Part shown: piece after piece, positions 1 to 64,000 of the stretch
Numbering within the stretch: position 1 is the stretch's first letter
Layout: each line of letters starts with the position of its first letter
Virus record (IMG/VR): IMGVR_UViG_3300047476_000972
Location: 1 to 64,000 of that record
Length of the DNA: 64,000 nucleotides
DNA from: a virus
Reading direction: 5' to 3' (one strand)
The notes under the pieces: generated by a model
What the model saw: the letters and a program-made list of their open reading frames with translations, nothing else
What the model was told of the DNA's origin: nothing
Database searches by the model: none
Made by a program: the position numbers and the translations under genes

Positions 1-2
1 AA

Positions 3-3000
3 AACCCAACCAAGGCTGATATCGCCTCTGCAATTCCACTAGAGGACTTCCTGAAGACTCGCACCGACGCTCCAGAGGGTTGGACCAAGAACGAGGATGG
101 TTCTTTCACTTCTAAGTCTGGTCAGACTGTTAAGGCAGTTGACGCTCAGCCGGAGGGTGACTACATGGTTGAAGGCGCTGGCGAAAGCAATGCGATTGAC
201 CCTGACGTTCCTCTATTCGAAATTCGCGACAAAGACGGCAAGATTCTCGGTGTTGGCCAGAACTGGGCGGGCCTGAACAAGATTGCCATGACCTACGATG
301 CTCTTAATGGAGAGGGCGATGGCACTCCAGAAGAACCAGGCCTAGACCAGACCGCTGGCGAAGGCAGTGACTGGTTTGATAGCGCAGTTGACTTTGACCA
401 CTTATCTGATCCACAGAACTGGAGCCAGTTTAAAGACGGCGAAGCCACCTATACTTCTCCTGACGGCAAGCTAAAACTTACTTGGGAACCAGACGGTGAA
501 GGCGATGTCGGCTTCGGAGCCACCGACCTTTCTGGCATTTCTGTCGAGTACGACGGTCAGCCTGTCGGATCATTCCGAGCAACTCAGCGTGACCTCGAAG
601 AAGGCGACATCGAGGATGGTCTTAAGGATCTCCTAAAGAAGGAAAGCTGGTTCAAGCCAAGTAGCCTAGTCAAGACCGAAAACGACGGCAACTCTTACGG
701 GTTTGACACCGACAAGGGCTACGTAGAAGTAACTCCAGAATTTGACAAGAGTGGCAAGTTCATCGGCTACAAGGTTGAAAAAGAAGCTCGCGATCTAATT
801 GACGAAAACCGTGAAGGCTCTTATTTCAACACCTCTAAGTTCAAGACCAAAGAGGAAGCTCTAGCTGATGCAGAGAAGTTCGCTGAGACTCTTAACGACG
901 AAGACAAACTATCTGATCTTCTAAACGAAAGCTACATGGACGACCCTGGCTTTGACCAAGCTCCGGGTAAGGGAACCGAACTAAGTGAAGCTGGCAAGAA
1001 GATTGCCAAGGACCTAGGTGACCACAAGTTCTTCTATGAAGAAGATGCTGATGGCAATCTAACCGGAGGAGAAGCAACTTACACATCTCCAGATGGCCGC
1101 GTAGAAGCTAAGTACCGCGATGGCTCTTGGTTCGATGACGAGAAGGGCTACATTCCTTGGGACGAGATCGAGGTCTCTGTTGATGGGAAGCTTGTTGACT
1201 CCTTAGTTCGAGACAAACGAGAGTCTTGGCCTGACTTCCTTGACCGCGTTGCCGCTATGTCGGAAAACGGTCTAGAAAATCCTAACTATGCAGAAGAGAA
1301 GAAGGCTAAGCGCGAGGCCGATCGTAAGGCTCGCGAAGACTTCTATAACTCACCAGAGCAGGTAGAAAAGCGCGCACAGGCCAAATGGGAGAAAGAGCAG
1401 GCAGATGCCGCTCAGGAGCAGGCCCGCGAATCTGTTGACAAAGAGGGTCTACTTAAAAAAGTAGATGACCTAGCAAACAAGATCTTTAGTGGAGATAGCG
1501 GAGCCAGCGAAGAGTTCTGGGTGGGCGATGAAGACGAAGACGGCTACCGCAACTGGGGCGTTTACAGTGAAGATGGCGATGAAGTTGCCAGCGGAGTTTT
1601 CGGACCAACTTGGGATGAGACCGATATTGCTTCTGAAATTCGCAACGGAGTCAACGCTCACTTGGACAAGAAGCTTGATGAACTTGAGCCAGCCGCTGGC
1701 CTTGACCAGAATGCAGAGGCACCAACTAAGCCACTATCTGAAAAGCAGATGGAGCCAGCGACTGACAAGCAATATGCTTTCCTAGAAGAGCTACGCTCAG
1801 AACGTGACGGCATCTCGCCCGCAACTGAGAAAGCCATTCAAGATGCACTGGACAACCGCAACCTGACTAAAGCTCAGATGGCATCAATTCTTGGAGAGGT
1901 AACCAAGAAGCCTTTCAAGCCTGGTGTTGACCCAACCAAGCCAACTGAGCGCCAAATCAACTCACTTCAGGGCTACCTGTCTACTAAGGAACTAACTCCT
2001 GACGAGATGAACGACATTCTCGCCGAGCTTGATGCAGGGCTAGATCGTGACTCAATTGAGAAGCTCACCGCTAAGCTACGTCGTCGTCCAGACCGTCAAC
2101 AGACTGAAGGTCTTGATCAGTCAGCGGGTACCCGTTTAACAACTAACCCAGACGGGAGCTCAGAGTACTTCGGCGACGGTGCAGAAGTTGTTGTAGAGAA
2201 AGACGGTGACAAGTTCAAGGTCACGAAGTCTGCGTCTCAGTTCTTGCTAGACGAGAACATCGAACACAGCTACGAAAAAACCGAGACTTACGATTCTGAA
2301 GAAGAAGCACGTAAAGCAGCGGAAGACTTTGCAGCGACCATTGATGATCGCGACAAGCTCTACGACGAGATTTACGAAGACTGGCGCAACTCTGGTGCTG
2401 GCTTTGATCAGGCACCTGGAGAAACCAAGACTCTGTCCCCAAAGATGATGGAACCAGCTACTGATGCTCAGTACAGCTATCTAGAGGGACTCTTCGAAAG
2501 CAAGAACGGCGTTGACGCTGACACGGCTCAGGCAATCACCGAAGCTTTGGAATCTAAGAATCTGACCAAGGCTCAGGCTGGTGCATTTATTGGCAAGCTC
2601 CGCGAGCTAGGTGACAAAGAAAACCTAGGCCAATATGGCAAGCCTTCTCAGAAGATGATTGACTCTGTAAAGCGTGACGTTTACGCTAAGGGTTTGTCTG
2701 ACGCTGACCGTGAGGAAATTCTTAAGGACCTAGAAAACCGCTCAAAGGGCGATGTTTCATCTATCATCAGCATGTTGAAGGACATGGACAATGTTGCTGG
2801 CGGTATGGAGAAGTACATTGACAGCCTAGTTCAGAGTGGCGATGTTAACGCTTTGAAGCGTCTACGTGAAGATGGCCGTTTTGGAGACTACAACGTTGAT
2901 TTAGACAATGCTATTTCTAAGCTAGAGTCTGGTGACAAGGGTTTTGATCAAGCAGCCGGAAAGCAGTACGGAACATCTTGGGAGCAGATGAAGCCAGAGT

Positions 3001-3797
3001 TGGTTTCGTTGGCTGAGGATACCGAGAACAGCGATGAAAAAGGCTACGCGTTCTTAAGTAAAGAATTTGTAGAGGGCCTTGACCCAAACGATATTGATGA
3101 TGCCTACTACCTTTACTCCGAGTTGATGGATGCATACAAAGCGATGCGCCCTGAATCAGAAGAAGGCAAGGCACTAGAGGCTCGCCTGAAAAAGTCAGCT
3201 GACGACTTGCTCGCCAAGATCGAGTCCGACATGGGACCTATCGAAGCAGCTAAGCGTAACCCGGACGACATGGGAAGTACTTTTGAATTTGGTAAGGTTT
3301 TTGATGAAATTGAAGATCTAATTTCTTACTACTACCCTTCAAATGCAGACGAAATTGCCGACCAGCTAACCGACGATGATGGCGGTATTGTTGGCGATGT
3401 TCGCGGAGGCGGCTGGGAAGGTTCAGTACGTTTCAACGAAGAGACTGACAAGTGGGAAGCCCGCATGACTTCTCCTGGCCAAGACTCGGAGAACTACGGC
3501 GAAGACTTCGACTCCCTGTCTGACGCTGCCAACTGGGTTGGCGCGAGCATGGCAGACGAGAACAAGTATCTTCCTCCTCTAGAGGCTCGCCTGCTCAATG
3601 ATGGTTCGCAGGAGTCTCTAGAAGATTTGATTAAAGAGTACGGTGACGATCCAGCTGTTCTAGTTGAAAAGATTCGTTCAGCTGCAGCGTGGTTCCGTAC
3701 TACTCGTCGAAACCAAGGAGACCAGATCGCTAATAAGCTGGAAGACTACGCCGACAGGGTAGAACAGCTTAATGGCGGCACCTCCCCAAAAGCCTAG
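3..3797 (+). CDS. Giant acidic multi-module head-region protein (5'-truncated by window edge); candidate virion-packaged polyprotein
   Basis: The frame is open from nt 3 (NPTKADIASAIPLEDFLKT...) through the ORF-track ATG at 165 to TAG at 3795-3797. Very D/E-rich, with internal duplicated modules and six G[LF]DQ motifs. Lies just upstream of the protease and capsid genes. Confidence 0.75.
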   Translation, partial: NPTKADIASAIPLEDFLKTRTDAPEGWTKNEDGSFTSKSGQTVKAVDAQPEGDYMVEGAGESNAIDPDVPLFEIRDKDGKILGVGQNWAGLNKIAMTYDALNGEGDGTPEEPGLDQTAGEGSDWFDSAVDFDHLSDPQNWSQFKDGEATYTSPDGKLKLTWEPDGEGDVGFGATDLSGISVEYDGQPVGSFRATQRDLEEGDIEDGLKDLLKKESWFKPSSLVKTENDGNSYGFDTDKGYVEVTPEFDKSGKFIGYKVEKEARDLIDENREGSYFNTSKFKTKEEALADAEKFAETLNDEDKLSDLLNESYMDDPGFDQAPGKGTELSEAGKKIAKDLGDHKFFYEEDADGNLTGGEATYTSPDGRVEAKYRDGSWFDDEKGYIPWDEIEVSVDGKLVDSLVRDKRESWPDFLDRVAAMSENGLENPNYAEEKKAKREADRKAREDFYNSPEQVEKRAQAKWEKEQADAAQEQARESVDKEGLLKKVDDLANKIFSGDSGASEEFWVGDEDEDGYRNWGVYSEDGDEVASGVFGPTWDETDIASEIRNGVNAHLDKKLDELEPAAGLDQNAEAPTKPLSEKQMEPATDKQYAFLEELRSERDGISPATEKAIQDALDNRNLTKAQMASILGEVTKKPFKPGVDPTKPTERQINSLQGYLSTKELTPDEMNDILAELDAGLDRDSIEKLTAKLRRRPDRQQTEGLDQSAGTRLTTNPDGSSEYFGDGAEVVVEKDGDKFKVTKSASQFLLDENIEHSYEKTETYDSEEEARKAAEDFAATIDDRDKLYDEIYEDWRNSGAGFDQAPGETKTLSPKMMEPATDAQYSYLEGLFESKNGVDADTAQAITEALESKNLTKAQAGAFIGKLRELGDKENLGQYGKPSQKMIDSVKRDVYAKGLSDADREEILKDLENRSKGDVSSIISMLKDMDNVAGGMEKYIDSLVQSGDVNALKRLREDGRFGDYNVDLDNAISKLESGDKGFDQAAGKQYGTSWEQMKPELVSLAEDTENSDEKGYAFLSKEFVEGLDPNDIDDAYYLYSELMDAYKAMRPESEEGKALEARLKKSADDLLAKIESDMGPIEAAKRNPDDMGSTFEFGKVFDEIEDLISYYYPSNADEIADQLTDDDGGIVGDVRGGGWEGSVRFNEETDKWEARMTSPGQDSENYGEDFDSLSDAANWVGASMADENKYLPPLEARLLNDGSQESLEDLIKEYGDDPAVLVEKIRSAAAWFRTTRRNQGDQIANKLEDYADRVEQLNGGTSPKA

Positions 3798-3814
3798 CCC
3801 CCGAAGAGGGGGCT
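3785..3814 (+). other. Candidate programmed -1 ribosomal frameshift signal (C_CCA_AAA + hairpin AGCCCCC-GAAGA-GGGGGCT)
   Basis: X_XXY_YYZ heptamer at 3785-3791 in the ORF1 frame, 4-nt spacer, 7-bp stem at 3796-3814. The -1 frame is open from 3773 to 6097 with no ATG/GTG/TTG before 3917. Confidence 0.75.
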
Positions 3815-6097
3815 GAGCCTGGATTAGATCAGGACGCTCCAGATTTAGCAAGAATCTCTAGCATCCTTGATAAGTACCGCACTAAACCTGCGACTACTAA
3901 TTCTGTTCGCCCTGCAATGCCTGAAGGTGAACCAGGATCCAAAACTAATCCGCTCGAGCTTACCTCGGAGCAGTTTGACGAGAAGCTTGCTTCTGTAACC
4001 GAGACCAACAAGTCCGCGGCATCTAGCGTTCTTGCTGATGTATTAGAGAAGCTACGCACCCCTAAGAATATTCAAGCTTGGGCGCGCAAATGGGATAGGG
4101 ACGCTAATCGACCTCTCCCGGTTAACCCTGCAAGTGAGACCCACTACACAGGGCCTAACTTGCTTGCGCTAGAAAACGCAGCTTCGGAAAACGGATTCAG
4201 CGACCCTCGTTGGATGAGCGCCTCTCAGGTTGCTCAGGCTGGTGGCTCGATTCCAGCCGGAACCAAGGGTACTCAGATTCTCGTACCTAGCTTCTATGTT
4301 GCCAACCGTGATGGCAAGGTCGTTGAGTACTTTGAGTTCAGAAAAGTTACTGTTTTTAACGGTGACCAGATTCAAGGAATAAATCCATACAACGCCGACG
4401 ACAACAAGTCATATACTGCAAAGGAAGCTGTAGATATTGTTCTCGACAGGATGCGCGAAGCCGCAACTCTCCGAGATGTAGAAACTCCAGAGATCTTCGG
4501 TATTCAGCTAGATAAAGATCAAAATCCTCGCTGGTCACCAAACTACGGTAGAGATGTTGATAGCGTACGACTACCACTCCGCGCAAACTTTGATAGCGAT
4601 GAGTCTTGGTTCAATGCATTTGCTCACGAGCTTATTCACAGCACTGGTAGAACTAACCGACTTAACCGAGAAGAAGTTAAGAAGGCACTGGATGGGAACA
4701 GTAATTCCTACGCAGAAGAAGAGCTAACCGCTGAGCTAGGCTCTATGCTTCTAGCAAAGATGTTCGGGATAAATTCTGACCCAAGCAACTCGATTAGCTA
4801 TCTACTCACCCACATCAAGAACCTAGACGGCGTGAATGCCGATAAGGCCGTGACTGACGCCATGACTAGGGCTCAGCTGGCGGCGGACTACCTGCTGGGT
4901 AACGACGTTCTTCCTCAGTGGAACCCGCTCAAGACTAAGGTTGCTCCAACTCTACAGTCAGCAAGAATGGCGTCTACTACTCCAGAAGACTCTAGCTTGA
5001 ACCCAAACACTAACCCTGATTCAGTTGATGCTCCTCTAGTAGGCCTTGACCAAGCCCCGGGTAAGAAGCCTTTCAACCGTGCCAATTCAGTGTCAGATAG
5101 CAAGGACGCCAAAGAGCGAGTTCTATCTGGCCTACTGGAAAAGATTAAAGAAGGTAAGGCTCCTTGGCGTAAGCCATTCAAGGACGACGCTAACTATGCT
5201 GGTGCATTCGTTCCGCGTAACCCAGCGTCAAAGCACATCTACAGCGGTATTAACTCGATTGTTCTTCGACTACACCAAGAGCTTGCTGGGTACTCAGATC
5301 CTCGCTGGATGACATACAACCAAGCCACTGATCTAGGTGGTCAGGTTCGTAAAGGATCTAAGGGTGTTCAAATTCTTGTTCCTTACAAAAGGGTCAAGAA
5401 AGAGAAGGACTCTTCAACCGGAGAAGAGAAGGTAACTGGTAGCTATGTCACCTTCGGCGTAAAGACCGTATTCAATGTTGAACAAATTGATGGCCTAAAC
5501 CTGCCAACTGTTAAGGCTGAAGCAGGCGAACCAAAAACTCCTCTAGAGTCTCAGGATTTTATTCTGGAACGCTATCAGAAGTCAATGGAAGCCAAGGGTC
5601 TGAAGGCTCCTCAGGTTTCATACACCTATGTTGGTGCGTACGGAAGCCACTCGTCTTCTCCAAACTGGAACCCAGCTTCTGACGTCATTACTCTTCCAAC
5701 CAAGGAGCAGTTCAACAGCCCAGAGGATATGTTCGACACCATTGCTCATGAGTTAGCCCACTCGACCGGACACAAGGACCGCCTTGACCGCACCGAGCTA
5801 ACTAAGAACTACGGGACAAGCAATGCAGCTCGAGGCGAAGAAGAGCTTATCGCGGAAATTTCTTCAGCGATCCTAGCTAGCATGTTCGGCGTAAACAGCG
5901 ACTTTGACAACACTGCGGCTTATGTAAAGAGCTGGCTACAGGCACTACAGGATAACCCTGATATGGTTATGAAGGCCTCTTCTGAAGCTCAGAAGGTAGT
6001 AGACTATTTGCTAGGTATGGATCTGGGAGACTGGAGCCCTATCGAGGGTTACCGATCATCAAACAAATCTAAATCAGATGGAGACTCAGATGAGTAA
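3788..6097 (+). CDS. Tandem ArdC-like protein: 2 x (ArdC-N/DUF1738 ssDNA-binding + zincin MPTase); probably translated as a -1 frameshift extension of ORF1 (ORF-track start 3917)
   Basis: Two copies of NP(A)S..Y.G.N...L....(F/Y)SDPRWM...Q....GG....G.KG..I, each followed by HExxH (HELIHSTG, HELAHSTG) and EEL.AE..S. No SD precedes ATG 3917. Confidence 0.85.
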   Translation, partial: KSLAPEEGAEPGLDQDAPDLARISSILDKYRTKPATTNSVRPAMPEGEPGSKTNPLELTSEQFDEKLASVTETNKSAASSVLADVLEKLRTPKNIQAWARKWDRDANRPLPVNPASETHYTGPNLLALENAASENGFSDPRWMSASQVAQAGGSIPAGTKGTQILVPSFYVANRDGKVVEYFEFRKVTVFNGDQIQGINPYNADDNKSYTAKEAVDIVLDRMREAATLRDVETPEIFGIQLDKDQNPRWSPNYGRDVDSVRLPLRANFDSDESWFNAFAHELIHSTGRTNRLNREEVKKALDGNSNSYAEEELTAELGSMLLAKMFGINSDPSNSISYLLTHIKNLDGVNADKAVTDAMTRAQLAADYLLGNDVLPQWNPLKTKVAPTLQSARMASTTPEDSSLNPNTNPDSVDAPLVGLDQAPGKKPFNRANSVSDSKDAKERVLSGLLEKIKEGKAPWRKPFKDDANYAGAFVPRNPASKHIYSGINSIVLRLHQELAGYSDPRWMTYNQATDLGGQVRKGSKGVQILVPYKRVKKEKDSSTGEEKVTGSYVTFGVKTVFNVEQIDGLNLPTVKAEAGEPKTPLESQDFILERYQKSMEAKGLKAPQVSYTYVGAYGSHSSSPNWNPASDVITLPTKEQFNSPEDMFDTIAHELAHSTGHKDRLDRTELTKNYGTSNAARGEEELIAEISSAILASMFGVNSDFDNTAAYVKSWLQALQDNPDMVMKASSEAQKVVDYLLGMDLGDWSPIEGYRSSNKSKSDGDSDE

Positions 6098-6257
6098 AGA
6101 AAAGCCTGACATGCTAGGCGGATATACTGAGAATGATCCTGAGTACTGGACTCTTCTAGCCAAGATAATTGGCAATCCAGTCCCAGATTATGAAGATGAC
6201 AGCGAATTCGTTGATGAAGACGGTGTTGTCATCAAGGATATCACACCTGACAAATAA
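6090..6257 (+). CDS. Small acidic hypothetical protein (55 aa, MSKEKPDMLGGYTENDPEYW...ITPDK), below ORF-track cutoff
   Basis: ATG at 6090 overlaps the end of the previous ORF; GGAG 6 nt upstream; TAA at 6255-6257. Confidence 0.6.
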   Translation: MSKEKPDMLGGYTENDPEYWTLLAKIIGNPVPDYEDDSEFVDEDGVVIKDITPDK

Positions 6258-6276
6258 ATCACTTTAATAAATAACG

Positions 6277-6284
6277 GGTAAAAT
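6277..6284 (+). promoter_or_regulatory. Recurring GGTAAAAT -10-like promoter motif upstream of the protease gene
   Basis: The same or a near-identical octamer occurs upstream of genes at 10832, 17521, 41558(-) and 51092(-). Confidence 0.55.
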
Positions 6285-6318
6285 TAGTCTAGGGTTTCTG
6301 ACTTTATAGGATTGATGG

Positions 6319-9300
6319 ATGAACCACCTAATCGGCCGCTCTGGCGAACTAGCATTCTATGCTAACAACACTCACGGTGTAGTTATTGATACTGCCGTAG
6401 GAGCCGTTGTCGCCAGCGGTGCAGCGCTAGACCTATTTGCAGAAAACAAGTGGGAGCTTTCATCGACTCCTCTCACTCAATCAGAACAACTTCTTGCTGA
6501 CAAGGTCATAGCCACTCTAGAAGAAGACGCTATTGTTGCATCTGCTGACAGGATGTACACCATCCCTAAGTCAGCTCAGGCAGAGGCGGAAAAAGCCTTG
6601 GCTTGGCGGAAAGAAGAAGGCAGAGGCGGAACCCCTGTCGGCCTTAACACTGCCCGCACCCTCGCTAAGGGCGGTCAGATTGGCATCCGCAAGATCCGCC
6701 ACATTGCTAAATACTTCCCTCGTCACGAAGTTGACAAGAAGGGTAAGGGCTGGAAGCCAGGCGAAGACAACTTCCCGTCTAACGGACGTATCGCATGGGC
6801 ACTCTGGGGTGGAGACGCCGCTTGGCGTTGGGCACGTGCCATCGTTGAGCGCGAAGACAAAAAGGAAAACTCTGTCACTGCGGGTGGATACACTATTTCT
6901 AACTACGTTGATCAGATCAACTACCCTAAGCAGAATGAAGAGCTAAATCCTTTTAAGTACGCTCACGAGCTTGACGCAAACTACGGCCCAGAGTTCTTGG
7001 CTCGAGTCTGCCTAGATGGTTCTGGCATTGACCGACTCTACATGATCGATATTGATGGTTCTGTACACGTCTGGGATGACGGGTGTTGGGACAACCTAGG
7101 TCATGTTGATGGCGACATCTGGACATATGACCGAATGCTAGATGACGTCTATGATCTTGAGGAAAAATCTCACGTAATTATTGACCCTCAGTCTGCACTT
7201 ATGATTGCAGCGCGTATGGCTGTAGACCCATATTGCAAGACTTCTGTTTTTGACCTAGACTCTGACGAAGCGGCTCTAATGGAAGCTGGCATCGGCGGAG
7301 AAGACTGGGAATTCATTGACCAAGTCATTACTGCTGCAGCTTCTGATCAGGATGGTAACTACACTCCAGAAGAGCGTTCAGCAAATGCTGGAAACCAGCC
7401 TCGCAATGCTACCGGTCAGTTTGCCAAGGTAGGCCAGAAGGTAGCTATTGGTGGAGACGCTGCTAGAGGTTCTGGCACAATCCGAGACATTGACGGTGCG
7501 ACAGGCATTGTCACCGTCGACCTTGAAGACGGTAGATCCGTCAAAGTTGGCTCTAAGTACTTAGTACCAGCAGAAAAGGCAAACAGCCGACCAAACTCAC
7601 TTCGTGTTGATGACGCTAGCAAAGCTCCTATGGACTTTTCTGGAATCATCGGGGAGCCTCGTACTCCTCAGAACAGCAAGAAGGCTCACCTTCCGGGAAC
7701 CCTACCGAAGCTAGATGTTGATGCATTTATCAACAACTACGCGTCTTGGGTAGAGAAGGAACGCTACAAGCCAAAGAACGCGGCTGACAAAGCTGCTGTT
7801 AAAAAGCGTTGGCCAAATGCCAAGTTCACTGAGACTTCTATCATTGCAGCGGCAGAAGAAAAAGAAGAGATTCTTACTCCTTCTACTTCTGACGTAAGAC
7901 CTAGATACCTTGCCATCGTTGATCAGCAAGACCCAGAGGCAATGGTTGATCTCGTTGCTGTTATCCCTAAGACCGCTACTTCCACTACTCCTCTTGTCTA
8001 TAAGCGTGAGGGAGATAAGTGGGTTCAGGATGACCAAACTCTAGCTGACCTACGCTCGGCTACCAAACCTCCAGTAATTGAACTAGATAAAGAATCCCTA
8101 AAGGATGTCTTGTCTCAGATGGCAGAGGGAAAGCCTACAGAAGAATCTGCCCCGGAGGCTGTTGCAGCTAGCTTGCTAACTGTCTTTGATGCATTTGTTG
8201 CTGCTGGCGGCCTAGACCGCAACCGTGGCAATGCGGAAGAGCTTCGCCAATACTGGACTCGTGGTAAGGGCGCTGCCAAGATTCGTTGGGGCACTCCAGG
8301 CGACTGGACTCGTTGCGTCCGTCAACTTTCAAAGTACATGGGCCCACGTGCCAAGGGCTATTGTCAGCTTCGTCACAAGGATGCCACTGGCGTATACACT
8401 GGTAGCCGTCTAAACCCGGGCCGTCGTAACGAAACTTCTAGCCTATTTGCCAGCGAGATGGACTTAGTCCAGTCAGTAGTTGCTCAGTCCGAACTAACTG
8501 CGAGAGCAAACGACGCGAGAGAGCGTCTAGGGCTGGTCGCTGGTGCAAAAATGGAGCACGGTGCCAAGTTCAACATCCCTCTACTGATCCCAGAAGACTT
8601 GGAATCAGGAGATGGTCGTAAGTTTGTAAAGGACTCTCTGTCAGTTCGAGAGCTTCCACTTCCACTCCTATGGCAGATCAAGACTGGCGACGGTCACATG
8701 GGGTCTGTAGTAGTTGGACGTATTGATTACGTAGAAAGAACCGAAAACGGTATCGGAAATGCCTATGGCGTTTTTGATACAGGAGCATATGGTCAAGAGG
8801 CAGAGCGTCTAGTACGTAACGGATTCATCCGTGGTGTTTCTGCAGATCTAGACCAGTTCGAGGCAGAAGAAGAGAAGACTGAAAATGCCGAGGACACCGA
8901 AGACGTAGGCAAGAAAAAGCTAACTATAAATCACGCCCGTGTAATGGCTGCTACAATTGTAGCTAAGCCTGCATTCCAAGAATGCACTATCTCTATTGAA
9001 GAACAACCAGCGGGAGACCAGGAGGATGAAGTGATTCCAGTTGACGGAATATACGAAGAATCCGTCGAACAAGAATTCTCTGGCGCACCGCTAGTTGCTT
9101 CAGGATTCATTGACGGCGAGATTCCTATGACACCACCAGCAGAGTGGTTCAAGGACCCTAAGCTGACTAAGGCTACCCCGATTACTGTTGACCCTTCTGG
9201 TCGCATTTACGGACACATTGCAGCTTGGCACGTAAACCACATCGGTATGCCTCGCTCTACCCGCCCACCTCGCTCAAAGAGCAAGTATGCTTACTTCCAC

Positions 9301-10824
9301 ACTGGCGTAGTCCGCTGTGCCGATGGGACTGACATGCCAGTCGGTCAGCTAACTCTTGCTGGTGGGCACGCTCCACTAACTGCTAACGCAGCTTCTGCCG
9401 CTAAGCACTATGACGACACCGCTTCTGCGATTGCCGATGTCCACATGGGTGAAGACGAGTACGGTATCTGGTGCTCTGGCTCTGTACGTCCAGACGCAAC
9501 TGAAATGCAGATTCGTGCACTTCGCGCTTCTGCTCCTTCCGGTGACTGGCGTCCAATCAACGGCTCACTTGAGCTTGTTGCTGTTTGCCAAGTAAACGTT
9601 CCAGGCTTCCCGATTGCTCGCGCGATGGTTGCTTCAGGTAAGGTTATGGCTCTAGTTGCAGCTGGCGCAAGCATGATGGCAATCATGAAGAGCCAGCACG
9701 TAGCGACTCTATCTGAGCGTGCACACAACCTAGCCGAGCTCTCGGCTAATGCTCCTGACCTACGCTCTCGCGTTAAGTCAGCTAAGAAGGCTGTAAAGAA
9801 GCAGGCTATTATTGCCGCTGCTACTAAAGCAGAGGAACTAAAGACCCGTGCTCTAGTTGCTGCAGCTGTTGCCGAGCTAGCTAAGTTCTCCGAAGAAGAG
9901 AGATCTGAACTTGCTGACAAGGGCTTCGCGCTTCCAGACGGTTCTTACCCTATTCGTAACGAGCAAGATCTACGTAACGCAATTCAGGCATATGGACGTG
10001 CAAAACGCGAGAAGCGTGTTACCGTTCGCAAGCACATTGTTAAGCGAGCCAAGGCTCTTGGTAAGGCATATCTAATTCCAGACGAATGGAAGTCAGCCGG
10101 ATCAACCGAGGCTGCTACTATTGTTGCTTCGATGCGCTCTCGACTAGCGGAGTTTGCAGAAGCTCCAGCCAAAGAAATTTCTGATGCTGACCTAGAGAAG
10201 CTCAAGGATGCTAAGCAGGAAGCTGACAAGCAAACTGAAGAAGAGATCAAGATTGCTGAAGACATCCGTACAGGTAAGACCACTGCTAAGGAAGTCTATG
10301 ACGCAGAGGGTCGCAGTAAGTACACCCCAAAGACTCAGCCTCGTGATGCTAAGGGAAAGTACCGTAAGGTCCTTGCTCGTCTAAAGCAGAACCTAGGTGT
10401 AGCTGGTCTTCAGAAAGCCCTAGAAAAAGTAGAAACTGCCGAAAACCTAGAGTTTGCTGGTGACTACGTAAACTCGGCTAAAGCCAGCAGTGAGCTACTA
10501 GGGATGATTGATCGTCTAGACACTAAGGCCCTAAACCCTGAGTCTCTAGAGAACGTCCGCTCAACCGCGGCCGAGCTCGGCAAGACCATTGCCAACCTTC
10601 CATTGCCATTCGGCAAGGAAGCTCAGAAAGTTAGATTTAGCGATCTACCTGCCGGACTAAAGACACTCATCGATGGGATGATTTCTCGAGTCGAAGCAAA
10701 GATCGGTAAAGAGGACGCAGACGTTGCAACCGCAAATCTGAAGTCCTTCATGTCCGGAGCAGATGTCTATTCTCAGGCTGAAATTCAGTCAGAGATGAAC
10801 ACCCTGCTCAGACTCCTTACCTAA
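6319..10824 (+). CDS. Multi-domain capsid maturation (prohead) protease
   Basis: Central protease-like segment ESGDGRKF...LPLPLLWQ...GH...VVGRI...RGVSADLD...AATIVAKPAF. Additional phage head domains: IAWALWGG; YWTRGKGAAKIRWGTPGDWTRC; DUF6582-like ALPDGSYPIRNEQDLRNAI. Directly upstream of the capsid gene. Confidence 0.75.
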   Translation: MNHLIGRSGELAFYANNTHGVVIDTAVGAVVASGAALDLFAENKWELSSTPLTQSEQLLADKVIATLEEDAIVASADRMYTIPKSAQAEAEKALAWRKEEGRGGTPVGLNTARTLAKGGQIGIRKIRHIAKYFPRHEVDKKGKGWKPGEDNFPSNGRIAWALWGGDAAWRWARAIVEREDKKENSVTAGGYTISNYVDQINYPKQNEELNPFKYAHELDANYGPEFLARVCLDGSGIDRLYMIDIDGSVHVWDDGCWDNLGHVDGDIWTYDRMLDDVYDLEEKSHVIIDPQSALMIAARMAVDPYCKTSVFDLDSDEAALMEAGIGGEDWEFIDQVITAAASDQDGNYTPEERSANAGNQPRNATGQFAKVGQKVAIGGDAARGSGTIRDIDGATGIVTVDLEDGRSVKVGSKYLVPAEKANSRPNSLRVDDASKAPMDFSGIIGEPRTPQNSKKAHLPGTLPKLDVDAFINNYASWVEKERYKPKNAADKAAVKKRWPNAKFTETSIIAAAEEKEEILTPSTSDVRPRYLAIVDQQDPEAMVDLVAVIPKTATSTTPLVYKREGDKWVQDDQTLADLRSATKPPVIELDKESLKDVLSQMAEGKPTEESAPEAVAASLLTVFDAFVAAGGLDRNRGNAEELRQYWTRGKGAAKIRWGTPGDWTRCVRQLSKYMGPRAKGYCQLRHKDATGVYTGSRLNPGRRNETSSLFASEMDLVQSVVAQSELTARANDARERLGLVAGAKMEHGAKFNIPLLIPEDLESGDGRKFVKDSLSVRELPLPLLWQIKTGDGHMGSVVVGRIDYVERTENGIGNAYGVFDTGAYGQEAERLVRNGFIRGVSADLDQFEAEEEKTENAEDTEDVGKKKLTINHARVMAATIVAKPAFQECTISIEEQPAGDQEDEVIPVDGIYEESVEQEFSGAPLVASGFIDGEIPMTPPAEWFKDPKLTKATPITVDPSGRIYGHIAAWHVNHIGMPRSTRPPRSKSKYAYFHTGVVRCADGTDMPVGQLTLAGGHAPLTANAASAAKHYDDTASAIADVHMGEDEYGIWCSGSVRPDATEMQIRALRASAPSGDWRPINGSLELVAVCQVNVPGFPIARAMVASGKVMALVAAGASMMAIMKSQHVATLSERAHNLAELSANAPDLRSRVKSAKKAVKKQAIIAAATKAEELKTRALVAAAVAELAKFSEEERSELADKGFALPDGSYPIRNEQDLRNAIQAYGRAKREKRVTVRKHIVKRAKALGKAYLIPDEWKSAGSTEAATIVASMRSRLAEFAEAPAKEISDADLEKLKDAKQEADKQTEEEIKIAEDIRTGKTTAKEVYDAEGRSKYTPKTQPRDAKGKYRKVLARLKQNLGVAGLQKALEKVETAENLEFAGDYVNSAKASSELLGMIDRLDTKALNPESLENVRSTAAELGKTIANLPLPFGKEAQKVRFSDLPAGLKTLIDGMISRVEAKIGKEDADVATANLKSFMSGADVYSQAEIQSEMNTLLRLLT

Positions 10825-10831
10825 AAAGTAA

Positions 10832-10839
10832 GGTACAAT
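10832..10839 (+). promoter_or_regulatory. GGTACAAT -10-like promoter motif for the capsid gene
   Basis: Variant of the recurring GGTAAAAT motif, about 110 nt upstream of the capsid GTG. Confidence 0.55.
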
Positions 10840-10847
10840 TAGTGATA

Positions 10848-10952
10848 GGTGGAGCGCCTCGCACATTTCGTGCTGAGTCCCTCAGCCTTGACTGTTCACC
10901 ATGAGTGAGGATTTCTCATTCATAAACCAATACTGGCCTAGGAGGTACAGTG
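10848..10952 (+). promoter_or_regulatory. Structured 5' leader of the major capsid gene (several hairpins; last one occludes the SD and GTG)
   Basis: GCTGAG-TCC-CTCAGC at 10872-10886; ATGAGTGAG-GATTT-CTCATTCAT at 10901-10923; TACTGGCCT/AGGTACAGTG at 10931-10952. Confidence 0.45.
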
Positions 10953-12974
10953 TACGACCAGATTAAAACACAGCTAGACACTCTGGCTGATCTTAGCGAT
11001 GAACAACTCGCTGAGCTTCAGACTCAGATCGTCGGCGAGTTTGAGTCGATCGATGCTGATGAACCAACTTCTCAGTCAGTTGATGCGATGACATCCCTTG
11101 CGGATTCCCTTGACATCGTACGTGGTGAGCTTTCTCGTCGCGAGGCCCTCGCTGAAGAGTTAGCTGCTCGTGCGGCTGAGGCTACTGCCCGTATTAAGGG
11201 TGGAGCTGAAGAAGGAGAGGAAATGGCTATGGAAGACATGCCAATCGTGGAAGAGGCCCCTGTAGAAGAGGCCCCTGTTGAGGAAGCCCCAGTAGTAGAA
11301 GCAGAGGAAACTCCTGCTGACGAAGTTACTGAGACTCCTGAAGAGGAAAAGAAGGAAGAGGAAGAGGACAAGGAAGAGCCTATGAAGGCATCTGCTGAGA
11401 CCGAAACCGCTCCTGAAACTTCAGCATCAATTGACCAGGAATCAGGTTCTGAACTATCGACCGAATCGGTTGAGACTGTTGACGAGACCATTACTGCAGA
11501 CGGTTCTGCTGAGGAAGTAGTTGCTGATGAAGCACCTGCTGCCGAGGTAGAAGTAGAGACTATCGAAGCCGCGGCCGAGGTAGTTGTAGAAGCAGTAGAG
11601 GGATCAGAAGCATCAGCCGAAGAAACCACTTTAGAAACAACAACCGCTCTTGTAGAAGAGCAGAAAGAGCAGGCACTAGTGAGCGCCGCAGCAGAACAGC
11701 CTTTTGAGGCTCCAGCTGACCGTCAGCCTGTAGTTCAGGTATCAGAGGCAGCTCCAGTGGCAATTACCGCTGGCGCAGACATCCCTGGCTACACCGCAGG
11801 CAGCACCATTAACGACATGTACGAAGTAGCTTCGGCTATGGAGAAGCGTATCCACTCGCTACGTCGTGTAAACGGCGGCGATGGAGAGCAGCACATCGTT
11901 GCATCTATCACCACCCAGTACCCAGAAGAGCGTACCCTAACTGCTAACGCAGAAGAGAACGCACTGAAGATTGGTAACGTTGTAGGTCAGGACGCACTTG
12001 TTGCTTCTGGTGGCCACGCTGCTCCATTCGAAGTCAAGTACGACATCTTCTCGATCGGTTCAACCACTGTACGCCCAGTTCGCGATGCATTGCCTCGCTT
12101 CCAGGCTGACCGTGGCGGTATCCGCTTCGTAACTCCACCATCATTCGCTGCTGGTACCTACGCTGACGCTGTTGGTGTATGGACTGCTGCAACTGATGCT
12201 GACCCACAGTCTGCTACCAAGACTAGCTACACCGTAGTCGCTGCTTCAGAGAACACCGTTTCTACTGACGCTGTTACTCTGCAGCTACAGTTTGGTAACC
12301 TCATGACTCGTGCTTACCCAGAGTTGATTGCTCGCCACAACGAGCTAGCTCTTGTACAGCACGCTCGCGAGGCTGAGCAGAACTTGCTAAGCAAGATTGG
12401 TGACGCATCTACTGCTGTTACTACCACTAACCTAATCGGTTTTGGTCGTGACTTCCTAGTTCAGATCCGTCGTGCAGCTGTTGCTTACCGCTCACGTCAC
12501 CGCATTGACCCACAGACCCGCTTGAAGGCAATCGTTCCTTCATGGATCTACGAGGCAATGGCAGCTGACCTAACTCTATCGATGCCTGGTGACGGTACTC
12601 TTGCAGTATCAAAGTCAGAAATCGACGGCTACCTAGCAACCGTTAACGTTGACCTAGTAGCTTCTCTAGACGCAACTGTCTTCGGCTCACAGGGTGCATC
12701 TGCACTTCTAGAGTTCCCAGACAGCTTCGTTTGGTACCTATTCGCTGAGGGAACATTCTTGTTCCTAGACGGCGGTACCCTAGACCTAGGTATCATCCGT
12801 GACTCTTCACTAGTCGGCACCAACGACTACAAGATGTTCACTGAGACCTTTGAGAATGTTGCTAAGGTCGGCATCGAGGCTCTTAAGATCACCTCGACCA
12901 TCTCAATCAACGGTGTTGCTGCAGCTCTGCGCGACACCACTGGTGGCACCGCTGCAGCCACCATCGAGCTCTAA
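10950..12974 (+). CDS. Major capsid protein with N-terminal acidic scaffold region (hexamer-type MCP)
   Basis: AGGAGG SD with GTG start. N-terminal helical and E/A/P-rich low-complexity region, then a capsid-like domain after LVASGG (ALPRFQADRGG...LDLGIIRDSSLVGTNDYKMFTETFE). Confidence 0.85.
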   Translation: MYDQIKTQLDTLADLSDEQLAELQTQIVGEFESIDADEPTSQSVDAMTSLADSLDIVRGELSRREALAEELAARAAEATARIKGGAEEGEEMAMEDMPIVEEAPVEEAPVEEAPVVEAEETPADEVTETPEEEKKEEEEDKEEPMKASAETETAPETSASIDQESGSELSTESVETVDETITADGSAEEVVADEAPAAEVEVETIEAAAEVVVEAVEGSEASAEETTLETTTALVEEQKEQALVSAAAEQPFEAPADRQPVVQVSEAAPVAITAGADIPGYTAGSTINDMYEVASAMEKRIHSLRRVNGGDGEQHIVASITTQYPEERTLTANAEENALKIGNVVGQDALVASGGHAAPFEVKYDIFSIGSTTVRPVRDALPRFQADRGGIRFVTPPSFAAGTYADAVGVWTAATDADPQSATKTSYTVVAASENTVSTDAVTLQLQFGNLMTRAYPELIARHNELALVQHAREAEQNLLSKIGDASTAVTTTNLIGFGRDFLVQIRRAAVAYRSRHRIDPQTRLKAIVPSWIYEAMAADLTLSMPGDGTLAVSKSEIDGYLATVNVDLVASLDATVFGSQGASALLEFPDSFVWYLFAEGTFLFLDGGTLDLGIIRDSSLVGTNDYKMFTETFENVAKVGIEALKITSTISINGVAAALRDTTGGTAAATIEL

Positions 12975-13000
12975 TAGTTCGATAAAGCAGTTATCGTTGA

Positions 13001-13024
13001 GGGAGGGTCCTTCGGGGCCCTCCC
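13001..13024 (+). terminator. Stable hairpin with cUUCGg tetraloop after the capsid gene (terminator or mRNA stabiliser)
   Basis: GGGAGGGTCC-TTCG-GGGCCCTCCC; no U-tract. Confidence 0.65.
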
Positions 13025-13064
13025 AATACGAGTAAAAACATAGACTTTATTTAGAGGATTTTAA

Positions 13065-13940
13065 ATGGCTTTCACAAAGACTGGTGTTGTAACAGCACCG
13101 AAGATTGTGCCATCAGCTTTTGGCCTACTCGCTGTAGTCAAGCCAGAAAATGGTCCTAACGAGGACCAGTGGGTCCGCGGATTCTCCCAAGAATGGGAAA
13201 CAACCCTTTACTCAGCAACTAACTGGGACGACACCGACTCTACTGATGGCGAAGTTGTCGCTGCTGGAGCACCAACTTACTACACCGAAATTAAGCCTTG
13301 GTTTATCGAGGCAGAAGAGCTACGCTCTACCCTAGGTTTTAGCGGTCTTGACCGTATCGAGCGACTAAAGCGTCAGCTAGAGGGCATCACTCAGCACGCT
13401 ATGGAAGTTGAACTCTGGGACGGTGCAGTTCGTAAGGGTGAGTCACACGCTAATCTGGCTCTTTCCGATGCCGCTGCTACCATTCTCAATAGCGGATCTG
13501 CTCTCTCGCCTAAGCGTGCACTTGCTCTTCTAGAGCACTCAATCGGTCAGGTATCAGACGGTGGCGAGCAGGGTGTAATTCACATGACTCGCGATGTTGC
13601 AGCTCTTCTAGCTAGCAACTCAAACATGCTTTTCCACGACGCCGGAACAGAACACCTACAAACCATGGGTGGGACTCCAGTAGTTGTTGGATCTGGTTAT
13701 TCAGGCACTGGTCCTGATGGTGCAACTGGTGCTACCGCGTCAGTCACCAACAAATGGATTTACGCCACTGGCACCGTCCGCACTTATGTGGGCGATGTTG
13801 ATGTCGTGAACGACAATCTAAGCCAAGCTTACGATGTGTCGGGTAATGCGAATGACATGCGTCTCAAAGCAATCCGCCCAGCCGCGGCTTACTTTGATAC
13901 ATCAATCCACCTTGCTGTTCGAGTCGATCTAACAGCCTAA
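13065..13940 (+). CDS. Second capsid protein (pentamer-type)
   Basis: 291 aa immediately after the MCP. Motifs GVIHMTR and TMGGTPVVVGSGY...WIYATG resemble the second capsid gene of actinophages with split hexamer/pentamer capsids. Confidence 0.6.
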   Translation: MAFTKTGVVTAPKIVPSAFGLLAVVKPENGPNEDQWVRGFSQEWETTLYSATNWDDTDSTDGEVVAAGAPTYYTEIKPWFIEAEELRSTLGFSGLDRIERLKRQLEGITQHAMEVELWDGAVRKGESHANLALSDAAATILNSGSALSPKRALALLEHSIGQVSDGGEQGVIHMTRDVAALLASNSNMLFHDAGTEHLQTMGGTPVVVGSGYSGTGPDGATGATASVTNKWIYATGTVRTYVGDVDVVNDNLSQAYDVSGNANDMRLKAIRPAAAYFDTSIHLAVRVDLTA

Positions 13941-13959
13941 ACCTAAGGAGAATAGCTAA

Positions 13960-15105
13960 ATGGCTACTCAAGAATATGCAGCTAGCATCCAGGGTGTGTC
14001 TATTCGCGTCACCCGTCTGGATTCTGCCGGCAACTTGATGACTGGTCCAGGAGACAGCTATACCACCTCTGCATTCATGCGTATCTCGTTCACTCCAGAA
14101 TATGAAGAGGGCGACGAGATCACTGAAAAGGGTGCAAACGGTGTTGTATGTGTAACCTACAAGGCACCAGACACACTGAAGCGTATCACCATGGAGCTCG
14201 CAATCTGTGAGCCAGACCCAGAGCTTTCAGCTCTATTGTCTGGTGGTCTACTGCTTCGCAAGAACATCGGATCTTCTGAAGACCCTAACCTAAAGTCTGT
14301 CGGTTGGGCAGCTCCTGGTGTTGGTGACGACCCTGCTGGTAACGGTGTTGCCATCGAGGCTTGGTCACACGCTGTTAAGGACGGAAAGCGCGCTGGCGTT
14401 CTTCCTTACTTCCACTGGGTATTCCCATACGTGAAGATGCGTCAGTCAGGTGACCGCGTTATTGAAAATGGTCTATTGGCTAACACATTCGAAGGCTTTG
14501 GCCTTGGAAACTCGGCCTTCCAGTCTGGTATTGATGGCCGCTGGGAATTCCCAGTTGCTGCAGAGCGTCCATACGCTTACGCACGTGCCGACTGGGCTCC
14601 AACCGGTCTAAACGGCTTCTACACTTGGACTGATGGAACTGGTCCAGTTGTATTTACCGCACCAAACGCTAAGTCACCTACTGCGATCAACATTGAGAGT
14701 GCTGCAGCTACTTACGCTAGCTCGACTGGTACTGCAACTCTTACCTTCAGCGCGGCTCACGGTATCTCGGCTAATGACCAGATTTATGTCCAGAATGTTG
14801 GCGCAGCGTTTAACGGCACCTACACTGTATCTTCTTCTGTTGGTGCGACTGGTACTGGCGGAACCTACACTGTTAGCTACGTAAGCACTGGCGTCACTGA
14901 TGCCATCACTAGCTTCGACGTATCGTCTGGTGCTCGTGTAACAGTTACTAACTCGGTAACTGAAACTCACCCAGCTCCTACCGCTGTAACTAGCGCACAG
15001 CTTGGTGCTGATGCTGATGACACCAGCTACAACGTACCTGGAAACATCAACTACAACGCTGACAACGACATCGACAACATCATCGTTTCGAACGAGTCAG
15101 AGTAA
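13960..15105 (+). CDS. Major tail (tube) protein with C-terminal accessory beta domain
   Basis: N-terminal QGVSIRVTRLD..G and EEGDEITEKGANG..C, typical of actinophage tail tube proteins; AAGGAG SD. Confidence 0.75.
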   Translation: MATQEYAASIQGVSIRVTRLDSAGNLMTGPGDSYTTSAFMRISFTPEYEEGDEITEKGANGVVCVTYKAPDTLKRITMELAICEPDPELSALLSGGLLLRKNIGSSEDPNLKSVGWAAPGVGDDPAGNGVAIEAWSHAVKDGKRAGVLPYFHWVFPYVKMRQSGDRVIENGLLANTFEGFGLGNSAFQSGIDGRWEFPVAAERPYAYARADWAPTGLNGFYTWTDGTGPVVFTAPNAKSPTAINIESAAATYASSTGTATLTFSAAHGISANDQIYVQNVGAAFNGTYTVSSSVGATGTGGTYTVSYVSTGVTDAITSFDVSSGARVTVTNSVTETHPAPTAVTSAQLGADADDTSYNVPGNINYNADNDIDNIIVSNESE

Positions 15106-15119
15106 CAACTACTAAGTAA

Positions 15120-15162
15120 AACGGGTGGCGCACTGGTCTAATAAGCTAGTACGCCACCCGTT
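15120..15162 (+). terminator. Intrinsic terminator-like hairpin after the major tail gene
   Basis: AACGGGTGGCG ... CGCCACCCGTT 11-bp inverted repeat with further inner pairing. Confidence 0.65.
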
Positions 15163-15183
15163 AAACTTAGAAGAGAGGTTTAT

Positions 15184-16287
15184 ATGACAAATAACTTTTG
15201 GATCCAGCCCGAAGAGCTTGGCGATTACTCATATACAGAGTTCACCGAAGAAGCTGTTCGCACTGCGTCATACCTTCTCTGGGCCATGTCAGGTCGCAAG
15301 TACACTGGTGAAACCACGGTAACTGAGCGTTACACCTGTACCCTACGCAATAACCGACTCGGCCCTTCAACTAAAACTAACTCTCCAGTCCTTTTCGGTG
15401 GAGATGTCTACAACATTCCTTCTGGGGATTACGACGAATACTCCGAACTAACCTCTGACGGTATGTCCCCAGACTCGCGCATCCGACTACGCGGGCGTCC
15501 AGTAACTAAGATTCACGCCATTCGTAATCGTCTTGGTGACATAATTGACCCATCTAACTACTACCTCGTTGATCACTCAACTGTGCACGTTAAGGCCGGA
15601 ACTCCTTGGACCCCATGCAATACTGAGGTTACATACTCATACGGTACTCCAGTTCCTGCTGTTGGAAAGATGGCAGCTAGAACCCTCGCCATTGAGTTCA
15701 TCAAGCTTTGGTCTGATGACGACACGTGCCAGCTCCCTCAGCGCGTGACCTCCGTTTCACGTCAGGGCGTTTCCTACACCATTCTTGACAACCAAGAGTT
15801 CATCGAAGAACTTCGTACTGGCCTATACGTCATTGACCTATTCCTCAAGACCGTGAACCCAGACAACGCTCGACGTAAGTCGAAGGTATTCTCTCCAGAT
15901 CAGCCTCGCGCTAGACGTTACTCGCCGAAAGCTCTTGTACTTACTGCTGATGCCGACTTTGACTTGGCCCTAGTCAAGGGAGCTTCTGCAAGCTGGACAT
16001 CCACCGGCCTTGATGTTGACCTAAGCAACTTCGAAGAGGACTGGGACCCACTAGTTCAAATCAATAGCTATAGCGGTATTCGCTCTACCAACTTAGATAG
16101 CTCTGACGTCACTCTATCTTCTAACAATACTGTTCTAAGCTTCACCGTTCCATATGCAAAGGCAAATGCTCCACTTGGAATGGTTGACCCGGGTTATTGG
16201 ACTCTCTACGCTACAAAAACTATTGACGGCGTAGAGAACCTAGTAGAACTTGCTTCTGGAAACCTCCAGATCAAGATGTATAGCTAA
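15184..16287 (+). CDS. Head-to-tail adaptor with C-terminal extension
   Basis: ASYLLWAMSGRKY...YSYG..VP....MAA..LA.E...CQLPQRVTSVSRQGVS adaptor-like motifs; position in the module. Confidence 0.7.
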   Translation: MTNNFWIQPEELGDYSYTEFTEEAVRTASYLLWAMSGRKYTGETTVTERYTCTLRNNRLGPSTKTNSPVLFGGDVYNIPSGDYDEYSELTSDGMSPDSRIRLRGRPVTKIHAIRNRLGDIIDPSNYYLVDHSTVHVKAGTPWTPCNTEVTYSYGTPVPAVGKMAARTLAIEFIKLWSDDDTCQLPQRVTSVSRQGVSYTILDNQEFIEELRTGLYVIDLFLKTVNPDNARRKSKVFSPDQPRARRYSPKALVLTADADFDLALVKGASASWTSTGLDVDLSNFEEDWDPLVQINSYSGIRSTNLDSSDVTLSSNNTVLSFTVPYAKANAPLGMVDPGYWTLYATKTIDGVENLVELASGNLQIKMYS

Positions 16288-16298
16288 GAGAGGTAAAT

Positions 16299-16487
16299 AT
16301 GTCAATTCAGACTAATTTCCGCGCTCAGGACATGCTTGGTACCGCTAAGCCTGCCCCTAAGGCTGCTCCTGCTCCTAAGAAGGTGGCTACTAAGCCAGCT
16401 CCTAAGGTAGAGGCTCCTAAGGTAGAGGCTCCAGTGGTAGAGGTTGTAGCTGAGGCAGAACCTGCTGTTGACGTTGTAGAGGAGTAA
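16299..16487 (+). CDS. Small Ala/Pro/Lys/Glu-rich hypothetical protein
   Basis: GAGGT SD; fills the gap between adjacent genes; low-complexity PKVEA repeats. Confidence 0.6.
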   Translation: MSIQTNFRAQDMLGTAKPAPKAAPAPKKVATKPAPKVEAPKVEAPVVEVVAEAEPAVDVVEE

Positions 16488-16489
16488 AA

Positions 16490-16999
16490 ATGACAACGAC
16501 CGCTATTGACTTTACTGGTGTTACCGAAGATGCAACAAACCTTCGTGACATGATGGAAGGTGTACTCGAGCGCGTCCAGTCTATTTTTCAGTCCTACAAC
16601 GTAGAGCTTCCTCAGAGGAAGTATTGGACGATGGGGCAACCAGCTATTGATTGTGAGCAGCTGGTTGTTTCATTCGTTCAGATGTATTTAGGCGCGCCTG
16701 GCGCTCAGGTTGCTGAACCTCAGCGTTGCCACGTTCCTCGCAGTGCGACTCTTAACATTATGATTTCTAGGGCTACTCCTATTGTTGGTCAGAATGGTAG
16801 ACCTCCAGCTCCTACAAAGATTCAGCAAGCGTCCGAGACTCTGGCAATTGACTCATGGGTTCTTATGCAGTCAGTAAACTTGCTTGATCAGTGGGATGAG
16901 ACTGGCTACGGCGTTGGTGTTATTGCAACTCTAGAAGCTGGATCGCCTGAAGGTGGGTTCCAAACCACGACTATGAACGTCACTATGGCGGTCCCATAA
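16490..16999 (+). CDS. Tail completion/terminator-like protein
   Basis: Size and position between adaptor and tail chaperones; ends in G.PEGG..T.MNVT. Confidence 0.5.
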   Translation: MTTTAIDFTGVTEDATNLRDMMEGVLERVQSIFQSYNVELPQRKYWTMGQPAIDCEQLVVSFVQMYLGAPGAQVAEPQRCHVPRSATLNIMISRATPIVGQNGRPPAPTKIQQASETLAIDSWVLMQSVNLLDQWDETGYGVGVIATLEAGSPEGGFQTTTMNVTMAVP

Positions 17000-17000
17000 A

Positions 17001-17525
17001 ATGCCAGCTTGGGGACTAGTCCCAGACAGTCCGTGGATATATGCGGCTCAGAAGTTTGGTGGTAAATATAAAGGAAAGTATCACCCGAAGCCACTTGGAC
17101 GAGGTGGACTTTCCGCTGGATTTACTTTTGCAAGCTCTACAGTCAAAATATATAAAACTGCTCTTAACTACCAGACTCACGATCCGTCTGGAATGGTTGG
17201 TTCTTACCTACACAAAATAGGAAAAAGAATTGAAAGAGGGGCTAAAAGACAAGTTGGAGTTCAGAGTGGCAAGCTGCGCCGTAGCATTAACCTACAACAT
17301 ATAGCTTTTAGAGAAGGTGCAGCCATTAAGGTTGGATCTAATGTGAACTATGCTCTCCTACATCACGAAGGCTCTAGGCCTCACATAATTACCCCTGACC
17401 CACCTAATACAGTTTTGGTATTTGGCAGAGGATCTCGCGTAATTCATACCAGAGCTGTTAACCACCCTGGCACTAAACCTAATAGATACCTATCTGATCA
17501 ACTCAGAATCCACGTAAGAGGGTAA
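17001..17525 (+). CDS. Neck / HK97 gp10-like tail completion protein
   Basis: SGKLRRSI...VGSNVNYALLHHEGSRPH...VNHPGTKPNRYL. Confidence 0.65.
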   Translation: MPAWGLVPDSPWIYAAQKFGGKYKGKYHPKPLGRGGLSAGFTFASSTVKIYKTALNYQTHDPSGMVGSYLHKIGKRIERGAKRQVGVQSGKLRRSINLQHIAFREGAAIKVGSNVNYALLHHEGSRPHIITPDPPNTVLVFGRGSRVIHTRAVNHPGTKPNRYLSDQLRIHVRG

Positions 17526-17528
17526 AAT
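17521..17528 (+). promoter_or_regulatory. GGTAAAAT promoter motif upstream of the tail assembly chaperone
   Basis: Exact copy of the recurring octamer, 47 nt before ATG 17576. Confidence 0.5.
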
Positions 17529-17575
17529 AGAAGTACTGCTATTTGGCAGGAACAAGAAAGAAAGACATAAATAAT

Positions 17576-17911
17576 ATGACTAAATTCAAGGACTTTGGTA
17601 CGGGCCCAGACCTGTCCAATGTAGAGCCAATCACCTTCGCACTCCACGGAGAGACTTTTGAGTGCAAGAAAGCTGTTCCAGGTAAGCTTCTTCTTAGCCT
17701 AGTTGCTAAGTCAAAGTCGGAGGATCCAGCTGAAGCTGCTGCAACTATCGGAGATTTCTTCTCTAAGGTTCTACTATCTGACAGCTACACCCGCTTTGAT
17801 GCTCTACTAGAAGACCCGGATCGAATCGTAACTGTAGAGCAGTTGGGTGAGATTACTGGCTGGATTGTAGAGCAGTTCGGTGACCGCCCGGAAGAGCAGC
17901 CAGAGGCTTAG
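17576..17911 (+). CDS. Tail assembly chaperone (G-like)
   Basis: Two ORFs precede the tape measure gene. ATG 17576 is preferred over the TTG at 17543. Ends ...QFGDRPEEQPEA. Confidence 0.75.
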   Translation: MTKFKDFGTGPDLSNVEPITFALHGETFECKKAVPGKLLLSLVAKSKSEDPAEAAATIGDFFSKVLLSDSYTRFDALLEDPDRIVTVEQLGEITGWIVEQFGDRPEEQPEA

Positions 17912-18273
17912 CAGAATGGGCTATTGACCTCTGGCCCTATGTAAACGGAAAAGCTCTGACCCTAGGAATTGATTTGAAGGAGATGAATATGTCAGACATG
18001 TTAGACGTCATTCATTTTCTTTTTGAAGAAGATTCTCGATACTCGTCTCAGGAAGAAGTCGAGTCAGTTAGCGCGATGAGGACTCAAATTTATGAGGGGC
18101 TGTATGGCGTGCCTTACACCTATAAGTTGAAAAAGAGCTCGAGATCAAACATGAATTCTTCTTCGGGAGATTTTTCTGGCATTGAAGAGACTAAACCATA
18201 CATTCCTCCAACAGAGTTTGATCCAGAATCATCCAATCCATTCGGCAGTCTTTTAGAAGCTCCGCTTCGCTAG
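17884..18273 (+). CDS. Tail assembly chaperone, frameshifted (T-like) part (ORF-track start 17974)
   Basis: In the -1 frame relative to the upstream chaperone; protein-like sequence extends 30 codons upstream of the first start codon. Confidence 0.7.
   Translation, partial: PPGRAARGLAEWAIDLWPYVNGKALTLGIDLKEMNMSDMLDVIHFLFEEDSRYSSQEEVESVSAMRTQIYEGLYGVPYTYKLKKSSRSNMNSSSGDFSGIEETKPYIPPTEFDPESSNPFGSLLEAPLR
17887..17935 (+). other. Candidate -1 frameshift signal of the tail chaperone (C_CCG_GAA + 8-bp stem GCCAGAGG/CCTCTGGC)
   Basis: The -1 frame is open from 17884 and reads LAEWAIDLWPYVNGKAL... into the next ORF. The stem begins 5 nt after the heptamer. Confidence 0.65.
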
Positions 18274-18289
18274 TTAAGTAGGTGAAAAA

Positions 18290-21160
18290 GTGGCCCTAGT
18301 AGGTGAAGCGCATATCCTCGTTCGTGCTATTACAACGAACGTAGAGAAGGATATTAAGCGCGCTTTCAGCAATGTTAGCGGTAGTTCTGCGTCCAATGCT
18401 GGAGCATCTCTAGGAGCTTCTTTTTCTAGAGGGCTTAGAGGTAGCTTAGATAATAATGTTTTTTCCAGACTAGCCGAGAACATTGCCCAGATAGCACCTA
18501 ATGGAGAGCAAGCTAGATTAGCTTTCCAGGGCATGGTAAGAAGCTCCTACACGGCTGGGACTGCGATTTCCGTACTACTAGGGGCAATATCTTCTCTAAT
18601 AGGTGGTCTTGGTGCGCTAGTTGGTGCTGCTGGGCAGGCCGCCGTTGGCTTGGTTGCTGTTGCTGGTGCTGCAGTAGCCCTTAAAGTTGGATTTAGCGTT
18701 GCTGGGCTAGCCTTCAAGGGAATTAGCCAAGCAGTTTCTGCGGCAACCTCGGCAAACAAGTCTTATGCTGACTCATTAAGAAAAGCTAAGTTCGAAGCAG
18801 AAGAAGCTGCTCTAGCGGTTGACGAAGCATCTCTAAACCTAGAGAAAGCAATTGAAGCTAGAAACCGAGTAGCTGATCTACCAGTTAATAGCAGAATACG
18901 AAGAGAAGCAGATCTCAACGTAAAAAAGGCAGAACTTGCACTACGTAAGGCAAAGGATGCCGAAAAGAATGCAGGTAAGGCCGCAGGTGGTGCTGGTAGT
19001 CAAGATCCATACGCCGGACTAACTCCTTCTCAGAAGGCGTTTGCTCAGTTCTTGGCTGGTCTAAAGACTAAGATGGACGAGATCAAAGAGGCTGCAGCTA
19101 AGGGCTTCCTACCTCTACTGAAGACTCAGATGGAGCGTCTAATCCAAGCTGGCGCTCTGGAGATTATACGAGACAGATTCTATGACATCGGCAGAGGCAT
19201 GGGATTCGCTGCCGAAAAATTTACTGACATTGTCATGATCAGAGGTAGCCTAAAGAAGCTAGATGAAGTATTAAAAAATATCTCCGAGCAACTTCCGCCA
19301 ATGGGTACTATTTTTGGAAACCTGTTTGACGGTTTGTTAAGTGTTCTTCGTCTTGCTGACCCAGCTATACGAAACTTTATTGGCTATTTAGAAACTAAGT
19401 CAAAGAAGTTTGCTGACTATTTTACCGTTGGTGGAGACCCTAAAAACAGCTCCATATCTAAGTTTTTTGTGGAATCGGAAAAAATGTTGGAAAGATTCTT
19501 TGGAATCTTTGGAAACATTTTCAAGACCATAGGAACCTTAGTAGAGGCTAACTTTGGTCTTGGCTCTGGTGGCGAGATCATGGTGACTTGGCTGGAAAAA
19601 ACTACCAGCGGGTGGGCCAACATGGGACGTACTTTTGACGGCAAAGTCAGTGCTCCATTCAAGCAATGGTTTAGTGATGCTGCAACCAATACAACAAAAA
19701 TATTGGACTCTATCGGAGCGCTTATTAAGGAGTTCCTCAAGCTGGGCGATATGCCAGAAATCGGCGAGACCTTTGACATCCTTAAAGCCGGAGCGCCTGC
19801 CATGGGTGAGCTCATGCGGGCTGGTATTAAGGCTGGACCTTCGCTAGCTCGACTAGTTGTAGAGTTGACAAGAATTTTTGTAGCCCTAGCTGACTCTGAG
19901 GGCCCTAAGGTCTTCTTTGACACTCTAACTACTTTTGCCTCGAAGACTGCAGACATTCTCGAGAGTGAAGTTGCTCAAAAAATTCTTAAAATGGTTGGTG
20001 GATTTCTAGCTTTTGCTCTTGCAATCGGCACAGTAACAAAACTTGCTAAATTCTTCGGAAGCGTCTTTATGGGAGTATTCCAGAACATAGCGGGTATGGC
20101 TGGTGGATTTATAACTAACCTAGGTAGATTCCAAAGTTTCCTTGTGCAGATGAACCTAGGGGCTAAAGACCTAATTGGTAAGGGTGGCTTCTTGAACACC
20201 CTATTCGGAAATCTAGGTGTTGGACTTAGCCGTTTCGGTCGTTTCTTGACTAGTTTTCCTGGTGTTGCAATTATTGCAACTCTTGTTACTCTATTTGTTG
20301 ACCTATATAACAACTCCGAGACCTTTAGAACAACCGTGCAGGCCACCCTGTCTGGTATTGGCGATGCATTTGGTCGCCTCTGGGGCTCGCTAATGGGGCT
20401 GTTTGACCAGCTATTTGGTGGCGAAGGTTTGGGCGGAATTATGGAAGCCATTCGCCCAGTAACTGAACTAATTCTTGGTACGGTATTCCCATTGATTGGT
20501 GGCGTAATTACCGTAATCATTGACACTGTAGCCACCGCAATTAACTTTATAACCACATTGGTTAGAACCATTATGAATGGTATTAAACCACTTGTTAGTG
20601 GAATCATGGATCTATTCAAGGGTAACTTCGGCCCTGGCCTCGCTAAGATTTTTGGTGGCATAGGAATCATGTTGCTAGGAATTATTGAAGGCATTGTTAA
20701 TGCCATCATTGGTGGAATTAACATAGTTCTAGGTGTGGTCAATGGTCTACTCAAGGCGATCGGTGATGGCCCTGTTGGTCAGTTCCTCAAGACTGTTACC
20801 GGTGGAGCTATCAACCTATCGAACGTTAAGCTAAAAGTCGATTACGTTGATTGGACTAGCAAGGCTAAGGCCAACTTGGCTAAAGTTGGCGGCACTAAGA
20901 TGGCCACTGGTGGTACTGTATACCCAAGCTCTGGTGGATCAATGGTTACCGTAGCCGAGGCTGGTCGTCCAGAACGTATCGAACCACTACACCCTAACGG
21001 TCTATCTGATAGAGATATGGCTATCATCAACAAACTTTCTGGAGGCGGTGGCCCTCAGATTCAGGTCACAGTTAACCCATCTGCAAAGATGGATGAGCGC
21101 GAATTGGCAATGCAAGTTTCTCGCCAGATCGCATACGAGATTCGTAAGGGCGGTTACTAA
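18290..21160 (+). CDS. Tape measure protein
   Basis: 956 aa, A/G/L-rich amphipathic and hydrophobic repeats; C-terminal MATGG...VAEAGRPE motif; follows the chaperones. Confidence 0.9.
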   Translation: MALVGEAHILVRAITTNVEKDIKRAFSNVSGSSASNAGASLGASFSRGLRGSLDNNVFSRLAENIAQIAPNGEQARLAFQGMVRSSYTAGTAISVLLGAISSLIGGLGALVGAAGQAAVGLVAVAGAAVALKVGFSVAGLAFKGISQAVSAATSANKSYADSLRKAKFEAEEAALAVDEASLNLEKAIEARNRVADLPVNSRIRREADLNVKKAELALRKAKDAEKNAGKAAGGAGSQDPYAGLTPSQKAFAQFLAGLKTKMDEIKEAAAKGFLPLLKTQMERLIQAGALEIIRDRFYDIGRGMGFAAEKFTDIVMIRGSLKKLDEVLKNISEQLPPMGTIFGNLFDGLLSVLRLADPAIRNFIGYLETKSKKFADYFTVGGDPKNSSISKFFVESEKMLERFFGIFGNIFKTIGTLVEANFGLGSGGEIMVTWLEKTTSGWANMGRTFDGKVSAPFKQWFSDAATNTTKILDSIGALIKEFLKLGDMPEIGETFDILKAGAPAMGELMRAGIKAGPSLARLVVELTRIFVALADSEGPKVFFDTLTTFASKTADILESEVAQKILKMVGGFLAFALAIGTVTKLAKFFGSVFMGVFQNIAGMAGGFITNLGRFQSFLVQMNLGAKDLIGKGGFLNTLFGNLGVGLSRFGRFLTSFPGVAIIATLVTLFVDLYNNSETFRTTVQATLSGIGDAFGRLWGSLMGLFDQLFGGEGLGGIMEAIRPVTELILGTVFPLIGGVITVIIDTVATAINFITTLVRTIMNGIKPLVSGIMDLFKGNFGPGLAKIFGGIGIMLLGIIEGIVNAIIGGINIVLGVVNGLLKAIGDGPVGQFLKTVTGGAINLSNVKLKVDYVDWTSKAKANLAKVGGTKMATGGTVYPSSGGSMVTVAEAGRPERIEPLHPNGLSDRDMAIINKLSGGGGPQIQVTVNPSAKMDERELAMQVSRQIAYEIRKGGY

Positions 21161-22140
21161 TGCCAACATATTATGACCCTAGTGCAAATATAAATCCAGC
21201 TACTCAGGCGGATGAGAATAAGTTAGTAAACAAGGCACTATCTAACCTACCCGCTCCGCACATCTCGGGACTAAAACTTCAGGCCGACATTTCTATTGGT
21301 GACCTAACGCTCAATACTATTGACGATAGCGATGTTATCTGGGTATGTACGGATATCGAGGGTTGGTGGAATCTACCAGAACCAGAGCTTCCAGACCTTC
21401 CTCGAGGATGGGGAGACGGTTCCTATGATGCTAAGGGTCGCTACACTGCTAGGCTCATGACCCTGAATGGCTCGTTCCTTACTCAGGATCCTTCCCAAGT
21501 TGAGGCTGCCAGACAAAAACTATTTAATGCTATTGACTTGGTATACGCTGGCGCGGACTTGGTAGTTAAGGAATCCCCAGTAATTAAAACTGCTTTTGTC
21601 AGACTTAGCGGTAGGCCAGAAATTGCCACCATGAAGGCTAGAGGTCGGACTGATTTTTCTATTGGTCTTAAAGCTGCTGACCCAATCAAATACGAGTATC
21701 TTTACACTTCTAGCCAAGCTGGTTCAGGCGAGACTATTGTGGATGGTTACAGGGAAAAAACTATCTCAGCCAATGGAAATACTACATGTACAAACTCGGG
21801 GACATATAAAGTTCCAACTGTCCTAGCTATAGCTGGTCCAGTTAATGCTGGAGCAACCATAGTTAATGCCATCAACTACTCTGACTCGAGCGTTACTGAC
21901 ATCTCTGAGACCATAACAGTAGTTACTGCTATCCCAAGCGGATCTACTCTAGAGATTGATTCGCTGAATAGAGAAGTGGTTCTAGTAACTGGAAGCACCG
22001 TTGTAAATGCGAGAAGTTATATCTCTACTCTCAGCGACTGGATCAGATTAGAGCCAAGCTCTAAGGCAAGCAATACAATCACCTTCACAGCCTCTGGAGG
22101 TACCTGTACCGTATCTTTCAGATCTGGCTGGATTGGCTAG
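21160..22140 (+). CDS. Distal tail (Dit-like) protein
   Basis: Follows the TMP via TAATG overlap; IEGWW..P...PRGWGDG...R.MTL.G...LKAADP.KY motifs; ends R.GW. Confidence 0.75.
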   Translation: MPTYYDPSANINPATQADENKLVNKALSNLPAPHISGLKLQADISIGDLTLNTIDDSDVIWVCTDIEGWWNLPEPELPDLPRGWGDGSYDAKGRYTARLMTLNGSFLTQDPSQVEAARQKLFNAIDLVYAGADLVVKESPVIKTAFVRLSGRPEIATMKARGRTDFSIGLKAADPIKYEYLYTSSQAGSGETIVDGYREKTISANGNTTCTNSGTYKVPTVLAIAGPVNAGATIVNAINYSDSSVTDISETITVVTAIPSGSTLEIDSLNREVVLVTGSTVVNARSYISTLSDWIRLEPSSKASNTITFTASGGTCTVSFRSGWIG

Positions 22141-22149
22141 TGTTATAAT
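22141..22149 (+). promoter_or_regulatory. Extended -10 promoter (TG-T-TATAAT)
   Basis: Perfect TGnTATAAT in the 39-nt gap before ATG 22180. Confidence 0.55.
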
Positions 22150-22179
22150 TTATCTAAAGACAACGACGAAAGTACAGTA

Positions 22180-24510
22180 ATGGCGACTTTAACTACACAA
22201 CCGACACTCTCGGCTAATTATCGCTATTTCGTTTGCGACCTTGTTACTAACGAGCTACTAGCAGAAATTCCGCTAAGCGGGGTATCTTATGGTCGATCAA
22301 TTCGCGAGGCAGGGCCTTTTACAGGTGACATTCCAGTAAGCCCTGAAACCTACAACCTGAGCCTATACGAGAACACTGTTCCAGGTAAAACAGCTCTATA
22401 CATTGTTCGTAATAACCAGTGTGTGTGGGGCGGAATCATTTGGTCTAGATCATATGACATCAAAAATAAAGTTTTGAACATTAGTGGTAACGAGTTCCCT
22501 AGCTACCTGTATCACCGCGTTGCATGGAAGACCTTTGACAATGGCTACAACGCTACAGTTACCCTAGACACTAACGGCATCGGCAAGCTAGAGCTGCAAG
22601 ATAACGAAACATTTGATTTTGAAGCTAATATGCCAATTCAATTGGTGTTTGGTTCAGAAAACAATCAGAAGTACAACGGCTACTACTACATCACTGATGA
22701 TCCTGCACCCACTACTAGCGTTGCTTACTTCACTGCTCAAAAAGACGGTAATGGTCTTATTTCTGTTCAAGGGGTAGCTAGGCAGGACACAAGTACAGCT
22801 GTCTATGTAAGACAAGATACGTACCAATATGCACGTGATTTGCTCGATGCATTAGAGCTGGATTTTTATGGACCTATCTTTGGAAATTCTGAGATAGAGC
22901 CCTCTCAGGTATTCGCGCAAATTATTACTACGGTATCTAGAACATCTAATGTCGCTACCGCGGTTTTTGCCAAGCCCCACTACTTGATTGCCGGACAAGG
23001 GTTTACTGTCAGAAATAGTGACACGGCTCTAGATGGTCGCCATGTGGTGCTAGATGTTCCAAATGAGAACACCATAACATTTACCAGCACTGGTAACGAT
23101 ATCTCCACGACTTCATTGACATCAAACGAGTCGGCCATATCTCAATACTCAAGAGCCGCTACTGGTGTTGTCACGGTGACTACTACATCTTCGCACTCAT
23201 TTAATGTGGATGATGTTGTAGAGGTAAGCGGACTTACTAACCTAATAGACGGTACCCATGTAGTGACTGGAACTACCAGCACAACTCTAACCTTTCAGAC
23301 TGAAGTTACTGTAGCTATCGCAACTAGCGAGCCTGCGGAAGACGCCACCGTGGAACGTAAGGCAGAAATTAGGTATGGATCTTACGGCGAGTATTCTCAG
23401 AACTCGGGACTTCAGTTGGATTACTCTACTGGTGGGCTCAGTGTTCAATCTCCTAGAGATAATCACCCATTTAGGGGTTTCGAACTTAAGTATGTCGGAG
23501 AGATTCTAGAGGAATATTCAAACAAGCCGGGTGGCTTTGAGTATCGAATTGACTGCGCATACGATGCGAATACAAACTCATTCACCAGAACTTTTGTCTT
23601 CCTGCCTATGGAGCCTGACTCTTTAAGAGAATATAAAAACGCGCTCCCAAACTCTAAGCTTCCTGCTGGTAAATACGCTCCCCTATCCGCGTTTAATGCG
23701 GACAAGATTGTATTTGAGCACCCTGGAAACATCCTAGCTGCTAGCATGGTTGAATCGGCAGAAGACGCGGCTACACGCTTCTGGGTTCAGGGTGATGACG
23801 ACACTGGTAACTCTAATGCTTCACTGCCCTATGCGGCTGAATCAAACTTTGACTATTTAGATCGTGGGTGGCCTCTACTTGATCAAGTAGAAAAGATTGA
23901 CAATATTAGCGAAGAGTCAATACTTTACGACGAGTATGCGACTCGTATGCTCTCGGAGTCAGTACCTCCGATTTCGAGTTTCTCTATTACTGTAGACGGA
24001 TCCCTCCGACCAACGCTAGGAACATACAAACCAGGAGACTGGTGTTCAATCATTATTAATGATGATTTTGTGCAACTAAGAATTCAAAGCGAACTAGAGC
24101 CCGGGAGCTCGCAGGCAGATAGAGCTGGTGTCTTGCTTCGTAAGATTGATGCGTTTGAGGTGTCTGTACCAGAAAGCCCTAGCGTCCCGGAGGAAGTTAC
24201 TTTGACCCTAGTAACTGAGACTGAAATTGATTCTGCTGGTGCCACTTTGATTGATTTAGATCCGACAATCATCAACACTACAAGCATTACTTTTGCTGTT
24301 AAATTTGACACTGAAAGAACAGATAGCTCTACCACTATTGCTCTATTTAGGGGCTCTACTCAGCTGACGACATGGACCCTTGATGCTGACGACATTCTTG
24401 ATGCAACTTATTCAGCAACTGGTCTATCAGCTGGTACTAAATACGAATTTAAGCTAAAAGTTAATGGGACTACTTACGTAACTCAGTATGTAAAGACAAG
24501 GGCCTCGTAA
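22180..24510 (+). CDS. Minor tail / baseplate hub protein (Gp37-like) with inserted accessory beta domains
   Basis: YRYFVCDLVTNELLAEIPL...VWGGIIW...HPGNI...GWPLLD...GTYKPGD motifs; follows Dit. Confidence 0.7.
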   Translation: MATLTTQPTLSANYRYFVCDLVTNELLAEIPLSGVSYGRSIREAGPFTGDIPVSPETYNLSLYENTVPGKTALYIVRNNQCVWGGIIWSRSYDIKNKVLNISGNEFPSYLYHRVAWKTFDNGYNATVTLDTNGIGKLELQDNETFDFEANMPIQLVFGSENNQKYNGYYYITDDPAPTTSVAYFTAQKDGNGLISVQGVARQDTSTAVYVRQDTYQYARDLLDALELDFYGPIFGNSEIEPSQVFAQIITTVSRTSNVATAVFAKPHYLIAGQGFTVRNSDTALDGRHVVLDVPNENTITFTSTGNDISTTSLTSNESAISQYSRAATGVVTVTTTSSHSFNVDDVVEVSGLTNLIDGTHVVTGTTSTTLTFQTEVTVAIATSEPAEDATVERKAEIRYGSYGEYSQNSGLQLDYSTGGLSVQSPRDNHPFRGFELKYVGEILEEYSNKPGGFEYRIDCAYDANTNSFTRTFVFLPMEPDSLREYKNALPNSKLPAGKYAPLSAFNADKIVFEHPGNILAASMVESAEDAATRFWVQGDDDTGNSNASLPYAAESNFDYLDRGWPLLDQVEKIDNISEESILYDEYATRMLSESVPPISSFSITVDGSLRPTLGTYKPGDWCSIIINDDFVQLRIQSELEPGSSQADRAGVLLRKIDAFEVSVPESPSVPEEVTLTLVTETEIDSAGATLIDLDPTIINTTSITFAVKFDTERTDSSTTIALFRGSTQLTTWTLDADDILDATYSATGLSAGTKYEFKLKVNGTTYVTQYVKTRAS

Positions 24511-24512
24511 TC

Positions 24513-27206
24513 ATGGGAATTAGACGTAGACGTAAAAAGCTGACCAGCCTCATATCCAATATGGATAAAAGGATCAGAACTGTAGAGTTTAAGAAGACAG
24601 CCTATGGAGTCACCAGCACCACGGAAGAAGTCTCTTCTAATGAAGAAGTTGGCGGTAACGAACCAGCCGGCTCTGTATACTCTCCTACCCTACCGAACCC
24701 ATGGACTCGAGTACAACGAGCCTACTTCCACCCATCAAACGTAGTAGCTGGAGATAGGTTTGAGGTCCTGATGTACAATACCAACGGTATTGAGTCAGTA
24801 TCAGGGTCTTCCGCTGAGAAGGGGGACTTTGTATCTATCTCTGCGCTAGGTAGATCTGCAGCTCCGATTGTTACCGTTGGCAGAACATACTTCAAAAATA
24901 CTAACCCTAGTAATCCCTACTACACATGTCGCGCTCACGGAACTCCAAGTTGGTCGCTGAGCTCCACTAATACACGCGAAAGCCTAAAATTTAATGGTAA
25001 TCAGGTATACGTGCCATTGCCAATCTCTGGAGATGTTTTTGGCACCGTTACCCATACATACCTGTTCTCGCATGGAAGCAGTATTACGGCAAATGGTCCT
25101 AGATACTCTCTAGCAACTAGAGCGTTGATTGCTTCGCACTCAGCTACAACAACTACTGCCACCCTAACCATCTCGGGAACTTCGCACCACTACACAGCTG
25201 ATGACATTATTGATGTCAATGATCTTCCTGAAGCATATCGAGGCGTAGATGGCTTGTTTAAGGTGAAGTCTGTAACTTCCACTACCATCAGCTACGATTT
25301 TGATACTCCTCTATCGGCAGCTATTTCGTCTGCTACTGCTAGTTCGGGTACATATATTTATTCAGTTGCACAGAAATATGTCCGAGTTGGATCAACTTGG
25401 TTTGATACTGCAAATAAAGATAAGGTCTATTATTGGAATGGGCTGAGGTACCAAAGTAGCCAAGTAGAGGGGTTGACAAATGACGGTTCTGCACCAAGCC
25501 CGCCTACAAACCTTACTTTAGTTACAAGTGGGTATAACCGAGGTACCGACGGCGGTGCTAGGTCTAGGGTTGATCTATCTTGGACTGCGCCAACAACATC
25601 TGCTAATGGTAATACTTTAGATGATTTACTCGGATATAAAATTAGGATAAGCGAGACTGGCTACAGCAACTGGCGTGACACTAGAGATTTAAATGGACGA
25701 GACACTTCTGAAACAATAACTGGCTTAGATCCAAATAAGCAATATTACTTCCGAGTAACCGCCTATGATTCATTTGGGAACGAATCTACTGGACTTGACG
25801 GGACAATTGTTACTGGATTGGCCGCACTTAGCGTCGAAAAACCGTCGGCCCCTACAATTCCTACACCTAGGCTTGGAGTAGTTTTAGTTAGCTGGGATGG
25901 GAAAGACTATAACGGCGCTACAGTTCCTTTAGAGCTAATCAACTTTTTAGAGGTGCATGGATCAACTACTAGCGGATTTACCCCTAGCTCTAGCACCTTG
26001 CTAGCAAAAATTTATTCTAAAAACGCCCCCGCTGCAATTTCCAATCTTACCTACAACGCAACTTACTACTTTAAACTTGTTGCAGTCGATAAAAATGGCA
26101 ATTCTAGTGATCCTTCCACTCAAACATCGGCCATAATTAAGCCCCTAGTTGATACTGACGTTATCGGTAAGGTTTTGAATGGAGCAAACATTGTAGACGG
26201 CTCTATTACTGCATCCGATTCAATTATTGGTAATACTATTACTGGCGGACTAATTCAGGCTCTTGCCATCAACGCTGGGCATATCGAGTCAAATAGCATC
26301 ACCACAGACCGACTACAAGCCGGAACAATGACTGGCTTTACTATTCAAACATCCACCGGAAACACCGCAGTTATTCTAAGTGCGGCCGATAACAGTCTCT
26401 CCGTAAAAGTTAACGGAACTGTAGCAGCGTATTTAACCGGAACATACGACAGCACGTGGGGATATGGCGCTATGTTTGGGCTAGGGACCATCGGAGATCC
26501 ATACAGTAGCAACGTGTTTTTCGAGGCGGATGCCTCCATTATTAGAGGTCCAAATAACGTAGCGGGGCTGGCTGCTTGGAGAAGTGGCGGTGGATATCTT
26601 GATCTCTGGGCCAACACTCAAATGAACCTAAGCGCCAGCTACATAACCATGGGCGATGCTCTTTCCGATTTAATAGATATTCAAGGCGCGGTAGTCATTA
26701 ATGGTACCACTGGTCTATATGTTCAAAATCGAATTGATGCATATGGACGTATTGCAGCTCCTTCTTTTGCAATATGGGGCGTCGGTACTGTGATCACCGG
26801 AACTGGTGGTGTAGCACCTATCTCTGGTACCACAACCTCGGCCGCGAACGTTCGTCAACCAACCAGCGGTGACTCCCTGCTGAGGTTTGTTTCCTCTAGT
26901 GGTAGATATAAAAACACTGTCGTGGATATAGATTCTGTTGAAGAGCTAAACCCTAAGCTTTTATTAGACTTGCCTGTACGTGCTTTTAAGTACAATACTG
27001 ACTACTTAAGTAATCCTGAAGACTCTAGGTACGATAGTCTAGTCCCTGGTTTTATTGCTGAAGAAGTAGAGCAGTTCTACGGAGCCGCGGTAGACTATAA
27101 TGAAGACAATGTTCCAGAAAACTGGAATGAAAAGATGATGGTGCCTAGCATGCTAGCACTTATTCAAGACCTATATAGACAAATTGACGAACTGAAGCAA
27201 AGGTAA
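24513..27206 (+). CDS. Tail tip / central fibre with FN3 domains and C-terminal intramolecular chaperone (peptidase S74-like)
   Basis: FN3 signatures (LSWTAP...GYKI...ITGLDPNKQYYFRVTAYD); C-terminal SSGRYKNTV...LPVRAFKY...GFIAEEV plus coiled coil. Confidence 0.8.
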   Translation: MGIRRRRKKLTSLISNMDKRIRTVEFKKTAYGVTSTTEEVSSNEEVGGNEPAGSVYSPTLPNPWTRVQRAYFHPSNVVAGDRFEVLMYNTNGIESVSGSSAEKGDFVSISALGRSAAPIVTVGRTYFKNTNPSNPYYTCRAHGTPSWSLSSTNTRESLKFNGNQVYVPLPISGDVFGTVTHTYLFSHGSSITANGPRYSLATRALIASHSATTTTATLTISGTSHHYTADDIIDVNDLPEAYRGVDGLFKVKSVTSTTISYDFDTPLSAAISSATASSGTYIYSVAQKYVRVGSTWFDTANKDKVYYWNGLRYQSSQVEGLTNDGSAPSPPTNLTLVTSGYNRGTDGGARSRVDLSWTAPTTSANGNTLDDLLGYKIRISETGYSNWRDTRDLNGRDTSETITGLDPNKQYYFRVTAYDSFGNESTGLDGTIVTGLAALSVEKPSAPTIPTPRLGVVLVSWDGKDYNGATVPLELINFLEVHGSTTSGFTPSSSTLLAKIYSKNAPAAISNLTYNATYYFKLVAVDKNGNSSDPSTQTSAIIKPLVDTDVIGKVLNGANIVDGSITASDSIIGNTITGGLIQALAINAGHIESNSITTDRLQAGTMTGFTIQTSTGNTAVILSAADNSLSVKVNGTVAAYLTGTYDSTWGYGAMFGLGTIGDPYSSNVFFEADASIIRGPNNVAGLAAWRSGGGYLDLWANTQMNLSASYITMGDALSDLIDIQGAVVINGTTGLYVQNRIDAYGRIAAPSFAIWGVGTVITGTGGVAPISGTTTSAANVRQPTSGDSLLRFVSSSGRYKNTVVDIDSVEELNPKLLLDLPVRAFKYNTDYLSNPEDSRYDSLVPGFIAEEVEQFYGAAVDYNEDNVPENWNEKMMVPSMLALIQDLYRQIDELKQR

Positions 27207-27209
27207 GTA

Positions 27210-27365
27210 ATGGAAAATCAGGTTGACATAAACTCAGTTATCAATGAGTTTAAGGCTATTATTGCCGATCAAGCTCAGGTTATCGCAATTTTACGAGCAA
27301 CCGTTATATCACTACAATCTAATGCGAATCCGTCTTCATCTACACCCTCATCGGATGGTCAATAA
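27210..27365 (+). CDS. Small coiled-coil hypothetical protein (51 aa, MENQVDINSVINEFKAIIADQAQVIAILRA...), below ORF-track cutoff
   Basis: ATG 27210 to TAA 27363-27365; fills the gap between flanking genes. Confidence 0.65.
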   Translation: MENQVDINSVINEFKAIIADQAQVIAILRATVISLQSNANPSSSTPSSDGQ

Positions 27366-27836
27366 ATGTTAGAAGTGCGAGATGGGGCTAGAACCCTTCA
27401 GTTTAGTGGCTCGCTTTTAGGGAAATCTACATCTAAACGTGGCGACTCAATTAGATGGATTGAATTCGAGCTATATAGGACTGACAGCGGTTCCTACATA
27501 CTGTCACGTATTGGCGTTTCTTTAGTATTCCATGGAGCAGCTTGCGCCTTAGTTAAGCGCTACGGATTAAGTGAAATAGCTTTTGACAAGTTAAATAAAA
27601 AAGCAATTCCATGCCCGGAATGCGATCCATCCGAAGAAGCCGAGCTAGTATTTCCTGAAAAGTATCGTCACTGGGCTCAAGTCTCGGAAGAGCCTGGAGC
27701 CGTGCTAGATGCGTTATATAAGTACGATGACAACGGCGCACGCTACCTAACAAATGTCGCTCAAAGGTTGCTTGAAGAAGCGTCTAAGAACGATGACCTA
27801 ATTGCGGACATTTATAAAATAGAGATAATTCCCTAA
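27366..27836 (+). CDS. Hypothetical protein with H..AC / CPEC putative metal-binding motif
   Basis: 156-aa ORF abutting the previous stop codon. Confidence 0.65.
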   Translation: MLEVRDGARTLQFSGSLLGKSTSKRGDSIRWIEFELYRTDSGSYILSRIGVSLVFHGAACALVKRYGLSEIAFDKLNKKAIPCPECDPSEEAELVFPEKYRHWAQVSEEPGAVLDALYKYDDNGARYLTNVAQRLLEEASKNDDLIADIYKIEIIP

Positions 27837-27842
27837 CAAGAC

Positions 27843-27870
27843 ACCCTAGTTGCAAAGACTAGGGTTTTTT
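27843..27870 (+). terminator. Rho-independent terminator ending the structural operon
   Basis: ACCCTAGT-TGCAAAG-ACTAGGGT followed by TTTTT. Confidence 0.7.
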
Positions 27871-27878
27871 GCTAATAT
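27850..27878 (+). promoter_or_regulatory. Sigma70/SigA-type promoter for the DNA polymerase operon
   Basis: TTGCAA (27850-27855), 17 bp, TAATAT (27873-27878) with extended TG. Confidence 0.6.
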
Positions 27879-27903
27879 AAATTTCTTATCGAAAAGGATT
27901 TAT

Positions 27904-29721
27904 ATGGCAGGACTAGAAGGCATTCAGCTAGAGCTGGTAGATAGTGCCGAACAAGCATCTAAGTTTATTACTTGGCTTGGTGAGAGGCGTCCACTAAATG
28001 CCATTGCCATTGATACCGAGACCGGGGAGCTTCCGGGAAATCCGCGTGACCACGCTCTATCACCTTGGCATGGACGCCTGCGCCTAGCTCAGGTGGGTGA
28101 TGGCATGACTGGCTGGGCTATTCCTTGGGACGAGTGGGGTGGTGTTTTCTACGAGGCCATGGGTAAATTCGATGGGCCTATTGTCTGCCACAACATTGCT
28201 TTCGAGGCTAAGTGGTTTGAGATCCAATCTCGCTGGAGCATGCCTTGGCACCGATCACATGACACGATGATCATGGCGCAGCTAATTGATCCGCTTGGCC
28301 AAGGCGGTCTAAAGCCCCTCACTGAACGTTATGTTGATCGCCACGCAGCGTATCTACAGACTCAGTTGGATGTGGGGCTAGCTGCTAATGGTTGGACTTG
28401 GGGTACTGTTCCAACTACCTTTGCACCTTACTGGTCTTATGGCGCACTAGACACGATTCTCACGATGCGACTTTTTGAGCAATTCTGGGAGAAGTGTGCT
28501 CCAGGTCGTCCATACTCTCAGGCCTACGAGCTAGAGATGAATACTCGCCGTATCGTGACCCGCATGGAGCTTAACGGTGCTCGCCTAGATCTGGATTACT
28601 CGCAGAAGAAGTTTAATGACTTGCTTCAATACACCGAGCAAGTGAAAGACTGGGTTCAGAAAACATACAACGCTTCAGTCACGAGTAATCCTCAGATGGC
28701 GCGCGTATTCGAGGAGCAACTCGGATCTCAGATTACCGAGACCACCCCTAGTGGGCAGAAGTCATTGACCAAGGACCAGCTCAAGCTATTCACTATCCAC
28801 GGCTCTGAAGAAGTTAAGCAGCTTGCAGACACGATGTTGAAGCAACGTAAAGCTGACAAGCTCGCAAACACTTACTTCCTAAACTTCATTAACGACAACG
28901 TAAACGGATTTGTTCACCCGTCCGTAAAGACCATGGGTGCTCGTACTGGACGCATGTCTATCCAGAACCCTGCGCTACAGACTCTTCCAAAAGGTGATGA
29001 CACCGTACGTCGTGCGTTCTTGCCTAAGGACGATGATCACGTAATTATTACGTCCGACCTTGATCAGGTAGAGTTCCGTATGTTTTCTTCCCTGTCTGGT
29101 GATGAAAACCTTATCAATCTATTCAATATGGCAGATGCTACTGGCTCTGACCCATTTACCGAGATCGGACGTGAAATCTACGCTGACCCGACCATGCAAA
29201 AGTCTGATAAGCGCCGTGGCCTAATTAAGGGTGTGGTTTATGGTCGCCTATATGGTGCTGGCGTCTCAAAGCAAGCCCTGACTGCGGGAGTGCCTGAAGA
29301 ACAGATGCGTGCCGTATCTAACGCTTTCGATGATCGTTTCCCTGGAATGTCACTATTCCAGAAGAAAGTAGAAGATATTGGAATGCGTCGCTTGCGAGCA
29401 GAGGGCCAAGGTTATGTAAATACTTGGACTGGGCGTCGCTTACCTTGCGATGAAGACCGCGTCTACACTTTGGTTAATTATCTAATTCAAGGAGGAGCGG
29501 CCGAGGTATTCAAGTCGAACTTGATTAAGTTGGATCAAGCTGACTTGACTGAACTTTTGATCGTCCCTGTGCATGACGAAATTGTAGTAAATGCCCCTCG
29601 AAAAGAGGCGGAAGAAATTAAACAGTTGGTTCGTAAATGTATGACAACCACTGAAGGCTGGGCTGTCCCCCTAACAGCTGATGCCGATGGCCCACTAGAG
29701 ACTTGGGGAGATAAATACTAA
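27904..29721 (+). CDS. polA: Family A DNA polymerase (3'-5' exonuclease + polymerase)
   Basis: Exo motifs IDTET, HNIAFE, YGALD; pol motifs RTGRMS..NP.LQ, DLDQVEFR, KGVVYGRLYG, NYLIQG, VHDEIV. ATG 27904 has an AAAGGA SD (ORF track starts at TTG 27850). Confidence 0.95.
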   Translation: MAGLEGIQLELVDSAEQASKFITWLGERRPLNAIAIDTETGELPGNPRDHALSPWHGRLRLAQVGDGMTGWAIPWDEWGGVFYEAMGKFDGPIVCHNIAFEAKWFEIQSRWSMPWHRSHDTMIMAQLIDPLGQGGLKPLTERYVDRHAAYLQTQLDVGLAANGWTWGTVPTTFAPYWSYGALDTILTMRLFEQFWEKCAPGRPYSQAYELEMNTRRIVTRMELNGARLDLDYSQKKFNDLLQYTEQVKDWVQKTYNASVTSNPQMARVFEEQLGSQITETTPSGQKSLTKDQLKLFTIHGSEEVKQLADTMLKQRKADKLANTYFLNFINDNVNGFVHPSVKTMGARTGRMSIQNPALQTLPKGDDTVRRAFLPKDDDHVIITSDLDQVEFRMFSSLSGDENLINLFNMADATGSDPFTEIGREIYADPTMQKSDKRRGLIKGVVYGRLYGAGVSKQALTAGVPEEQMRAVSNAFDDRFPGMSLFQKKVEDIGMRRLRAEGQGYVNTWTGRRLPCDEDRVYTLVNYLIQGGAAEVFKSNLIKLDQADLTELLIVPVHDEIVVNAPRKEAEEIKQLVRKCMTTTEGWAVPLTADADGPLETWGDKY

Positions 29722-30176
29722 TGATCTACGTTCTTGCAGTTGACCCTGGTAAAGCCACCGGAATGGCGCTATTTAGCCTCCAAAAAGGCCAAGATCCGGT
29801 CCTAGAGTGGTCAGGGGAGTTTCAACAGCACGAATACGCATCTCCAATTCGCGCCTCTCTAGCGACCGTACAAGGCGAATTAGAGGTGGTCTGCGAGCGA
29901 TTCACAATTAACGCCCAGACTGTTAAAAACTCTCAGGCCCCGTACTCGCTCGAGCAGATTGGCATCCTCAAGCAATGTCTTATGGATGCTGGTCGCCCGG
30001 CCGATGACATTTATTTTCAAAGCCCTGCGGACGCAAAAGCCATGTTTTCCAACGAAAAGCTGAAGAAGCTTGGCTATTGGCATAAAGGTGGCGAAGGCCA
30101 CGCACTTGACGCCATCCGACACGGTCTGCTAAGGTGTATCAAAGCTGGTTGGAAACCTATACAGCTACTAAATTAG
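29721..30176 (+). CDS. RuvC-like Holliday junction resolvase
   Basis: LAVDPGKATG...VVCERF...HALDAIRH. Confidence 0.75.
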   Translation: MIYVLAVDPGKATGMALFSLQKGQDPVLEWSGEFQQHEYASPIRASLATVQGELEVVCERFTINAQTVKNSQAPYSLEQIGILKQCLMDAGRPADDIYFQSPADAKAMFSNEKLKKLGYWHKGGEGHALDAIRHGLLRCIKAGWKPIQLLN

Positions 30177-30177
30177 T

Positions 30178-30224
30178 TATTATCAAAAAAATAACTTGAC
30201 AAAGTTTTTTTCTGATAATATAAA
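30178..30224 (+). promoter_or_regulatory. Promoter (TTGACA at 30196; TATAAA/TAATAT) embedded in a 43-bp imperfect palindrome
   Basis: TATTATCAAAAAAATAACTT-GAC-AAAGTTTTTTTCTGATAATA; TTGACA-17 bp-TATAAA. Confidence 0.6.
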
Positions 30225-30250
30225 TATACGTAAAGACGCAAAGGATAAAA

Positions 30251-32062
30251 ATGTCAGTTTTTGTTGAGCTAGAGGAATCTGGCGTAGACATCATTATTAA
30301 CGCCGAGTGGCGTCTGAAAGAGCTGTGCAAGAGCATTCCTGGCGCTACTTGGAATTCTAAGGAAGGCGTCTGGCGACTAGCTGCGTCTTGGGCTGGATGT
30401 TTGGCCTTGCGCTCTACCTTTAAGGAAAGCCTTGAGATCGGCCCTCGCTTGGCCGAGTGGGCTAAGAACGAAAAGCTTAACCGTATTGATCCGTCAAATC
30501 ACCTACGCGATGTAGACATGATGGAAGACGGAGATCAGGATCTTTTCCCTCACCAGCGTGCAGGAGTCGAGTTCCTATCCACTGCTCGCCGTGCTCTTCT
30601 AGCTGACGAGCCTGGACTTGGCAAAACCGCTCAGGCTATCCGCTCCCTAAAGCGCCTGCATGACAAAGGCGAAGCAGTTTTTCCGGCATTAATCGTATGC
30701 CCGAATACTTTGAAGAAGAACTGGGAGCGTGAGTTTGATAAGTGGTGGCCTGGAGTAAATGTCACCGTTATTGGAGGATCAGCTACGCAACGTCGTGCTC
30801 AATTTGAAAGTGACGCCGAGGTTTATGTAATTAACTGGGAGTCTTTGCGTAGCCACTCTCGCCTCGCTCCTTATGGCTCTATTGCTCTAGCTCGATGCCA
30901 AGACTGCGACGGACATGACTCGCGTATTACCCCTGCTCGTTGTGAAGTACACCGCCGTGAGCTAAACACTATTGACTTCAAGGCTGTTATTGCTGACGAG
31001 ATTCATCGCTCTAAAGACCCTAAGTCTAAGCAGACTCGCGCTCTTTGGGCCGCCACTGGCGAAGCTGATATCCGCTATGCACTAACTGGTACTCCAATTG
31101 CCAATGACGTTGTAGATCTTTGGCCAATTCTTCACTGGATCTCTCCAGAAGAATGGCCAAGCAAGACTCGCTGGATTGACCGCATGATCAACACTATGCT
31201 CAACGCATTCGGTGGAATGATGGTTCTTGGTGTAAAGCCAGACATGGAGCAAGAGTTTTACGCAGCTATCAATCCACGCATGCGTCGTATGCTCAAGGCT
31301 AAGGTTCTACCTTGGCTACCTGCTGTTCTCACGGAGCGTCGTGACGTCGAGATGGGTGCTAAACAAGCTAAGGCCTATAAGCAGATGCTCGAGAACATGA
31401 TTGCTTTGATTGAAGCCCCTGATGGCACTCTCGGAGATGCAGTTGTTGCGCCTAATCCTCTTACCCAAGCTCTACGTCTACTACAGTTTGCTAGCTCTTA
31501 CGCAACCATCGAAGTAAATGAATCGGGACAAGAGAGCCTTATTTTGTCAGACCCTTCTTGTAAGGTTGATGCTCTGATGGATGACATGAAGAATGGTGAC
31601 TTTGGCGATGACTCTGTTGCAGTCTGTGCAGTATCACGCCAGCTGATTGAAATCCTAAGTGCACGTCTTACAAAAGAAGGCATTGCTCATGGGCTGATCA
31701 CTGGCTCAATCACAGCTGAAGATCGCCAAAAGGCTATTGATGACTTCCAGTCTGGAAAGACTAAGTGGATCCTTTTCACGGCACAAGCTGGTGGTGTGGG
31801 TGTTACCTTGACAACAGCGCGTCGCCTTGTTATGCTTCAAAGGCCATGGTCTCTTGTTGACTACAAGCAGGCTTTGGACCGTGTTCACCGCATTGGCTCT
31901 GAGATTCACGATTCAGTGATTATCACCGACTACGTAACTCAGGGGACTGTCGAAGAGCGTGTAATCCAGGCTCTAGACACTAAAGCTGACAATTTTGAGC
32001 AGATTGTTCGTGACAAGCACCAGCTGCTCCAAATGCTTAAAGAAAGCAAGGCAACTCTATAA
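30251..32062 (+). CDS. SNF2-family (DEAD/H-like) helicase
   Basis: LADEPGLGKT, DEIH, LTGTP, QALDRVHRIG motifs. Confidence 0.9.
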   Translation: MSVFVELEESGVDIIINAEWRLKELCKSIPGATWNSKEGVWRLAASWAGCLALRSTFKESLEIGPRLAEWAKNEKLNRIDPSNHLRDVDMMEDGDQDLFPHQRAGVEFLSTARRALLADEPGLGKTAQAIRSLKRLHDKGEAVFPALIVCPNTLKKNWEREFDKWWPGVNVTVIGGSATQRRAQFESDAEVYVINWESLRSHSRLAPYGSIALARCQDCDGHDSRITPARCEVHRRELNTIDFKAVIADEIHRSKDPKSKQTRALWAATGEADIRYALTGTPIANDVVDLWPILHWISPEEWPSKTRWIDRMINTMLNAFGGMMVLGVKPDMEQEFYAAINPRMRRMLKAKVLPWLPAVLTERRDVEMGAKQAKAYKQMLENMIALIEAPDGTLGDAVVAPNPLTQALRLLQFASSYATIEVNESGQESLILSDPSCKVDALMDDMKNGDFGDDSVAVCAVSRQLIEILSARLTKEGIAHGLITGSITAEDRQKAIDDFQSGKTKWILFTAQAGGVGVTLTTARRLVMLQRPWSLVDYKQALDRVHRIGSEIHDSVIITDYVTQGTVEERVIQALDTKADNFEQIVRDKHQLLQMLKESKATL

Positions 32063-33000
32063 TGATGACTGAACCTATTCGCATCTCTAACTCTGAGATT
32101 CAAACCTTCAAGGATTGCCGTCGCCGGTGGTGGTTTACTTACTATCGCCGTCTCAAGCCAAAGATGGCTGAGTTTACTGGTGCACTCGCGCTTGGATCTC
32201 GTATCCACGAGGCACTAGATCAGTACTACAGCTCAAAGATGGAGCGTGACCTACTTCAGATTCACGCTGAACTAGTTGCTGCAGACATGAAGACTCTTAC
32301 CGACGAGTTTCGTGACACAACCAGCCTAGAGACCGAAGCTGAGCTTGGTCGCGTAATGCTTGAGGGCTACCTAGAGTGGATGGAACTCGAAGGTATTGAC
32401 GCAGAGCTAGAAATGATCTCTACTGAAGAGATTATTGAGCGTCCAATGATGGACGGTCGCGTCACCCTTCAGGGAAAAATTGACATGCGTGTTCGTCGCA
32501 AGATTGACGGCGTTCGTATGTTCCGTGACTTCAAGACTGTTGGTGGATCTTTTGCTGACTTTGGGTCTATCGCCCACATGAACGAGCAGGTCTTGACTTA
32601 TATGGTTCTAGAGGAAGCTCAGAACAAGGATGGCGAACGCTCAGAGGGTGGTATCTTTACGATGCTTCGTAAGGTTAAGCGCGGTGCTTATGCTAAGCCA
32701 CCGTTCTATGACCAGATTGAAGTTCGTCACAATGCTTTTACTTTGCGCTCGTTCTACCAGCGTCTAGAGGGAACCCTAGAGGACATCCTTCGAGTGCGTG
32801 ATGGACTTGACGCTGGTGAAAGCCACTATAAACTTGCATATCCTAAGCCGTCTCGTGACTGCAAATGGAAATGCCAATTCTTCTCTATTTGCCCGCTGGT
32901 TGACGATGGTTCGGCAGCTGAAGCAGCAATTAGTGATGCGTTTGCGGTCGCCGACCCTTACGGTTATTACGGAATCGAAGAAAAGAAAGGAAGTGAGTAA
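32062..33000 (+). CDS. Cas4-like / PD-(D/E)xK exonuclease
   Basis: ISNSEI..F..CRRRW, GKID...RDFKT, C-terminal C.WKC.F..IC (Fe-S-type Cys pattern). Confidence 0.85.
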   Translation: MMTEPIRISNSEIQTFKDCRRRWWFTYYRRLKPKMAEFTGALALGSRIHEALDQYYSSKMERDLLQIHAELVAADMKTLTDEFRDTTSLETEAELGRVMLEGYLEWMELEGIDAELEMISTEEIIERPMMDGRVTLQGKIDMRVRRKIDGVRMFRDFKTVGGSFADFGSIAHMNEQVLTYMVLEEAQNKDGERSEGGIFTMLRKVKRGAYAKPPFYDQIEVRHNAFTLRSFYQRLEGTLEDILRVRDGLDAGESHYKLAYPKPSRDCKWKCQFFSICPLVDDGSAAEAAISDAFAVADPYGYYGIEEKKGSE

Positions 33001-33002
33001 GA

Positions 33003-33767
33003 ATGTCGGAAGTCGATCGCAGTTTAACAATTATGGTTTATGGCGAATCGAAGGTTGGTAAATCAACCTTTGCCGTTACAGCTCCTTACCCACGTCTTAT
33101 GCTTGACGTTGAGGGTGGACATCGTTTCCTCCCAATCACTGTCAAGTACTGGGACCCTATTCGCGAAGAACCACCGGTTGCTGATGGAACATGGGACACT
33201 GTTGTGGTCCAGGTTCGTGACTACGATGTAGTCCTCAAGACCTTCCAGTGGCTTCAGAGTGGGAAGCACCAGTTCAAGTCCTTGATCATCGACTCAATCT
33301 CTGAGTTGCAGGTCAAGTGCATGGACAACATTGCAGGAACCGAACAGATGAAGATGCAACAGTGGGGCGAATTGCTTCGCCACATGGGCGCGCTACTTCG
33401 TGATCTTCGTGACCTAACAATGCACCCAACTCAGCCTCTTGAGGCTGTAGTTCTGACCGCTATGGCACGTAAGGGTCAGGACGGCGTTTACCGTCCTTAT
33501 CTACAGGGTCAGCTAGCAATTCAGGCCCCGTACTTCTATGACATCCTAGGCGCAATCACAGTGGAACAGTTCCCTAACTCGGACCCACTGCAGCCTCCAT
33601 ACAAGGTGCGACGCATGTACGTTGAGCGCACACCTGAGTATGAAGCTGGAGAACGCGTCCAGGGTCGTCTAGGAAAAATCGTCGAGCAGGGAGACCTTGG
33701 TGTCGAACGCATGCTCGATGTAATCTTTGGCGAAAAGACAAAGACCACAAAGAAAACAAGTAACTAA
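33003..33767 (+). CDS. AAA_24 / Sak4-like ATPase (recombinase)
   Basis: VYGESKVGKST, LDVEGG, LIIDSISEL; sits between exonuclease and SSB. Confidence 0.8.
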   Translation: MSEVDRSLTIMVYGESKVGKSTFAVTAPYPRLMLDVEGGHRFLPITVKYWDPIREEPPVADGTWDTVVVQVRDYDVVLKTFQWLQSGKHQFKSLIIDSISELQVKCMDNIAGTEQMKMQQWGELLRHMGALLRDLRDLTMHPTQPLEAVVLTAMARKGQDGVYRPYLQGQLAIQAPYFYDILGAITVEQFPNSDPLQPPYKVRRMYVERTPEYEAGERVQGRLGKIVEQGDLGVERMLDVIFGEKTKTTKKTSN

Positions 33768-33775
33768 GGAAAATC

Positions 33776-34357
33776 ATGAGTTCACTCAATTGGAGCGACC
33801 TAATCAAGGACGCTGGAGAACCTACTAGCTACGAGCCACTACCTGATGGTGACTACGAACTAAAGGTTATCGAATCAAAGGCTAAGAACACTCAGTCTGG
33901 CAAGACTATGTTCAGCATCACCACCGAGGTTCAGGGTGGCCCGCACGCAAAGCGTCGTGTCTGGGACAACCTGACCGTATCACCTGAGAACCCAAAGGCA
34001 TTGGCTATCTTCTTCTCGAAGATGGAGTCCCTAGGTCTACCTCGTGATTTCTTCACCGCGTCTAACCCAAGCAACGCTCAGATCGAGCAGGCCCTACTAG
34101 GTCGCTCGTTCCGCGGAACGCTAGGTAAGAAGACCTACAACGGTACTGTCAGCAATGAGATTACCAAGTACTTCCGCCTAGTGGCCGATGCAACTGCCGG
34201 AGCACCAGTACCACCTGCTCCAGCTGCGGCACCAGCACCTGCTCCAGCTGCTCCAGTAGCCACTCCGTTTGACGGACCGTCGGTTGCTAACGCAGCACCA
34301 GCACCTGCTCCAGCACCAGCACCTGCGGCTCCTGTTTCATCAGAAGAGCCGTTCTAA
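33776..34357 (+). CDS. DUF669-type single-stranded DNA-binding protein
   Basis: YEPLPDGDY.LKV...SGKTM...VWDNL; Pro/Ala linker; acidic EEPF tail. Confidence 0.8.
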   Translation: MSSLNWSDLIKDAGEPTSYEPLPDGDYELKVIESKAKNTQSGKTMFSITTEVQGGPHAKRRVWDNLTVSPENPKALAIFFSKMESLGLPRDFFTASNPSNAQIEQALLGRSFRGTLGKKTYNGTVSNEITKYFRLVADATAGAPVPPAPAAAPAPAPAAPVATPFDGPSVANAAPAPAPAPAPAAPVSSEEPF

Positions 34358-34368
34358 ATAAAAGTATC

Positions 34369-34402
34369 GAGGGGGTGTCTTATAGGCACCCCCTCTTTAT
34401 TT
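34369..34402 (+). terminator. Rho-independent terminator
   Basis: GAGGGGGTGTCT-TAT-AGGCACCCCCTC followed by TTTATTT. Confidence 0.8.
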
Positions 34403-34415
34403 ATAAAGGGTTAAG

Positions 34416-35456
34416 ATGAAAGTACTATTTACTGGAATGCTGTCTGCTCACTGTAAGGTGCCGACAGATGTCTCAAACAAGACTTTTTACACTGCATTTT
34501 CTTTAGTGTTTAGAGATCTATATCCAGAAGCTGAAATTGAGTGGAAAGCGCCGTCTCTAGCGTGGGACGAGGAATATCTTTCACAATATGATTTCATTTT
34601 TATTGGAATGGTGCCACCTACTTCGATGAGCGCCAACATGATCTACGGAACCCTTAAGTGTCTAGACACCGTCTACGATTGGCCTAATGTTCGTCTGATA
34701 ATGGACTCTCCCCAGCTGTGGCAATATGCCCCTGGGCTATCTGCTATCAGTAAAGACCCTACTTACTTAGTGAGTAGTTTCTACTCTAAGCGCCCTAGCT
34801 ATAAGCAAGCCGACACATACAAAACACTATCTAGCTTCAAGCGAGTGGCTGAGAGGATGCTTACTGAGAAGTGGCCTAAAGTCATTTATCCAGAACTCCC
34901 TTGGCACGACTCGGCCCGTAAGAGTGAATTGATCTCCGATCACCTGCCTCATGTCACTGACGCTTTCGGACTAAATTTAGATGGATACTTTCTAAACAAT
35001 AAAAATCCAGACTATAAAGAGGTCTTTGACGCCCCTTGGTCTGTCGACAGCTTCAAATCTAAATGGGCTGGGAAGCTCAGCCGGACTGTATCCATGTCGT
35101 TCAGCGAGCTAAAGCTTGGAAAGACTTTTAATGATGTCCATGCAGAAGCTGCGCTTCGTAGTTCAATCGGCCTGATTGTTCCGCCTACGGACCGCAACGT
35201 CGGGACGTGGTGGAGTTATAGGTACCTGCAGGGCTTGCTCTCTGGCGTTCCTGTAGCGACTGACTGGACTGAGTCTAAAGCTTTGGGATCGGCGTGGGCC
35301 GTATTACCGTATCAAATCGAGGACATGACCCCGATTGAACGAAAAGAGCTGGCTCAGAAGCAACTCGAATCTTATAAAAAGAACGCCCCGAGTCTGCCTG
35401 AACTAAAGCAAAAAATTGAACTAGTATTAAACCATAAAGGAGAACACAATGCCTGA
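34416..35456 (+). CDS. Hypothetical protein, possibly GT-B-fold glycosyltransferase-like
   Basis: MKVLFTG N-terminal strand; YDFIFIG; C-terminal GLIVPP...WWSYRYLQGLLSGVPVATD resembles GT-B C-terminal domains. The fold call is tentative. Confidence 0.45.
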   Translation: MKVLFTGMLSAHCKVPTDVSNKTFYTAFSLVFRDLYPEAEIEWKAPSLAWDEEYLSQYDFIFIGMVPPTSMSANMIYGTLKCLDTVYDWPNVRLIMDSPQLWQYAPGLSAISKDPTYLVSSFYSKRPSYKQADTYKTLSSFKRVAERMLTEKWPKVIYPELPWHDSARKSELISDHLPHVTDAFGLNLDGYFLNNKNPDYKEVFDAPWSVDSFKSKWAGKLSRTVSMSFSELKLGKTFNDVHAEAALRSSIGLIVPPTDRNVGTWWSYRYLQGLLSGVPVATDWTESKALGSAWAVLPYQIEDMTPIERKELAQKQLESYKKNAPSLPELKQKIELVLNHKGEHNA

Positions 35457-35877
35457 AGTAAATGATGCGTGGGTAAAACAGCAACTAGAAGAGGCTAAGG
35501 TCCGAGTAGGATCTGGCAAGGCGATTATCCGGTTGCTAGAGACATGGGAATCCCTAGGTGATTTGTCGGATAACATCTCTAAAGAGACCATTGAAATTTT
35601 CAGTCGACTAGCCCTAGGCAGGTTGGCTAAAGACCCAGAAGCAAAGCCAGACGAGGTCTGGGTCCCTGCTCAGCCTGGCCAGATCAAAGTTGGCGATGAG
35701 GTCCGAGTCCTAGTAGACGCCTTTAATGACAAGACTGGTGTAATCCATAATGGTCGTCGTGGGAAAGTAACAGCAGTGCGTTATGGCGATGTAATCTTTA
35801 AGTCAACGGATGGCAAGACTCCAGAACTAGATGGAGTTCACTACTCTCCATATAAGTTAGAAAAAAGGATTAAGTAA
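35449..35877 (+). CDS. Hypothetical protein with SH3/KOW-like C-terminal domain
   Basis: IKVGDEVRV...HNGRRGKVTAVRYGDV; AAGGAG SD. Confidence 0.6.
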   Translation: MPEVNDAWVKQQLEEAKVRVGSGKAIIRLLETWESLGDLSDNISKETIEIFSRLALGRLAKDPEAKPDEVWVPAQPGQIKVGDEVRVLVDAFNDKTGVIHNGRRGKVTAVRYGDVIFKSTDGKTPELDGVHYSPYKLEKRIK

Positions 35878-36113
35878 TGCGCACCAGTTTCGAGATTAAG
35901 GTATACGCAAATACCCTAGAAGATGCGAAGACCAAGGCCTACCAAGAAGTCTCTAAGTTCATTGGAGTATCTACAGATGAGGTAAAAGGAATAGTTGACC
36001 TAGAACTTAAGGTGAAAACCTATGATCTAAAGGATGATGCCCCTGAGCCAGACGGTGACTTCGAGGTAGTTGTCTACGGCGCTGTAAAACACAGCATTGT
36101 AAGGCCTCTATAA
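35877..36113 (+). CDS. Hypothetical protein
   Basis: TAATG overlap with the previous gene. Confidence 0.65.
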   Translation: MRTSFEIKVYANTLEDAKTKAYQEVSKFIGVSTDEVKGIVDLELKVKTYDLKDDAPEPDGDFEVVVYGAVKHSIVRPL

Positions 36114-36118
36114 ATTAT

Positions 36119-36147
36119 TTGACAAAACCAACCGTAAGCGGTACATT
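36119..36147 (+). promoter_or_regulatory. Sigma70/SigA-type promoter, probably leaderless
   Basis: TTGACA (36119-36124), 17 bp, TACATT (36142-36147); ATG 6 nt later with no SD. Confidence 0.7.
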
Positions 36148-36153
36148 GTTTTT

Positions 36154-36645
36154 ATGCAAACATTTGTACCGCTTACTTCTTCTTTTGAAGACATTGCCCG
36201 CACACTAGATCGTGCCCGTCTCAATAAGCAAGCCCTAGAAGGCTGGCAGATTTTGATGACCCTCCTTGAGCTGGATCCTCATGGCAACCACCGTGTCCCT
36301 AAGGGCTGGGTAAATCACCCAGCTGTCAAGATGTGGCGCGGCCATGAAATGGCGCTATATCTGTACATTCAAGCTATGGTGGATGAATGGAAGCGTCGTG
36401 GCTATAAGTCAACTATTGGTGACAAAGCTAAAGACACTATCAAGACTGCTATGTCCAAGGGGTTGCTGGCCTCGTCTGCTTCAAGTAATCCACGATGGAT
36501 TTCTGACATGAAATTATTTAAAGAAGTAGCTGCGAGCCATCGGTTAGCTCTTCTTAACAAGGACTACGAGTGGTACTCGCAATTCAATTGGGACGAGGAC
36601 ACTGGTAAAAAGCCAGAAACCTACGAATATCTCTGGCCTGAATAA
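36154..36645 (+). CDS. Pyrimidine-dimer DNA glycosylase-like protein (DenV / MSMEG_6728 family)
   Basis: MQTFVP....A..LD..RLNKQ..E..Q...W.NHPAVKMWRG...SHR..LL.KD...Y. Confidence 0.8.
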   Translation: MQTFVPLTSSFEDIARTLDRARLNKQALEGWQILMTLLELDPHGNHRVPKGWVNHPAVKMWRGHEMALYLYIQAMVDEWKRRGYKSTIGDKAKDTIKTAMSKGLLASSASSNPRWISDMKLFKEVAASHRLALLNKDYEWYSQFNWDEDTGKKPETYEYLWPE

Positions 36646-36703
36646 ATTTGTAATTTACGGTATTTAACACGAAATAGTTAAACTTCAATTGTAGAATCTT
36701 TAT

Positions 36704-37048
36704 ATGAAAGATTCTCGAATTGGCGAGTCGCTTTGGTTTATCTGGGATACCCCCAATAACCAATTTGGCGACTATCCAATTTTCTACACCGAAGATCACG
36801 TTGATATAGATAATGAAGTCGTTCGACGTGCCTTGGCATCTGCAATCCAACGTGAAGGGATAGTATCCTCTCTAGGAGAGGGCTACTTTCTTGTTGATCA
36901 TGGAGAGACTTGGCAAGGGTACTCTGGGTCTGTAGATTCTAGCGAAGTAGAGGATCTTTACGAATGTGATGAGAATGGTTCAACTTCCGACGGAGAAATT
37001 ATGCCAGAAGTTGCCCCCACTACTTGGGTTAGGATTTTTGACTTTTGA
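36704..37048 (+). CDS. Acidic hypothetical protein (probably leaderless; TAGAAT at 36692-36697)
   Basis: 114-aa ORF; -10 hexamer 6 nt before the ATG. Confidence 0.65.
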   Translation: MKDSRIGESLWFIWDTPNNQFGDYPIFYTEDHVDIDNEVVRRALASAIQREGIVSSLGEGYFLVDHGETWQGYSGSVDSSEVEDLYECDENGSTSDGEIMPEVAPTTWVRIFDF

Positions 37049-37500
37049 TAGACACGCCTGGATGGTACGAAGAAGCTGAATGCTCTAAGCCAATATATAG
37101 AGATGTAATTAAGAACTTCTTTCTGAACAAGTCGGCTCAGCAGTTGCCTGCGCTGAAGATATGCGATGCATGTCCAGTAAAAAGAGATTGCCTTAAGATG
37201 GCCCTAGAAAATAAAGAAATATGGGGCATATGGGGAGGGCTCACTCCTAAAAAGATCCGTAGAACTCTATCTGTGAATTGGCAAGGCCAAGAGATGCGTC
37301 ACAAGCGCCCACCACTATGTCCTGCCTGTGAGGCAAAGACTGACAAACTTATAACTAAGACAGTCAATCGCCCTAACGGTGGGCGCTGGGCAACCATGAA
37401 GCTAGTCGAGTGTGTGGAGTGTAATTTCTCATGGCAGAGCAGAACAAGTGCTAATGCTGTAGAGGCGTTTCACTTGCTAAAGACTAAGAAGAAGTCCTAG
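37045..37500 (+). CDS. whiB: WhiB-family transcription factor with C-terminal zinc ribbon
   Basis: AEC...FF...ICDACPVKRDC...WGIWGGLT (four Cys + G[IV]WGG); extra CPAC...CVEC domain. Confidence 0.9.
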   Translation: MIDTPGWYEEAECSKPIYRDVIKNFFLNKSAQQLPALKICDACPVKRDCLKMALENKEIWGIWGGLTPKKIRRTLSVNWQGQEMRHKRPPLCPACEAKTDKLITKTVNRPNGGRWATMKLVECVECNFSWQSRTSANAVEAFHLLKTKKKS

Positions 37501-38575
37501 CTGCAGCCTTGTAATACTCTAGATTATTTTTCAAACGTTCGTTGTTTGGGTCGTGAAGTACGGCAGCTTCTCCATAAACCAAAGCTTCTTGGTACATCCC
37601 TAGGTTGTATGCAGCTATAGAAGCTAAGTCGTGCGGTAAGGCTCCCCAAGCAAAGTCCTCGCATAGATAGTCCAATGGCTTCTCTTTGATCTTGAGAGCG
37701 TCTAGCGAAACCTCGTAGCAATCAGCCCAGTTCTTTTCTTCGTACAAAAATTGCGCGTACTCTACGAGGGCTTCCCTGCGTCCGGGGGCTTCATCTATAG
37801 CTGAAACTAGCCATGTAAAGCGATTCTCTGGCTCGCACTTAGCTAGGTAGCGCATTGATGCGGCTCGCTCTGGCCTCCAAGTTGCGCTAGGAATTGATAG
37901 GTGCCTTTTGAATTCTTTAGCAGCTTCTTCGTACTGAGCGTAGAAGAAGAGCTCCCTAGCGTAATAAAAAGCACTTCTATCGTCGTTTGGTGTTTCTTTT
38001 ACAGCGAGTTTTAGTAGTGGAAGGTACTGCCCACGGCTCTTAGTAGGGTCAGCTCTGTGGTGCAGAATTACCTCTGGGATAGTTACTCGACTCTCTGGTC
38101 GATCCATTTCCCAGTAAAGAGTCTCGTGGCAAGGTTGACGCCAGCGGTATCCAAAGCGTCCATGAATTTTGTCAGCATAGAACTGAATGCCTGGAGTTAC
38201 TCCATCTTCTTTCCAGTTCCAGATGTAGTCATAGGCGATGCGATCAATGTTTCCGTTGGTTTCTTGCCAAGCCTTATCTATTGCATCTGCCCAGCCTGGT
38301 TGTAGATACTCGTCTAAATCGATTGATAGGCAGATATCAATATCGGCTGGAATCAAACTTAAGGCCGTATTTCTAGGAACATCAAAACGCCACGGCTTCT
38401 GAGTAATCTCATAAACAACTGCTCCGCGCTCTCGTAGACGTTCTACGGTGCCGTCTGTTGATCCGGTGTCGCAGACTAAAACAAGATCTGCTCCCTCGTT
38501 TGCATCCATAAATTTATCTACATGTTTGATCTCGTTTAGTGCGATGGCATAGACACAAGTTCTTACTTTACGCAT
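37484..38575 (-). CDS. GT2 glycosyltransferase with C-terminal TPR repeats
   Basis: VYAIALNE...DTGSTDGT...PWRFD..RN...SIDLDE; TPR-like C-terminus. Confidence 0.85.
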   Translation of the reverse strand: MRKVRTCVYAIALNEIKHVDKFMDANEGADLVLVCDTGSTDGTVERLRERGAVVYEITQKPWRFDVPRNTALSLIPADIDICLSIDLDEYLQPGWADAIDKAWQETNGNIDRIAYDYIWNWKEDGVTPGIQFYADKIHGRFGYRWRQPCHETLYWEMDRPESRVTIPEVILHHRADPTKSRGQYLPLLKLAVKETPNDDRSAFYYARELFFYAQYEEAAKEFKRHLSIPSATWRPERAASMRYLAKCEPENRFTWLVSAIDEAPGRREALVEYAQFLYEEKNWADCYEVSLDALKIKEKPLDYLCEDFAWGALPHDLASIAAYNLGMYQEALVYGEAAVLHDPNNERLKNNLEYYKAAARTSS

Positions 38576-39614
38576 TTGATCCCTCGTACCACTTCATGTT
38601 TTCAATGAGTCTTTGATTATTCGGATCTAATTCTAATGCTAGCTTCCCGTGTTTAAGTGCCAGCTCGATTTTCCCGCAGTAGTATGCGGAAAGGGCGACA
38701 ATGTCATGAGGACCGTACCCCCATGCTTCTTTAGAGTAAGTGAATCCGTCACGACGTTCAGCAACATCTAAACACTCTAATGCAAGCCTAAGAGCTATCG
38801 AGTGATCTCCTTCAGACGAGTAAAGTTTTGCCATATCGTATAAAGTTTCTCGCTCTTTACTCTGTCCATAGGCTCTCCACAGCTGTACCATTGCAGTATC
38901 TGTATCCCCTTTTGCTTGGTAGTTGCGTGCAATGTTTCTTGCAATATAGGATTTAACAACAGGGCCATCGGAGCACTTATCATAGCTCTCGGAGCGCCAA
39001 AATATAGCTTGATCTAGATTTCCTATAGCCTCGTAATCATTTGCTAAGAAATACCTAGTGCGCCAATTTTCATCGCCCTCGCTAATCTTCTTGTGTAAGA
39101 GGTTCAAATAGCTGCGTCTACTCTTTGTAGTGTCTTGCCATTCGTCAAGAAAAATTTGATCATTCCACAGGGTTTTCTCTGAAATAGACCAAGATAAGGT
39201 CTCGTGAACTGCACCCACCCATTTGCAATTATGACGAGAGTGGATCTTAGAATGCCATTGCCAAGAACCGCCATTGTGTCGGTATCGGTGATTCAAAATA
39301 GTGGCGTCTAGTTCCCATGAATCCTCTAGATGTTTTCGCCAGCCTGGCAACAACACTTCATCAATGTCTAGCGAGACTGCAATGTCTACATCTGAGGGTA
39401 GCAAATTTAGAGCTGCATTTTTAGCGTCATCGAATCGCCAAGGAGCTATTTTGATTTTGTAAACCTGAATTCCTAGCGACTCTGCAAGGACACTAGTTCC
39501 GTCTGTAGACCCCGTGTCTGCCAGCAAAATATAATCTGCTTCTTTCGCAGACTCTGCCCAGCGGGAAATGAATTGCTCCTCGTTTAGAGCTATAGCGTAG
39601 ACCGCTACCTTCAT
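38568..39614 (-). CDS. GT2 glycosyltransferase with TPR repeats (paralog)
   Basis: VYAIALNE...DTGSTDGT...PWRFDDAKN...SLDIDE...W.GAVHE. Confidence 0.85.
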   Translation of the reverse strand: MKVAVYAIALNEEQFISRWAESAKEADYILLADTGSTDGTSVLAESLGIQVYKIKIAPWRFDDAKNAALNLLPSDVDIAVSLDIDEVLLPGWRKHLEDSWELDATILNHRYRHNGGSWQWHSKIHSRHNCKWVGAVHETLSWSISEKTLWNDQIFLDEWQDTTKSRRSYLNLLHKKISEGDENWRTRYFLANDYEAIGNLDQAIFWRSESYDKCSDGPVVKSYIARNIARNYQAKGDTDTAMVQLWRAYGQSKERETLYDMAKLYSSEGDHSIALRLALECLDVAERRDGFTYSKEAWGYGPHDIVALSAYYCGKIELALKHGKLALELDPNNQRLIENMKWYEGSNA

Positions 39615-39616
39615 AA

Positions 39617-40822
39617 CTACTCCACTGTAATAACGCTGATGAACTCTCGAGGGTTGAAATCTCCACCTAGAACCATAGTAAGAAGTCCGGCATTAGAGGT
39701 TGCACCAGCTCGGTCACGGTACCACTCCGACCCTGGGTCCGTGGTTGGGCACTGACACCACAAGCGGTGTCCGATATCCATTGTGCGGAAGTTGTGGTAG
39801 TGGCCAGAGATCCATACGTCGCACAGGCCTAGAGCAGTCTGACCTAGGGACTGTTGCTGTAGGTACTTCTCTGGATTGTTTGCGCTCATCTGGTGGCCGT
39901 GGAATAGTCCTACCATTGTTCCGTTGATGTCTACTGCTAGAGTCTGGTGTCCCGACGCAGGGAAGCGGAATTCAACATGTGACAGAGCTTGGTTTTCTGC
40001 ACACGCATCCTGAACAGCAGATGCAATTTCCACATTCCATCCGTCTGCAGGGTCTGCAGCGACTTGGCGAGTTACCTCGTCGTGGTTTCCGTTTACTACG
40101 GGGACAACCATACGCTCCGCCATTGGAGCAAAAGATTTAATCTGTGACATAAGTAGTCGACGTGCTACACGAACTTGCTCGGTCAGACCTAGGTCAGATG
40201 CAGCTTGGCCTTGTAGACGTCCACCCTGAGAAACAATTCCTTCTACGTGGTCGCCAGGTAGTGCTAGAACAATTGTTCCTAGCTCTAGTCCAATTTTTTT
40301 ATAAGCCTCGAACTTGTCAACAGCCTTCTGTGTTCCAGCCAAGATTCGATCAATAGACTGCTGAGTACCATTCCCCTGAGCCTTCTTACCGATCTGCTGA
40401 TCGCTCGGTGCGACTAAGTATGCACCTTTACCAGTGCGTTGCTTTATCCCGCGCTCTGGACGCCACTTCTTAATTTCATCAATTAGCTTTTCTGCATCTA
40501 GCGCATTTTCTCGGTCAGCCCAAGCGTTGTTCGGGGTTAGATTCACTCGAACAGACTCGAGGAACTCTCCGTCATACTTCTGCCACTTACCTCGGCGCAT
40601 GGACGACACTGTCCATTCTTCTGGGTCAAGTCCAAATTCTTGAAGAATCGAGCTAGCGTCAGGAATCTCCGATGATGGACGGGGCTTCGAGATTACGAAA
40701 CCACCCTTAGAGGAATCAACATCCATTCTTGGACGCCAATCCTCTGGGATATTTAGAGACTTAATGTCAGATCCGGTTGTCCCCGGTGAAGCTAGTTTTT
40801 CTAAGCGTTCGCTTAGGCTCAT
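39617..40822 (-). CDS. Calcineurin-like metallophosphoesterase (Mre11-like nuclease fold)
   Basis: SDQQIG, PGDHVEG, NGNHD, FHGH, SGHYH motifs. Confidence 0.8.
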   Translation of the reverse strand: MSLSERLEKLASPGTTGSDIKSLNIPEDWRPRMDVDSSKGGFVISKPRPSSEIPDASSILQEFGLDPEEWTVSSMRRGKWQKYDGEFLESVRVNLTPNNAWADRENALDAEKLIDEIKKWRPERGIKQRTGKGAYLVAPSDQQIGKKAQGNGTQQSIDRILAGTQKAVDKFEAYKKIGLELGTIVLALPGDHVEGIVSQGGRLQGQAASDLGLTEQVRVARRLLMSQIKSFAPMAERMVVPVVNGNHDEVTRQVAADPADGWNVEIASAVQDACAENQALSHVEFRFPASGHQTLAVDINGTMVGLFHGHQMSANNPEKYLQQQSLGQTALGLCDVWISGHYHNFRTMDIGHRLWCQCPTTDPGSEWYRDRAGATSNAGLLTMVLGGDFNPREFISVITVE

Positions 40823-41082
40823 TTCTGAACCTTCCTATAGCATGTACAGATCTTTCCCCTATGACGATCAAAGGAGCTCTTTGATACATCATACCCCTCT
40901 TCACGCATAAGTTGGGATAAAGTTACATTAGACACGCTAGCAGGATCTTCATAAGATACGGCCATCACTTCATTCAGAAGTTGTACGTCTTTAGCGGGCA
41001 GTTTAGAAAGTATCCGCCCTACTTTGCATTTTAAATTTGAAGACTCTGACTGGGCGTCAGCAAGCTTTTTTGATAGAGACAT
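40819..41082 (-). CDS. Small HTH-like protein with Cys/His motif
   Basis: CKVG...VS..TL..L...G..VS.SS..RHR...CTC; AAGGAG SD. Confidence 0.6.
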   Translation of the reverse strand: MSLSKKLADAQSESSNLKCKVGRILSKLPAKDVQLLNEVMAVSYEDPASVSNVTLSQLMREEGYDVSKSSFDRHRGKICTCYRKVQK

Positions 41083-41111
41083 GGCTGCTCCTTCATTTCG
41101 TCTATTTCGTC

Positions 41112-41140
41112 ATTTTATAGCTTATCAACATTCAAGTCAA
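41112..41140 (-). promoter_or_regulatory. Sigma70/SigA-type promoter
   Basis: On the - strand: TTGACT, 17 bp, TAAAAT. Confidence 0.6.
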
Positions 41141-41148
41141 TATTTAAA

Positions 41149-41508
41149 CTATTCTGGTTTTTTTCGAGGCTTTCTTCGAATTGAAATAGGCTCTTCTGTC
41201 ATCCTTAGCCCACCCAGATCTAAGCCATTTTTGGCTAAAATTATGTCTTTTATAAGTTCTGTTTCTGCCGACATCTTCACGACGTGGGTCTCGATGCTGT
41301 TGACTCGATCAGCCAAAGAGCTGCCACCATTCTCCCAGAGTTGGTGCTCTACGCGGTCCAACCGCTCAGATATAGTTCTGCCCTTACCGTCTGCTCCCAG
41401 TACTTCACTTAGGCGGTGAACGATTCTAAAGGTAGCATATACGCCACCAAAGATAACGCCAAGGGCGGTTATTACAGCGGCAATAGTTAAAATAATCTCG
41501 ACAGTCAT
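41149..41508 (-). CDS. Single-pass membrane protein (lysis-cassette / DUF2746-like)
   Basis: N-terminal TM helix; RVEHQLWENGGSSLADRV..IE; basic C-terminus. Confidence 0.6.
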   Translation of the reverse strand: MTVEIILTIAAVITALGVIFGGVYATFRIVHRLSEVLGADGKGRTISERLDRVEHQLWENGGSSLADRVNSIETHVVKMSAETELIKDIILAKNGLDLGGLRMTEEPISIRRKPRKKPE

Positions 41509-41557
41509 GACCTATAATAGAAATCTACTCGGTGAACCAATTAGGTTTGTTTCATCT

Positions 41558-41565
41558 ATTTTACC
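41558..41565 (-). promoter_or_regulatory. GGTAAAAT promoter motif (- strand)
   Basis: ATTTTACC on the + strand, 49 nt upstream of the membrane protein ATG. Confidence 0.5.
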
Positions 41566-41737
41566 CTAATAGGGTCTTCCTTATTTGGCTGGGCGTTAGG
41601 TCGTCCCCCTGAATGAGTCTGCTGGCAATCTGCCATTTTTATTTTTGAGTTTGCATTTGTTGCCTTTGGCTGTATGCTGATGTTAGTATTTTCGGAGAGT
41701 TTATGTATTTCTTTAGTGACGGCAAGGCGGTAGCGTA

Positions 41738-44377
41738 ATGAGCGCATGGGAGACAGCGGGTAACGGAAAGCTTGCTCGCGGAGCCGCGTACTTTGCACGT
41801 GAGCACGGGTGGACAATTCTGCCAGTACACGGCATTACCAATGACGGTCGTTGCACCTGTGGTCGTCCTCACGCAGAGACCAAAGACATTGGTAAGCACC
41901 CAGCTCTGAATAGCTGGAACACTGAATCCTCTAACAATCCTGAAGTAGTTGCTAAGTGGTACGAAGAAAACCCTGACTACAACATCGGTGTTTTCTGTAA
42001 GCCGTCTGGATTCTTTGCGATTGATATTGATCCACGTTCTGGTGGAGATGACTCTTTTGAGATTCTTGAAGCACGCGCCGAGGGTGCACTACCTCCAACT
42101 GTTGAGGCGCAGACCGGAAACTACACCGTACGTGGAAAAGTTGTACGTGGTCGCCACCTAATCTACAAGTGCGATCCTAATGAGAAGTTCCTAGGAAACT
42201 TAGAAAAGTCTGGCCTTAAGGGAATTGATATTAAGCACAATGGGTACATTCTTATTGCGCCTTCTCGCCACTTCTCTGGTACTACATACGACTGGAAGCC
42301 TGGTCACGCTCCTTGGGAGATGGAAATTGCTACAGCACCTGAAGAACTACTTGCAGTCCTACGTGCTCGTACGCCTCGTCAGGGATCTGGCTCTGCGTAC
42401 AAAGAAGGATCGTGGGATTGGCTGGACGAGCTTGAGTTCAGTGGTGAAAAAGTTGACATCGAAAAGATTCTCGGTGAAGGCATTGACGAAGGCCACCGAG
42501 CAGTCGAGGTTTATCGACTTGCTTGTGCTCTAGCAAATAAGTTTGGTACCAGCTCTGAATCTCGTTTGATGATTGAGTCAATGATGATTCGCTTCAATCA
42601 CGAGATGATCCGTCCTCCTATGGAGCTAGAGGGTCCTAACTCGCTATTGATGCATACTCACCGTGCAATTGATTTTGTCTCTAACAGTCCGAAACTTGAT
42701 CGCAAGTGGGAGGGCCTCACGGAGTGGGCGCGTAATGGCGGTAACGAATGGGCTAAGAGGTCTCAGGAGGAAACCTCTCAGTCTCTAGTTCTATCTGGCT
42801 CTGACAACTCTGCTATGCCTGTTGCTTCTATGCCACCTAAGTTTGTTGGGGACATTGTTACTGACCTAATTGAGAGTGGTGTTTCTGTAGCAGATGCTAC
42901 AAACAAGGGAAACACTCCCCTACCTAAAGATGTTGACGCAATTAGCGCCGAAGATGGTGGACGTCCGGGCTATCGAACTCTTACTGATGTTGGTAACAGC
43001 CGTAGGCTTATTGATACATATGGATCTGCAATCCGCTACACCCCTGGACTTGGCTGGTTCTATTGGGAAGGTCAGTACTGGTGTCCAGACGCTGAAGAAC
43101 TTCACCTAAAAGAGCTAGCTAAACGAATTTCTACGGTTATTGCCAGCGAAGTTATTAACTACGACGAAGACGACCCTAAGCGTTCAGAATTAGTAAACCA
43201 CGCTAAGCAAGCCAAGTCAGCTGCAAAGATTTCGACCATGACAGCACTTGCTGACTCAGATGAGCGAGTCTCTGTTCCTGTAGAAAACTGGGACAGCTCA
43301 CCGCACTTGCTTGGTGTTCTCAATGGTGTGGTTGATCTACGTAGCGGAGAACTTCTACGTGGTCGTCCTGATCTGCACATTACCAAGCGTGCTCCGGTCT
43401 CGTACACTCCCGGGTTGCGCAACATCCGCTGGGAACAGTTTATTGACTATGCAACTGGTGGCGATAAAGAACTCCAAGAGTGGATCCAAAAAGCAGTTGG
43501 CTATACACTAACGGGTCTTAGCAACCAAGACGTATTGTTTTTGGTCTATGGACCTCCAGGATCTGGTAAGAACACGTTCGTTGAGACTATTGTCAATGCC
43601 CTTGGTTCTGAACAGTACGCTGGAAAATTGCCATCTGAAATTATGGCGTCTGGTCAGGCTCAAAACTCTTCGAACCAGTACTACATGGCTGAACTTCGTG
43701 GTAAGCGTATGATCTGGATTGACGAGTTGCCAGAGTCCGAGCGCCTAAATGAAAACCAGATTAAGCAGCTGACTGGTTCATCTACTATTCAGGGCCGTTC
43801 ACCTGGCGAGAAGCCTTTTACATTCAAGGCCCAAGGCAAGATGTGGATCACGACTAACCACCGTCCGATCATTACTGACGATGCTATGTGGCGTCGTCTG
43901 CGTCCAATCCCATGGTCAAACATCCCAGAGACTTCAGATCCAGACCTAAAAGCATACCTATCCGACCCAGAGGGTGGTCTTCCAGCAGTTCTATCATGGG
44001 CGGTAGATGGCGCAATTAAGTACCTGACTTCTTCTGCGCGCGATCCTCTTGGAATGTGCGGTGCTATTAGTGACGCTTCTGACATCTATCGTAAGAACGA
44101 AGACCGAATCGGTATCTTCCTTGATGAAGAAACGAAGGAGTCGGTAGGCGCATCTGCCCAGATTAAGAGCCTCTACTCTGTCTATCGTGTGTGGAGTGAT
44201 GAGCGTGGTGAGCGTCCTATGTCACAGATTGCGTTCCAGCGTAAGCTCTCGGATCGCGGTATGACAGTTGTTGGTCAGGGAGCTAAGGCAACTCTAGAGA
44301 ATCGTGCTTTGAACCCTCGTGTTGTTCCTAGTGGTGAAGTAGACTGGGGTATGGCAACACGACTAGCTCGAATCTAA
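41738..44377 (+). CDS. Bifunctional primase-polymerase fused to D5-like SF3 helicase
   Basis: CTCG..H....GKHP, NIGV, IDIDPRSGG, GRHLIY, YILIAPS.H.SG..Y.W; D5-N region; YGPPGSGKNT Walker A. Confidence 0.9.
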   Translation: MSAWETAGNGKLARGAAYFAREHGWTILPVHGITNDGRCTCGRPHAETKDIGKHPALNSWNTESSNNPEVVAKWYEENPDYNIGVFCKPSGFFAIDIDPRSGGDDSFEILEARAEGALPPTVEAQTGNYTVRGKVVRGRHLIYKCDPNEKFLGNLEKSGLKGIDIKHNGYILIAPSRHFSGTTYDWKPGHAPWEMEIATAPEELLAVLRARTPRQGSGSAYKEGSWDWLDELEFSGEKVDIEKILGEGIDEGHRAVEVYRLACALANKFGTSSESRLMIESMMIRFNHEMIRPPMELEGPNSLLMHTHRAIDFVSNSPKLDRKWEGLTEWARNGGNEWAKRSQEETSQSLVLSGSDNSAMPVASMPPKFVGDIVTDLIESGVSVADATNKGNTPLPKDVDAISAEDGGRPGYRTLTDVGNSRRLIDTYGSAIRYTPGLGWFYWEGQYWCPDAEELHLKELAKRISTVIASEVINYDEDDPKRSELVNHAKQAKSAAKISTMTALADSDERVSVPVENWDSSPHLLGVLNGVVDLRSGELLRGRPDLHITKRAPVSYTPGLRNIRWEQFIDYATGGDKELQEWIQKAVGYTLTGLSNQDVLFLVYGPPGSGKNTFVETIVNALGSEQYAGKLPSEIMASGQAQNSSNQYYMAELRGKRMIWIDELPESERLNENQIKQLTGSSTIQGRSPGEKPFTFKAQGKMWITTNHRPIITDDAMWRRLRPIPWSNIPETSDPDLKAYLSDPEGGLPAVLSWAVDGAIKYLTSSARDPLGMCGAISDASDIYRKNEDRIGIFLDEETKESVGASAQIKSLYSVYRVWSDERGERPMSQIAFQRKLSDRGMTVVGQGAKATLENRALNPRVVPSGEVDWGMATRLARI

Positions 44378-44384
44378 GGATAAA

Positions 44385-45140
44385 ATGAAACTCTTTATCG
44401 GAACGCCAATGTATGGCGGAAACTGCAAAACTTCCTATGTGCAGAGTCTTTTAGATCTAATTTTACAACTGAAGGCTACCGAAGGCTATGAAGTTGAGTG
44501 GAGCTTTATTTACAATGAAAGCCTTATCACTCGAGCTAGAAACACCGTTGTTGATAATTTCCTAAAGTCTGATGCAGATGCGCTTCTATTTATCGATAGT
44601 GATCACGGGTTCTCTGCTAGTGACATCATAAAGATGATTGAGTCTGGTAAAGATCTTATTGGTGCGGTTTATCCGATGAAGGCACTGAATTGGGAAAGAA
44701 CTGTAGACGCAGCTAATCTTGGGTATCCAGATATCGAGTACTATAGTGGGTTCTTCGCGGCTAACATGTTACCTGGAACAGTGAACTTTAGCATTCTCGA
44801 GCCGCTAGAAGTCGAGTCCGTTGGAACCGGAATGATGTTCATCACCCGAAAAGTTTTTGAGGAAATGGCACCAATTTGCCAGAAGTATGCAAGACACTCC
44901 CAAGGGAGTGGGGAGATTTCTTTCACCGATGATCCTTATATTGAGTTCTTCAAAACAAGTATCGATGAGCGCGGAGTTCTTTTGTCTGAAGATTACGAGT
45001 TCTGCCGTATGTGGCGATCGCTGGGGAACTCGGTCTACGCAGCTCCTTGGGTAACTATTACCCATGCCGGTGAGTATGTCTTTAAGGGTAGCTTTGCTAG
45101 AACTCTTATGTACTTAAATAATAAAGAAAATAAAAACTAA
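44385..45140 (+). CDS. GT-A-fold glycosyltransferase-like protein
   Basis: IGTPMYGG...ESLITRARN...LLFIDSD...GTGMM.I.R.VFE...LSEDY.FC..WR..G...H.G. Confidence 0.7.
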   Translation: MKLFIGTPMYGGNCKTSYVQSLLDLILQLKATEGYEVEWSFIYNESLITRARNTVVDNFLKSDADALLFIDSDHGFSASDIIKMIESGKDLIGAVYPMKALNWERTVDAANLGYPDIEYYSGFFAANMLPGTVNFSILEPLEVESVGTGMMFITRKVFEEMAPICQKYARHSQGSGEISFTDDPYIEFFKTSIDERGVLLSEDYEFCRMWRSLGNSVYAAPWVTITHAGEYVFKGSFARTLMYLNNKENKN

Positions 45141-45412
45141 GAAGTTTTAGACAAGTACTGACCGTACTTCATTTTTAAGTGAGACTTCAGGGCCTTAGCC
45201 TCAGAGGAGTACTGATCAAATATCTCTGTTTCAGAGTATTCTTCTGGAGTTTTTGAACCATCAGCCACCAAACTCGACTTTAGTTTATATGTAAAATCTC
45301 CTATAGATGCCTCGAAAAAGAACTCCCAGCGTTTAACCGATCCGTCCTCATTTAAAACTGGGCTAAGGTTAGTGATGCTTTTTGTTGCTAGGTCCCATGT
45401 CTCTTCTGGCAT
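45137..45412 (-). CDS. Hypothetical protein
   Basis: TAATG-coupled to the upstream - strand gene. Confidence 0.6.
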   Translation of the reverse strand: MPEETWDLATKSITNLSPVLNEDGSVKRWEFFFEASIGDFTYKLKSSLVADGSKTPEEYSETEIFDQYSSEAKALKSHLKMKYGQYLSKTS

Positions 45413-45747
45413 TATCTAAGCCCTCTAATCAAAGCTTCAATCTCGACGTCGGTAAGTCCAACTGTATCTTTGAGCTTCTGACGGGCAGTAAATGGCGCTT
45501 CTCTAGCTTCTATTTCTTCTGAAGTTAGGTTTCTGATGGCCCAAGTCTGAGTGTATGTCCCACCATTCAACTCTGGACTTGTCTCGTAATATGTTTCTGT
45601 TGAGGTTATCGTCGGAGGATTGGTTGGCTCAACAGCAAACCACCCGACGGGCAGTTGATCACCTATTTGCCACCCCTCAACTGCGAGGGCAGCATCTCCA
45701 GGGAAAAGTGGATATCTGTTATTTACCGTGTCAATATACATATACAT
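45412..45747 (-). CDS. Small fibre-associated hypothetical protein
   Basis: QTW.IR.LT.EEI...GLTD.EIEAL pattern common after phage fibre genes. Confidence 0.55.
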   Translation of the reverse strand: MYMYIDTVNNRYPLFPGDAALAVEGWQIGDQLPVGWFAVEPTNPPTITSTETYYETSPELNGGTYTQTWAIRNLTSEEIEAREAPFTARQKLKDTVGLTDVEIEALIRGLR

Positions 45748-45750
45748 AGT

Positions 45751-47094
45751 TTACTTTATGTTCCTTTTGTATGAAGAAAGAGTACCAGAAAAAGCGCTAG
45801 TACTAGCATTTCCTGATGTCGAGGATGTGGTAGCTACTCCGATAGATGTAGAGGCCCATGAGGCCGGAGTTGCTGAAGCTAGAGATCCAACCGAGTAATT
45901 GATGTCTCCATATGTCCCAGTTAGTGAACCATCGCCAGGAAGTTTAACAATTCCAACGCATGCATTACTTGAGCCATTAATGGTTATAGATCCAACTGGT
46001 ATATACAAATTTTCACTAGAATCTAGTTTTATTTCAAAGCCGTATCCGGCACTTACACCAGATAGAATTCGTTGCCAAAGTAAATTGCCATTAGTGTCAT
46101 ACTTAGCAATTAGAGTATTGTAGTTGGGGTAATCACTGCCTACCGCATAGATATTTCCAGATGTCGGAGAATGCACTACTGATCGCCATAGTCCCCCCTC
46201 GAGAGCTCTAGTCCAGGCGACAGACCCGTTGGATCCGTTGATTTTGGACAGAACTGCCAACACCGTGTAAGGAGTGACTCCGCTATCTGATCCTTGATAC
46301 CCGGCAGCGTAGGCATTTGTGGTGTCGGCAGACATACATAGTGTACTGCTATATCGATTAGAGTCGTTATTGTAGTATATACTCCAGAGCTGGCCATACG
46401 TTTCATTTAATTTAGTAATTAATCCGTAGGCTTCTGGAAATGATCCAGTGGATGCAAAGTCTCCATAAAAATACAGACTTTGAGTAGAACCTTCCATTTT
46501 TACGTTATCAAAGTAGCCGTTACTGCCGTGAGTGAGATTACGATACGTATTAAAATTATCTCCAGTAGTGTTAAACCTAGTAGTCATGTAATAGATACTA
46601 GGCGCGCTGCCGAATCCTGCTACAGATACGGTATTTCCGAATGGGTCTAATGCTAAAGATCTGTGGTGAAATAGACTGTTACTCGTCACCCCGTCCCCTA
46701 CCAGTCTTTGCCATATAATGTCTCCGTTTAGGTCTATTTTCATATGTAGTCTTTTAGCTACGCCGCTTGTATAAACGGCACCTAAAAGAAACAGCTCGGA
46801 ACCACTACATTGCATTGACTGAAAATAAGTTTCTGCACCAGCTTGGTACCATTTTTGCCAGACTTTACGTCCGTATTGGTCAATTTTTGCCAAAAATCCA
46901 GAACTTAGGTTGCTTGGCCCAGATCCATATCCACATACGTAACTATTTCCCGAGGAATCAATGGCAATTCCTTGAACCCCTTCGTATGTTGATGACGTCT
47001 CGCCGAAGACTGAAACCCAGTGAGGAGATAGAGTCTCTAAAAATCTTCCACCGCTACCCATGGAAGCATTTCCCAATGATTGAAGTATTGGCAT
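45751..47094 (-). CDS. Beta-propeller repeat protein (receptor-binding-like)
   Basis: Repeated IAIDSSGN.Y..G / AKYD.NG.LLWQR units. Confidence 0.7.
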   Translation of the reverse strand: MPILQSLGNASMGSGGRFLETLSPHWVSVFGETSSTYEGVQGIAIDSSGNSYVCGYGSGPSNLSSGFLAKIDQYGRKVWQKWYQAGAETYFQSMQCSGSELFLLGAVYTSGVAKRLHMKIDLNGDIIWQRLVGDGVTSNSLFHHRSLALDPFGNTVSVAGFGSAPSIYYMTTRFNTTGDNFNTYRNLTHGSNGYFDNVKMEGSTQSLYFYGDFASTGSFPEAYGLITKLNETYGQLWSIYYNNDSNRYSSTLCMSADTTNAYAAGYQGSDSGVTPYTVLAVLSKINGSNGSVAWTRALEGGLWRSVVHSPTSGNIYAVGSDYPNYNTLIAKYDTNGNLLWQRILSGVSAGYGFEIKLDSSENLYIPVGSITINGSSNACVGIVKLPGDGSLTGTYGDINYSVGSLASATPASWASTSIGVATTSSTSGNASTSAFSGTLSSYKRNIK

Positions 47095-47100
47095 AAATAC

Positions 47101-50695
<3,595 letters not shown>

Positions 50696-50696
<1 letters not shown>

Positions 50697-51058
50697 TATT
50701 TAGTTACCTCCGCGCGAACAGTTAGGTTTCCTTGAAGGAGGTTGGTAACTGTTCCAGTTGATGTTTCTTCTAGCTCTAGATCGTATACATAGATACCTGG
50801 AGTCATAGCAGCTGTCTGAGACGGGGTTATTAATATGATGACAGAACCTATTGACGCATTTATAGAGAGGCCGTTTGATGGAGTAGTTAGCTCCAGAATA
50901 GTGTTGAGATCGGGGGTCTTCTCGCGAATATCCATGCGAGCTGTGTATCCAGTTAAAGGAACTACATTTTTTGCAGAACTTTTAAGCGCTATAGATCGAT
51001 GCAAGGTAGCACCTTGATCTACTACTATATCATAAACATTAGTGGTTGCGCAATACAC
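50696..51058 (-). CDS. Fibre adaptor (BppU-N-like beta-sandwich) protein
   Basis: [10 protein letters not shown]...[10 protein letters not shown]...YVYDLEL...LLQG...V.AEVT. Confidence 0.65.
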
Positions 51059-51091
51059 GGGAATCCTCTGGAGAAAAGGCTAGTCCTTTAT

Positions 51092-51099
51092 ATTTTACC
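51092..51099 (-). promoter_or_regulatory. GGTAAAAT promoter motif (- strand) for the collagen fibre operon
   Basis: ATTTTACC on the + strand in the 56-nt gap before the adaptor gene. Confidence 0.5.
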
Positions 51100-51114
51100 G
51101 TATTTAGGGTTTTC

Positions 51115-51714
51115 CTAGTTGGTTAGCTTTTTAATCCAGAATGCTGGGGCCATATACTTTACCCCTGCTAGTACAGGAATGGACTCGTGGTAGTACGGAG
51201 CTACTGAGGGAAAGATCACTACACTACCAGCTTCTGGCTTAATCCTCACCCCGAACTCTGTAAAGTTAAGCTCTCCACCCTCCACGTCATCATTTAGATA
51301 TAAAACTGCAGACATTAGTGGCTCTATAGCAGGGTCTCCGTAGTAGTCCACGTGGGGTCCCATAGCTGAGCCTGTAGCATATTTTGAAATACTAAGAGGC
51401 AGTGGGTCTTTGTACTCGATGTAATTTTTACGGGCATAGTCTTGTCCGACTTTTGTTAGTGCATCTTTTATCGTACTATAGACTGCCCGAGCAGCCTCGG
51501 AGCTGGTACTTAGCTTGGATTCATCTGTGGACTTCTTTTGGCCAAAAACATACTTTGGCCCCTCTCCCGAGGCTACCCACTCGCTCCATTTTTCAATGGC
51601 ATCATTGTCAGTAAGATCTTCGTCAGATGTTTCGATTAAAGATACTAGGTCGCTAGGGGCGTCTACTACATTTTTATAGTAGTAAATCTTGTCTGCAAAA
51701 ATTTCTGGTTGCAT
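51115..51714 (-). CDS. 2OG-Fe(II) oxygenase, prolyl-4-hydroxylase-like
   Basis: MGPHVD...YLND...GGEL.F...KP.AG...FPS...YYH...G.KY. Start at 51714 via TAATG overlap (ORF track 51741). Confidence 0.9.
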   Translation of the reverse strand: MQPEIFADKIYYYKNVVDAPSDLVSLIETSDEDLTDNDAIEKWSEWVASGEGPKYVFGQKKSTDESKLSTSSEAARAVYSTIKDALTKVGQDYARKNYIEYKDPLPLSISKYATGSAMGPHVDYYGDPAIEPLMSAVLYLNDDVEGGELNFTEFGVRIKPEAGSVVIFPSVAPYYHESIPVLAGVKYMAPAFWIKKLTN

Positions 51715-52448
51715 TAGGCGAACTTGTTGCCCTTTTCCCACTCTACTTTTTGCTCCGCCTGAGCCTTACGGACTTCTCGAATCTCTTCTTCCCAAGCTGC
51801 CTTCTTTTCATCAGAGTAGACTGCGTCAGCGAAGTCCCAGAAGGAAACCATGGTGTAGCGAGTGCCTTTTAAAATTTCTTGAACTCCGTGAATATTCTCT
51901 ACTCCACCTGGGAAACAGATGTATGAATAGGCGCGTGGCTTAAATTCGATATCGTGCTCTGGGAAATACAACTCCCCGCCCTCGTAGTCATCATTCAAGT
52001 ACAGAATCCCGACATACTTATTAATTTCAAATGCATTAGGGTGACCATCAAAGTCGGAGTTGTCCGAGTGCGGGGCCGCGAATCCGCCTACATCCCATTT
52101 CTGAGCGTGGGAAGTATTTGCCACTACTTCGCGATCAAAGACTAGTTCAATAGCTTCTTGAAACTTCTGTCGAAGTAACTCGAAGAATCGTGGTGGTAGA
52201 GAGTACTCTGCCAGTTTAGGATCGTCTGGGTGGATTCCCATTCCAGAAGAGCCATAGAAAGCGATGTCGCCCCACTGGGAAGAGTATGACTCAATGTAAT
52301 CAATGATGCTCTTAGCTGCGTCTGGCGTCACAAAATTAGGAATCTCTATGATTCTGTTCTGCGGAATACCGAGCTCGCCTTTAACAGTAGGCTCGTCTTT
52401 GTAGATGATAAAAGTGTCTTTATCAATAGTTTCAAGATATAGAGACAT
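51714..52448 (-). CDS. 2OG-Fe(II) oxygenase, prolyl-4-hydroxylase-like
   Basis: APHSD...YLNDDYEGGEL...IHGV...GTRYT. Confidence 0.9.
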   Translation of the reverse strand: MSLYLETIDKDTFIIYKDEPTVKGELGIPQNRIIEIPNFVTPDAAKSIIDYIESYSSQWGDIAFYGSSGMGIHPDDPKLAEYSLPPRFFELLRQKFQEAIELVFDREVVANTSHAQKWDVGGFAAPHSDNSDFDGHPNAFEINKYVGILYLNDDYEGGELYFPEHDIEFKPRAYSYICFPGGVENIHGVQEILKGTRYTMVSFWDFADAVYSDEKKAAWEEEIREVRKAQAEQKVEWEKGNKFA

Positions 52449-53221
52449 TAGTGGTCAATACCTTTCAGGTTATAGCGTCCAGAGTTTCGCTCTACGCGTT
52501 CGCGTTCTTTTTCCATTTCGGCCCAGACTTCGTGGCCATATTTTGCTTGACCATCGCGCCACTCCTGAGTGCCTTCGAATTCATATTGCCAGAAAGATCG
52601 TACGAAGTACTTCTGACCAGCGGTAGTTTTATTAACGCCATGGTAGTAAGGAGCTCGAGAAGGGAACACTAGAACGTCTCCCGCCTGAGGCTTGTGCATG
52701 AAGAACTCTACGTCTGTCCCTTCTTCGTTGAGGACCTTAAAACAGATCTCTCCGCCCTCATAGTCTCCATTTAGATACATGGTGCATGTCATAACTGGCT
52801 TGTCTCCGGGAGCGTCTGCGCGCTCCTGTTGAAAGTCTGTGTGATAGAACATGCCCACGTTAGTGTCTGCTCCGCCATCTGTTTTGTACATACAGATAGC
52901 AGGGGCGGTGAATTTCCAGTTGGGAATGCTGTCAGTGAAGTAAGTATCATAATAATGCTTGGTAGCTTCATAAAACGCTTGAAGAATTTTTAAAGCAGGA
53001 TCAGTTAGATCCTTATCACCAGCTAGTAAGGCCTGAGACCACTCTTCTTCATTTGGAAATGACGAAAATGTGTGATTCCTGACCTTAACAGTGGTCAAAT
53101 CTCCGAAAGTGAACCACTGACGCCACTCACTATTGTTCTTGTGGAACTCGATGATCTCTTCTGGGTTTTCATAGAGACCTCGATACACAATCACATTTGG
53201 GTAGAGTTCCAGAACTTCCAT
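52448..53221 (-). CDS. 2OG-Fe(II) oxygenase, prolyl-4-hydroxylase-like
   Basis: FYHTD...YLNGDYEGGEI...YYHGV...GQKY. Start at 53221 via TAATG overlap (ORF track 53233). Confidence 0.9.
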   Translation of the reverse strand: MEVLELYPNVIVYRGLYENPEEIIEFHKNNSEWRQWFTFGDLTTVKVRNHTFSSFPNEEEWSQALLAGDKDLTDPALKILQAFYEATKHYYDTYFTDSIPNWKFTAPAICMYKTDGGADTNVGMFYHTDFQQERADAPGDKPVMTCTMYLNGDYEGGEICFKVLNEEGTDVEFFMHKPQAGDVLVFPSRAPYYHGVNKTTAGQKYFVRSFWQYEFEGTQEWRDGQAKYGHEVWAEMEKERERVERNSGRYNLKGIDH

Positions 53222-53904
53222 TAGATACCGCACTGGCTTTCATGAGAAAGAATAGTCCAGAAGAATGGCACTGTGTAACGGATTCCAGACGTAATCTGAG
53301 TTACGCCGTGAATATACTCCATATCGCCTGGGAAGAAGTAGGCAGCTCCAGCCTTTGGCTTGAATTGGATTCCCTGATTAGGAAAGTACAACTCCCCGCC
53401 TTCATAGTCATCATTGATGTAGAAAAGACCAGCAATGTCGTAGTACGGGAAGTCGTTTGGCTTTCCGCGATCTTCTCCCTCGTGCAACTCTTTATCTGCG
53501 TGAGGCATCTGTAGCTGGCCTGGCAACCAACGAACTAGTGCTGGAGATGTAGGAACCGCATCTACTTTAAAGAACGCGTCTACTTCTCTCTTTAGTCGTT
53601 CAACCATTCCGTTGATAACTTCTGGAATCTTAGGGTCTACGGCACGAATAGTGTCATAGGTAGCTACTCGATCTTTCCAATACTCCGAGTCATAAATGAC
53701 AGTGCCCTCTTCGTTATAGTGGGTTTCTGTGACATCCCATGAGGTGTTTGATCGGATAAACGCATTGAGAGTCTGTAGCTCCTCGGGCGTCATAAAATCT
53801 TCTCTGGCCTGAATGTTGGAAGGGCTGTTTCCAAAGAATCCAGAAGGTGTTATGGACATTCTGTTTTCTAGCCTAGAGTTTGAGTAGTCTTCTAAAGGTT
53901 CCAT
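53221..53904 (-). CDS. 2OG-Fe(II) oxygenase, prolyl-4-hydroxylase-like
   Basis: MPHAD...YINDDYEGGEL...YIHGV...GIRYT. Confidence 0.9.
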   Translation of the reverse strand: MEPLEDYSNSRLENRMSITPSGFFGNSPSNIQAREDFMTPEELQTLNAFIRSNTSWDVTETHYNEEGTVIYDSEYWKDRVATYDTIRAVDPKIPEVINGMVERLKREVDAFFKVDAVPTSPALVRWLPGQLQMPHADKELHEGEDRGKPNDFPYYDIAGLFYINDDYEGGELYFPNQGIQFKPKAGAAYFFPGDMEYIHGVTQITSGIRYTVPFFWTILSHESQCGI

Positions 53905-53916
53905 GCATCTATCCTA

Positions 53917-54648
53917 TCATTCATAAACTCTTCGAGTCCAAACTTCCTTCTGGTAGACTCCCCCGTCTGGAACACGATACTTCTTGCTATTAGCGTTGTT
54001 GTCCATGGCCATTTTCATGTATGGGACCTTAGCATCAACTTCCGATTCCCAGTCCTCGCGCTTGAAGGGCAACATCTGAGCGTAAGGAGTACCTGCTGGC
54101 AGAACTCCAGTCCAACCTTTAACAATAAAAAATGGCATAGTCCCTGGAAGATTGACTTTGTCGTTGTCAATGATCCCGCTTGTTGTTAAAAATGGTAGCT
54201 CAAAGCGGTTAAATGGTTGAGTGTATAAGACGCTATACCCGTCTGGTACCTGCACTGCCCAGTCCGACCACCATGCAAAATGAACTTCATGATACCCCAT
54301 CGGGGCTTTGAACTGAGGCATCGGCGGCCTGTTTTGAATGAAATCTTTATTTTGAGGATCTAATACTTTGGCTTTAATTACGCCATTGTCTTCATAGAAC
54401 TCGATGTCACAAGGGGTGCGGTAGACATATCCGGTGCCCATGATGTCAAAAACAGCAGGGCAAGCCTTCCACGTTGGAATTTTTCCTCCGACATAAGGAT
54501 CTTTCCAGTGTTCGCCATCTGGCTTGAGAGCAAAACGATCAGCTTTGCGATACCATTCAGGAATTGTCTTGATGGTCGGCTTTGGGGTTGACGGACTGTC
54601 TTCCGTTAGCCATGGGCGATTTTTGATGAATTTAATCAGTTGTTTCAA
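53917..54648 (-). CDS. DUF6065-like / dUTPase-like beta-fold hypothetical protein
   Basis: P.P....IPEWY...TWKACP...D.M..GY...P.GYS.L...P.NR...SGIID.D...AGTP.AQ..PFKR..W. Confidence 0.55.
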   Translation of the reverse strand: MKQLIKFIKNRPWLTEDSPSTPKPTIKTIPEWYRKADRFALKPDGEHWKDPYVGGKIPTWKACPAVFDIMGTGYVYRTPCDIEFYEDNGVIKAKVLDPQNKDFIQNRPPMPQFKAPMGYHEVHFAWWSDWAVQVPDGYSVLYTQPFNRFELPFLTTSGIIDNDKVNLPGTMPFFIVKGWTGVLPAGTPYAQMLPFKREDWESEVDAKVPYMKMAMDNNANSKKYRVPDGGVYQKEVWTRRVYE

Positions 54649-55366
54649 TTGTCATTCCTGTCACTGGGCATTTAATGGTTTTAAGTTTGATGTTCTTAGA
54701 TTCATGTTGCCCCATAGAGGAGCCGTCATAGTTGACTGCATCACGATACATCTTTGACCAATCGCCTTTAGAGTTTTTTGCTTCGGCAGCTTCGCCATAC
54801 TTTCTCAGCTCTTCCCAGTATTCGTTTGGAAGACTGCCCTCTGTTATCTCCATCTGATAGCTCGACTGCAGATCGCCAATTGATATGGGGATCACAGCTG
54901 CTACGGGAGTGCCAGCGGGGATAAAGATTTCTTTGTTTGGCTCTGTAATTTTTATAGCAAGTGGCAGCTCGCCCTTATAAAAAGAGGTGCTTAGGATAGT
55001 GGTAAATGTCTGAGTCCCTCTAATAAATTGGTTCGGCACTGGCATTGTCAGCATTGATACGTCGACGTCAGTTGAAAAAACTAGCCCAGTCTTAAAACTA
55101 AGCGTACCGTGAGCCCTACCAGTGTAGACAAACTCTTCGCCCTCTAGAATTTTGACGTGGTGTTCTTCAGAGTTTTCTACGCCATCCCAGATCGCTCGGA
55201 CATCTTTATTAAAGGAAATACCCCAGCCGAGACCATTAGTCAGTGTCATAGGAAAGCACATATACGCGTGCTTCCCTGAAGTATTGTCCATCCAGTCTCG
55301 GGTAGCACGTAGCTGCTCGATGGTCGCAGCTTTTTCGTGTAACCTTTGTACTCGGATAGTTTTCAT
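54632..55366 (-). CDS. DUF6065-like protein
   Basis: RDWMD.T...HAY.CFP....N.LGW...PVPN...IPAGTPVAAVIPI. Confidence 0.6.
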   Translation of the reverse strand: MKTIRVQRLHEKAATIEQLRATRDWMDNTSGKHAYMCFPMTLTNGLGWGISFNKDVRAIWDGVENSEEHHVKILEGEEFVYTGRAHGTLSFKTGLVFSTDVDVSMLTMPVPNQFIRGTQTFTTILSTSFYKGELPLAIKITEPNKEIFIPAGTPVAAVIPISIGDLQSSYQMEITEGSLPNEYWEELRKYGEAAEAKNSKGDWSKMYRDAVNYDGSSMGQHESKNIKLKTIKCPVTGMTIETTD

Positions 55367-56115
55367 TAGTCGCCTGTCTCGACGATGAACTGGGGGCGGT
55401 GGAACTTTTCTGAATAATCAAGCATGGTAACCATCGAGTGCTTAGTTCCAGATAGAACCGGCATTGCTCGATGAGGGTACATGTAATTAGACGGGAAGAT
55501 GTATAGGTCTCCTGCAGTGGGCTTCACTTTAACATTCTGCAACCTAAAGTACAGCTCTCCACCTTCGTAGTCATCGTTAGGGAAGGCCACTAATGACGTG
55601 ACGCAGTTGTAGGAGAACCCGTGATCATGGTGCTCTTGGAAGTGCTGCCCTGGACCGTACTTAATAAAGTTAGTTGCCTCCCAGTAGCGCAGTTCTCCGA
55701 TGTTGTACATCTTGGTGTAGTGCTTTACCGCTTGGAGCTGTCGGTGATGGGTCTCTTCCCAAAGGGCTACCAGCTTCTGAGCAGCTTCGGAAGGGTCGTG
55801 CTGAATGTCTGTTTTCTTGTACTTAAAGTCAACGCAGTCGCGGTACTCTGGCATTTTTACGCCATAACCAACTAGAGCTTCCTCGTAGTGGTATTGGTTG
55901 CTTGGGTCAAGAAGTACGTCTTCTAACCGCTGAATCACCTGTAGCTCGGTTGGAATTACGTTTCTGTAAACCCAGATGCCAGACATGGGGACGACTTCTT
56001 CCGCGGTAGTCCAAGTCTTTTCTTCAATTTCATACCACTTAGTAAGACGAACATTGTGATCGTTGATGTCTTGCATCATCTTTTCTGTTGGCTTTCCTAC
56101 ATGATTGTTCTGCAT
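55366..56115 (-). CDS. 2OG-Fe(II) oxygenase, prolyl-4-hydroxylase-like
   Basis: FIKYGPGQHFQEHHDHG...NDDYEGGEL...FPSNYMYPH...GTKHS. Confidence 0.9.
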   Translation of the reverse strand: MQNNHVGKPTEKMMQDINDHNVRLTKWYEIEEKTWTTAEEVVPMSGIWVYRNVIPTELQVIQRLEDVLLDPSNQYHYEEALVGYGVKMPEYRDCVDFKYKKTDIQHDPSEAAQKLVALWEETHHRQLQAVKHYTKMYNIGELRYWEATNFIKYGPGQHFQEHHDHGFSYNCVTSLVAFPNDDYEGGELYFRLQNVKVKPTAGDLYIFPSNYMYPHRAMPVLSGTKHSMVTMLDYSEKFHRPQFIVETGD

Positions 56116-56122
56116 GATTGTC

Positions 56123-56866
56123 CTAATACTTCAACTTGTATTCTTGAATAATTGGGGATACCTTGTGGTTCACGTCTCCGCGATCGTTGTAGTCAGTCAT
56201 AATTACAACGGCATATTTTGTTCCAGAGATCATGTCTTGGGAGGCGTGCTCATAGATGTAGGTTGATGGGAAAACAACTACGTCTCCGGCCTTTGGCTTA
56301 ATAGATAGGCCGTTCATTCGAGGGAACCAAATCTCTCCGCCCTCATAGTCGTCGTTTAGATATACAACTACTGAGACAGTGCACACGTAGGTTGGGCCAT
56401 GATCAGCGTGAACCTTAAAGTGAGTTCCTGATCCTTCATACTTTACAAAGTTAAAAGCCTCGTATGAGCAGATCCCCACTCCCCAGTAGCGGCCGTAGTC
56501 ATCCACACACTGGCGAACTGCTTGGAACACGGCTTCGTGTACATCGTAGAGTTCGGCATTGTGCTCGTTACGAGGACCTAGGCCAGTGGAGTTGATTTTA
56601 AAGTCTTGTGCATTTCTCGCATTGACGTCTACGTCAGCAGAAGAAGTAACCTTTGCTCCTTGCCAACGATACCTGCCAGTGCCATCTAAATTTTTTTCTA
56701 GGGTGTCAATGTAGTGCTTACCTTGTTCTTTGGTAATTGCACCACTATAGACGTTTACGCCTAGGGCTGGATTTGCTACGGTAATAGCTGGATTAGTGGT
56801 AGCCTGTCGATCAGGCATACGATGCGCTGAGGTCTCTGACCTGTCTTTAGTAAACCAATCATTCAT
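56123..56866 (-). CDS. 2OG-Fe(II) oxygenase, prolyl-4-hydroxylase-like
   Basis: FVKY...HFKVHADHG...YLNDDYEGGE...FPSTYIYEH...GTKY. Start at 56866 chosen because TATACT lies 6 nt upstream (ORF track 56881). Confidence 0.88.
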   Translation of the reverse strand: MNDWFTKDRSETSAHRMPDRQATTNPAITVANPALGVNVYSGAITKEQGKHYIDTLEKNLDGTGRYRWQGAKVTSSADVDVNARNAQDFKINSTGLGPRNEHNAELYDVHEAVFQAVRQCVDDYGRYWGVGICSYEAFNFVKYEGSGTHFKVHADHGPTYVCTVSVVVYLNDDYEGGEIWFPRMNGLSIKPKAGDVVVFPSTYIYEHASQDMISGTKYAVVIMTDYNDRGDVNHKVSPIIQEYKLKY

Positions 56867-56898
56867 GCATTTAGTATACATACGAATATGTAAAAATG

Positions 56899-57675
56899 CT
56901 AGATTATCGGGACATATCCTTCAAGATTTTTTGGGAAGTCTGCTGGCGGGCAGTAGCACTCTGGGCACCCTATACACTCTTTGTTTTTAGGGGGTAGCCC
57001 CTCAAATGAGATAGGCTTTCCGGTGGCTTCGTAGAACCGTATCTCGGCATCATGCGTATACTCTTTTGCTAATTTCCTAAAAGAGTCTTTGTCAACTGTA
57101 TTGCTGTCTAGGTTGTAGGACCAATCTTCAGGCTTAGAATATATGGCAAAAAAGACGATCATATAATCTTCGTCATTAGTTGATGGATATGGTGGCCTAC
57201 CGTGTATATGCTGTTGGCCATTAAAAAAGACAGCTGAATTTTCTTCTTCGGAGTATACGTGGCCTTCTATTTCTACTCCCCAGTCCGAGATTCCGTGCTT
57301 TACAACGCATAGATCCATCAAATACTGGCTAGAAGTGTCATCTAGATGTCTCCAAAGATATGGGACTATGTCTTCTTGTTTTTGATATCTAGCTGCAAAG
57401 ATAAAGTTTTGTTTTAGATCAGGCTCTCCCCAGCTCTCCCTTGCCAAAGCCAGCAACTCTTCTCCCACAAAATGAGGGATCTCGGGGTTACAAGTCCATC
57501 TCCCTGAGATTGTGTGGTACTTAGCTGAAGAGCCTGGTCCCCACTCTTGAGCCATAAGTACTTCTTTTATGGCATTGAAGCTTTTCTCAGAGAGCAGGTT
57601 GCTCTTCTTAAATGGTTTATACGGGGTAGGCAAAGGCCACTTTATGTTTGGACTGTTGTCTGCATAAAGTGGCAC
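56899..57675 (-). CDS. Divergent 2OG-Fe(II) oxygenase-like protein with C-terminal Cys cluster
   Basis: ARY...LWRHLDD...F.GQ..IHGRP; ends ECIGCPECYC. Confidence 0.6.
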   Translation of the reverse strand: MPLYADNSPNIKWPLPTPYKPFKKSNLLSEKSFNAIKEVLMAQEWGPGSSAKYHTISGRWTCNPEIPHFVGEELLALARESWGEPDLKQNFIFAARYQKQEDIVPYLWRHLDDTSSQYLMDLCVVKHGISDWGVEIEGHVYSEEENSAVFFNGQQHIHGRPPYPSTNDEDYMIVFFAIYSKPEDWSYNLDSNTVDKDSFRKLAKEYTHDAEIRFYEATGKPISFEGLPPKNKECIGCPECYCPPADFPKNLEGYVPII

Positions 57676-57700
57676 TTTGCTACTACCCTATCCCTCTACT

Positions 57701-58516
57701 TTAGAGGATTCGCATGAACCTCGGTGGGAAGAATGGGAATGATGGTGGGAAGAACGGGAAGAACGGGAAGAACGGGAAGTAAGGGAAGAACGGGAAGAAT
57801 GGGAAGTAAGGGAAATATGGTGGGAAGAACGGGAAGAACGGGAAGAACGGGAAGTAAGGGAAGAATGGCGGAAAGAATGGGAAATATGGCGGGAAGAACG
57901 GCGGGGTTGTATTGCTAGTGGAGTAGTCAGACCACGCAGAAGTTCCGTTTGCGTTGGTTACGCGAACTCTATACTGCTGTGAGGTATCTGCCTCTTGAGC
58001 TACGTTTGCAGATGTTCCTGTTGTGTTGCCTGACTTGGAGTCGGTGCTCTCCCAGTAGTATGTGCTGAGGGTTGCACCGCCAGTAGCTGGTGCTGACCAA
58101 GAAACATAGTCTGTCTGATCGCCAGAAAAGTTCTGAACTGTTGGTGCATTTGGAGTGGCAGGAACTGTAGTGATAGTTACAGAGCCAGATTCGGTTGAAA
58201 GTGCAGAAGTTCCAGCAGCATTTGTTGCTGAAACTTTAAAGGTGTATGAAGCAGCTGAATCTAGGCCACCAACAACAATCGGAGAAGATCCGCCGGTTAG
58301 GTTTGTGGCAGTGGTGTCTTCTATTCCGCTTTTATATGCAATTACAGTAAATGAAGTCGCAGAAGGAGAGTCGGCTGGGAGCTCGAAAGAAACGCTAGCC
58401 GCACCGTCATTGAAGGCGCGGTTAGTTCCGACGTTACTACCCGAAACATTTATTGGGGCTTTTGGCTCCAAAAAGTCGTTAGACGCCTGAGACTTTCTAC
58501 CAGCTCTCTTGCTCAT
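57701..58516 (-). CDS. FN3-domain virion-type protein with C-terminal Pro/Phe/Tyr repeat tail
   Basis: Two FN3-like domains (GLDSAASYTFKVSATNAAGTS; VSWSAPATGG...YRVRVTNANGTS), then a 63-aa (P)P[FY]F tract; GGAGAG SD. Confidence 0.85.
   Translation of the reverse strand: MSKRAGRKSQASNDFLEPKAPINVSGSNVGTNRAFNDGAASVSFELPADSPSATSFTVIAYKSGIEDTTATNLTGGSSPIVVGGLDSAASYTFKVSATNAAGTSALSTESGSVTITTVPATPNAPTVQNFSGDQTDYVSWSAPATGGATLSTYYWESTDSKSGNTTGTSANVAQEADTSQQYRVRVTNANGTSAWSDYSTSNTTPPFFPPYFPFFPPFFPYFPFFPFFPFFPPYFPYFPFFPFFPYFPFFPFFPFFPPSFPFFPPRFMRIL
57716..57904 (-). repeat. 9/12-bp coding microrepeat (GGGAAGAAC-type on + strand) encoding 19 (P)PxF units
   Basis: PPFF PPYF PFF PPFF PYF PFF PFF PFF PPYF PYF PFF PFF PYF PFF PFF PFF PPSF PFF PPRF. 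Confidence 0.9.
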
Positions 58517-58530
58517 TTAATTCTCTCCTA

Positions 58531-61449
58531 TTAGGCGGTCAAGTCGCCGTATACCAGCCATGTGTTAGAGGCACGCTTTAATAGTGTAGCAGATGACCAG
58601 CGGGTCCTTAGCTTTAGACCCGGGGTAGCGTTTACAGTAACTCCGACCGCGCCCTCAATTGTGACTTGACCTGTATTGGTCTGAATAATGTCCAGAGTGG
58701 TTCCAACTGGATAGTCCACGGTCGAGTCTGCAGGAATTGTTAGTGTGGTTGCCGAGGTCTTGCTGATCTCTATGATGGTATCACGCTCATTGAGATTAGA
58801 CAGAGTATATGAGTCAGTCTTAGCTGAGATGGTCGTGATAGATGGAACACCTTGCTTAGTCTGAGCTCCGTCAGTGAATGCAACTCCAGATGCTCCTACG
58901 GTGACAGTTCCTGTGAATGTAGGATCTGCAGTCGGGGCCTTGGCGTCAATCTGAGTCTGAATTGCTGAAGTAACACCATTCAAGTACTGAAGTTCTGTGT
59001 TTGACACATCTCCAATAGTTGCCGATTCAGCGGTGAGCGAGTCAACCGCGATCGAAGCTAGAGCGAAGCTAGAGTGGGCAGTGTTGATAAAGACTGATTC
59101 GTCTGGCTCTGGTGTGTAGCCGTCGAAAATCTTAAATACTCCATCACTAGCATCCCTAAACATACCAGCGTGAGCATATCCAGCACCATTTACTGTGTCG
59201 TAACGACCAGCAGCCCAACCTAGGTCAGGGTTGAAGTGGACCTTGCCTCGCGCGGTTCCACCGCTAGTGTAGGTATCGGTTACGGTGCTAGTTACTGTGA
59301 AGGTAGTACTGGTTACAGCCGTAATCTCTAGGCCGTCACCAGAAATGTTGAATGAAGATGGAGTCACGCCTGTTACAGTTACATAGTCTCCGGCCTCGTA
59401 ACCGTGGGCAGCTTGAGTTGTATATACAACTTCGGTACCGCTACCAACAGCATTGGTGATGGTGCTCATGCCCGCTTGGTTGAGGTAGATCATGTTGTCG
59501 CGTAGCTTTAGGTCAGCTGCACTAACGGTTGTAGTAGTTCCTTGAACTACTAGGTTTCCAGTAATGGTTAGACCTGGAATCTCTACTGACCCAGTGAAAG
59601 TTGCCCCAGAAAGCCCAGCCTTTGCATCTAGCTGAGTCTGAATGGCACTAGTCACGCCGTTTACGTAACCAATCTCCGTTGAAGAAACATCGCCAATTGA
59701 GGTAGTCGATGGAAGTGAAATTGTTCCACTGAATGTTGCATCTGCAGTCGGTGCCTTTAGATCCAAAGCACTCTGAGTATCGGTGGAAATTGGCTTGTCC
59801 GCATCGGCGGTGTTGTCTACGTTTCCAAGGCCAACCATGCCCTTAGTAATTCCAGAAACAGTGCCGGTGAAAGTAGGGCTTTCAGTTGGAGCTTTGTCGT
59901 TCAGCTGAGTCTGGATTGCGCTAGTTACGCCATCTACATAGTTTAGTTCTGTAGTAGTGGCAGTAATTCCGTCTAGAGTGTTTAGCTCAGAAGTGGAGGC
60001 TGTGATACCGCTTAGAGTGTTGAGCTCTGAAGTAGACGCCGTGATGCCGTTCAAAGTATTTAGCTCTGAGGTGGTCGCGGTAATTCCGTCTAGAGTGTTA
60101 ATCTCTGCAGCTGTAGCTGTAACGCCATTTAGGATGTTTAGCTCTGCTGTAGTGGAGGTAATTCCGTCCAATACGTTAAGCTCTGCGGCCGAAGCCGTAA
60201 TCCCATCAAGGGTGTTTAGCTCCGCTGTCGTTGCTGTAATACCATCCAAAACATTTAGCTCTGAGCTCGAAACTGTAATACCGCTCAAGGTGTTTAGCTC
60301 AGTAGTTGAGATAACGACTCCATCTAGAACATTTAGTTCAGTGGCGTTAGCTGTAAGACCAGCGATGTTCAAGATGTCGGCTGCAGTTACAGTTCCAATA
60401 GTTGTTGATGATGGTAGCGACACGTTACCAGTAAAGGTAGGACCGTCTAAGTACGCTAGGTTAGCTGTATCAGAAATACCGTGCACCGAAGTAGTGTCAG
60501 AGTTATGGGTAGTAATAGCGGAAGATACGTCAGTTAGATACGCCAAATCTTCAGTATTGGTGATACCGTGAATATTTGTAGATACGTTGTGATCGGTGAT
60601 TGCATTATCAGCGTATGTTTCATATGCAGTCGTTAGGCTTGAGGTCAGGGATGCAATCTCAGATGAGGTTGTTCCTGCGTAGTCAAGAGAAGTCCAGGCT
60701 GTTACACCGTTTCCAATCTTAAACTTGCCAGTATTGCTTTCTAGAGCAAATACGTTTGCCGATACAACTGGGTTTGTGTTAGTCCAGTTAGTAGAAGTAT
60801 TGATCTCTAGAGTGGCTTTAGTGCCAATAGAAGTCGTGATGGTCGAAGCAAAGTTCGGGTCATCACCTAGTGCAGCAGCCAGCTCGTTCAACGTGTTTAG
60901 TGTCGTTGGAGAAGAGTCAATCAGGTTAGCAATTGCAGTGTCAGTGTATGAATTAGCAGCTGATTCTGCTGAGTCTGCCTTTGACTGAGCACCAGTCTGA
61001 GTTTCTAATTCGCTCGTATCTGCGATTCCATGAACGCTTGTAGTGTCTGCGTTGTGGTTATATACAGAGGTGTCTGTGTAATCTTTTACTTCGATTTCTA
61101 AAGCATCCACCTTCGACTGAGCGCCAGTCTGGGTCTCGAGAGCAGATGTGTCAGCGATTCCGTGAACGTTGGTGGTGTCTGAGGCATGGGTTGAAAGATC
61201 GCTAGAGGAGGCCTTTGCATCTAGCTGAGTTTGAATAGCAGAGGTAACACCGTCTAGATAGCCGATCTCGGTATCAGAAACTCCGGTCACTGCACCGACA
61301 TATGGAAGTGACGTCCACGCTGTTGAACCATTACCTACTTTAACCTTGCCAGTATCGGTCTCAAATGCGAGCTCGCCTACGGAAAGAGTAGGGTTAGTAG
61401 AGGTCCAGTTAGCCGCTGTACCGCGACGTATTTGAATTTTAACTGCCAT
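58531..61449 (-). CDS. Long fibre protein with Mtd-N/hyaluronidase-N-like domain and 13-aa repeats
   Basis: IQIRRGTAANWTSTNPTL..GE..ETDTGK.K.GNG...W..L (repeated internally); LNTLNELAAALGDD.NFA; C-terminal ATLLKRASNTWLVYGDL. Confidence 0.8.
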   Translation of the reverse strand: MAVKIQIRRGTAANWTSTNPTLSVGELAFETDTGKVKVGNGSTAWTSLPYVGAVTGVSDTEIGYLDGVTSAIQTQLDAKASSSDLSTHASDTTNVHGIADTSALETQTGAQSKVDALEIEVKDYTDTSVYNHNADTTSVHGIADTSELETQTGAQSKADSAESAANSYTDTAIANLIDSSPTTLNTLNELAAALGDDPNFASTITTSIGTKATLEINTSTNWTNTNPVVSANVFALESNTGKFKIGNGVTAWTSLDYAGTTSSEIASLTSSLTTAYETYADNAITDHNVSTNIHGITNTEDLAYLTDVSSAITTHNSDTTSVHGISDTANLAYLDGPTFTGNVSLPSSTTIGTVTAADILNIAGLTANATELNVLDGVVISTTELNTLSGITVSSSELNVLDGITATTAELNTLDGITASAAELNVLDGITSTTAELNILNGVTATAAEINTLDGITATTSELNTLNGITASTSELNTLSGITASTSELNTLDGITATTTELNYVDGVTSAIQTQLNDKAPTESPTFTGTVSGITKGMVGLGNVDNTADADKPISTDTQSALDLKAPTADATFSGTISLPSTTSIGDVSSTEIGYVNGVTSAIQTQLDAKAGLSGATFTGSVEIPGLTITGNLVVQGTTTTVSAADLKLRDNMIYLNQAGMSTITNAVGSGTEVVYTTQAAHGYEAGDYVTVTGVTPSSFNISGDGLEITAVTSTTFTVTSTVTDTYTSGGTARGKVHFNPDLGWAAGRYDTVNGAGYAHAGMFRDASDGVFKIFDGYTPEPDESVFINTAHSSFALASIAVDSLTAESATIGDVSNTELQYLNGVTSAIQTQIDAKAPTADPTFTGTVTVGASGVAFTDGAQTKQGVPSITTISAKTDSYTLSNLNERDTIIEISKTSATTLTIPADSTVDYPVGTTLDIIQTNTGQVTIEGAVGVTVNATPGLKLRTRWSSATLLKRASNTWLVYGDLTA
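59929..60339 (-). repeat. 11 tandem 39-bp / 13-aa repeats (ELNxLxGITAxxx)
   Basis: ELNVLDG, ELNTLSG, ELNVLDG, ELNTLDG, ELNVLDG, ELNILNG, EINTLDG, ELNTLNG, ELNTLSG, ELNTLDG, ELNYVDG at exact 39-nt spacing. Confidence 0.85.
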
Positions 61450-61850
61450 TAGAAGCTACTTTCGTTTCCACCGTCATATACCGACACAAATAGCGTGGTG
61501 TTGTGAAGTCCACCATCTATTGTACCAGTAAAATCGGTTGTATTGTATGATCCGCCGTCCCCTGTGATTAGCCCAAAGTTGGCCAGCATGTCAATAAAAT
61601 TGACGTTAACCCATTTGCTAGTGCTACCGTCATATATAAGTGTCTGCCCATTGATTGGGTCAGTTAGTGTCGCGTCTGTTAGCTCGGATAGTGCCGACGC
61701 GCCACTCCCCTGGGATGCTACCCACGAGCTACCGTTGTGTACATAGATCGCTTGCTCGTCTAGTTTGTAAAAGAGATCGCCAGCAGAGCCTACCGACGGG
61801 AGGGTTGCTCCCGACGGTAGACCAACTGGTGTTAAAAACCTTCTAGACAA
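61449..61850 (-). CDS. Small fibre-associated structural protein
   Basis: GDLFYK....IYVHNGSSW; LSELTD......GQTLIYD....KWVN; DGG repeats. Confidence 0.65.
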   Translation of the reverse strand: MSRRFLTPVGLPSGATLPSVGSAGDLFYKLDEQAIYVHNGSSWVASQGSGASALSELTDATLTDPINGQTLIYDGSTSKWVNVNFIDMLANFGLITGDGGSYNTTDFTGTIDGGLHNTTLFVSVYDGGNESSF

Positions 61851-61875
61851 GTTCTATCCTCGGTAGATTGTGAAA

Positions 61876-63540
61876 CTAGCCTACAACAACAACGCGGTAT
61901 GAATCAGCACTAACATCCCCAGAAACCCATGAAAGAGTAACTACTGAGGTGCTGGTGCGAACTACATCTACCTCGACTTGGTCGTAACTTACTGCATCAA
62001 AGACCTGTACAGTTACGTCGCGAGTTCCCAGACCGTGAGTCACGGTCCAAGTTACTGAACCTGAGGTTGCGGTTAGGGCTGAGTTGTTTACAGCGTACTT
62101 AGTTGTAGGTGCTGCAGCGGTAATTGCATCCGCGATCTCGGTATCTACGTATTGCTTGGTAGCTGCGTGTAGGTTGCTAGATGGGTCGGCGTGTAGAGTT
62201 AGGGCACCGGTCATGGTGTCGCCAGACTTAGCTACCTTTTCGCCAATTGAGGTGGTGATGGTTGTAGCGAAGCTAGCGTCATCGTTAATCGCAGCAGCGA
62301 GCTCGTTAAGAGTGTCTAGTAGTGCTGGAGCACCGTCTACTAGATCTGAAACTGCAGTAGCGATTCGATCAGTAATGGTGTTGCCAGTTGAACCATTTAC
62401 AGTGGCGTCACCAATGTACTGGTCAAGCTTGCCTTGAGTGACAATCTCATTGGTAGAGGTGGCTGATCCCTTGTAAACACTACCATCAGCGTTAAGGATG
62501 ATGTCACCGCTGTTTGATTCGAGTGACAAATCACCAGATGCCTCTAGTACAAGAGCACCAGCAGTATCTGCCACCTGAGAGCCGTTGACACCGAACTCGA
62601 GGGCTCCATCGATAGTCTTGTTGCTGAGTGTCTGAATATCTGAGGTGCCAACAATGTCACCAGTCACACCGTGTGTTGAGGTGTCTGAAATGTGTGTGGT
62701 TAGGTCACCAGCAACTGTAGATGCTGCACCTGCAGCGTCATACCAAGTGTCAACTGTGGTGCGGTCAATCTGAATTTGGCCGGTAGCAATTTCAAGACCG
62801 CCGCTAGTAGCAAGGTCAGCCGAGATTGTTCCAGTCGAGTAAGTGATACCGTCGCCGCCTGATAGGTGGCTATCTACTAGGCTGTCTGCGTAGTACTTGT
62901 TAGTAGTACCTTCAGTTAGATCATCCGTAGTCGAGTCAGCAACGCCATTCTCAGCTGTGATTGTTAGACCAGCGCCGTTACCTGTAATGGTTATGTTGGT
63001 TAGAGTTGCGCCAGTTAGAAGCTCGGCAGCATCGGTCTTTGCACGTGACTCGGTGTAGTAAAGGTTAGTTACACCTTCTTCGATGTCGTCGGTATCTAGC
63101 CCGTTGATAGCTGTGTCGGTGTAGCTATTTGCGTTAGTTTCGGCTGTTGAAGCCGCGCCAGCCGCATCGTAGTTAGTAGCAAGGCTGTCAGCGTAGGATT
63201 CTGCGTTCGCCTGGGCAGTCGATGCGGCACCTGCAGCGTCATACGCTGATGCAGTTGCATCTAGTGCACGCTGGTTGGTGAAATAAAGATTACTTACGCC
63301 CTCTTCGATGTCATCAGTATCCAATGCATCAATTGCATTGTTGATCGCTTCGGTAACGTTACCGCCAGCAGCTAGCGCAAGCCAGTCTGTACCATTCCAA
63401 ACGGTTAGCTGGTTAGTGTCAGTGTCGTAGTAGATCTGACCAGATACTGGGCTTGATGGTGGGGTGGATAGGTTTTGAATTCTTGCATTGAGAAGCTCAT
63501 TCTTATTAAGATTGAGCCCCGTGAGGAACTGCTTAGCCAT
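61876..63540 (-). CDS. Fibre / virion structural protein
   Basis: P.SP..GQIYYDT; TDDIEEG..NLY.T repeats; LDTLNELAAAINDD; GDTMTG.L.L..DP....HAATKQYVD; TH.LGTRDV.VQV. Confidence 0.75.
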   Translation of the reverse strand: MAKQFLTGLNLNKNELLNARIQNLSTPPSSPVSGQIYYDTDTNQLTVWNGTDWLALAAGGNVTEAINNAIDALDTDDIEEGVSNLYFTNQRALDATASAYDAAGAASTAQANAESYADSLATNYDAAGAASTAETNANSYTDTAINGLDTDDIEEGVTNLYYTESRAKTDAAELLTGATLTNITITGNGAGLTITAENGVADSTTDDLTEGTTNKYYADSLVDSHLSGGDGITYSTGTISADLATSGGLEIATGQIQIDRTTVDTWYDAAGAASTVAGDLTTHISDTSTHGVTGDIVGTSDIQTLSNKTIDGALEFGVNGSQVADTAGALVLEASGDLSLESNSGDIILNADGSVYKGSATSTNEIVTQGKLDQYIGDATVNGSTGNTITDRIATAVSDLVDGAPALLDTLNELAAAINDDASFATTITTSIGEKVAKSGDTMTGALTLHADPSSNLHAATKQYVDTEIADAITAAAPTTKYAVNNSALTATSGSVTWTVTHGLGTRDVTVQVFDAVSYDQVEVDVVRTSTSVVTLSWVSGDVSADSYRVVVVG

Positions 63541-63552
63541 TTTTTTTCTTTC

Positions 63553-63870
63553 TTATGAGAGATGAGCCGTCCCAGCAAGTGCGCTGGAGAAGGTTATTGT
63601 TAGGGTTGTTTCGTTGGTATGTGTTACGTTCCCCTCTACCTGATCGCCAGCACTATTGAATACTGTGACGTTAGGGTAGAAGTTAAGATTGTGATTTATA
63701 GTCCATGTACTAAGAGGTGCGTTTTGAAGGTGGCGGTAAGACACTAGATCAACTATGTTTTCAGCTTGAACACCGTCAGCACCTGCCGGTCCCTGTGGGC
63801 CGGGGGCGGTGACAACTATCTGCCTAACATAGCGTCCAGTAGTGATACTGCTTGGAACGTCTCCAGCCAC
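63553..63870 (-). CDS. Small structural protein with short GPQGP segment
   Basis: PGPQGPAG; W.I.HNL.FYP.V.V. Confidence 0.65.
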   Translation of the reverse strand: MAGDVPSSITTGRYVRQIVVTAPGPQGPAGADGVQAENIVDLVSYRHLQNAPLSTWTINHNLNFYPNVTVFNSAGDQVEGNVTHTNETTLTITFSSALAGTAHLS

Positions 63871-63998
63871 TATCTAGTCACCTCCGACCTAACTACAAAA
63901 TTGCCTTGTATTAATTTGTATATGTATAGAGTGTTAGAAGGAGCTATTAGTTCTAAGTCATATACATACTTGTCTTCTGGAATCGTAGTCATAACTTC
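63870..63998 (-). CDS. 3' end of a fibre adaptor protein, paralog of 50696..51058 (truncated by window edge)
   Basis: Reads EVMTTIPEDKYVYDLELIAPSNTLYIYKLIQGNFVVRSEVTR*; the TAG overlaps the next GTG. Confidence 0.7.
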   Translation of the reverse strand, partial: EVMTTIPEDKYVYDLELIAPSNTLYIYKLIQGNFVVRSEVTR

Positions 63999-64000
63999 GT

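What the first reader, a model, noticed from the sequence alone, without database searches (positions are those of the whole stretch)
339..5053. Head-region polyprotein punctuated by eight G-[LF]-D-Q motifs
Seen: G[LF]DQ occurs at 339 (PGLDQTAG), 948 (PGFDQAPG), 1698 (AGLDQNAE), 2109 (EGLDQSAG), 2400 (AGFDQAPG), 2940 (KGFDQAAG), 3821 (PGLDQDAP, in the -1 frame) and 5042 (VGLDQAPG). The codons differ between copies, so the motif is conserved at the protein level. Copies sit between domain-sized modules: one just before ArdC unit 1 and one between the two ArdC units. Inference: these are cleavage sites (Gln followed by a small residue, reminiscent of viral 3C-like specificity) or capsid-docking tags that turn one long product into separate packaged or ejected effectors.
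Basis: partly seen in the sequence, partly recalled or inferred. Interest (0 to 1): 0.85.

Follow-up and report, generated by a model that had tools for sequence, protein, structure and literature searches.

The report
Conserved linker motif punctuating phage polyprotein
A giant head-region protein of an uncultured actinobacterial phage is divided into domain-sized cassettes by a short conserved motif (Gly-Leu/Phe-Asp-Gln) that sits in flexible linkers, and these are most likely cutting sites that release separate anti-defence proteins, possibly cut by a metalloprotease added to the protein by a ribosomal frameshift.

Summary
G[LF]DQ occurs eight times in one reading path: six in ORF1, one in the -1 frame just past the ORF1 stop, and one between the two ArdC units. 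Composition predicts 0.06 copies. No other real gene in the 77.5 kb record carries it. The motif is invariant at orthologous sites in 23 full-length homologues with 6-9 copies each. More distant clades use variants (GFAQ, GLGQ, DLDQ). All eight copies lie in AlphaFold2 low-confidence coil between folded modules. Cassettes are gained, lost and duplicated in units bounded by the motif. A conserved -1 frameshift signal (C_CCA_AAA plus hairpin) joins ORF1 to the ArdC/metallopeptidase extension.

Cleavage is inferred, not shown. No 3C-like protease was found. The portal, protease-scaffold and capsid proteins never carry the motif. They carry a different conserved motif, hydrophobic-[VIT]-A-[SAG]. 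The G[LF]DQ-type motif co-occurs with a divergent upstream ArdC/MPTase paralogue (U1). U1 is absent from motif-less relatives.

My reading:
- inter-cassette processing sites of any kind: about 70%
- cut by the frameshift-delivered MPTase: about 45%
- cut by the prohead protease: about 20%
- uncleaved docking motif: about 20%

It is a new variant of the known polyvalent-protein and processed-ejection-protein themes. Other first-reader notes of this scan on the same window noted the frameshift and a "Gag-Pol-like logic".

The parts
3..3797 (+). ORF1, cargo part of a giant head-region polyvalent protein (5'-truncated by the contig start; about 296 aa of a conserved N-terminal anchor domain are missing)
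339..350 (+). G[LF]DQ copy 1 (PGLDQTAG)
   Evidence: AF2 model residues 47-50 lie in the pLDDT<50 segment 34-55; invariant P-G-x-D-Q column in 24 homologues
948..959 (+). G[LF]DQ copy 2 (PGFDQAPG)
   Evidence: model residues 250-253 lie in low-confidence segment 248-260
1698..1709 (+). G[LF]DQ copy 3 (AGLDQNAE)
   Evidence: model residues 500-503 lie in segment 496-512
2109..2120 (+). G[LF]DQ copy 4 (EGLDQSAG)
   Evidence: model residues 637-640 lie in segment 634-660; the orthologous site reads EGLGQ/EGFGQ, ELNQ and DLNQ in distant clades
2400..2411 (+). G[LF]DQ copy 5 (AGFDQAPG)
   Evidence: model residues 734-737 lie in segment 731-746
2940..2951 (+). G[LF]DQ copy 6 (KGFDQAAG)
   Evidence: model residues 914-917 lie in segment 911-925
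3785..3791 (+). -1 slippery heptamer C_CCA_AAA, two codons before the ORF1 stop
   Evidence: the ...PKA-stop or ...KKA-stop ending is conserved in 28 of 29 homologues
3795..3815 (+). Hairpin (G+C stem CCCCC/GGGGG, 5-nt loop) 3 nt after the heptamer
   Evidence: -28.7 kcal/mol for 71 nt, z -2.66; the stem is kept while the loop varies in 9 other loci
3773..6097 (+). -1 frame extension (open from 3773; annotated ORF2 starts at ATG 3917) encoding two ArdC/MPTase units
3821..3832 (+). G[LF]DQ copy 7 (PGLDQDAP), translated only after the -1 shift
   Evidence: extension model residues 13-16 lie in pLDDT<50 segment 1-24
3995..4924 (+). ArdC unit 1 (U1-type paralogue: ArdC-N plus zincin MPTase; HELIH at 4625-4639)
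5042..5053 (+). G[LF]DQ copy 8 (VGLDQAPG), in the 90-aa linker between the ArdC units
   Evidence: extension model residues 420-423 lie in pLDDT<50 segment 383-472
5087..6037 (+). ArdC unit 2 (canonical type; HELAH at 5747-5761)
   Evidence: (E 4e-43 to solved ArdC 6I89/6SNA)
6319..10824 (+). ORF3, a 1501-aa protein containing the head maturation protease (about aa 942-1183) and a scaffold-like tail. It has no G[LF]DQ and carries 14 hydrophobic-[VIT]-A-[SAG] sites
10950..12974 (+). Major capsid protein with an acidic N-terminal extension of about 250 aa; no conserved G[LF]DQ

Best explanation
The G-[LF]-D-Q motif is best described as [DE]-x-x-G-[LF]-D-Q-[DAK]-[AP]-[GP]. It is a short linear recognition site placed in the flexible linkers of a virion-associated polyvalent protein. 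That protein consists of a conserved N-terminal anchor domain, a variable string of cargo cassettes and, after a programmed -1 frameshift, two ArdC units. I propose that the motifs are endoproteolytic processing sites that cut the polyprotein into separate cassette-sized proteins, including two free ArdC proteins. I further propose that the enzyme is the zincin metallopeptidase (MPTase-PolyVal) of the upstream, divergent ArdC unit (U1), which only the frameshift product carries. That would make a protease rationed by frameshifting, analogous to Gag-Pol. Shown here: the motif is real, it is conserved and lineage-specific, it lies in predicted disordered linkers, it bounds cassettes, the frameshift signal is conserved, and the motif co-occurs with U1. 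Inferred: that the protein is packaged or ejected, that the motif is cleaved, which bond is cut (after Gln, or Gly|Leu/Phe as is usual for zincins with a hydrophobic P1'), and which enzyme does it.
For: Enrichment: 8 copies against 0.058 expected. Conservation: 23 full-length homologues carry 6-9 copies each, and the G, D and Q columns are invariant in a 24-sequence alignment with 42% mean column identity. Concerted lineage-specific variants appear at orthologous sites: GFAQ[EK]PG, GLGQ, DLDQ. That pattern implies one trans-acting reader per lineage. Linker location: all 8 copies lie in pLDDT<50 coil between folded modules. Cassette behaviour: cassettes are inserted, lost and duplicated exactly in motif-bounded units. 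Cassettes include recognisable autonomous effectors: ArdC, an ADP-ribosyltransferase in L011 and a ParB-like module in L023. A motif follows 10 codons after the conserved frameshift site in every variant clade examined, using that clade's own variant. Exclusion from prohead-protease substrates: no copy occurs in the portal, ORF3 or capsid protein of any locus. Those proteins and the anchor domain instead carry conserved hydrophobic-[VIT]-A-[SAG] sites: 14 against 2.0 expected in ORF3, 5 against 1.2 in the homologue P0004 with all five inside its anchor domain, and 0 in ORF1 and ORF2. Association with the MPTase: all motif-bearing loci whose downstream DNA was available have the ArdC/MPTase extension. 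The upstream units form a separate clade U1 (support 100/99) that is found only in these lineages. Motif-less relatives (L024, P0037, P0038) and plasmid polyvalent proteins have only the canonical U2 type. The lineage with a degenerate motif (L009) has the longest U1 branch. Phage DSL-LC01 has a 58% identical protease and a 68% identical capsid protein, but its giant protein has no MPTase and no motif. Literature: autoprocessing of polyvalent proteins by their MPTase domains was predicted (PMC5512222). The ArdC protease activity is dispensable for R388 anti-restriction and has no known substrate (PMC7213743).
Against: There is no direct evidence of cleavage, packaging or ejection. The association of U1, motif and frameshift may reflect a single ancestral origin, so there are few independent events. 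In the AF2 model of the extension, neither motif is docked onto an MPTase. MPTase-bearing polyvalent proteins from plasmids and other elements show no such motif, so the specificity would have to be particular to U1. Other anchor-domain giant proteins without any detected MPTase show other punctuation-like motifs (EDLG x9, EDLP x5, IMDPP x5). That hints a protease common to all these phages could do the cutting. In L013/L014 the extension is fused in frame, so rationing by frameshift is not universal.
Confidence: 0.45

Rival explanations
1. The motifs are cleavage sites, but the enzyme is the HK97-type prohead maturation protease encoded in ORF3. It would dice the packaged polyprotein inside the procapsid, as T4 gp21 and the phiKZ/SPN3US prohead proteases do with internal and ejection proteins.
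For: The gene sits in the head module next to the protease and capsid genes. There is a well-established precedent for consensus-motif processing of ejection proteins by prohead proteases (PMC5694885, PMC10052503). Punctuation-like motifs exist in anchor-domain giant proteins with no detected MPTase.
Against: ORF3, the capsid protein and the portal never carry the motif, even in relaxed form. They carry a different conserved, strongly enriched motif, hydrophobic-[VIT]-A-[SAG], which is absent from the cargo. DSL-LC01 has a protease as similar as those of motif-bearing clades (58% against 51-58%) but no motif in its giant protein.
Confidence: 0.2
2. The motif is not cleaved. It is a short linear docking motif: one copy per cassette binds a repeated site (capsid interior, scaffold, portal or DNA-associated partner) to organise packaging or ejection of an intact giant protein, or it recruits a host factor after entry.
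For: It has the properties of a typical short linear motif: disordered context, acidic upstream flank, Pro/Gly downstream. One copy per cassette. Lineage-specific co-variation fits any binding partner. N4 vRNAP and plasmid ArdC/TraC1 are delivered uncleaved (PMC5512222).
Against: A conserved N-terminal anchor domain already exists for targeting. A copy placed right after the frameshift site and one between two ArdC units is more easily explained by release of unit-sized proteins. No candidate receptor with matching repeats was seen.
Confidence: 0.2
3. The motif is read by something else: a host protease or a post-translational modification of the Gln (deamidation, transglutamination). Or it is merely a favoured junction left by cassette recombination.
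For: Cassette insertions duplicate the motif at both ends. Gln is the one residue invariant across all variants.
Against: Synonymous codons vary freely, so DNA micro-homology is weak. Orthologous sites keep the motif at 44-50% protein identity, and variants change in concert within a lineage. That argues for selection by a phage-lineage-specific reader.
Confidence: 0.1

Closest known systems
Polyvalent proteins of phages and conjugative elements (Iyer, Burroughs, Anand, de Souza, Aravind 2017; PMC5512222)
   Same: A giant multidomain protein that combines ArdC-N, zincin MPTase-PolyVal and, in relatives, ART, ParB-like and GNAT domains. It is encoded in the phage head module. Autoproteolytic release of domains by the MPTase was predicted.
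   Different: The passages I searched in that paper describe no cleavage-site motif or linker signature. Here there is a defined, lineage-variable motif, a conserved N-terminal anchor domain not in Pfam or PHROGs, and a conserved -1 frameshift that adds the MPTase units.
Prohead-protease processing of internal and ejection proteins (T4 gp21; phiKZ gp175; SPN3US gp245)
   Same: Head-packaged proteins are cut at a short consensus motif during maturation. Propeptides or linkers are removed before ejection (PMC5694885, PMC10052503).
   Different: In those phages the same motif (ending in Glu) is shared by the capsid, scaffold and ejection proteins. Here the capsid and protease proteins lack G[LF]DQ and carry another motif. 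The key residue is Gln.
Retroviral Gag / Gag-Pol
   Same: A -1 frameshift at an X_XXY_YYZ heptamer plus a downstream structure appends a protease-containing extension to an abundant structural polyprotein. Both products carry the protease's sites.
   Different: This is analogy only. Here the protease would be a zincin metallopeptidase inside an ArdC unit, the host is a dsDNA tailed phage, and cleavage is unproven. In L013/L014 the long form is the zero-frame product.
ArdC of plasmid R388 (PDB 6I89/6SNA; PMC7213743)
   Same: Unit 2 aligns over its full length with the solved ArdC (E 4e-43), with HExxH plus a downstream Glu. It has an ssDNA-binding N-domain and a Spartan/IrrE-like metalloprotease domain.
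   Different: R388 ArdC is a free-standing 297-aa protein with no known protease substrate, and its protease activity was dispensable. Here two units are in tandem at the end of a frameshifted polyprotein, and unit 1 belongs to a separate clade.
Viral 3C/3C-like and NIa polyprotein sites (Gln at P1)
   Same: Gln is invariant in a short motif that recurs between domains of one polyprotein.
   Different: No chymotrypsin-like protease was found in the record. The residue after Gln is Asp in 47% and Lys in 13% of 159 instances, which differs from the Gly/Ser/Ala preference of 3C enzymes (from my own knowledge). There is no evolutionary link.

Membership tests
Polyvalent proteins (Iyer et al. 2017) | A large phage or mobile-element protein combining several functionally unrelated conflict domains in one polypeptide | tested here: met
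   Two ArdC-N plus two MPTase-PolyVal domains in the extension. Relatives add ADPrib_exo_Tox, a ParB-like DGNHR module and GNAT repeats. ORF1 modules have no Pfam family.
Polyvalent proteins (Iyer et al. 2017) | Presence of the hub zincin-like MPTase domain with intact HExxH...E | tested here: met
   PF18818 at E 2e-48 with two stretches. HELIH and HELAH are each followed by an EEEL/EEL helix.
Polyvalent proteins (Iyer et al. 2017) | Delivered with the DNA (packaged in the head and ejected) | not testable with these tools
   Only gene position between the portal and the protease/capsid genes.
Protease-processed polyprotein (site-specific endoproteolysis at the motif) | The motif is accessible: located in disordered inter-domain linkers | tested here: met
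   8 of 8 copies lie in pLDDT<50 coil. Of 7 low-confidence segments of 13 aa or more in the ORF1 model, 6 contain a motif.
Protease-processed polyprotein (site-specific endoproteolysis at the motif) | The motif is conserved in homologues and co-varies by lineage | tested here: met
Protease-processed polyprotein (site-specific endoproteolysis at the motif) | Fragments with termini at the motif exist | not testable with these tools
   No proteomic data. The family has no cultured member except the metagenome-assembled DSL-LC01, which lacks the motif.
Prohead-protease substrate set (T4/phiKZ-type) | The same cleavage motif is present in the major capsid protein, scaffold or protease precursor | tested here: not met
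   No strict or relaxed motif in ORF3 or in the capsid protein of 7 related phages. The single SIDQESG in the capsid extension is not conserved.
3C-like (chymotrypsin-fold, Gln-specific) polyprotein processing | A chymotrypsin-like protease is encoded by the same genome | tested here: not met
   PF13365 search of the record gave 0 matches while the controls were positive. Only one Pfam family was tested and the record is 45% complete.
Programmed -1 ribosomal frameshift | An X_XXY_YYZ heptamer in the zero frame, a downstream stem-loop, an open -1 frame and conservation across relatives | tested here: met
   C_CCA_AAA at 3785-3791, hairpin at 3795-3815, and the -1 frame open over 3773-6097. The same signal occurs in L003-L011 and L023 (A_AAA_AAA in L009 and L023) with loop variation. 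Frameshifting efficiency was not measured.
ArdC (PF08401 + PF18818) | Full-length similarity to solved ArdC with an ssDNA-binding N-domain and a metalloprotease C-domain | tested here: met
   Unit 2 against 6I89/6SNA: E 4e-43, residues 5-303 against 11-284. Pfam hits. Unit 1 is a divergent paralogue.

The most novel reading that the evidence does not exclude
A tailed phage uses retrovirus-like logic. A conserved -1 frameshift rations a specialised ArdC-derived zincin metallopeptidase (U1). U1 then dices a virion-delivered polyprotein at G-[LF]-x-Q sites into a cocktail of separate anti-defence effectors. This would be the first defined substrate motif for the MPTase-PolyVal/ArdC protease, with the motif and the protease co-evolving between phage lineages.
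Probability: 0.4. Interest if true: 0.85.

Novelty: new variant of a known kind. Interest (0 to 1): 0.68.

Why it matters
Polyvalent proteins are widespread in phages and conjugative elements. It is unknown how, or whether, they are cut into working parts. The protease domain of ArdC has no known substrate, and in R388 it is not needed for anti-restriction (PMC7213743). A sharply defined, conserved, lineage-variable linker motif gives a concrete substrate to test with two candidate proteases encoded a few kilobases away. If it is confirmed, three things follow. The motif would allow automatic parsing of giant phage ORFs into effector cassettes, many of unknown function, in an abundant and uncultured group of freshwater actinobacterial phages. 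It would show a second, cargo-specific processing system beside the prohead protease. It would also recast the ADP-ribosyltransferases of freshwater phages as possible virion-delivered cassettes.

Tried and rejected
1. Circular join of the record. ORF1 stays open across the end-to-start junction into a P-loop kinase ORF. However, homologues align from their residue 297 and share nothing with the kinase, and the record is a linear fragment. The join was rejected.
2. tblastn of ORF1 and megablast of the region against GenBank phages found no match. The anchor domain hits only DSL-LC01.
4. Foldseek of the ORF1 model against the PDB gave nothing at E<=0.001. There were only weak Whirly/PUR-like hints for the beta-alpha modules.
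5. phmmer of the ORF3 protease region against PDB sequences gave no hit.
6. Complex prediction of ArdC unit 1 with a 43-aa motif linker returned 'no answer'. It is not used as evidence either way.
7. The capsid SIDQESG was considered as a ninth site. It is not conserved in L007/L008 and was rejected.
8. I looked for the extension of the GLGQ clade (P0027/P0028). One viral and two metagenome scans returned only N-terminal fragments. The prediction that this clade has a U1 unit is therefore untested.
9. The simple statement 'MPTase presence equals motif' was rejected. L024, P0037 and P0038 have an MPTase but no motif. It was refined to the U1 paralogue after the tree.
10. A literature search for GLDQ/GFDQ in phage found nothing relevant.

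Full report
**Setting.** The window is the first 64 kb of a 77.5 kb linear IMG/VR virus record that CheckV rates 45% complete. The major capsid protein (10950-12974) is 68% identical to that of the metagenome-assembled Actinomycetia phage DSL-LC01. It is more distantly related to capsid proteins of Microbacterium, Arthrobacter, Gordonia and Mycobacterium phages.

The region of the finding holds three large + strand ORFs:
- ORF1 (3-3797) is open at the contig start.
- ORF2 (3917-6097) encodes two tandem ArdC units, each an ArdC-N domain plus a zincin MPTase-PolyVal domain. The second unit matches solved ArdC 6I89/6SNA at E 4e-43.
- ORF3 (6319-10824) contains the head maturation protease at about residues 942-1183.

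**Observation.** A six-frame scan finds G[LF]DQ at exactly the eight stated positions. The only other hit, at 77, lies in a non-coding frame. Six copies are in ORF1. The copies at 3821 and 5042 are in the frame of ORF2. The reading path has 2032 residues, and composition predicts 0.058 copies. The maximum in 20,000 shuffles was 2. Synonymous codons differ among copies. No other ORF of the 77.5 kb record has even a relaxed version of the motif.

**One reading path.**
- ORF1 ends ...TCC CCA AAA GCC TAG. This gives the heptamer C_CCA_AAA at 3785-3791. An 8-bp G+C-rich hairpin follows at 3795-3815.
- The -1 frame is open from 3773 to 6097. After a -1 slip it reads PKSLAPEEGAEPGLDQDAP.
- 28 of 29 homologues end in ...PKA or ...KKA.
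- In nine further loci the heptamer (A_AAA_AAA in L009 and L023), the stop codon and the CCCCC-loop-GGGGG hairpin are all kept. The loop varies. The clade's own motif variant follows about 10 codons later.
- In L013/L014 the two parts are fused in frame (4801 aa). There the -1 frame stops right after the heptamer.

I therefore treat ORF1 and ORF2 as one polyprotein made in a short and a long form.

**ORF1 is truncated.** ORF1 residue 1 aligns with residue about 297 of its homologues. The missing part is a conserved N-terminal domain of about 290-410 aa. It is absent from Pfam and PHROGs. It heads giant proteins of 1.4 to more than 4.8 thousand residues in 280 IMG/VR stretches, and the 3289-aa protein of DSL-LC01 also begins with it. 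I call it the anchor domain. Its role in head targeting is inferred only from gene position.

**Conservation.**
- Of 29 homologues found, 23 full-length proteins at 44-77% identity carry 6-9 copies each. One truncated protein carries 3.
- In a 24-sequence alignment with 42% mean column identity, the G, D and Q columns of several sites are invariant.
- Across 159 distinct instances the flanks show Asp/Glu at -3 (59%) and Pro at -1 (36%). After Gln come D/A/K, then A/P/V, then G/P/K.
- More distant clades use other versions at orthologous sites: G-F-A-Q-[EAK]-[PA]-G (L010-L014, up to about 20 copies), [EQ]-G-[LF]-G-Q (P0027/28), and D-L-[DN]-Q (P0031/32, L023). In L009/P0030 there are only a few S-[LF]-[DN]-Q copies.

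The common core is small-[LF]-x-Q-x-[APV]-[PG]. Variants that change in concert within a lineage imply a single lineage-specific reader.

**Linkers and cassettes.**
- An AlphaFold2 model of ORF1 residues 67-1264 (mean pLDDT 72) places all six motifs inside pLDDT<50 coil segments that separate folded modules. Six of the seven low-confidence segments of 13 residues or more contain a motif.
- In the model of the extension, both motifs lie in low-confidence segments: residues 1-24, and the 90-residue linker 383-472.
- I cut 24 homologues at the motif and clustered the pieces. The ends are constant (the anchor at the N-terminus, modules B180 and C275 at the C-terminus). The middle is variable, and cassette families are inserted, deleted, swapped and duplicated as whole motif-bounded units.
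- Recognisable cassettes in relatives include an ADP-ribosyltransferase and a ParB-like module.

**Which reader?**

*Prohead protease.* It is the classical candidate: T4, phiKZ and SPN3US process ejection proteins this way. Three observations count against it here.
- The portal, ORF3 and capsid proteins of all loci lack the motif.
- Those proteins carry a different conserved motif, hydrophobic-[VIT]-A-[SAG], often next to variable linkers. ORF3 has 14 copies against 2.0 expected. The homologue P0004 has 5 against 1.2 expected for its whole length, and all five lie in its anchor domain. ORF1 and ORF2 have none. Many of these sites are conserved down to DSL-LC01.
- The DSL-LC01 protease is 58% identical to that of the window. 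That is as close as those of motif-bearing clades (51-58%). Yet its giant protein has neither the motif nor an MPTase.

*MPTase.* Every motif-bearing locus with enough downstream DNA has the ArdC/MPTase extension. At first L024, P0037 and P0038 looked like counter-examples. They have an in-frame ArdC that is 56-58% identical but no motif, not even in the homologous pre-ArdC linker. A maximum-likelihood tree of 29 ArdC units resolved this.
- The upstream units of all tandem extensions form a separate clade, U1 (support 100/99).
- U1 is found only in the motif-bearing lineages.
- The downstream units group with L024, P0037, P0038 and plasmid ArdCs.
- The L009 lineage has a degenerate motif and the longest U1 branch.

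MPTase polyvalent proteins from plasmids lack the motif.

Two points from the literature fit this reading. Iyer et al. predicted MPTase autoprocessing of polyvalent proteins (PMC5512222); the passages found by my term search describe no site motif. González-Montes et al. found that ArdC protease activity is not needed for anti-restriction and identified no substrate (PMC7213743).

**Caveats.**
- The co-occurrence of U1, motif and frameshift may stem from one ancestral event.
- AF2 does not dock the motif onto an MPTase.
- Other MPTase-less giant proteins show other repeated linker-like motifs: EDLG, EDLP and IMDPP.
- Nothing shows cleavage.

**Verdict.** I estimate:
- about 70% that these are processing sites
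- about 45% that the U1 metallopeptidase is the enzyme
- about 20% for the prohead protease
- about 20% for an uncleaved docking motif

The scissile bond is unknown. It could be after Gln, or Gly|Leu/Phe if the enzyme is a zincin with a hydrophobic P1' preference; that preference is from my own knowledge and was not tested. The feature is a new variant of known themes (polyvalent proteins, processed head cargo). It offers a specific, testable substrate motif and a frameshift-rationed candidate protease.

Noticed in passing
window 3785-3815; L003-L011, L023, L013/L014: A conserved -1 frameshift signal (C_CCA_AAA or A_AAA_AAA, stop codon, CCCCC-loop-GGGGG hairpin) lies at the end of the giant ORF across clades sharing only about 30% protein identity. 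In L013/L014 the arrangement is inverted: the long form is the zero frame, and a -1 slip would terminate after two codons.
   Followed up: partly
window 6319-10824, 10950-12974; anchor domains of L003-L092: A second motif, hydrophobic-[VIT]-A-[SAG], is strongly enriched and conserved in ORF3 (14 against 2.0 expected), in the capsid protein (ALVASGG) and in the anchor domain (NALVASARQ, MTASAL). It is absent from the cargo. It resembles assemblin-type (V/L)-x-A|S sites and is a good candidate for the prohead protease motif.
   Followed up: partly
L015-L092 (IMG/VR), L002:7801-8700: A previously unnamed N-terminal domain of about 290-410 aa heads giant proteins in 280 IMG/VR stretches. Its conserved features include LP.GHP, TASA, W..DPR and RRRDR.GRFA. 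It has no Pfam or PHROG family, and the cargo that follows it is very diverse.
   Followed up: partly
L011:17692-22641 (residues 663-846 of the extension): An ADP-ribosyltransferase (PF03496) is a GFAQ-flanked cassette in the frameshift extension of the head polyprotein. Freshwater phage ARTs have been read as 'Trojan horse' toxins against grazers (PMC6802176). This context instead suggests a virion-delivered effector.
   Followed up: no
L053:9884-18829, L036:1197-12476, L085:5697-13040: Other anchor-domain giant proteins without a detected MPTase show different repeated linker-like motifs. These are VQS..Q..EEDLG x9 and EDLP x5 (between GNAT acetyltransferase repeats) and [IM]IMDPP[KM] x5.
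   Followed up: partly
genome C1:77069-77561 (outside the window): A P-loop kinase ORF (GLPGSGKST, polynucleotide-kinase-like) runs off the 3' end of the record. By chance it is in frame with ORF1 if the record is circularised. This mimics a fusion that homologues do not support.
   Followed up: yes
window 4925-5086 and P0037/P0038/L024 pre-ArdC linkers: The predicted-disordered leader before canonical ArdC units keeps a conserved stretch, (F)RM(M)A..TP..SS[LI]NP....S[VI]DAP. It is kept even in motif-less relatives and may be another functional linear motif.
   Followed up: no
window 700-940, 2130-2390, 3300-3500: A small beta-sheet-plus-helix module recurs, ending in ...[FY]D[ST].[ED][ED]A...A..[FW]A. 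Whole-model Foldseek gave only weak Whirly/PUR-alpha-like hints.
   Followed up: no

Follow-up and report, generated by a model that had tools for sequence, protein, structure and literature searches.

Giant multi-domain proteins encoded in the neighbourhood of phage head genes have been described as polyvalent proteins (Iyer, Burroughs, Anand, de Souza, Aravind 2017, PMC5512222). A zincin domain (MPTase) serves as a hub domain in these proteins and is often paired with ArdC-N. It was proposed that polyvalent proteins are packaged and delivered, and that the MPTase releases their domains by autoproteolysis. N4 vRNAP, ArdC and TraC1 each bear an MPTase and are nevertheless transferred without being cut (PMC5512222). 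Neither a ribosomal frameshift (word count 0) nor a defined cleavage motif appears in that study. The same two-domain unit is known from ArdC of the IncW plasmid R388 (PDB 6i89/6sna; PMC7213743), which consists of an ssDNA-binding ArdC-N domain and a HExxH...E metalloprotease domain and is a stand-alone protein of 297 aa made in the recipient cell. The substrate of the ArdC protease has not been identified, and the protease mutant E229A of R388 ArdC still has anti-restriction activity (PMC7213743).

The phage locus described here differs from both. Unlike the polyvalent proteins of PMC5512222, it has the peptidase behind a conserved -1 slip site and its modules are joined by a repeated tag. 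Unlike R388 ArdC, it encodes two tandem units, which form the frameshift-dependent C-terminal end of a chain of ~2500 aa.

A polyvalent-protein gene in the head module

The window, i.e. the entire 64 kb of DNA that were analysed, begins with the first base of an IMG/VR contig of 77.5 kb from an uncultured lake phage, and ORF A is therefore open at its 5' end (Table 1). Since full-length relatives of ORF A comprise 1723-1827 aa, about 460-560 N-terminal residues are missing in the window. ORF A matches no Pfam family and contains neither a HExxH motif nor a recognizable peptidase family, and none of its 35 metagenomic homologs carries a function name.

In the relatives, portal is followed by two small genes, and then come ORF A, ORF B, the protease ORF C and capsid, so that a portal gene (phrog_776) upstream and the protease and capsid genes downstream make up a head-morphogenesis neighbourhood. 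The initial annotation had placed the locus directly upstream of the prohead protease and capsid genes, and the PHROG and NF033847 matches of ORF C and ORF D confirm this position. The phage is a large siphovirus related to actinobacteriophages, and the gene is the variable "polyvalent protein" gene of its head module. Some relatives carry UvrD or GNAT cargo in the same gene slot, and an N-terminal domain is weakly common to the ORF A-type chain and to giant proteins of DSL-LC01 and A3Wally. All members of the cassette come from uncultured contigs, and no cassette-bearing cultured phage was found in GenBank.

The peptidase domains are confined to the frameshift form. ORF B matches ArdcN PF08401 twice (E 3.2e-47) and MPTase-PolyVal PF18818 twice (E 2.6e-48), with HExxH at residues 285 and 659 of ORF B and a conserved downstream Glu (EELIAEI/EELTAEL). 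Each unit has the architecture of the ArdC family, ArdC-N followed by a metalloprotease domain. Moreover, the alignment of unit 2 with R388 ArdC (6i89, residues 8-284 of 297; E 5.8e-42) extends over the entire unit and covers HExxH as well as the Glu within EELIAEI. The reading of two complete ArdC-N plus zincin units in the extension, already made from the window alone, is thus borne out by Pfam, the HExxH motifs and the R388 ArdC alignment alike. The trans-frame product exceeds 2031 aa (the part inside the window) and has nine segments, in which folded modules without a Pfam family are combined with two ArdC-N and two MPTase domains. It is therefore a large protein combining several unrelated domains, as is characteristic of polyvalent proteins.

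Table 1. Positions of the features of the locus within the window
Feature	Position	Strand	Details
ORF A	3..3797	+	frame 3, 1264 aa; zero-frame cargo polyprotein; 5' end cut by contig end
Tag 1, GLDQ	339..350	+	model coil 29-55, low pLDDT
Tag 2, GFDQ	948..959	+	model coil 247-262
Tag 3, GLDQ	1698..1709	+	model coil 496-517
Tag 4, GLDQ	2109..2120	+	model coil 629-662
Tag 5, GFDQ	2400..2411	+	model coil 715-747
Tag 6, GFDQ	2940..2951	+	model coil 912-925
Slippery heptamer C_CCA_AAA	3785..3791	+	zero frame of ORF A
ORF B, -1 frame extension	3791..6097	+	read from the re-paired A of the heptamer
TAG stop and hairpin	3795..3815	+	TAG 3795-3797; 8-bp stem, C5/G5 core, 5-nt loop
Tag 7, GLDQ	3821..3832	+	ORF B, 10 codons past the slip site; pLDDT <50
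ArdC unit 1 (ArdC-N + MPTase)	3920..4942	+	HELIH at 4625-4639
Tag 8, GLDQ	5042..5053	+	ORF B, linker separating both ArdC units
ArdC unit 2 (ArdC-N + MPTase)	5105..6052	+	HELAH at 5747-5761
ORF C	6319..10824	+	1501 aa; holds the head-maturation protease; matches PHROG head-maturation-protease families
ORF D, major capsid protein	10950..12974	+	matches MCP_Sipho NF033847, E 4.5e-95; acidic N-terminal extension

Tags in the linkers of the cargo chain

The motif G[LF]DQ occurs eight times in ORF A and ORF B, compared to 0.058 expected copies and a maximum of two in 20,000 shuffles. Outside these two ORFs, a search of all six frames of the 64 kb gave a single match, at nt 77 in a non-coding frame. 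All eight tags are located in low-pLDDT coil that links folded modules in the AlphaFold2 model, and the confidence shows no bump at the tags. The consensus of the linker around the tag is [DE][DE]xP-G-[LF]-D-Q-[DA]-A-[PG], and the 35 homologs together contain 167 unique tag sites with a spacing of 90-380 aa. The tag just past the slip site is found in all ArdC-bearing relatives, and the Q of tag 8 is nearly invariant across 38 double-unit relatives.

The distribution of these tags suggests that they are probably processing sites. It is also conceivable, if rather unlikely, that the tag is a conserved linker or short linear motif, for instance a peptide that docks to DNA, to the portal or to the inside of the capsid, or a remnant of module duplication, and that the chain stays whole. 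Modules are visibly duplicated in ORF A, which would have copied the linkers too, and the uncut delivery of several polyvalent proteins (PMC5512222) would fit such a chain. However, the tag is kept at all joints while the intervening modules diverge or get swapped, and the copies within a cassette change together at the variable position, which suggests a single reader. Moreover, nearly all cassettes carry a peptidase, and tags mark both the joint at the slip site and the linker that separates the ArdC units, i.e. those places where release would make functional sense.

Zincins and the prohead protease as candidate cutting enzymes

A comparison of the relatives gave two new observations. The first is that relatives without ArdC also have a HExxH zincin, either encoded past the same frameshift or located C-terminally. 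A zincin follows the frameshift in nearly all lineages: 18 of the 20 ArdC-less -1 extensions contain HExGH followed by SxYG...ExFAE, a lethal-factor-like signature, and most of the giants encoded by a single ORF have a HExxH close to their C-terminus.

The second is that the tag varies with the cassette and the conserved N-terminal motifs of the capsid protein do not. All ArdC cassettes, which are spread over at least four separate clades of the capsid tree, possess a phi-x-Q tag, and most of them have 8-16 strict G[LF]xQ copies; the tag of L016 is [DS]LDQ, and the truncated L011 has two strict G[LF]xQ copies. In contrast, the approximately 40 ArdC-less relatives have no or one G[LF]xQ copy, and in most of their cassettes a zincin is present and a repeated tag was not detected. 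The ArdC cassettes use G[LF]DQ, [DS]LDQ or GFAQxPG, whereas L029, which has a different zincin, uses PSQNRE. The variable position shifts in concert per cassette, being D in the type of the window and A in L067. The N-terminal junction of the capsid protein and its GSE[LA]S motifs are common to all lineages and free of G[LF]xQ, and this junction is nearly identical irrespective of the tag type of the cargo (G[LF]DQ, GFAQ, PSQNRE or none). At the level of sequence, it is the cassette and not the head genes that sets the tag type.

These data lead us to propose tentatively that the MPTase is the enzyme that cuts at the tags. The joint occurrence of motif, frameshift signal and MPTase, on which the initial annotation wanted its idea to be judged, is consistent inside the phage family. 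However, tag and MPTase are parts of a single homologous cassette and may co-occur by common descent only, so that their co-occurrence is not independent evidence. The uncut transfer of N4 vRNAP, ArdC and TraC1, the anti-restriction activity of the E229A mutant, the lack of a confidence bump at the tags in the AlphaFold2 model and the many ArdC-less cassettes with a zincin but no repeated tag detected count against the proposal as well. In addition, the phi-x-Q tag is absent from the matching linker of the single-unit ArdC-MPTase proteins P0055-P0074, which are ~60% identical to unit 2, and also from the double-unit relatives P0017-21, P0049 and P0053.

The existence of such close relatives without a tag would also fit a different course of events, in which the prohead protease of ORF C cuts the tags inside the procapsid, as T4 gp21 and phiKZ gp175 do with internal head proteins. 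The frameshift would then serve only to keep the amount of ArdC cargo low, and the MPTase would act, if at all, on host targets. Assemblin-fold prohead proteases cut at sites of the type phi-x-E/A (L/I-x-E in T4, V/L-x-A↓S in herpesviruses), and the shape of the tag, a hydrophobic residue, any residue and Q followed by a small residue, is akin to these. Furthermore, the cargo gene immediately precedes the protease and capsid genes, and known ArdC and N4 vRNAP are not self-processed (PMC5512222). Nevertheless, we regard cutting by ORF C as unlikely. G[LF]xQ is absent from the capsid protein and from the linkers of ORF C itself, whose sole DLDQ lies within a conserved GVSADLDQ that, by eye, is the Ser motif of the protease. 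The capsid junction is near-constant across the tag types, and therefore the protease's own substrates do not vary with the tag. Moreover, L058 (73% in ORF C) is without the tag, whereas the more distant L067 (48%) possesses it.

Probable frameshift, proposed mechanism and comparison with known systems

The -1 frame, whose open stretch of 774 aa spans 3773-6097, overlaps ORF A and has its first ATG at 3917. The GC-rich hairpin (stem 3795-3802/3808-3815) begins 3-6 nt past the heptamer, and the 45-nt stretch behind the heptamer has a folding energy of -21.6 kcal/mol, which is below all 200 background windows. In related IMG/VR phages, 29 distinct junctions of two ORFs occupy this slot. Every one of them contains an X_XXY_YYZ heptamer in frame, placed 3 or 6 nt before the stop codon ends, with CCCAAAA or AAAAAAA at the equivalent place. 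In 26 of these junctions, the predicted folding of the downstream 45 nt is more stable than that of at least 94% of local windows, and stem sequences vary between lineages at the conserved junctions. The first 40-80 codons of ORF B are conserved at the protein level, and a comparison across relatives revealed no conserved start codon or Shine-Dalgarno sequence for it; in L024, the earliest possible start lies 81 codons in. In L067 and L073 both halves form one ORF of 3255 aa in a single frame. It is very likely that a programmed -1 frameshift joins ORF A to ORF B, and what had been read from a single sequence is now backed by 29 distinct conserved junctions and by natural in-frame fusions, which is as much as sequence comparison can offer. 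That ORF B is instead a separate gene, or the change of frame an assembly error or a pseudogene, is highly improbable, since, although gene callers label ORF B-like proteins as stand-alone "ArdC" genes, the layout with heptamer and hairpin recurs in independent metagenomes, overlap and tag are conserved in the -1 frame, start signals are lacking as described and in-frame versions exist.

Taken as a whole, the genomic comparisons are compatible with a polyvalent cargo protein that is packaged into the head and, in its frameshift form, bears a substoichiometric zincin with the tags as its cutting sites, a model that we consider about evenly balanced between right and wrong. Most ribosomes would halt at the TAG at 3795 and produce a cargo chain that consists of an N-terminal anchor domain and small folded modules joined by disordered linkers. 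A minority, stalled by the hairpin, would slip by -1 on C_CCA_AAA and add the two ArdC-N plus zincin units. Both chains would presumably be loaded into the procapsid, where the tags might act as cleavage sites and the substoichiometric MPTase of the long form might be the cutter. Since one tag is located 10 codons past the slip site, both forms would give nearly the same last cargo module. Cutting would free the cargo modules and two ArdC-like proteins, which could leave with the DNA and counter restriction.

The initial annotation did not recognise the combination as a described phage system. This holds against the literature searched, in which we found no published description of a system of frameshift, tag and zincin, but its parts are known, namely polyvalent proteins and the proposed autoproteolysis by the MPTase (Iyer et al. 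2017). If the model is true, an ArdC-type metallopeptidase would for the first time have a defined substrate, G-[LF]-D-Q-x-A-[PG].

Consensus sites of prohead proteases (L/I-x-E for T4 gp21, S/A/G-x-E for phiKZ-like gp175) resemble the tags in being short repeated motifs of proteins that are, or in the case of the tags would be, destined for the capsid interior. However, capsid and scaffold carry the same motif in phages of the T4/phiKZ type, whereas here the capsid protein is without the tag and the tag follows the cargo cassette. The pattern of T4 gp21/phiKZ-type consensus processing, with one motif shared by cargo and capsid or scaffold, is not seen at this locus, as G[LF]xQ is absent from the capsid protein and the ORF C linkers and the capsid junction does not vary between cassettes.

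A downstream stem-loop combined with an X_XXY_YYZ heptamer shortly before the upstream ORF ends is also known from the gpG/GT tail assembly chaperone, the major head protein of Lactobacillus phage A2, T7 gene 10A/10B and dnaX. The known phage -1 frameshifts and that of dnaX yield a fixed ratio of two products with a common N-terminus. Those in phages add short segments to structural or assembly proteins, whereas the one described here extends a cargo protein by enzyme domains of ~770 aa.

With some reservation, we suggest that this family of lake siphoviruses might use a retrovirus-like strategy, in which the minor frameshift form of a head-packaged cargo polyprotein carries a zincin (ArdC-type here, lethal-factor-like elsewhere) that cuts at a cassette-specific tag. 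As in retroviral Gag and Gag-Pro-Pol, a polyprotein in excess would be accompanied by a minor, longer, protease-bearing form produced by a -1 frameshift with heptamer and RNA structure. The retroviral linkers hold defined cleavage sites, and the phage linkers hold the tags as candidate sites. The likeness is a functional analogy. The retroviral protease is an aspartic protease and the candidate protease of the phage an unrelated zincin, and the virus described here is a dsDNA tailed phage.

The -1 frameshift between ORF A and ORF B

The window covers bases 1-64000 of a linear IMG/VR contig of 77.5 kb, which is estimated to be 45% complete, and since it begins at contig base 1, ORF A (the predicted zero-frame cargo polyprotein) is open at its 5' side. 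Its 3' end overlaps the -1 frame that encodes ORF B. The overlap reads TCC CCA AAA GCC TAG and contains the C_CCA_AAA heptamer, downstream of which is an 8-bp stem whose core is C5/G5.

We compared this junction among 79 related loci, gathered via the protease-encoding ORF C, of which 12 carry the double ArdC unit. In ten of these the change from A to B is a -1 change at CCCAAAA or AAAAAAA, with the heptamer followed by GCN, a stop codon and a C5-N5-G5 hairpin, and in the remaining two (L067 and L073) the whole gene is a single ORF of 3255 aa. The same layout is found in relatives lacking ArdC. This slot is the giant-gene position between the portal and the protease/capsid genes, and in each of its 29 distinct two-ORF junctions the stop codon ends 3 or 6 nt after an in-frame heptamer. 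At 26 of the 29 junctions the next 45 nt form a more stable fold than at least 94% of local windows do, and the stem sequences vary among lineages. No conserved start codon or Shine-Dalgarno sequence for ORF B was found among the relatives compared; in L024 its earliest possible start lies 81 codons in, and protein conservation in the -1 frame begins at the slip site. Within the limits of sequence comparison, a -1 frameshift between ORF A and ORF B is established, and we regard the gene product of the locus, a frameshift-extended polyvalent protein and predicted cargo, as real.

Two claims of the initial annotation hold for the surroundings of this junction. ORF B does contain two complete ArdC-N plus zincin units, as ArdcN and MPTase-PolyVal are each detected twice (Pfam, E about 1e-47); the alignment of unit 2 with R388 ArdC (6i89) spans the full length and takes in both HExxH and the third metal ligand. 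The locus also belongs to the head module, since ORF C matches PHROG head-maturation-protease families and ORF D matches MCP_Sipho. The capsid protein shares 68% identity with its counterpart in the uncultured Actinomycetia phage DSL-LC01 and about 47-56% with those of Microbacterium, Arthrobacter and Gordonia siphoviruses (100-195 kb), and these phages likewise have giant ORFs without annotation in the stretch from the portal gene to the protease/capsid genes. GenBank phages gave no match to positions 1-12000 (megablast) or to ORF A (tblastn), phages gave none to the ArdC-less extension of L007 (tblastn), and ORF B retrieved only stand-alone ArdC genes of phiCbK-like and marine phages (~32% identity). 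These searches thus yielded no cultured model phage.

Features of the window and of related IMG/VR loci (L numbers)
Record	Coordinates	Feature
Window	3-3797	ORF A
Window	3773-6097	-1 frame open (ORF B)
Window	3785-3791	Slip site
Window	6098-6318	Non-coding gap of 220 nt between ORF B and ORF C
Window	6319-10824	ORF C, head-maturation protease protein
Window	10950-12974	ORF D, major capsid protein
Window	11445-11459; 11601-11615	Two copies of [DE]GSE[LA]S[TA], confined to the capsid protein's acidic N-terminal extension
L048	2-9765	ArdC cassette divided at the same CCCAAAA slip site, which here lies at a much greater distance upstream of the ArdC units
L067; L073	2-9766 (both)	ArdC cassette fused in frame
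L058; L009	1549-9198; 1296-9269	Same-slot giants with UvrD-type SF1 helicase (Pfam E 3e-18; 2e-12) and C-terminal HExxH
L029; L055	1-9261; 1-9264	Same-slot single-ORF giant of 3087 aa with GNAT domain and HEIGH zincin; tag in full form (P)[SN]QNRE[GNI], 7 copies, a second tag-plus-zincin pairing
L065	3-9271	Candidate punctuation repeat KP[TA]PDA[DE], 10 copies
L066	3-7355	Candidate punctuation repeat [DG]xEMNM[PL], 4 copies
L010	6140-6300	Region of the ArdC-less extension just past the slip site, with the shared short motif
L024	9998-14945	ORF C divided into two overlapping genes

Zincins and other modules of the slot

In 18 of 20 lineages without ArdC, the -1 extension holds HExGH followed by SxYG...ExFAE, a signature that matches anthrax lethal factor and ATLF weakly. 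In the other two the ORF is short and can be aligned solely with the N-terminal portion of the L068 extension. Most of the single-ORF giants have HExxH close to the C-terminus. Judged by these signatures, a predicted zincin encoded behind the frameshift is the rule of this phage family. The other content of the slot is variable, examples being a UvrD helicase and a GNAT domain, and ADP-ribosyltransferase and ParB-like domains are present in relatives resembling ORF B. The ArdC-less extensions of L010, L019, L026, L027, L059, L064 and L070 have the motif [RKN][NKQE][FY]D[LT]S..[LIV]R in common, about 20-35 residues past the slip site and within the first 40 codons.

ORF A itself matches no Pfam family above threshold, and its sole PHROG match is phrog_636 (residues 803-989), a family without known function. 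The ESM Atlas search gave nothing usable. A Foldseek comparison of its model with the PDB returned nothing at E <= 0.001; the sole rows, at E about 0.3, were faint and Whirly/PUR-like (ssDNA/RNA-binding), and against BFVD the TM-scores were only 0.05-0.09, too low for evidence, the rows being other giant phage proteins, for example MuF-C-terminal and internal head proteins. ORF A is internally duplicated: one pair of helical modules with ...ATDxQYxxLExL... occupies about aa 575-700 and 810-975, and there is also a pair of beta modules with TYTSPDG. Some of its homologs are labelled 'RNA-binding protein Jag' by JGI.

The repeated tag and its candidate reader

Among the coding frames of the 64-kb window, only ORF A (six copies) and ORF B (two copies) contain the G[LF]DQ tag (expected count 0.058; maximum 2 in 20,000 shuffles). 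Across 35 metagenomic homologs, 167 unique sites gave the consensus [DE][DE]x(P)-G-[LF]-D-Q-[DAK]-A-[PG], with a spacing of 90-380 aa. All six ORF A tags fall in low-confidence coil between folded modules of the AlphaFold2 model (chance 0.24^6, about 2e-4). One ORF B tag lies in a disordered leader and the other in the linker joining the ArdC units, where the Q is nearly invariant in 38 relatives. The slip site of ArdC-bearing relatives always has a tag after it, and cutting there would leave the long and the short product with nearly identical last cargo modules. Neither DLDQ in ORF C nor GFSQ in a 291-aa protein downstream of the capsid gene was accepted as an additional tag, since both lie in conserved, apparently folded sequence shared by all relatives.

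The type of tag differs between cassettes, the units of the ORF A-B type that occupy the slot. G[LF]DQ is found in the clades of the window and of L005/L008, [DS]LDQ in L016, GFAQ[KE][PA]G in L067 (14 copies) and L048 (about 12), and PSQNRE in L029 (7 copies) alongside a different zincin; in most other cassettes no repeated tag is detectable. The ArdC cassettes are spread over at least four separate capsid-tree clades. By contrast, all lineages share the same N-terminal junction of the capsid protein, together with its two GSE[LA]S motifs, and G[LF]xQ is absent there. That the tag varies by cassette while this junction is constant is therefore evidence against the prohead protease of ORF C as the cutter, and it argues for a reader encoded in the cassette, whose only predicted peptidase is the MPTase.

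The proposed co-occurrence of motif, frameshift and MPTase is consistent within this phage family. Strict tags number mostly 8-16 in ArdC cassettes versus 0-1 in about 40 ArdC-less relatives, but the tag is missing from single-unit ArdC-MPTase proteins that share about 60% identity with unit 2, which is also a caveat for the MPTase as reader. Moreover, the co-occurrence of tag and MPTase is not independent evidence, because both halves of the cassette are homologous across the ArdC lineages. A further caveat is the shape of the tag, which we take to be similar to assemblin-type protease sites. Finally, known ArdC, TraC1 and N4 vRNAP are transferred uncut (PMC5512222). With these caveats, the best-supported reading of the sequences is that the tag is a candidate cleavage site for the frameshift-supplied zincin.

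Concerning ORF C, a PDB search gave no sequence relative for the protease region. An apparent HK97/S78-like signature (GDGH..., GVSAD...PAF) can be recognized by eye at about aa 740-900, and a second region (aa 942-1183) matches PHROG 'head maturation protease'. The division of ORF C seen in L024 recurs in L039, L046, L054 and L064; a second frameshift was rejected here, as these are two genes with a duplicated GAAKIRWG..PGDW..C domain. The [DE]GSE[LA]S[TA] motifs of the capsid protein and its junction ...EQAPVTAAAEQPFEAPADRQPVVQV are kept across the whole phage family, and the motifs may be either scaffold motifs or sites of the prohead protease itself.

Comparison with known polyvalent proteins and frameshifts

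If our reading is true, the slot would be a hypervariable position of the head module, in which anti-defence cargo (ArdC, UvrD helicase, GNAT, ADP-ribosyltransferase and ParB-like domains in relatives) is swapped as cassettes among phages with otherwise similar capsid genes, and it would be helpful for the discovery of counter-defence proteins. Standard annotation misses the frameshift and calls ORF B a stand-alone ArdC gene.

Polyvalent proteins were defined by Iyer et al. 2017, who proposed autoproteolysis by the MPTase; both a frameshift and a cleavage site are absent from that text (PMC5512222). For R388 ArdC no protease substrate was identified, and the E229A mutant retained function (PMC7213743). 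If our reading holds, the tag would provide the MPTase, both in polyvalent proteins and in ArdC, with a concrete candidate substrate, and one that is open to a peptide assay. Our literature search turned up no account of such an arrangement, in agreement with the initial claim that the combination is undescribed. On the same reading, the programmed frameshifts of tailed phages would gain a new class beyond the tail-chaperone and capsid cases, one that sets the dose of an enzyme and not that of a structural extension.

Follow-up and report, generated by a model that had tools for sequence, protein, structure and literature searches.

The window analysed here, 64,000 nucleotides of virus record IMGVR_UViG_3300047476_000972 (positions 1 to 64,000), opens with a giant reading frame, ORF1, whose 3' end overlaps a second long frame in the -1 register encoding ArdC-like and metallopeptidase units. 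The source phage is uncultured and stems from freshwater. The arrangement raises the question of how the downstream units are translated. The initial annotation had proposed a programmed -1 ribosomal frameshift (PRF), a reading that is strongly supported by the sequence comparisons described below: the site is very probably a canonical -1 PRF signal that would produce a fusion of ORF1 with the ArdC/MPTase units. The relevant features are the following.

1..3797, + strand: ORF1, 0-frame gene of a giant modular (polyvalent) protein, window codons counted from position 3
3785..3791, + strand: slippery heptamer C_CCA_AAA (X_XXY_YYZ) in 0-frame register, CCA and AAA being 0-frame codons
3791..3916, + strand: linker read only after the shift, first post-shift codon AGC at 3791, without start codon
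3795..3797, + strand: 0-frame stop TAG, exactly one codon past the heptamer
3796..3814, + strand: putative stimulatory hairpin AGCCCCC-GAAGA-GGGGGCT, 7-8 bp
3798-3802 / 3808-3812, + strand: C5:G5 core of the hairpin, beginning 6 nt past the heptamer, invariant
3803-3807, + strand: hairpin loop, 5 nt, variable
3917..6097, + strand: body of the -1 ORF, two tandem ArdC-N + zincin MPTase units (Pfam)
4625-4639, + strand: HExxH motif of unit 1, HELIH
5042-5053, + strand: G-L-D-Q linker between the two units
5747-5761, + strand: HExxH motif of unit 2, HELAH

The 3' end of ORF1 reads ...ACC TCC CCA AAA GCC TAG, and both the heptamer and the hairpin four nucleotides further on are present as initially described. 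A longer stem, spanning 3792-3818, is also possible, and the 36-nt cassette folds with -19.5 kcal/mol (z = -4.05), a value equalled by none of 200 shuffled sequences. Among the ~42 in-frame canonical heptamers of the genome, the one at 3785-3791 is followed by the strongest structure (-20.5, compared to -13.0 for the next best) and is the sole one with a -1 frame open for at least 200 codons (770 in this case), so that the combination of heptamer, fold and open -1 frame is more than chance. The slip cassette furthermore retains the rare codons CCC and GGG, which make up 3% of the proline and 8% of the glycine codons in seven large genes of the phage, where AAA accounts for 28% of the lysine codons. 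Spacers in -1 frameshift signals typically measure 5-9 nt; with 4 nt between the heptamer and the base of the full stem, the spacer here is shorter and falls into this range only when it is measured to the C5:G5 core (6 nt) as the effective element. In the -1 frame the stem encodes Ala-Pro..Gly-Ala, and part of its conservation could thus reflect protein constraint, which would not, however, account for the invariant wobble bases. Inspection of the alignment by eye revealed no conserved Shine-Dalgarno-like stimulator 5' of the heptamer, Rfam 15 covariance models gave no match at E <= 1 in 3600-4000, and no promoter-like or terminator-like sites were found on the + strand in 3300-6100. A function of the hairpin as intrinsic terminator was rejected, as it lacks a U tract and the + strand scan lists no site, and read-through of the TAG was rejected because a second 0-frame TAG follows nine codons later. 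Heptamers of the V_VVA_AAR type rank with the most efficient ones in E. coli (PMC4066793).

The -1 frame is closed by TAA at 3770-3772 and then open from 3773 to 6097, in agreement with the initial annotation; it opens four codons before the heptamer here and 1-17 codons before it in relatives, and its translation reads KSLAPEEGAEPGLDQDAPDLARISSILDKYR. The first ATG, GTG or TTG in this frame is the ATG at 3917, preceded by TTCTGTTCGCCCTGCA without any Shine-Dalgarno-like sequence, which confirmed that the frame lacks both an earlier start and a ribosome-binding site at this one. The same codon is GTG in relative L001 and in wild strains (A>G) and GTA in L002-L004. L004/L018 has no start codon within 330 nt, and no candidate start in this phage or its relatives is accompanied by a Shine-Dalgarno sequence. 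In L004/L018, moreover, a single codon separates the opening of the -1 frame from the heptamer, leaving 13 nt in which the shift can occur. Upstream of ATG 3917, the 43 seemingly intergenic codons of the linker contain G-L-D-Q at 3821-3832 and a conserved, helix-like RI..L.KYR stretch, with the residues G, L, Q, R, I, L, K, Y and R being invariant. Variable columns of the relatives' alignment are distributed over the three -1 codon positions as 17/32, 8/33 and 28/33, which is the pattern of a coding sequence read in the -1 frame. G[LF][DN]Q recurs ~11 residues past the shift site in seven close relatives and as D-L-D-Q in L032. In this genome, G[LF][DN]Q occurs only in ORF1 and the -1 frame ORF, and the argument that the shared motif speaks for a translated linker therefore held. 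An AlphaFold2 model of the linker and the first ArdC unit, calculated from a 7-sequence alignment, reached a mean pLDDT of 48 and was too poor for use.

ORF1 starts at the opposite end of the contig, which is circularly permuted (TTG at ~77045 or ATG at 77069 of the genome). Its first module is an AAA_33/PNK-like kinase, and its product of ~1,430 aa contains six G[LF]DQ linker motifs. The alignment of the relatives runs unbroken over the join of the contig ends. The fusion of more than 2000 aa that was initially postulated thus stands on condition that the contig is circular, in which case it would comprise ~2,200 aa. The two frames lie directly upstream of a protease-like 1,501-aa ORF and the major capsid gene, and this position next to head genes is the sole pointer to a putative packaging into the virion. 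In the downstream frame, all 768 codons are intact and the Pfam domains (two copies of PF18818, MPTase-PolyVal, E = 2.6e-48; two copies of PF08401, ArdcN, E = 3.2e-47) and HExxH motifs are complete; PHROG 7245, "anti-restriction protein", matches with E = 2.7e-117. Both units follow the ArdC layout, with an HExxH metallopeptidase behind an ssDNA-binding ArdC-N domain, for which an anti-restriction role is predicted. The locus as a whole likewise has the layout of a polyvalent protein, with several unrelated effector modules and a zincin MPTase hub. Modules are exchanged between relatives: P0004-P0007 carry ParB-like modules ahead of ArdC, as does L032 in IMG/VR. Upstream ORFs of the relatives yielded no domains in searches against Pfam, and the genes ahead of their giant ORF have no homologue in this genome.

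The protein search identified eight related phage contigs, seven close ones and L032, whose downstream ORF is 45% identical. All eight have the two frames, a slip heptamer, one codon, a 0-frame stop (TAG or TAA) at the same distance and a CCCCC-N5-GGGGG hairpin, and none is an in-frame fusion. Protein identity to the relatives is 29-63% upstream and 32-90% downstream of the junction. In the seven close relatives, 3785-3816 is invariant apart from the 5-nt loop and the wobble position of the 0-frame Ala codon (3794), while the flanking columns are just ~50-75% identical. The homologous junction of L032 reads A_AAA_AAA, GAC TAA and CCCCC-N5-GGGGG; its heptamer is a different member of the same efficient class, V_VVA_AAR. 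A DNA pattern scan in which the first three heptamer bases were left unspecified and the stop spacing was fixed returned 70 loci. At 15 of these, including seven new contigs, a long ORF is present in both frames, and all 15 have CCC or AAA at the free positions; among the remaining 55 loci, with short or no ORFs, a seven-A run occurs only in L093. Pfam searches with the -1 ORFs of the new members detected ArdC-N/MPTase in L075, L113 and L092 and an ADP-ribosyltransferase domain in L067 and L092, while L058 had no Pfam match. Across 13 distinct cassettes the C5:G5 core is invariant and the loop differs. Of the two kinds of conservation that had been anticipated, the heptamer is kept in relatives, but the hairpin shows hardly any covariation, its stem being constant: five of seven pairs never change and a single compensatory change affects one outer pair. 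Conservation, thermodynamics and rare-codon retention are consequently the only lines of evidence for the structure. Homologues also fit the initial expectation in that no in-frame fusion exists among the eight and no conserved start with a Shine-Dalgarno sequence was found. A blastn search with 3300-4500 against 50,697 GenBank phage records gave no match, and scans of metagenomes and prokaryote genomes with the protein alignment yielded nothing beyond duplicates and distant ArdC genes. The only stand-alone genes, with their own ATG and Shine-Dalgarno sequence, are distant ArdC genes of a single unit (32-37% identity).

Four other explanations can be weighed against frameshifting. That an indel introduced by sequencing or assembly in a homopolymer has split one continuous ORF seems virtually negligible. 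Runs such as C4, A4, C5 and G5 are error-prone on some platforms, but 15 IMG/VR contigs, each assembled independently, show the identical layout, the 0-frame stop lies at a constant distance in all eight protein-found relatives, and contigs of four independent public runs (three studies; one sample of another study at a depth of ~84) span the site without a single insertion or deletion. The indel error that the initial annotation had wanted to see excluded is thus absent from these contigs, two of which represent strains with 11-34 substitutions. Decay of an ancestral in-frame fusion, which would make the ArdC part a pseudogene, appears extremely improbable, since the intact downstream codons retain 32-90% identity over lineages together with complete domains and HExxH motifs, and since the break point coincides with a perfect slip signal in every lineage; that no in-frame fused homologue was found among proteins of 1,356-3,870 aa is weak evidence in the same direction.

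Slippage of RNA polymerase in the C4/A4 or C5/G5 runs, by which a subset of mRNAs would gain or lose a base and come into frame, is highly improbable. Some relatives do have a seven-A run, and such runs can slip slightly. Productive transcriptional slippage in bacteria needs ~8-9 A/T, however, and the longest runs here, C4, A4, C5 and G5, fall well short of this length. CCCAAAA and AAAAAAA moreover alternate in front of the same hairpin at the same spacing, which fits re-pairing of tRNAs, and the contig from an RNA library among the four runs, which covers 3642-3955, has no indel, although the comparison used Logan contigs, in which rare variants are invisible. Two separate genes, with ORF2 starting at ATG 3917 or at an upstream non-canonical codon and with the heptamer and hairpin serving mRNA stability or pausing, are likewise very unlikely. 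ATG 3917 does exist in this genome, distant single-unit ArdC genes do start on their own, and public gene callers list stand-alone ArdC proteins of 724-757 aa in relatives; the called starts, however, differ inside one conserved ParB-like module (P0004, P0006, P0007), indicating that they are artefacts. Against a separate start speak also the replacement of ATG 3917 by GTG or GTA, the lack of a Shine-Dalgarno sequence, the long start-free stretch in L004/L018 and the protein-level constraint on the 43 upstream codons in the -1 frame.

In favor of -1 PRF, the features of canonical sites, namely a heptamer in register, a downstream structure, a -1 ORF without initiation and suppressed synonymous variation, are all found at this junction. 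That ribosomes slip here, and at what frequency, is inferred. When ribosomes on ORF1 arrive at C_CCA_AAA, tRNA-Pro would occupy the P site, paired to CCA, and tRNA-Lys the A site, paired to AAA, just as the GC-rich hairpin stands at the mRNA entry channel. The majority would continue over GCC to the TAG stop and release the ~1,430-aa product, whereas a minority would slip back by one base, with both tRNAs re-pairing (CCA to CCC, AAA to AAA), and proceed in the -1 frame through the 43-codon linker and the two ArdC-N/zincin-metallopeptidase units to the ~2,200-aa fusion. As the downstream ORF has no usable start, ArdC/MPTase would be made only as a C-terminal extension, and the ratio of the two products would be set by the RNA signal. 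The purpose may be to place sub-stoichiometric anti-restriction and protease cargo on a carrier encoded beside the head genes.

Several known systems resemble this arrangement. IS3-family elements such as IS911 (OrfA-OrfAB) likewise shift into the -1 frame on a V_VVA_AAR-type heptamer, which lies close to where the upstream ORF ends and is assisted by a downstream RNA structure; a downstream ORF without efficient start is thereby joined in a set product ratio, and stimulators of this type have been tested (PMC4066793). The genes are unrelated, however, and here a phage polyprotein receives a 768-aa anti-restriction/peptidase extension, a simple 7-bp hairpin takes the place of a pseudoknot or three-way junction as stimulator, and the 0-frame stop follows one codon past the slip site, as in the eight protein-found relatives. 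Phage genes outside the tail-chaperone pair that are extended at the C terminus by a -1 frameshift near the stop comprise those for the major head protein (gp5A/gp5B) and the major tail protein of Lactobacillus phage A2 and gene 10 of T3/T7 (PMC5009743). In those cases a major capsid or tail protein gains a short decoration or Ig-like domain, in contrast to the modular protein of ~1,430 aa described here, to which two effector units with enzymes would be added. The phage A2 site reportedly also consists of C_CCA_AAA followed by a stem-loop. Tail chaperones of the lambda gpG/gpGT type share the conserved -1 PRF of tailed phages with a short and a long product in fixed ratio, but locus and proteins differ, the tail module of this genome being located at ~13-27 kb. 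Polyvalent proteins are likewise giant multi-module phage proteins in which an MPTase-PolyVal hub is paired with ArdC-N, and frameshifting is mentioned nowhere in their description by Iyer, Burroughs, Anand, de Souza and Aravind (2017; PMC5512222); in the present case, recoding would join the ArdC/MPTase part and the G[LF]DQ motif punctuates the modules.

Retroviral Gag and Gag-Pol similarly derive from one mRNA that yields an abundant polyprotein and a minority form to which frameshifting adds enzymes including a protease, an analogy without homology, in which linker processing and packaging of the phage proteins are hypothetical. It is conceivable, if rather doubtful, that this tailed phage has a Gag-Pol-like system in which the frameshift sets the dose. 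In that case the abundant 0-frame polyprotein would consist of cargo modules split by G[LF]DQ linkers as "cut here" marks, and the rare trans-frame form would bring MPTase zinc proteases that cut these linkers along with DNA-protecting ArdC units. Small, fixed amounts of protease and anti-restriction cargo would thereby be taken into the capsid and subsequently reach the host cell. If the cassette also moved together with the ArdC block, as one mosaic unit, the abrupt change in conservation right at the slip site would be accounted for.

The proposed mechanism is canonical, and its context in a polyvalent-protein gene appears to be unpublished. In annotation pipelines the locus comes out as two genes, one for a giant hypothetical protein and one for a separate "ArdC" whose start is invented, which hides that the anti-restriction/protease units probably arise only within the ~2,200-aa fusion. 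The cassette, V_VVA_AAA, one codon, UAR and C5-N5-G5, is specific enough for direct metagenome searches; the canonical heptamer was present in 15/15 pattern matches with long ORFs in both frames. If confirmed, the site would be a well-conserved and easily assayed addition to the few phage frameshifts known beyond tail chaperones and capsid decorations, and would show that polyvalent proteins can be put together not by gene fusion alone but also by recoding. It would also provide a handle on how the dose of an injected effector protein is set and on the target that is cut by the conserved ArdC metallopeptidase.

The 3' end of ORF1, the giant modular gene read in frame 0, is very likely best explained by canonical -1 programmed ribosomal frameshifting. 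As described in the initial annotation, ORF1 ends ...ACC TCC CCA AAA GCC TAG (stop codon at 3795-3797), which places the heptamer C_CCA_AAA at 3785-3791, properly in register as an X_XXY_YYZ slippery sequence. The proposed hairpin AGCCCCC-GAAGA-GGGGGCT lies at 3796-3814, and the -1 frame is indeed closed by TAA at 3770-3772 and thereafter open to 6097. The 36-nt cassette containing heptamer, one codon, stop and hairpin adopts the expected hairpin fold (-19.5 kcal/mol, z = -4.05); none of 200 shuffled sequences was equally stable. From the heptamer, the spacing is 4 nt to the full stem and 6 nt to its invariant core. Among about 42 in-frame canonical heptamers found genome-wide in a control scan, the site at 3785-3791 has the strongest downstream fold (-20.5 vs -13.0 for the next) and is the only one with a -1 frame open for at least 200 codons. 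No Rfam family matches the cassette region, and no promoter-like or terminator-like site was found near the cassette on the + strand.

The complete contig comprises 77,561 bp, and the window covers its first 64 kb. ORF1 passes off the contig start and resumes in frame at the far end (genome 77045-77561 plus window 1-3797; the far-end part is L012:13045-13561), and relatives (L013:2631-3188 and L017) align unbroken across the join, which indicates a circular or permuted assembly and a complete ORF1. ORF1 encodes about 1,430 aa, the exact length depending on whether TTG 77045 or ATG 77069 is the start. Its N terminus is an AAA_33/polynucleotide-kinase-like module; a Pfam search of four relatives found no such domain in their upstream ORFs. 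For the remainder of ORF1, neither Pfam nor PHROG gave a noteworthy assignment. The ORFs relevant to the interpretation are:

3773-6097, + strand: -1 ORF with two tandem ArdC-N (PF08401) plus zincin-like MPTase-PolyVal (PF18818) units, HExxH in each unit
6319-10824, directly downstream: 1,501-aa ORF matching PHROG 'portal protein' and 'head maturation protease' at residues 722-1198
genome 74528-75727 (L012:10528-11724), about 1.3 kb upstream of the ORF1 start: subtilase (Peptidase_S8, E = 1.3e-31)

The two ArdC-N/MPTase units share 36% identity with each other, and both domains are hubs of the "polyvalent proteins" (Iyer et al. 2017, PMC5512222). The first 700 residues of the 1,501-aa ORF match unknown PHROGs only. 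A separate portal or terminase was not identified among the ORFs scanned. Beyond this ORF follow the major capsid gene and then the tail module, while nucleotide-metabolism genes and the S8 subtilase lie upstream of ORF1.

To find relatives without bias for the signal, IMG/VR was queried with the C-terminal portion of ORF1 and with the beginning of the -1 ORF. This search yielded six related contigs, and a longer relative as query led to L032, a more distant locus. The expected conservation of the heptamer was observed: across seven close sequences, positions 3785-3816 vary only at 3794 (the third position of the 0-frame Ala codon) and in the loop of 5 nt (GAAGA, AGCGA, AATGA, AACGA, GAAGC or AAAAA), and the flanking columns are only about 50-75% identical. 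One contig, L009, was considered as an in-frame exception and rejected, as the same cassette ends its 566-aa upstream ORF; it carries an extra module of about 160 aa after the shift site, ahead of its ArdC units. In L032, with 45% identity in the downstream ORF, the homologous junction reads A_AAA_AAA, GAC, TAA, CCCCC-GATGA-GGGGG, then x-L-D-Q, likewise with 6 nt between heptamer and core. Both heptamers belong to V_VVA_AAR, found to be one of the most efficient classes in E. coli (Sharma et al. 2014, PMC4066793). Two heptamers of one efficient class at the same site are what selection for slipperiness predicts, rather than selection on the peptide.

IMG/VR was also scanned for the pattern AAAA-NNN-TAR-CCCCC-N5-GGGGG, in which the first three bases of the heptamer were left free. 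Seventy loci were found, 15 of which combine a long 0-frame ORF ending at the stop (375-1,943 aa) with a long -1 ORF (175-1,367 aa), and in all 15 the free positions are CCC or AAA. At the other 55 loci the ORFs are short or absent, and a run of seven A occurs only in L093. Pfam scans of new members again detected ArdC-N/MPTase in three -1 ORFs (L075, L113 and L092). In more distantly related phages, an ADP-ribosyltransferase domain (PF03496) follows the same cassette in the -1 ORFs L067:2673-5243 (-) and L092:2-4096 (-), in the latter preceding an ArdC/MPTase unit; the 895-aa -1 ORF of L058 matched no Pfam family. Compared with the window's proteins over the whole set, the upstream ORF shows 29-63% identity in its last 300 aa, or no detectable similarity, and the downstream ORF 32-90%.

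Selection also appears to act on the RNA. The phage avoids the stem codons (CCC accounts for 3% of its Pro and GGG for 8% of its Gly codons), and AAA makes up 28% of its Lys codons; the CCC, GGG and AAA codons of the cassette are retained in every relative. The covariation sought in the hairpin is nearly absent, since all five C:G pairs are constant; one outer pair has a single compensatory change. The structure rests instead on synonymous-site conservation, loop variability and stability.

An independent start of the -1 ORF finds little room in these sequences. ATG 3917 is the first ATG, GTG or TTG in the -1 frame and has no Shine-Dalgarno-like sequence in the preceding 16 nt, both as initially annotated. 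The codon is GTG in L001 and GTA in L002-L004, and is polymorphic in the wild (A>G in two strains from the public sequencing runs X4 and X8). In P0003, a 98%-identical protein, it encodes Val, and the gene call starts at an upstream Leu codon within GLDQ. L004/L018 contains no ATG, GTG or TTG within 330 nt, and every candidate start of the -1 ORF lacks a Shine-Dalgarno sequence; each of the distant ArdC genes with a single unit (32-37% identity) starts at an ATG preceded by a good one. Translation of the 43 codons before the ATG is supported by their pattern of variation, which is that of a coding sequence read in the -1 frame (17/32, 8/33 and 28/33 columns vary at codon positions 1, 2 and 3), and invariant residues include G-L-x-Q and R-I...L-x-K-Y-R. 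In L004/L018 the -1 frame has a stop one codon ahead of the heptamer, which confines the shift to 13 nt containing the heptamer. The predicted junction reads ...GGTSPK/SLAP..., and the tryptic peptide after the junction Lys, SLAPEEGAEPGLDQDAPDLAR, would lie wholly upstream of ATG 3917.

The change of frame might alternatively stem from a sequencing indel error at the homopolymer runs or from transcriptional slippage. Contigs of four public runs were compared over 3300-4300: one independent sample (word depth about 84) is identical to the window, and two strains differ by 11-34 substitutions with zero inserted or deleted letters. In a metatranscriptome library, a contig of 337 nt extends across the site (3642-3955) and differs only by 3807 A>C, a loop position. 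Contigs from two freshwater and one aquatic metagenome runs (three studies) cover the stretch. Together with 15 independent assemblies, the contigs of the four runs exclude an indel error. They argue weakly against slippage of the polymerase too, although contigs hide rare forms; in addition, the C4/A4 runs are too short for it.

Ribosomal frameshifting of this kind is textbook, with close analogues in IS3/IS911 OrfAB, the head and tail proteins of phage A2 (PMC5009743), T3/T7 gene 10 and lambda G/GT. Its gene context seems to be unpublished. Iyer et al. 2017 (PMC5512222) nowhere mention frameshifting, a full-text search for polyvalent protein, frameshift and phage returned nothing relevant by title or abstract, and one for ribosomal frameshifting, bacteriophage and ArdC gave no match. 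The PRFect paper (PMC10885494) only hints at frameshifting that joins MuF-like and VIP2 toxin genes.

Frameshifting would yield a product of about 1,430 aa and a minority product of about 2,200 aa bearing the ArdC/MPTase units. The fusion contains eight copies of G-[LF]-D-Q, with small residues after the motif (window positions 339, 948, 1698, 2109, 2400, 2940, 3821 and 5042), six of them in ORF1. Its use as evidence of translation holds, as G[LF][DN]Q is confined, genome-wide, to ORF1 and the -1 ORF. In close relatives 6-11 copies are present, located at module boundaries where modules are inserted or swapped; L032 has the variant D-L-[DN]-Q. In each close relative a copy lies about 11 residues past the shift site, so the cassette sits inside an inter-module linker. 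The motif looks like a protease site. By analogy with Gag-Pol, the zinc protease added by frameshifting may cut the linkers, in agreement with the autoprocessing by MPTase proposed by Iyer et al. 2017 (PMC5512222); other candidates for this cleavage are the S8 subtilase and the prohead protease.

Among the same relatives, identity steps up at 3785, from 37-63% in the last 300 aa of ORF1 vs 61-90% in the downstream ORF, and in run X8 an L002-like phage contig matches from 3785 onward only. In relatives, other modules (ParB-like, ADP-ribosyltransferase, or small and unknown) are inserted past the slip site and ahead of the ArdC units, and the linker motif flanks each of them. The jump in conservation exactly at the cassette and these insertions suggest that mosaic segments meet at the slip site, with signal and ArdC block moving as one mosaic unit. 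For the phage, we infer that frameshifting would link anti-restriction and protease cargo to a modular carrier encoded beside the head genes, and set its dose.

Follow-up and report, generated by a model that had tools for sequence, protein, structure and literature searches.

A tail-fibre cassette of an uncultured freshwater phage with a Pro-Phe repeat tail as candidate substrate of adjacent prolyl-hydroxylase-type oxygenases

The window, i.e. the whole 64,000-nucleotide stretch of DNA that was analysed, derives from an uncultured freshwater phage. Its tail-fibre gene block is closed by a cassette formed by an FN3 protein with a Pro-Phe repeat tail and nine tightly packed genes 3' of it, all on the same strand. 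The cassette and its neighbours are as follows.

58531-61449, minus strand: upstream fibre protein, 972 aa, Mtd_N receptor-binding-fibre N-terminal domain (PF18454, E 2e-17)
57701-58516, minus strand: FN3 protein with C-terminal (P)PxF repeat tail, candidate substrate (PF00041, 544 homologues)
57716-57904, minus strand: repeat tract of this protein, residues 205-267 (63 aa), 19 PFF/PYF/PPxF units
56899-57675, minus strand: divergent protein of predicted 2OG-oxygenase fold, 258 aa, Cys-rich C-terminus (HxD...HxR alignment, AlphaFold model, Foldseek)
56123-56881, minus strand: ox1, P4H-type 2OG-Fe(II) oxygenase, core orthologue (PF13640, E 9e-12)
55366-56115, minus strand: ox2, P4H-type oxygenase, core orthologue (PF13640, E 3e-12)
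54632-55366, minus strand: DUF6065 protein, 244 aa (PF19541, E 1.4e-27)
53917-54648, minus strand: DUF6065-like phrog_7084 protein, 243 aa, predicted dUTPase-like fold (phrog_7084, E 5e-34)
53221-53904, minus strand: ox3, P4H-type oxygenase, core orthologue (PF13640, E 1e-6)
52448-53233, minus strand: ox4, P4H-type oxygenase, variable member (PF13640, E 1.2e-8)
51714-52448, minus strand: ox5, P4H-type oxygenase, variable member (PF13640, E 3e-8)
51115-51741, minus strand: ox6, P4H-type oxygenase, variable member (PF13640, E 5.6e-11)
47101-50696, minus strand: two collagen-like fibre genes, 505 and 692 aa, possible secondary substrates (PF01391, E 6e-45 and 9e-41)

The junctions within the nine genes are +17, +7, -1, -17, +12, -13, -1 and -28 nt. 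The open reading frames and coordinates of an earlier note on this DNA are as stated there, and its claim that the enzyme genes begin 25 nt downstream of the tail gene on the same strand agrees with the junction coordinates. The Mtd_N fibre protein directly upstream of the tail gene shows that the module belongs to the tail-fibre block; a homologue of it precedes the tail gene in every related locus with upstream flank. Downstream of the cluster, the two collagen-like genes continue the same gene run.

The FN3 protein consists of 271 residues with one Pfam fn3 match (E 1.7e-6). Its tail contains 25 Pro, 31 Phe, 5 Tyr, one Ser and one Arg, and this residue count confirms the 63-residue P/F/Y tail of exactly 19 (P)PxF units described previously. 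At the DNA level the tail is a 9-nt periodic repeat in which synonymous codons vary. More than 80 related loci preserve its reading frame, which identifies it as genuine coding sequence, and in one related population the tract carries a 36-nt in-frame insert. Conserved aromatic tails are found in the 544 homologues. The N-terminus is basic and conserved (GRKSQ..NDFLEP) with invariant residues. The window protein terminates with ...PPRFMRIL immediately after the repeat; many relatives carry a C-terminal domain of about 150 aa with Cys, in some cases with an HN end. A Hint/intein-like autoprocessing domain was considered and rejected, because the window protein stops right after the repeat and the PF13403/PF14890 matches of its relatives are sub-threshold (E ~1e-3).

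Six of the downstream genes, ox1 to ox6, lie above the PF13640 gathering cut-off of 27 bits (30-48 bits, E 1e-6 to 3e-12). Across 21 aligned sequences the iron-triad residues H158, D160 and H212 do not vary, and all six window enzymes have the basic 2OG-binding residue, K or R, at the GxK/RY position. They retain HxD...H...K/R together with the YLNDDYEGGEL motif, and the prediction of six prolyl-hydroxylase-like oxygenases with intact HxD...H...[RK] is thus borne out by profile matches and alignment. Orthologues of ox1-3 are present in every tabulated Pro-Phe locus, i.e. those with at least 9 kb of flank, with identities of 47-98% for ox1, 59-92% for ox2 and 58-93% for ox3. Relatives of ox4 outside the close clade share 35-42% identity.

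The seventh oxygenase, directly 3' of the tail gene, has no Pfam match, PF13640 included, while HxD...HxR is invariant in the alignment of its family. It was modelled, alone of the seven oxygenases, and the AlphaFold model (pLDDT 84.8) predicts the 2OG-oxygenase double-stranded beta-helix fold. Foldseek returned 463 matches at E<=1e-3, and all those listed are 2OG oxygenases. The top structural matches include SnoN, the PBCV-1 prolyl hydroxylase (PDB entry 5c5t, second-best) and PHD2. The motif and the matches of the model support its earlier description as a divergent oxygenase.

Two DUF6065-like genes lie between ox2 and ox3. The protein encoded at 54632-55366 matches DUF6065 (PF19541) with 97 bits (cut-off 26.6). 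Its neighbour at 53917-54648 has no Pfam match and is tied to DUF6065 only via phrog_7084, which both proteins match; it carries an invariant Cys63. The latter protein was modelled (pLDDT 91.8) and taken as a stand-in for both. In VIA its top 22 matches belong to the dUTPase/dCTP-deaminase superfamily or to dUTPase-related viral proteins (Z 9.0-5.9), and Foldseek gives E 4e-4. The pair is therefore predicted to adopt a dUTPase-like fold and not an oxygenase fold. By eye, an SGIIDxD motif and an AQ stretch resemble dUTPase motifs III and IV, and motifs I, II and V are not recognised. The earlier assignment as DUF6065-like stands (phrog_7084, PF19541), but the modelled fold speaks against any likeness to oxygenases. 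Among loci with enough flank, a single one has no phrog_7084 protein beside the tail gene; the DUF6065 gene occurs in Pro-Phe loci and in FSFTPY loci. A DUF6065-like relative in haloarchaeal viruses adjoins thymidylate synthase and DNA polymerase (PolB), which hints at nucleotide chemistry for this family; we count this against the tail as substrate.

Across related phages, nearly all of the 80+2 viral loci, and 3 MAG contigs as well, show the order fibres, tail gene, OX OX DUF DUF OX... with only minor departures. The module is located on at least two phage backbones, and neither the major tail protein nor the polymerase is common to them. Co-distribution was counted in 68 related viral loci with enough flank, 54 with Pro-Phe tails and 14 with Pro-poor aromatic tails (FGAFG, FSFTPY, FGFTP, FSVFNF). 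All 54 Pro-Phe loci have 3-10 P4H-type genes downstream; the 14 Pro-poor loci have only 0-2 such oxygenases each, and a P4H-type cluster stands beside the tail in none of these 14. This rule has no exception in the 68 loci. The tail-adjacent DUF shows 54-74% identity in Pro-Phe loci outside the closest relatives versus 29-36% in Pro-poor loci, and FN3 and fibre identities do not differ between the two groups. One FSFTPY locus instead carries a gene of the Asp/Asn beta-hydroxylase family and a weak sulfotransferase-like match between its DUFs. In complete genomes that lack the cluster, 4-5 PF13640 genes are still present at scattered positions; it is therefore the adjacent cluster alone that goes with the tail type. 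The proposed check of whether tail genes occur together with, and next to, the oxygenase/DUF6065 families came out in favour over 80+ viral contigs (54/54 versus 0/14). As to independence from collagen genes, which had been asked for as well, collagen content does not track the cluster. To be noted, the FSFTPY tails contain 27 prolines, yet have no P4H-type cluster. We count this against the tail as substrate; the link between tail and cluster, if real, depends on sequence context and not on Pro content alone.

We propose that the P4H-type oxygenases hydroxylate the adjacent Pro-Phe tail, their candidate substrate, a reading that we regard as the most likely one and yet as evenly balanced between right and wrong. 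It is based on the intact catalytic triads, the one-strand packing, the co-distribution without exception and the nearest solved relatives, which are peptidyl-prolyl hydroxylases (B. anthracis P4H for ox1; PBCV-1 vCPH and PHD2 for the seventh enzyme). We infer that the tail protein would be a structural part of the virion, composed of a docking N-terminus, the FN3 region and the Pro-Phe polymer tail, and that it would be co-produced with the battery of Fe(II)/2-oxoglutarate oxygenases. The enzymes would hydroxylate tail prolines in F-P-F and F-P-P-F contexts, and each of the old, separately conserved paralogues probably has a site or ring position of its own. Once hydroxylated, the extremely hydrophobic PFF polymer would become soluble, hydrogen-bonding and apt for an exposed part of a fibre. 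Free Hyp-Phe-Phe peptides assemble, and the modified tail may assemble in a similar way. The two putative dUTPase-fold proteins would be further partners of the tail, for an unknown tailoring step or as chaperones. The earlier claim that the tail is the dedicated substrate is favoured by co-distribution and adjacency, but an AU test allows a single clade of all Pro-poor loci (p 0.54), and the perfect correlation may thus reflect one event and linkage of neighbouring DNA. Its other suggestion, a RiPP-like layout or the release of modified peptides, is not supported: unlike a short leader/core precursor, the FN3 protein has 271 aa and a conserved N-terminus and lies in a fibre block, and no protease or transporter family is found among the Pfam-scanned block genes. 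The analogy with antamanide adds nothing.

The oxygenases might instead hydroxylate the downstream collagen-like fibres as classical collagen P4H does, with the Pro-Phe tail a mere neighbour. The enzyme family is collagen-P4H-like, P4Hs of bacteria and viruses are less strict about position than those of animals, and the two large collagen genes adjoin the cluster in the same gene run, an order kept in the closest relatives (L002, L004, L005, L038). We count this neighbourhood in the window against the tail. However, the window collagens have Pro always in X and never in Y, where Thr or Gln is found, as noted before from the repeats. Furthermore, the complete genomes G008 and G011 have downstream clusters of 9 and 6 genes but only short collagen-like ORFs (78-247 aa), and the cluster-less complete genomes G001 and G002 have a similar one (242-246 aa). 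Likewise, where a complete genome has 10 or more oxygenase matches, it contains only one short collagen-like ORF, as cluster-less genomes do, and Pro-poor-tail loci with similar fibre genes are without the cluster. Since the cluster follows tail type and not collagen content, the tail is the better candidate substrate; the earlier judgement of the collagens as the weaker fit holds, and we consider modification of the collagens unlikely. Other virion proteins, host envelope proteins or translation factors could also be the targets, with the post-fibre region as an accessory-gene hot spot. The 4-5 scattered PF13640 genes elsewhere in all these phages and a cluster size varying from 3 to 10 members, as in hyperplastic regions, would fit such targets. 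On the other hand, ox1-3 and both DUFs are orthologous and in near-constant order beside the tail gene on different backbones, and the tail-type rule holds throughout, which makes this reading a little less probable still.

A further explanation is that a small molecule or free peptide, unrelated to the tail, is made or tailored by the array, in line with the proposal of Iyer et al. (2010) on the Syn9 array. The cluster is related to that array (gp43 matches the DUF6065-like profile, E 2e-19; gp54 the divergent-oxygenase family profile, E 3e-11; PMC2938197), and an SDR is present in some related loci. But no halogenase, NRPS, ATP-grasp, protease or transporter family is found among the Pfam-scanned block genes, cluster presence follows tail type, and the Syn9 array too stands directly after tail-fibre genes; we regard this explanation as rather improbable. 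Modification of nucleotides or DNA by the cluster, in which dUTPase-fold proteins would act together with oxygenases, appears very improbable to us. The modelled dUTPase/dCTP-deaminase fold, the motif III-like SGIIDxD, the halovirus neighbourhood and a weak Tet_JBP match of ox3 (E 0.007) would suit it. The oxygenases, however, belong to a P4H-type family and not to TET/JBP or AlkB, three dUTPase motifs are unrecognisable in the DUFs, and the genes lie in the fibre block and follow tail type.

Among known systems is the chlorovirus PBCV-1 P4H (A085R, vCPH), which acts on Pro-rich repeat peptides according to Eriksson et al. (1999), as cited in PMC7019647. In PBCV-1 virions Hyp was never detected (PMC7019647), an observation that we count against the tail. 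PBCV-1 has a single enzyme, and no gene beside it is dedicated to a substrate; in the window, 7 enzymes adjoin one Pro-Phe polymer within the fibre block of a bacteriophage, and relatives have clusters of up to 10. Such a number, 7-10 enzymes for so simple a repeat, is also counted against the tail. The B. anthracis P4H (3itq, 5hv0), the best solved-structure sequence match to ox1 (E 1e-5), is a bacterial P4H associated with the collagen-like surface fibre BclA; unlike the window system, it is a single enzyme with a Gly-X-Y substrate, and the candidate substrate in the window is without glycine. Pro-rich aromatic repeats are also found in plant extensins and mussel foot proteins, where hydroxylation of Pro (and Tyr) leads to function in self-assembly or adhesion. 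This resemblance is in possible working only, as these proteins are eukaryotic and secreted and have no sequence relation to the tail. A further counterpart is gp41-gp54 of Synechococcus phage Syn9, a tandem dioxygenase array described in silico, for which secondary-metabolite synthesis was proposed (Iyer, Abhiman, de Souza and Aravind 2010, PMC2938197). Several tandem dioxygenases and a dUTPase-fold cysteine protein are common to both, and the DUF6065-like pair matches the unnamed dUTPase-fold protein of that array. Two tryptophan halogenases and a JmjC/MINA member are the Syn9 array's own; neither Pfam family is found in any gene of the window block. Unlike in Syn9, where no Pro-Phe tail gene is seen within gp35-gp44, a candidate protein substrate is encoded next to the window cluster.

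To our knowledge, tandem 2OG-oxygenase arrays have been recognised in phages from 2010 at the latest, and none has been assigned a substrate. The cassette offers a concrete candidate of cloned size, one 63-residue Pro-Phe tract beside the enzymes. If the tail is indeed modified, bacteriophages would chemically tailor their own fibre proteins, DUF6065 and several orphan oxygenase families would gain a role, and there would be a natural route to Hyp-Phe-Phe polymers; synthetic Hyp-Phe-Phe tripeptide analogues have been studied as stiff, piezoelectric materials. Should the enzymes act on something else, the strict link to tail type would still call for an explanation. A wider extension, which we consider doubtful, is that of a viral biomaterial. 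In this case a poly(Hyp-Phe-Phe)-type, self-assembling or adhesive accessory-fibre tip, possibly further decorated, would be made by site- or ring-position-specific paralogues, with DUF6065 proteins as new protein-tailoring enzymes or chaperones for aromatic low-complexity tails, and the orphan dioxygenase arrays known from cyanophages would be accounted for by the same logic of a chemically variable tail with a matched enzyme set.

The virus record behind the window is 77.5 kb long and about 45% complete (CheckV). It belongs to a siphovirus-like phage encoding a major tail protein, a tape-measure protein, a head-tail adaptor, PolA, a helicase and a primase. Every gene from 63540 down to 45137 lies on the minus strand, and the junctions through the nine genes downstream of the FN3 protein range from +25 to -28 nt.

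Gene block of the window, in gene order
Block start (-): two fibre proteins flanking a small gene; the second fibre protein (972 aa) carries an Mtd_N receptor-binding-fibre domain at its N-terminus
57701-58516 (-): FN3 protein; C-terminal repeat at residues 205-267, followed by just MRIL
56899-57675 (-): divergent oxygenase, 258 aa
56123-56881 (-): P4H-type oxygenase ox1
55366-56115 (-): P4H-type oxygenase ox2
54632-55366 (-): DUF6065 protein
53917-54648 (-): DUF6065-like phrog_7084 protein
53221-53904 (-): P4H-type oxygenase ox3
52448-53233 (-): P4H-type oxygenase ox4
51714-52448 (-): P4H-type oxygenase ox5
51115-51741 (-): P4H-type oxygenase ox6
After the nine enzyme-like genes (-): 120-aa gene
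Block end, in order (-): two collagen-like fibres, a beta-propeller protein and two small genes

Metatranscriptome-library contigs near-identical to the window span parts of ox3, ox4 and the tail gene, in a library that may include DNA. A further PF13640 oxygenase gene is found beyond the window and outside the cluster (G000, 70964-71200).

The 63 residues of the repeat resolve into exactly 19 PFF, PYF or PPxF units (25 Pro, 31 Phe, 5 Tyr, 1 Ser and 1 Arg). The tract DNA has a 9-nt periodicity with varying synonymous codons. Since its reading frame runs on from the FN3 domains and is preserved across relatives (more than 80 related loci), the tail is a translated sequence and no artefact, as the earlier note had read it. 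A plus-strand ORF at 57724-57918 with a Gly-X-Y-like product (GRTGRTGSK..., GRTGRTGSKGRT...) is not a collagen gene. It arises as a mirror artefact when the CCN-TTY-TTY repeats of this all-minus-strand block are read in reverse complement. Among cultured phages no match was found to the region by blastn, nor to the tail protein or the DUF6065 protein by tblastn. A search with the tail alone, a low-complexity query, returned at least 595 stretches by pattern, two of which were confirmed by tblastn.

The seven oxygenases proposed from the sequence are all upheld. Six pass the PF13640 cut-off and have in common the HxD...H...K/R residues and a YLNDDYEGGEL motif; the closest solved structure to ox1 is the Bacillus anthracis prolyl 4-hydroxylase. 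For the seventh (56899-57675), neither Pfam nor NCBIfam gives a match. Its HxD...HxR residues are invariant among its relatives, and hhalign of this divergent family against oxygenases gives a probability of 50% (E 1.6e-4). The assignment is settled by the fold search, in which the matches listed for the AlphaFold model (pLDDT 84.8) are solely 2OG oxygenases, with SnoN at the top together with PHD2 and the viral prolyl hydroxylase of PBCV-1. Close relatives (L003-L005 and L054, e.g. L005:11743-12342) carry a second divergent-oxygenase paralogue of about 200 aa. In other lineages, including cluster-less genomes, this shorter form lies upstream of the fibre genes.

The two genes called DUF6065-like in the earlier note keep that name, one by PF19541 and both by phrog_7084, but they are a different kind of protein from the oxygenases. 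The model of the 53917-54648 protein (pLDDT 91.8) is a dUTPase/dCTP-deaminase-like barrel; against VIA its best 22 matches score Z 9.0 to 5.9, and Foldseek gives E 4e-4. The family has one invariant cysteine and an SGIIDxD motif. With DUF6065 as query, phmmer also brought up plant LRR receptor kinases (E 6e-9); this match was rejected, as it sums a periodic I/L-P spacing over the LRR repeats. No paper on DUF6065 was found in our literature search.

The tail protein was used to collect 80 IMG/VR loci, which were annotated with profiles built from the window's proteins. Most show the order fibres, tail gene, OX OX DUF DUF OX... with slight variations, and the same order is found in two further loci and three short MAG contigs. 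These contigs (L083-L085) come from Bacteroidota MAGs (Lishizhenia, Chitinophagaceae and one unclassified); the binning is at most a weak hint of a Bacteroidota host, and may instead be an artefact. Tail types were assigned by counts of PxF units and compared over those 68 loci that have 4 kb or more of downstream sequence.

Tail type and downstream genes in the 68 loci
Pro-Phe tails (10-52 PxF units), 54 loci: 3-10 P4H-type genes, 2 DUFs (3 in one locus)
Pro-poor aromatic tails (0-2 PxF units), 14 loci: 0-2 P4H-type genes, 0-2 DUFs

Not one of the 68 loci shows a mismatch between tail type and P4H-type gene count. The predicted co-occurrence and adjacency of tail genes with the oxygenase and DUF6065 families, independent of collagen, is thus borne out. 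Complete cluster-less genomes have four to five scattered PF13640 genes, while genomes with the cluster have at least ten matches each. Orthologues of ox1, ox2 and ox3 occur in each tabulated Pro-Phe locus (47-98% identity); ox4-6 vary more. Compared with the window's copy, the tail-adjacent DUF has 54-74% identity in Pro-Phe loci beyond the closest relatives, and 29-36% in Pro-poor loci. The tail classes are not separated by FN3 identity (48-65%) or fibre identity (32-58%).

The major tail protein and the PolA of the window (13960-15105 and 27850-29721) have homologues only in the close relative G006, and none in four complete genomes, the Pro-Phe phages G008 and G011 and the Pro-poor phages G010 and G001. 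These phages of about 111-115 kb have the fibre/tail/oxygenase module in common with the window. A 1232-aa protein located just past the module in G008 and G011 has copies of 53-59% identity in the Pro-poor genomes G001 and G002. Therefore at least two unrelated backbones hold the module, which has moved from one to another, and one backbone holds both tail states. Such transfer alone is no test of a tail-enzyme link, because the whole fibre block travels together. In the FN3-domain tree the tail type switches three times in the best topology. Forcing the Pro-poor loci into a single group gives a tree that the AU test does not reject (p 0.54) and that even scores marginally higher, so that one ancestral switch could account for the perfect correlation. 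Neighbouring DNA is co-inherited whether or not its genes cooperate.

The reading we favour, at about an even chance, takes the Pro-Phe tail of this fibre-module protein as the substrate that the P4H-type battery would hydroxylate; the DUF6065 proteins would be additional partners of the tail. The collagen-like fibres, encoded in the same block, are an improbable substrate. Collagen content does not track the cluster in complete genomes: the Pro-Phe phages G008 and G011 have short collagen-like ORFs only (78-247 aa), and a comparable ORF of 242-246 aa occurs in the cluster-less G001 and G002. That other proteins are the targets is slightly less probable again. For the viral prolyl hydroxylase of PBCV-1, Hyp was not detected in virions (PMC7019647).

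Slightly below that we place a small-molecule pathway, as was suggested for the cyanophage Syn9 cluster, for which Iyer et al. 2010 proposed secondary-metabolite synthesis (PMC2938197). Syn9 gp43 matches the DUF6065-like profile (E 2e-19) and gp54 the divergent-oxygenase profile (E 3e-11), and the Syn9 array begins directly behind gp32-gp39, which are genes for tail fibres and fibre assembly. The cluster of the window is therefore related to the Syn9 array, though without halogenases. Nucleotide chemistry is much less likely still, although the DUF6065-like family may have a nucleotide-related branch. The sole cultured-phage matches of the phrog_7084-like protein (tblastn) are haloarchaeal viruses, where the relatives, such as gp38 of Halorubrum tailed phage 7 (L087, 26718-27608), adjoin thymidylate synthase and family-B DNA polymerase genes, not fibres or oxygenases. 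The proposal of a RiPP-like, released peptide is not supported. Our literature search found no description of a Pro-Phe or Phe-rich phage tail with hydroxylases. In the Syn9 record (L086, NC_008296), gp43 (36054-36842) is a DUF6065-like dUTPase-fold protein and gp54 (42602-43144) is annotated 'ferrochelatase'; the labels 'DNA endonuclease V' and 'minor coat protein' on several genes of the array are apparently wrong.

The enzyme set beside the tail gene seems, from gene content, to change with tail chemistry. In the FSFTPY-type locus L055 (12513-13915), a gene for an oxygenase of the Asp/Asn beta-hydroxylase family (E 5e-16) and one with a weak sulfotransferase-like match stand between the DUFs in place of P4H-type oxygenases, and in an FGFTP-type locus an SDR is among the neighbouring enzymes. 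FSFTPY tails have 27 prolines without a P4H cluster; sequence context therefore counts, not proline content alone.

The tail-protein family found by search comprises at least 544 protein clusters. All have in common a basic N-terminus (GRKSQ..NDFLEP) with invariant residues, an FN3 region and an aromatic low-complexity tract, whose unit varies by lineage (PFF/PPFF, PPHF, FCP, FGAFG, FSFTPY, FGFTP, FSVFNF). The tract is followed by nothing, as in the window's copy, by an acidic tail, by a Cys-rich knot (CxxYCWxCxC...) or, in many members, by a domain of about 150 aa. This domain begins with Cys, in some copies it ends with HN, and its Hint/intein matches are sub-threshold; it suggests a self-cleavage that would activate the C-terminus of the tract. 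It directly follows the tract in P0003, P0012, P0062, P0086, L026:9989-11254 and L045:9989-11134, and is absent from the window's copy. Tract lengths differ by 19-22 residues between loci with identical FN3 domains (L077 vs L078/L079, L049 vs L050), and in a related lake population the window's tract, at position 57878-57880, is extended by an in-frame insert of 36 nt (PFFPPFFPPFFP). The tract is therefore length-hypervariable and changes fast by slippage.
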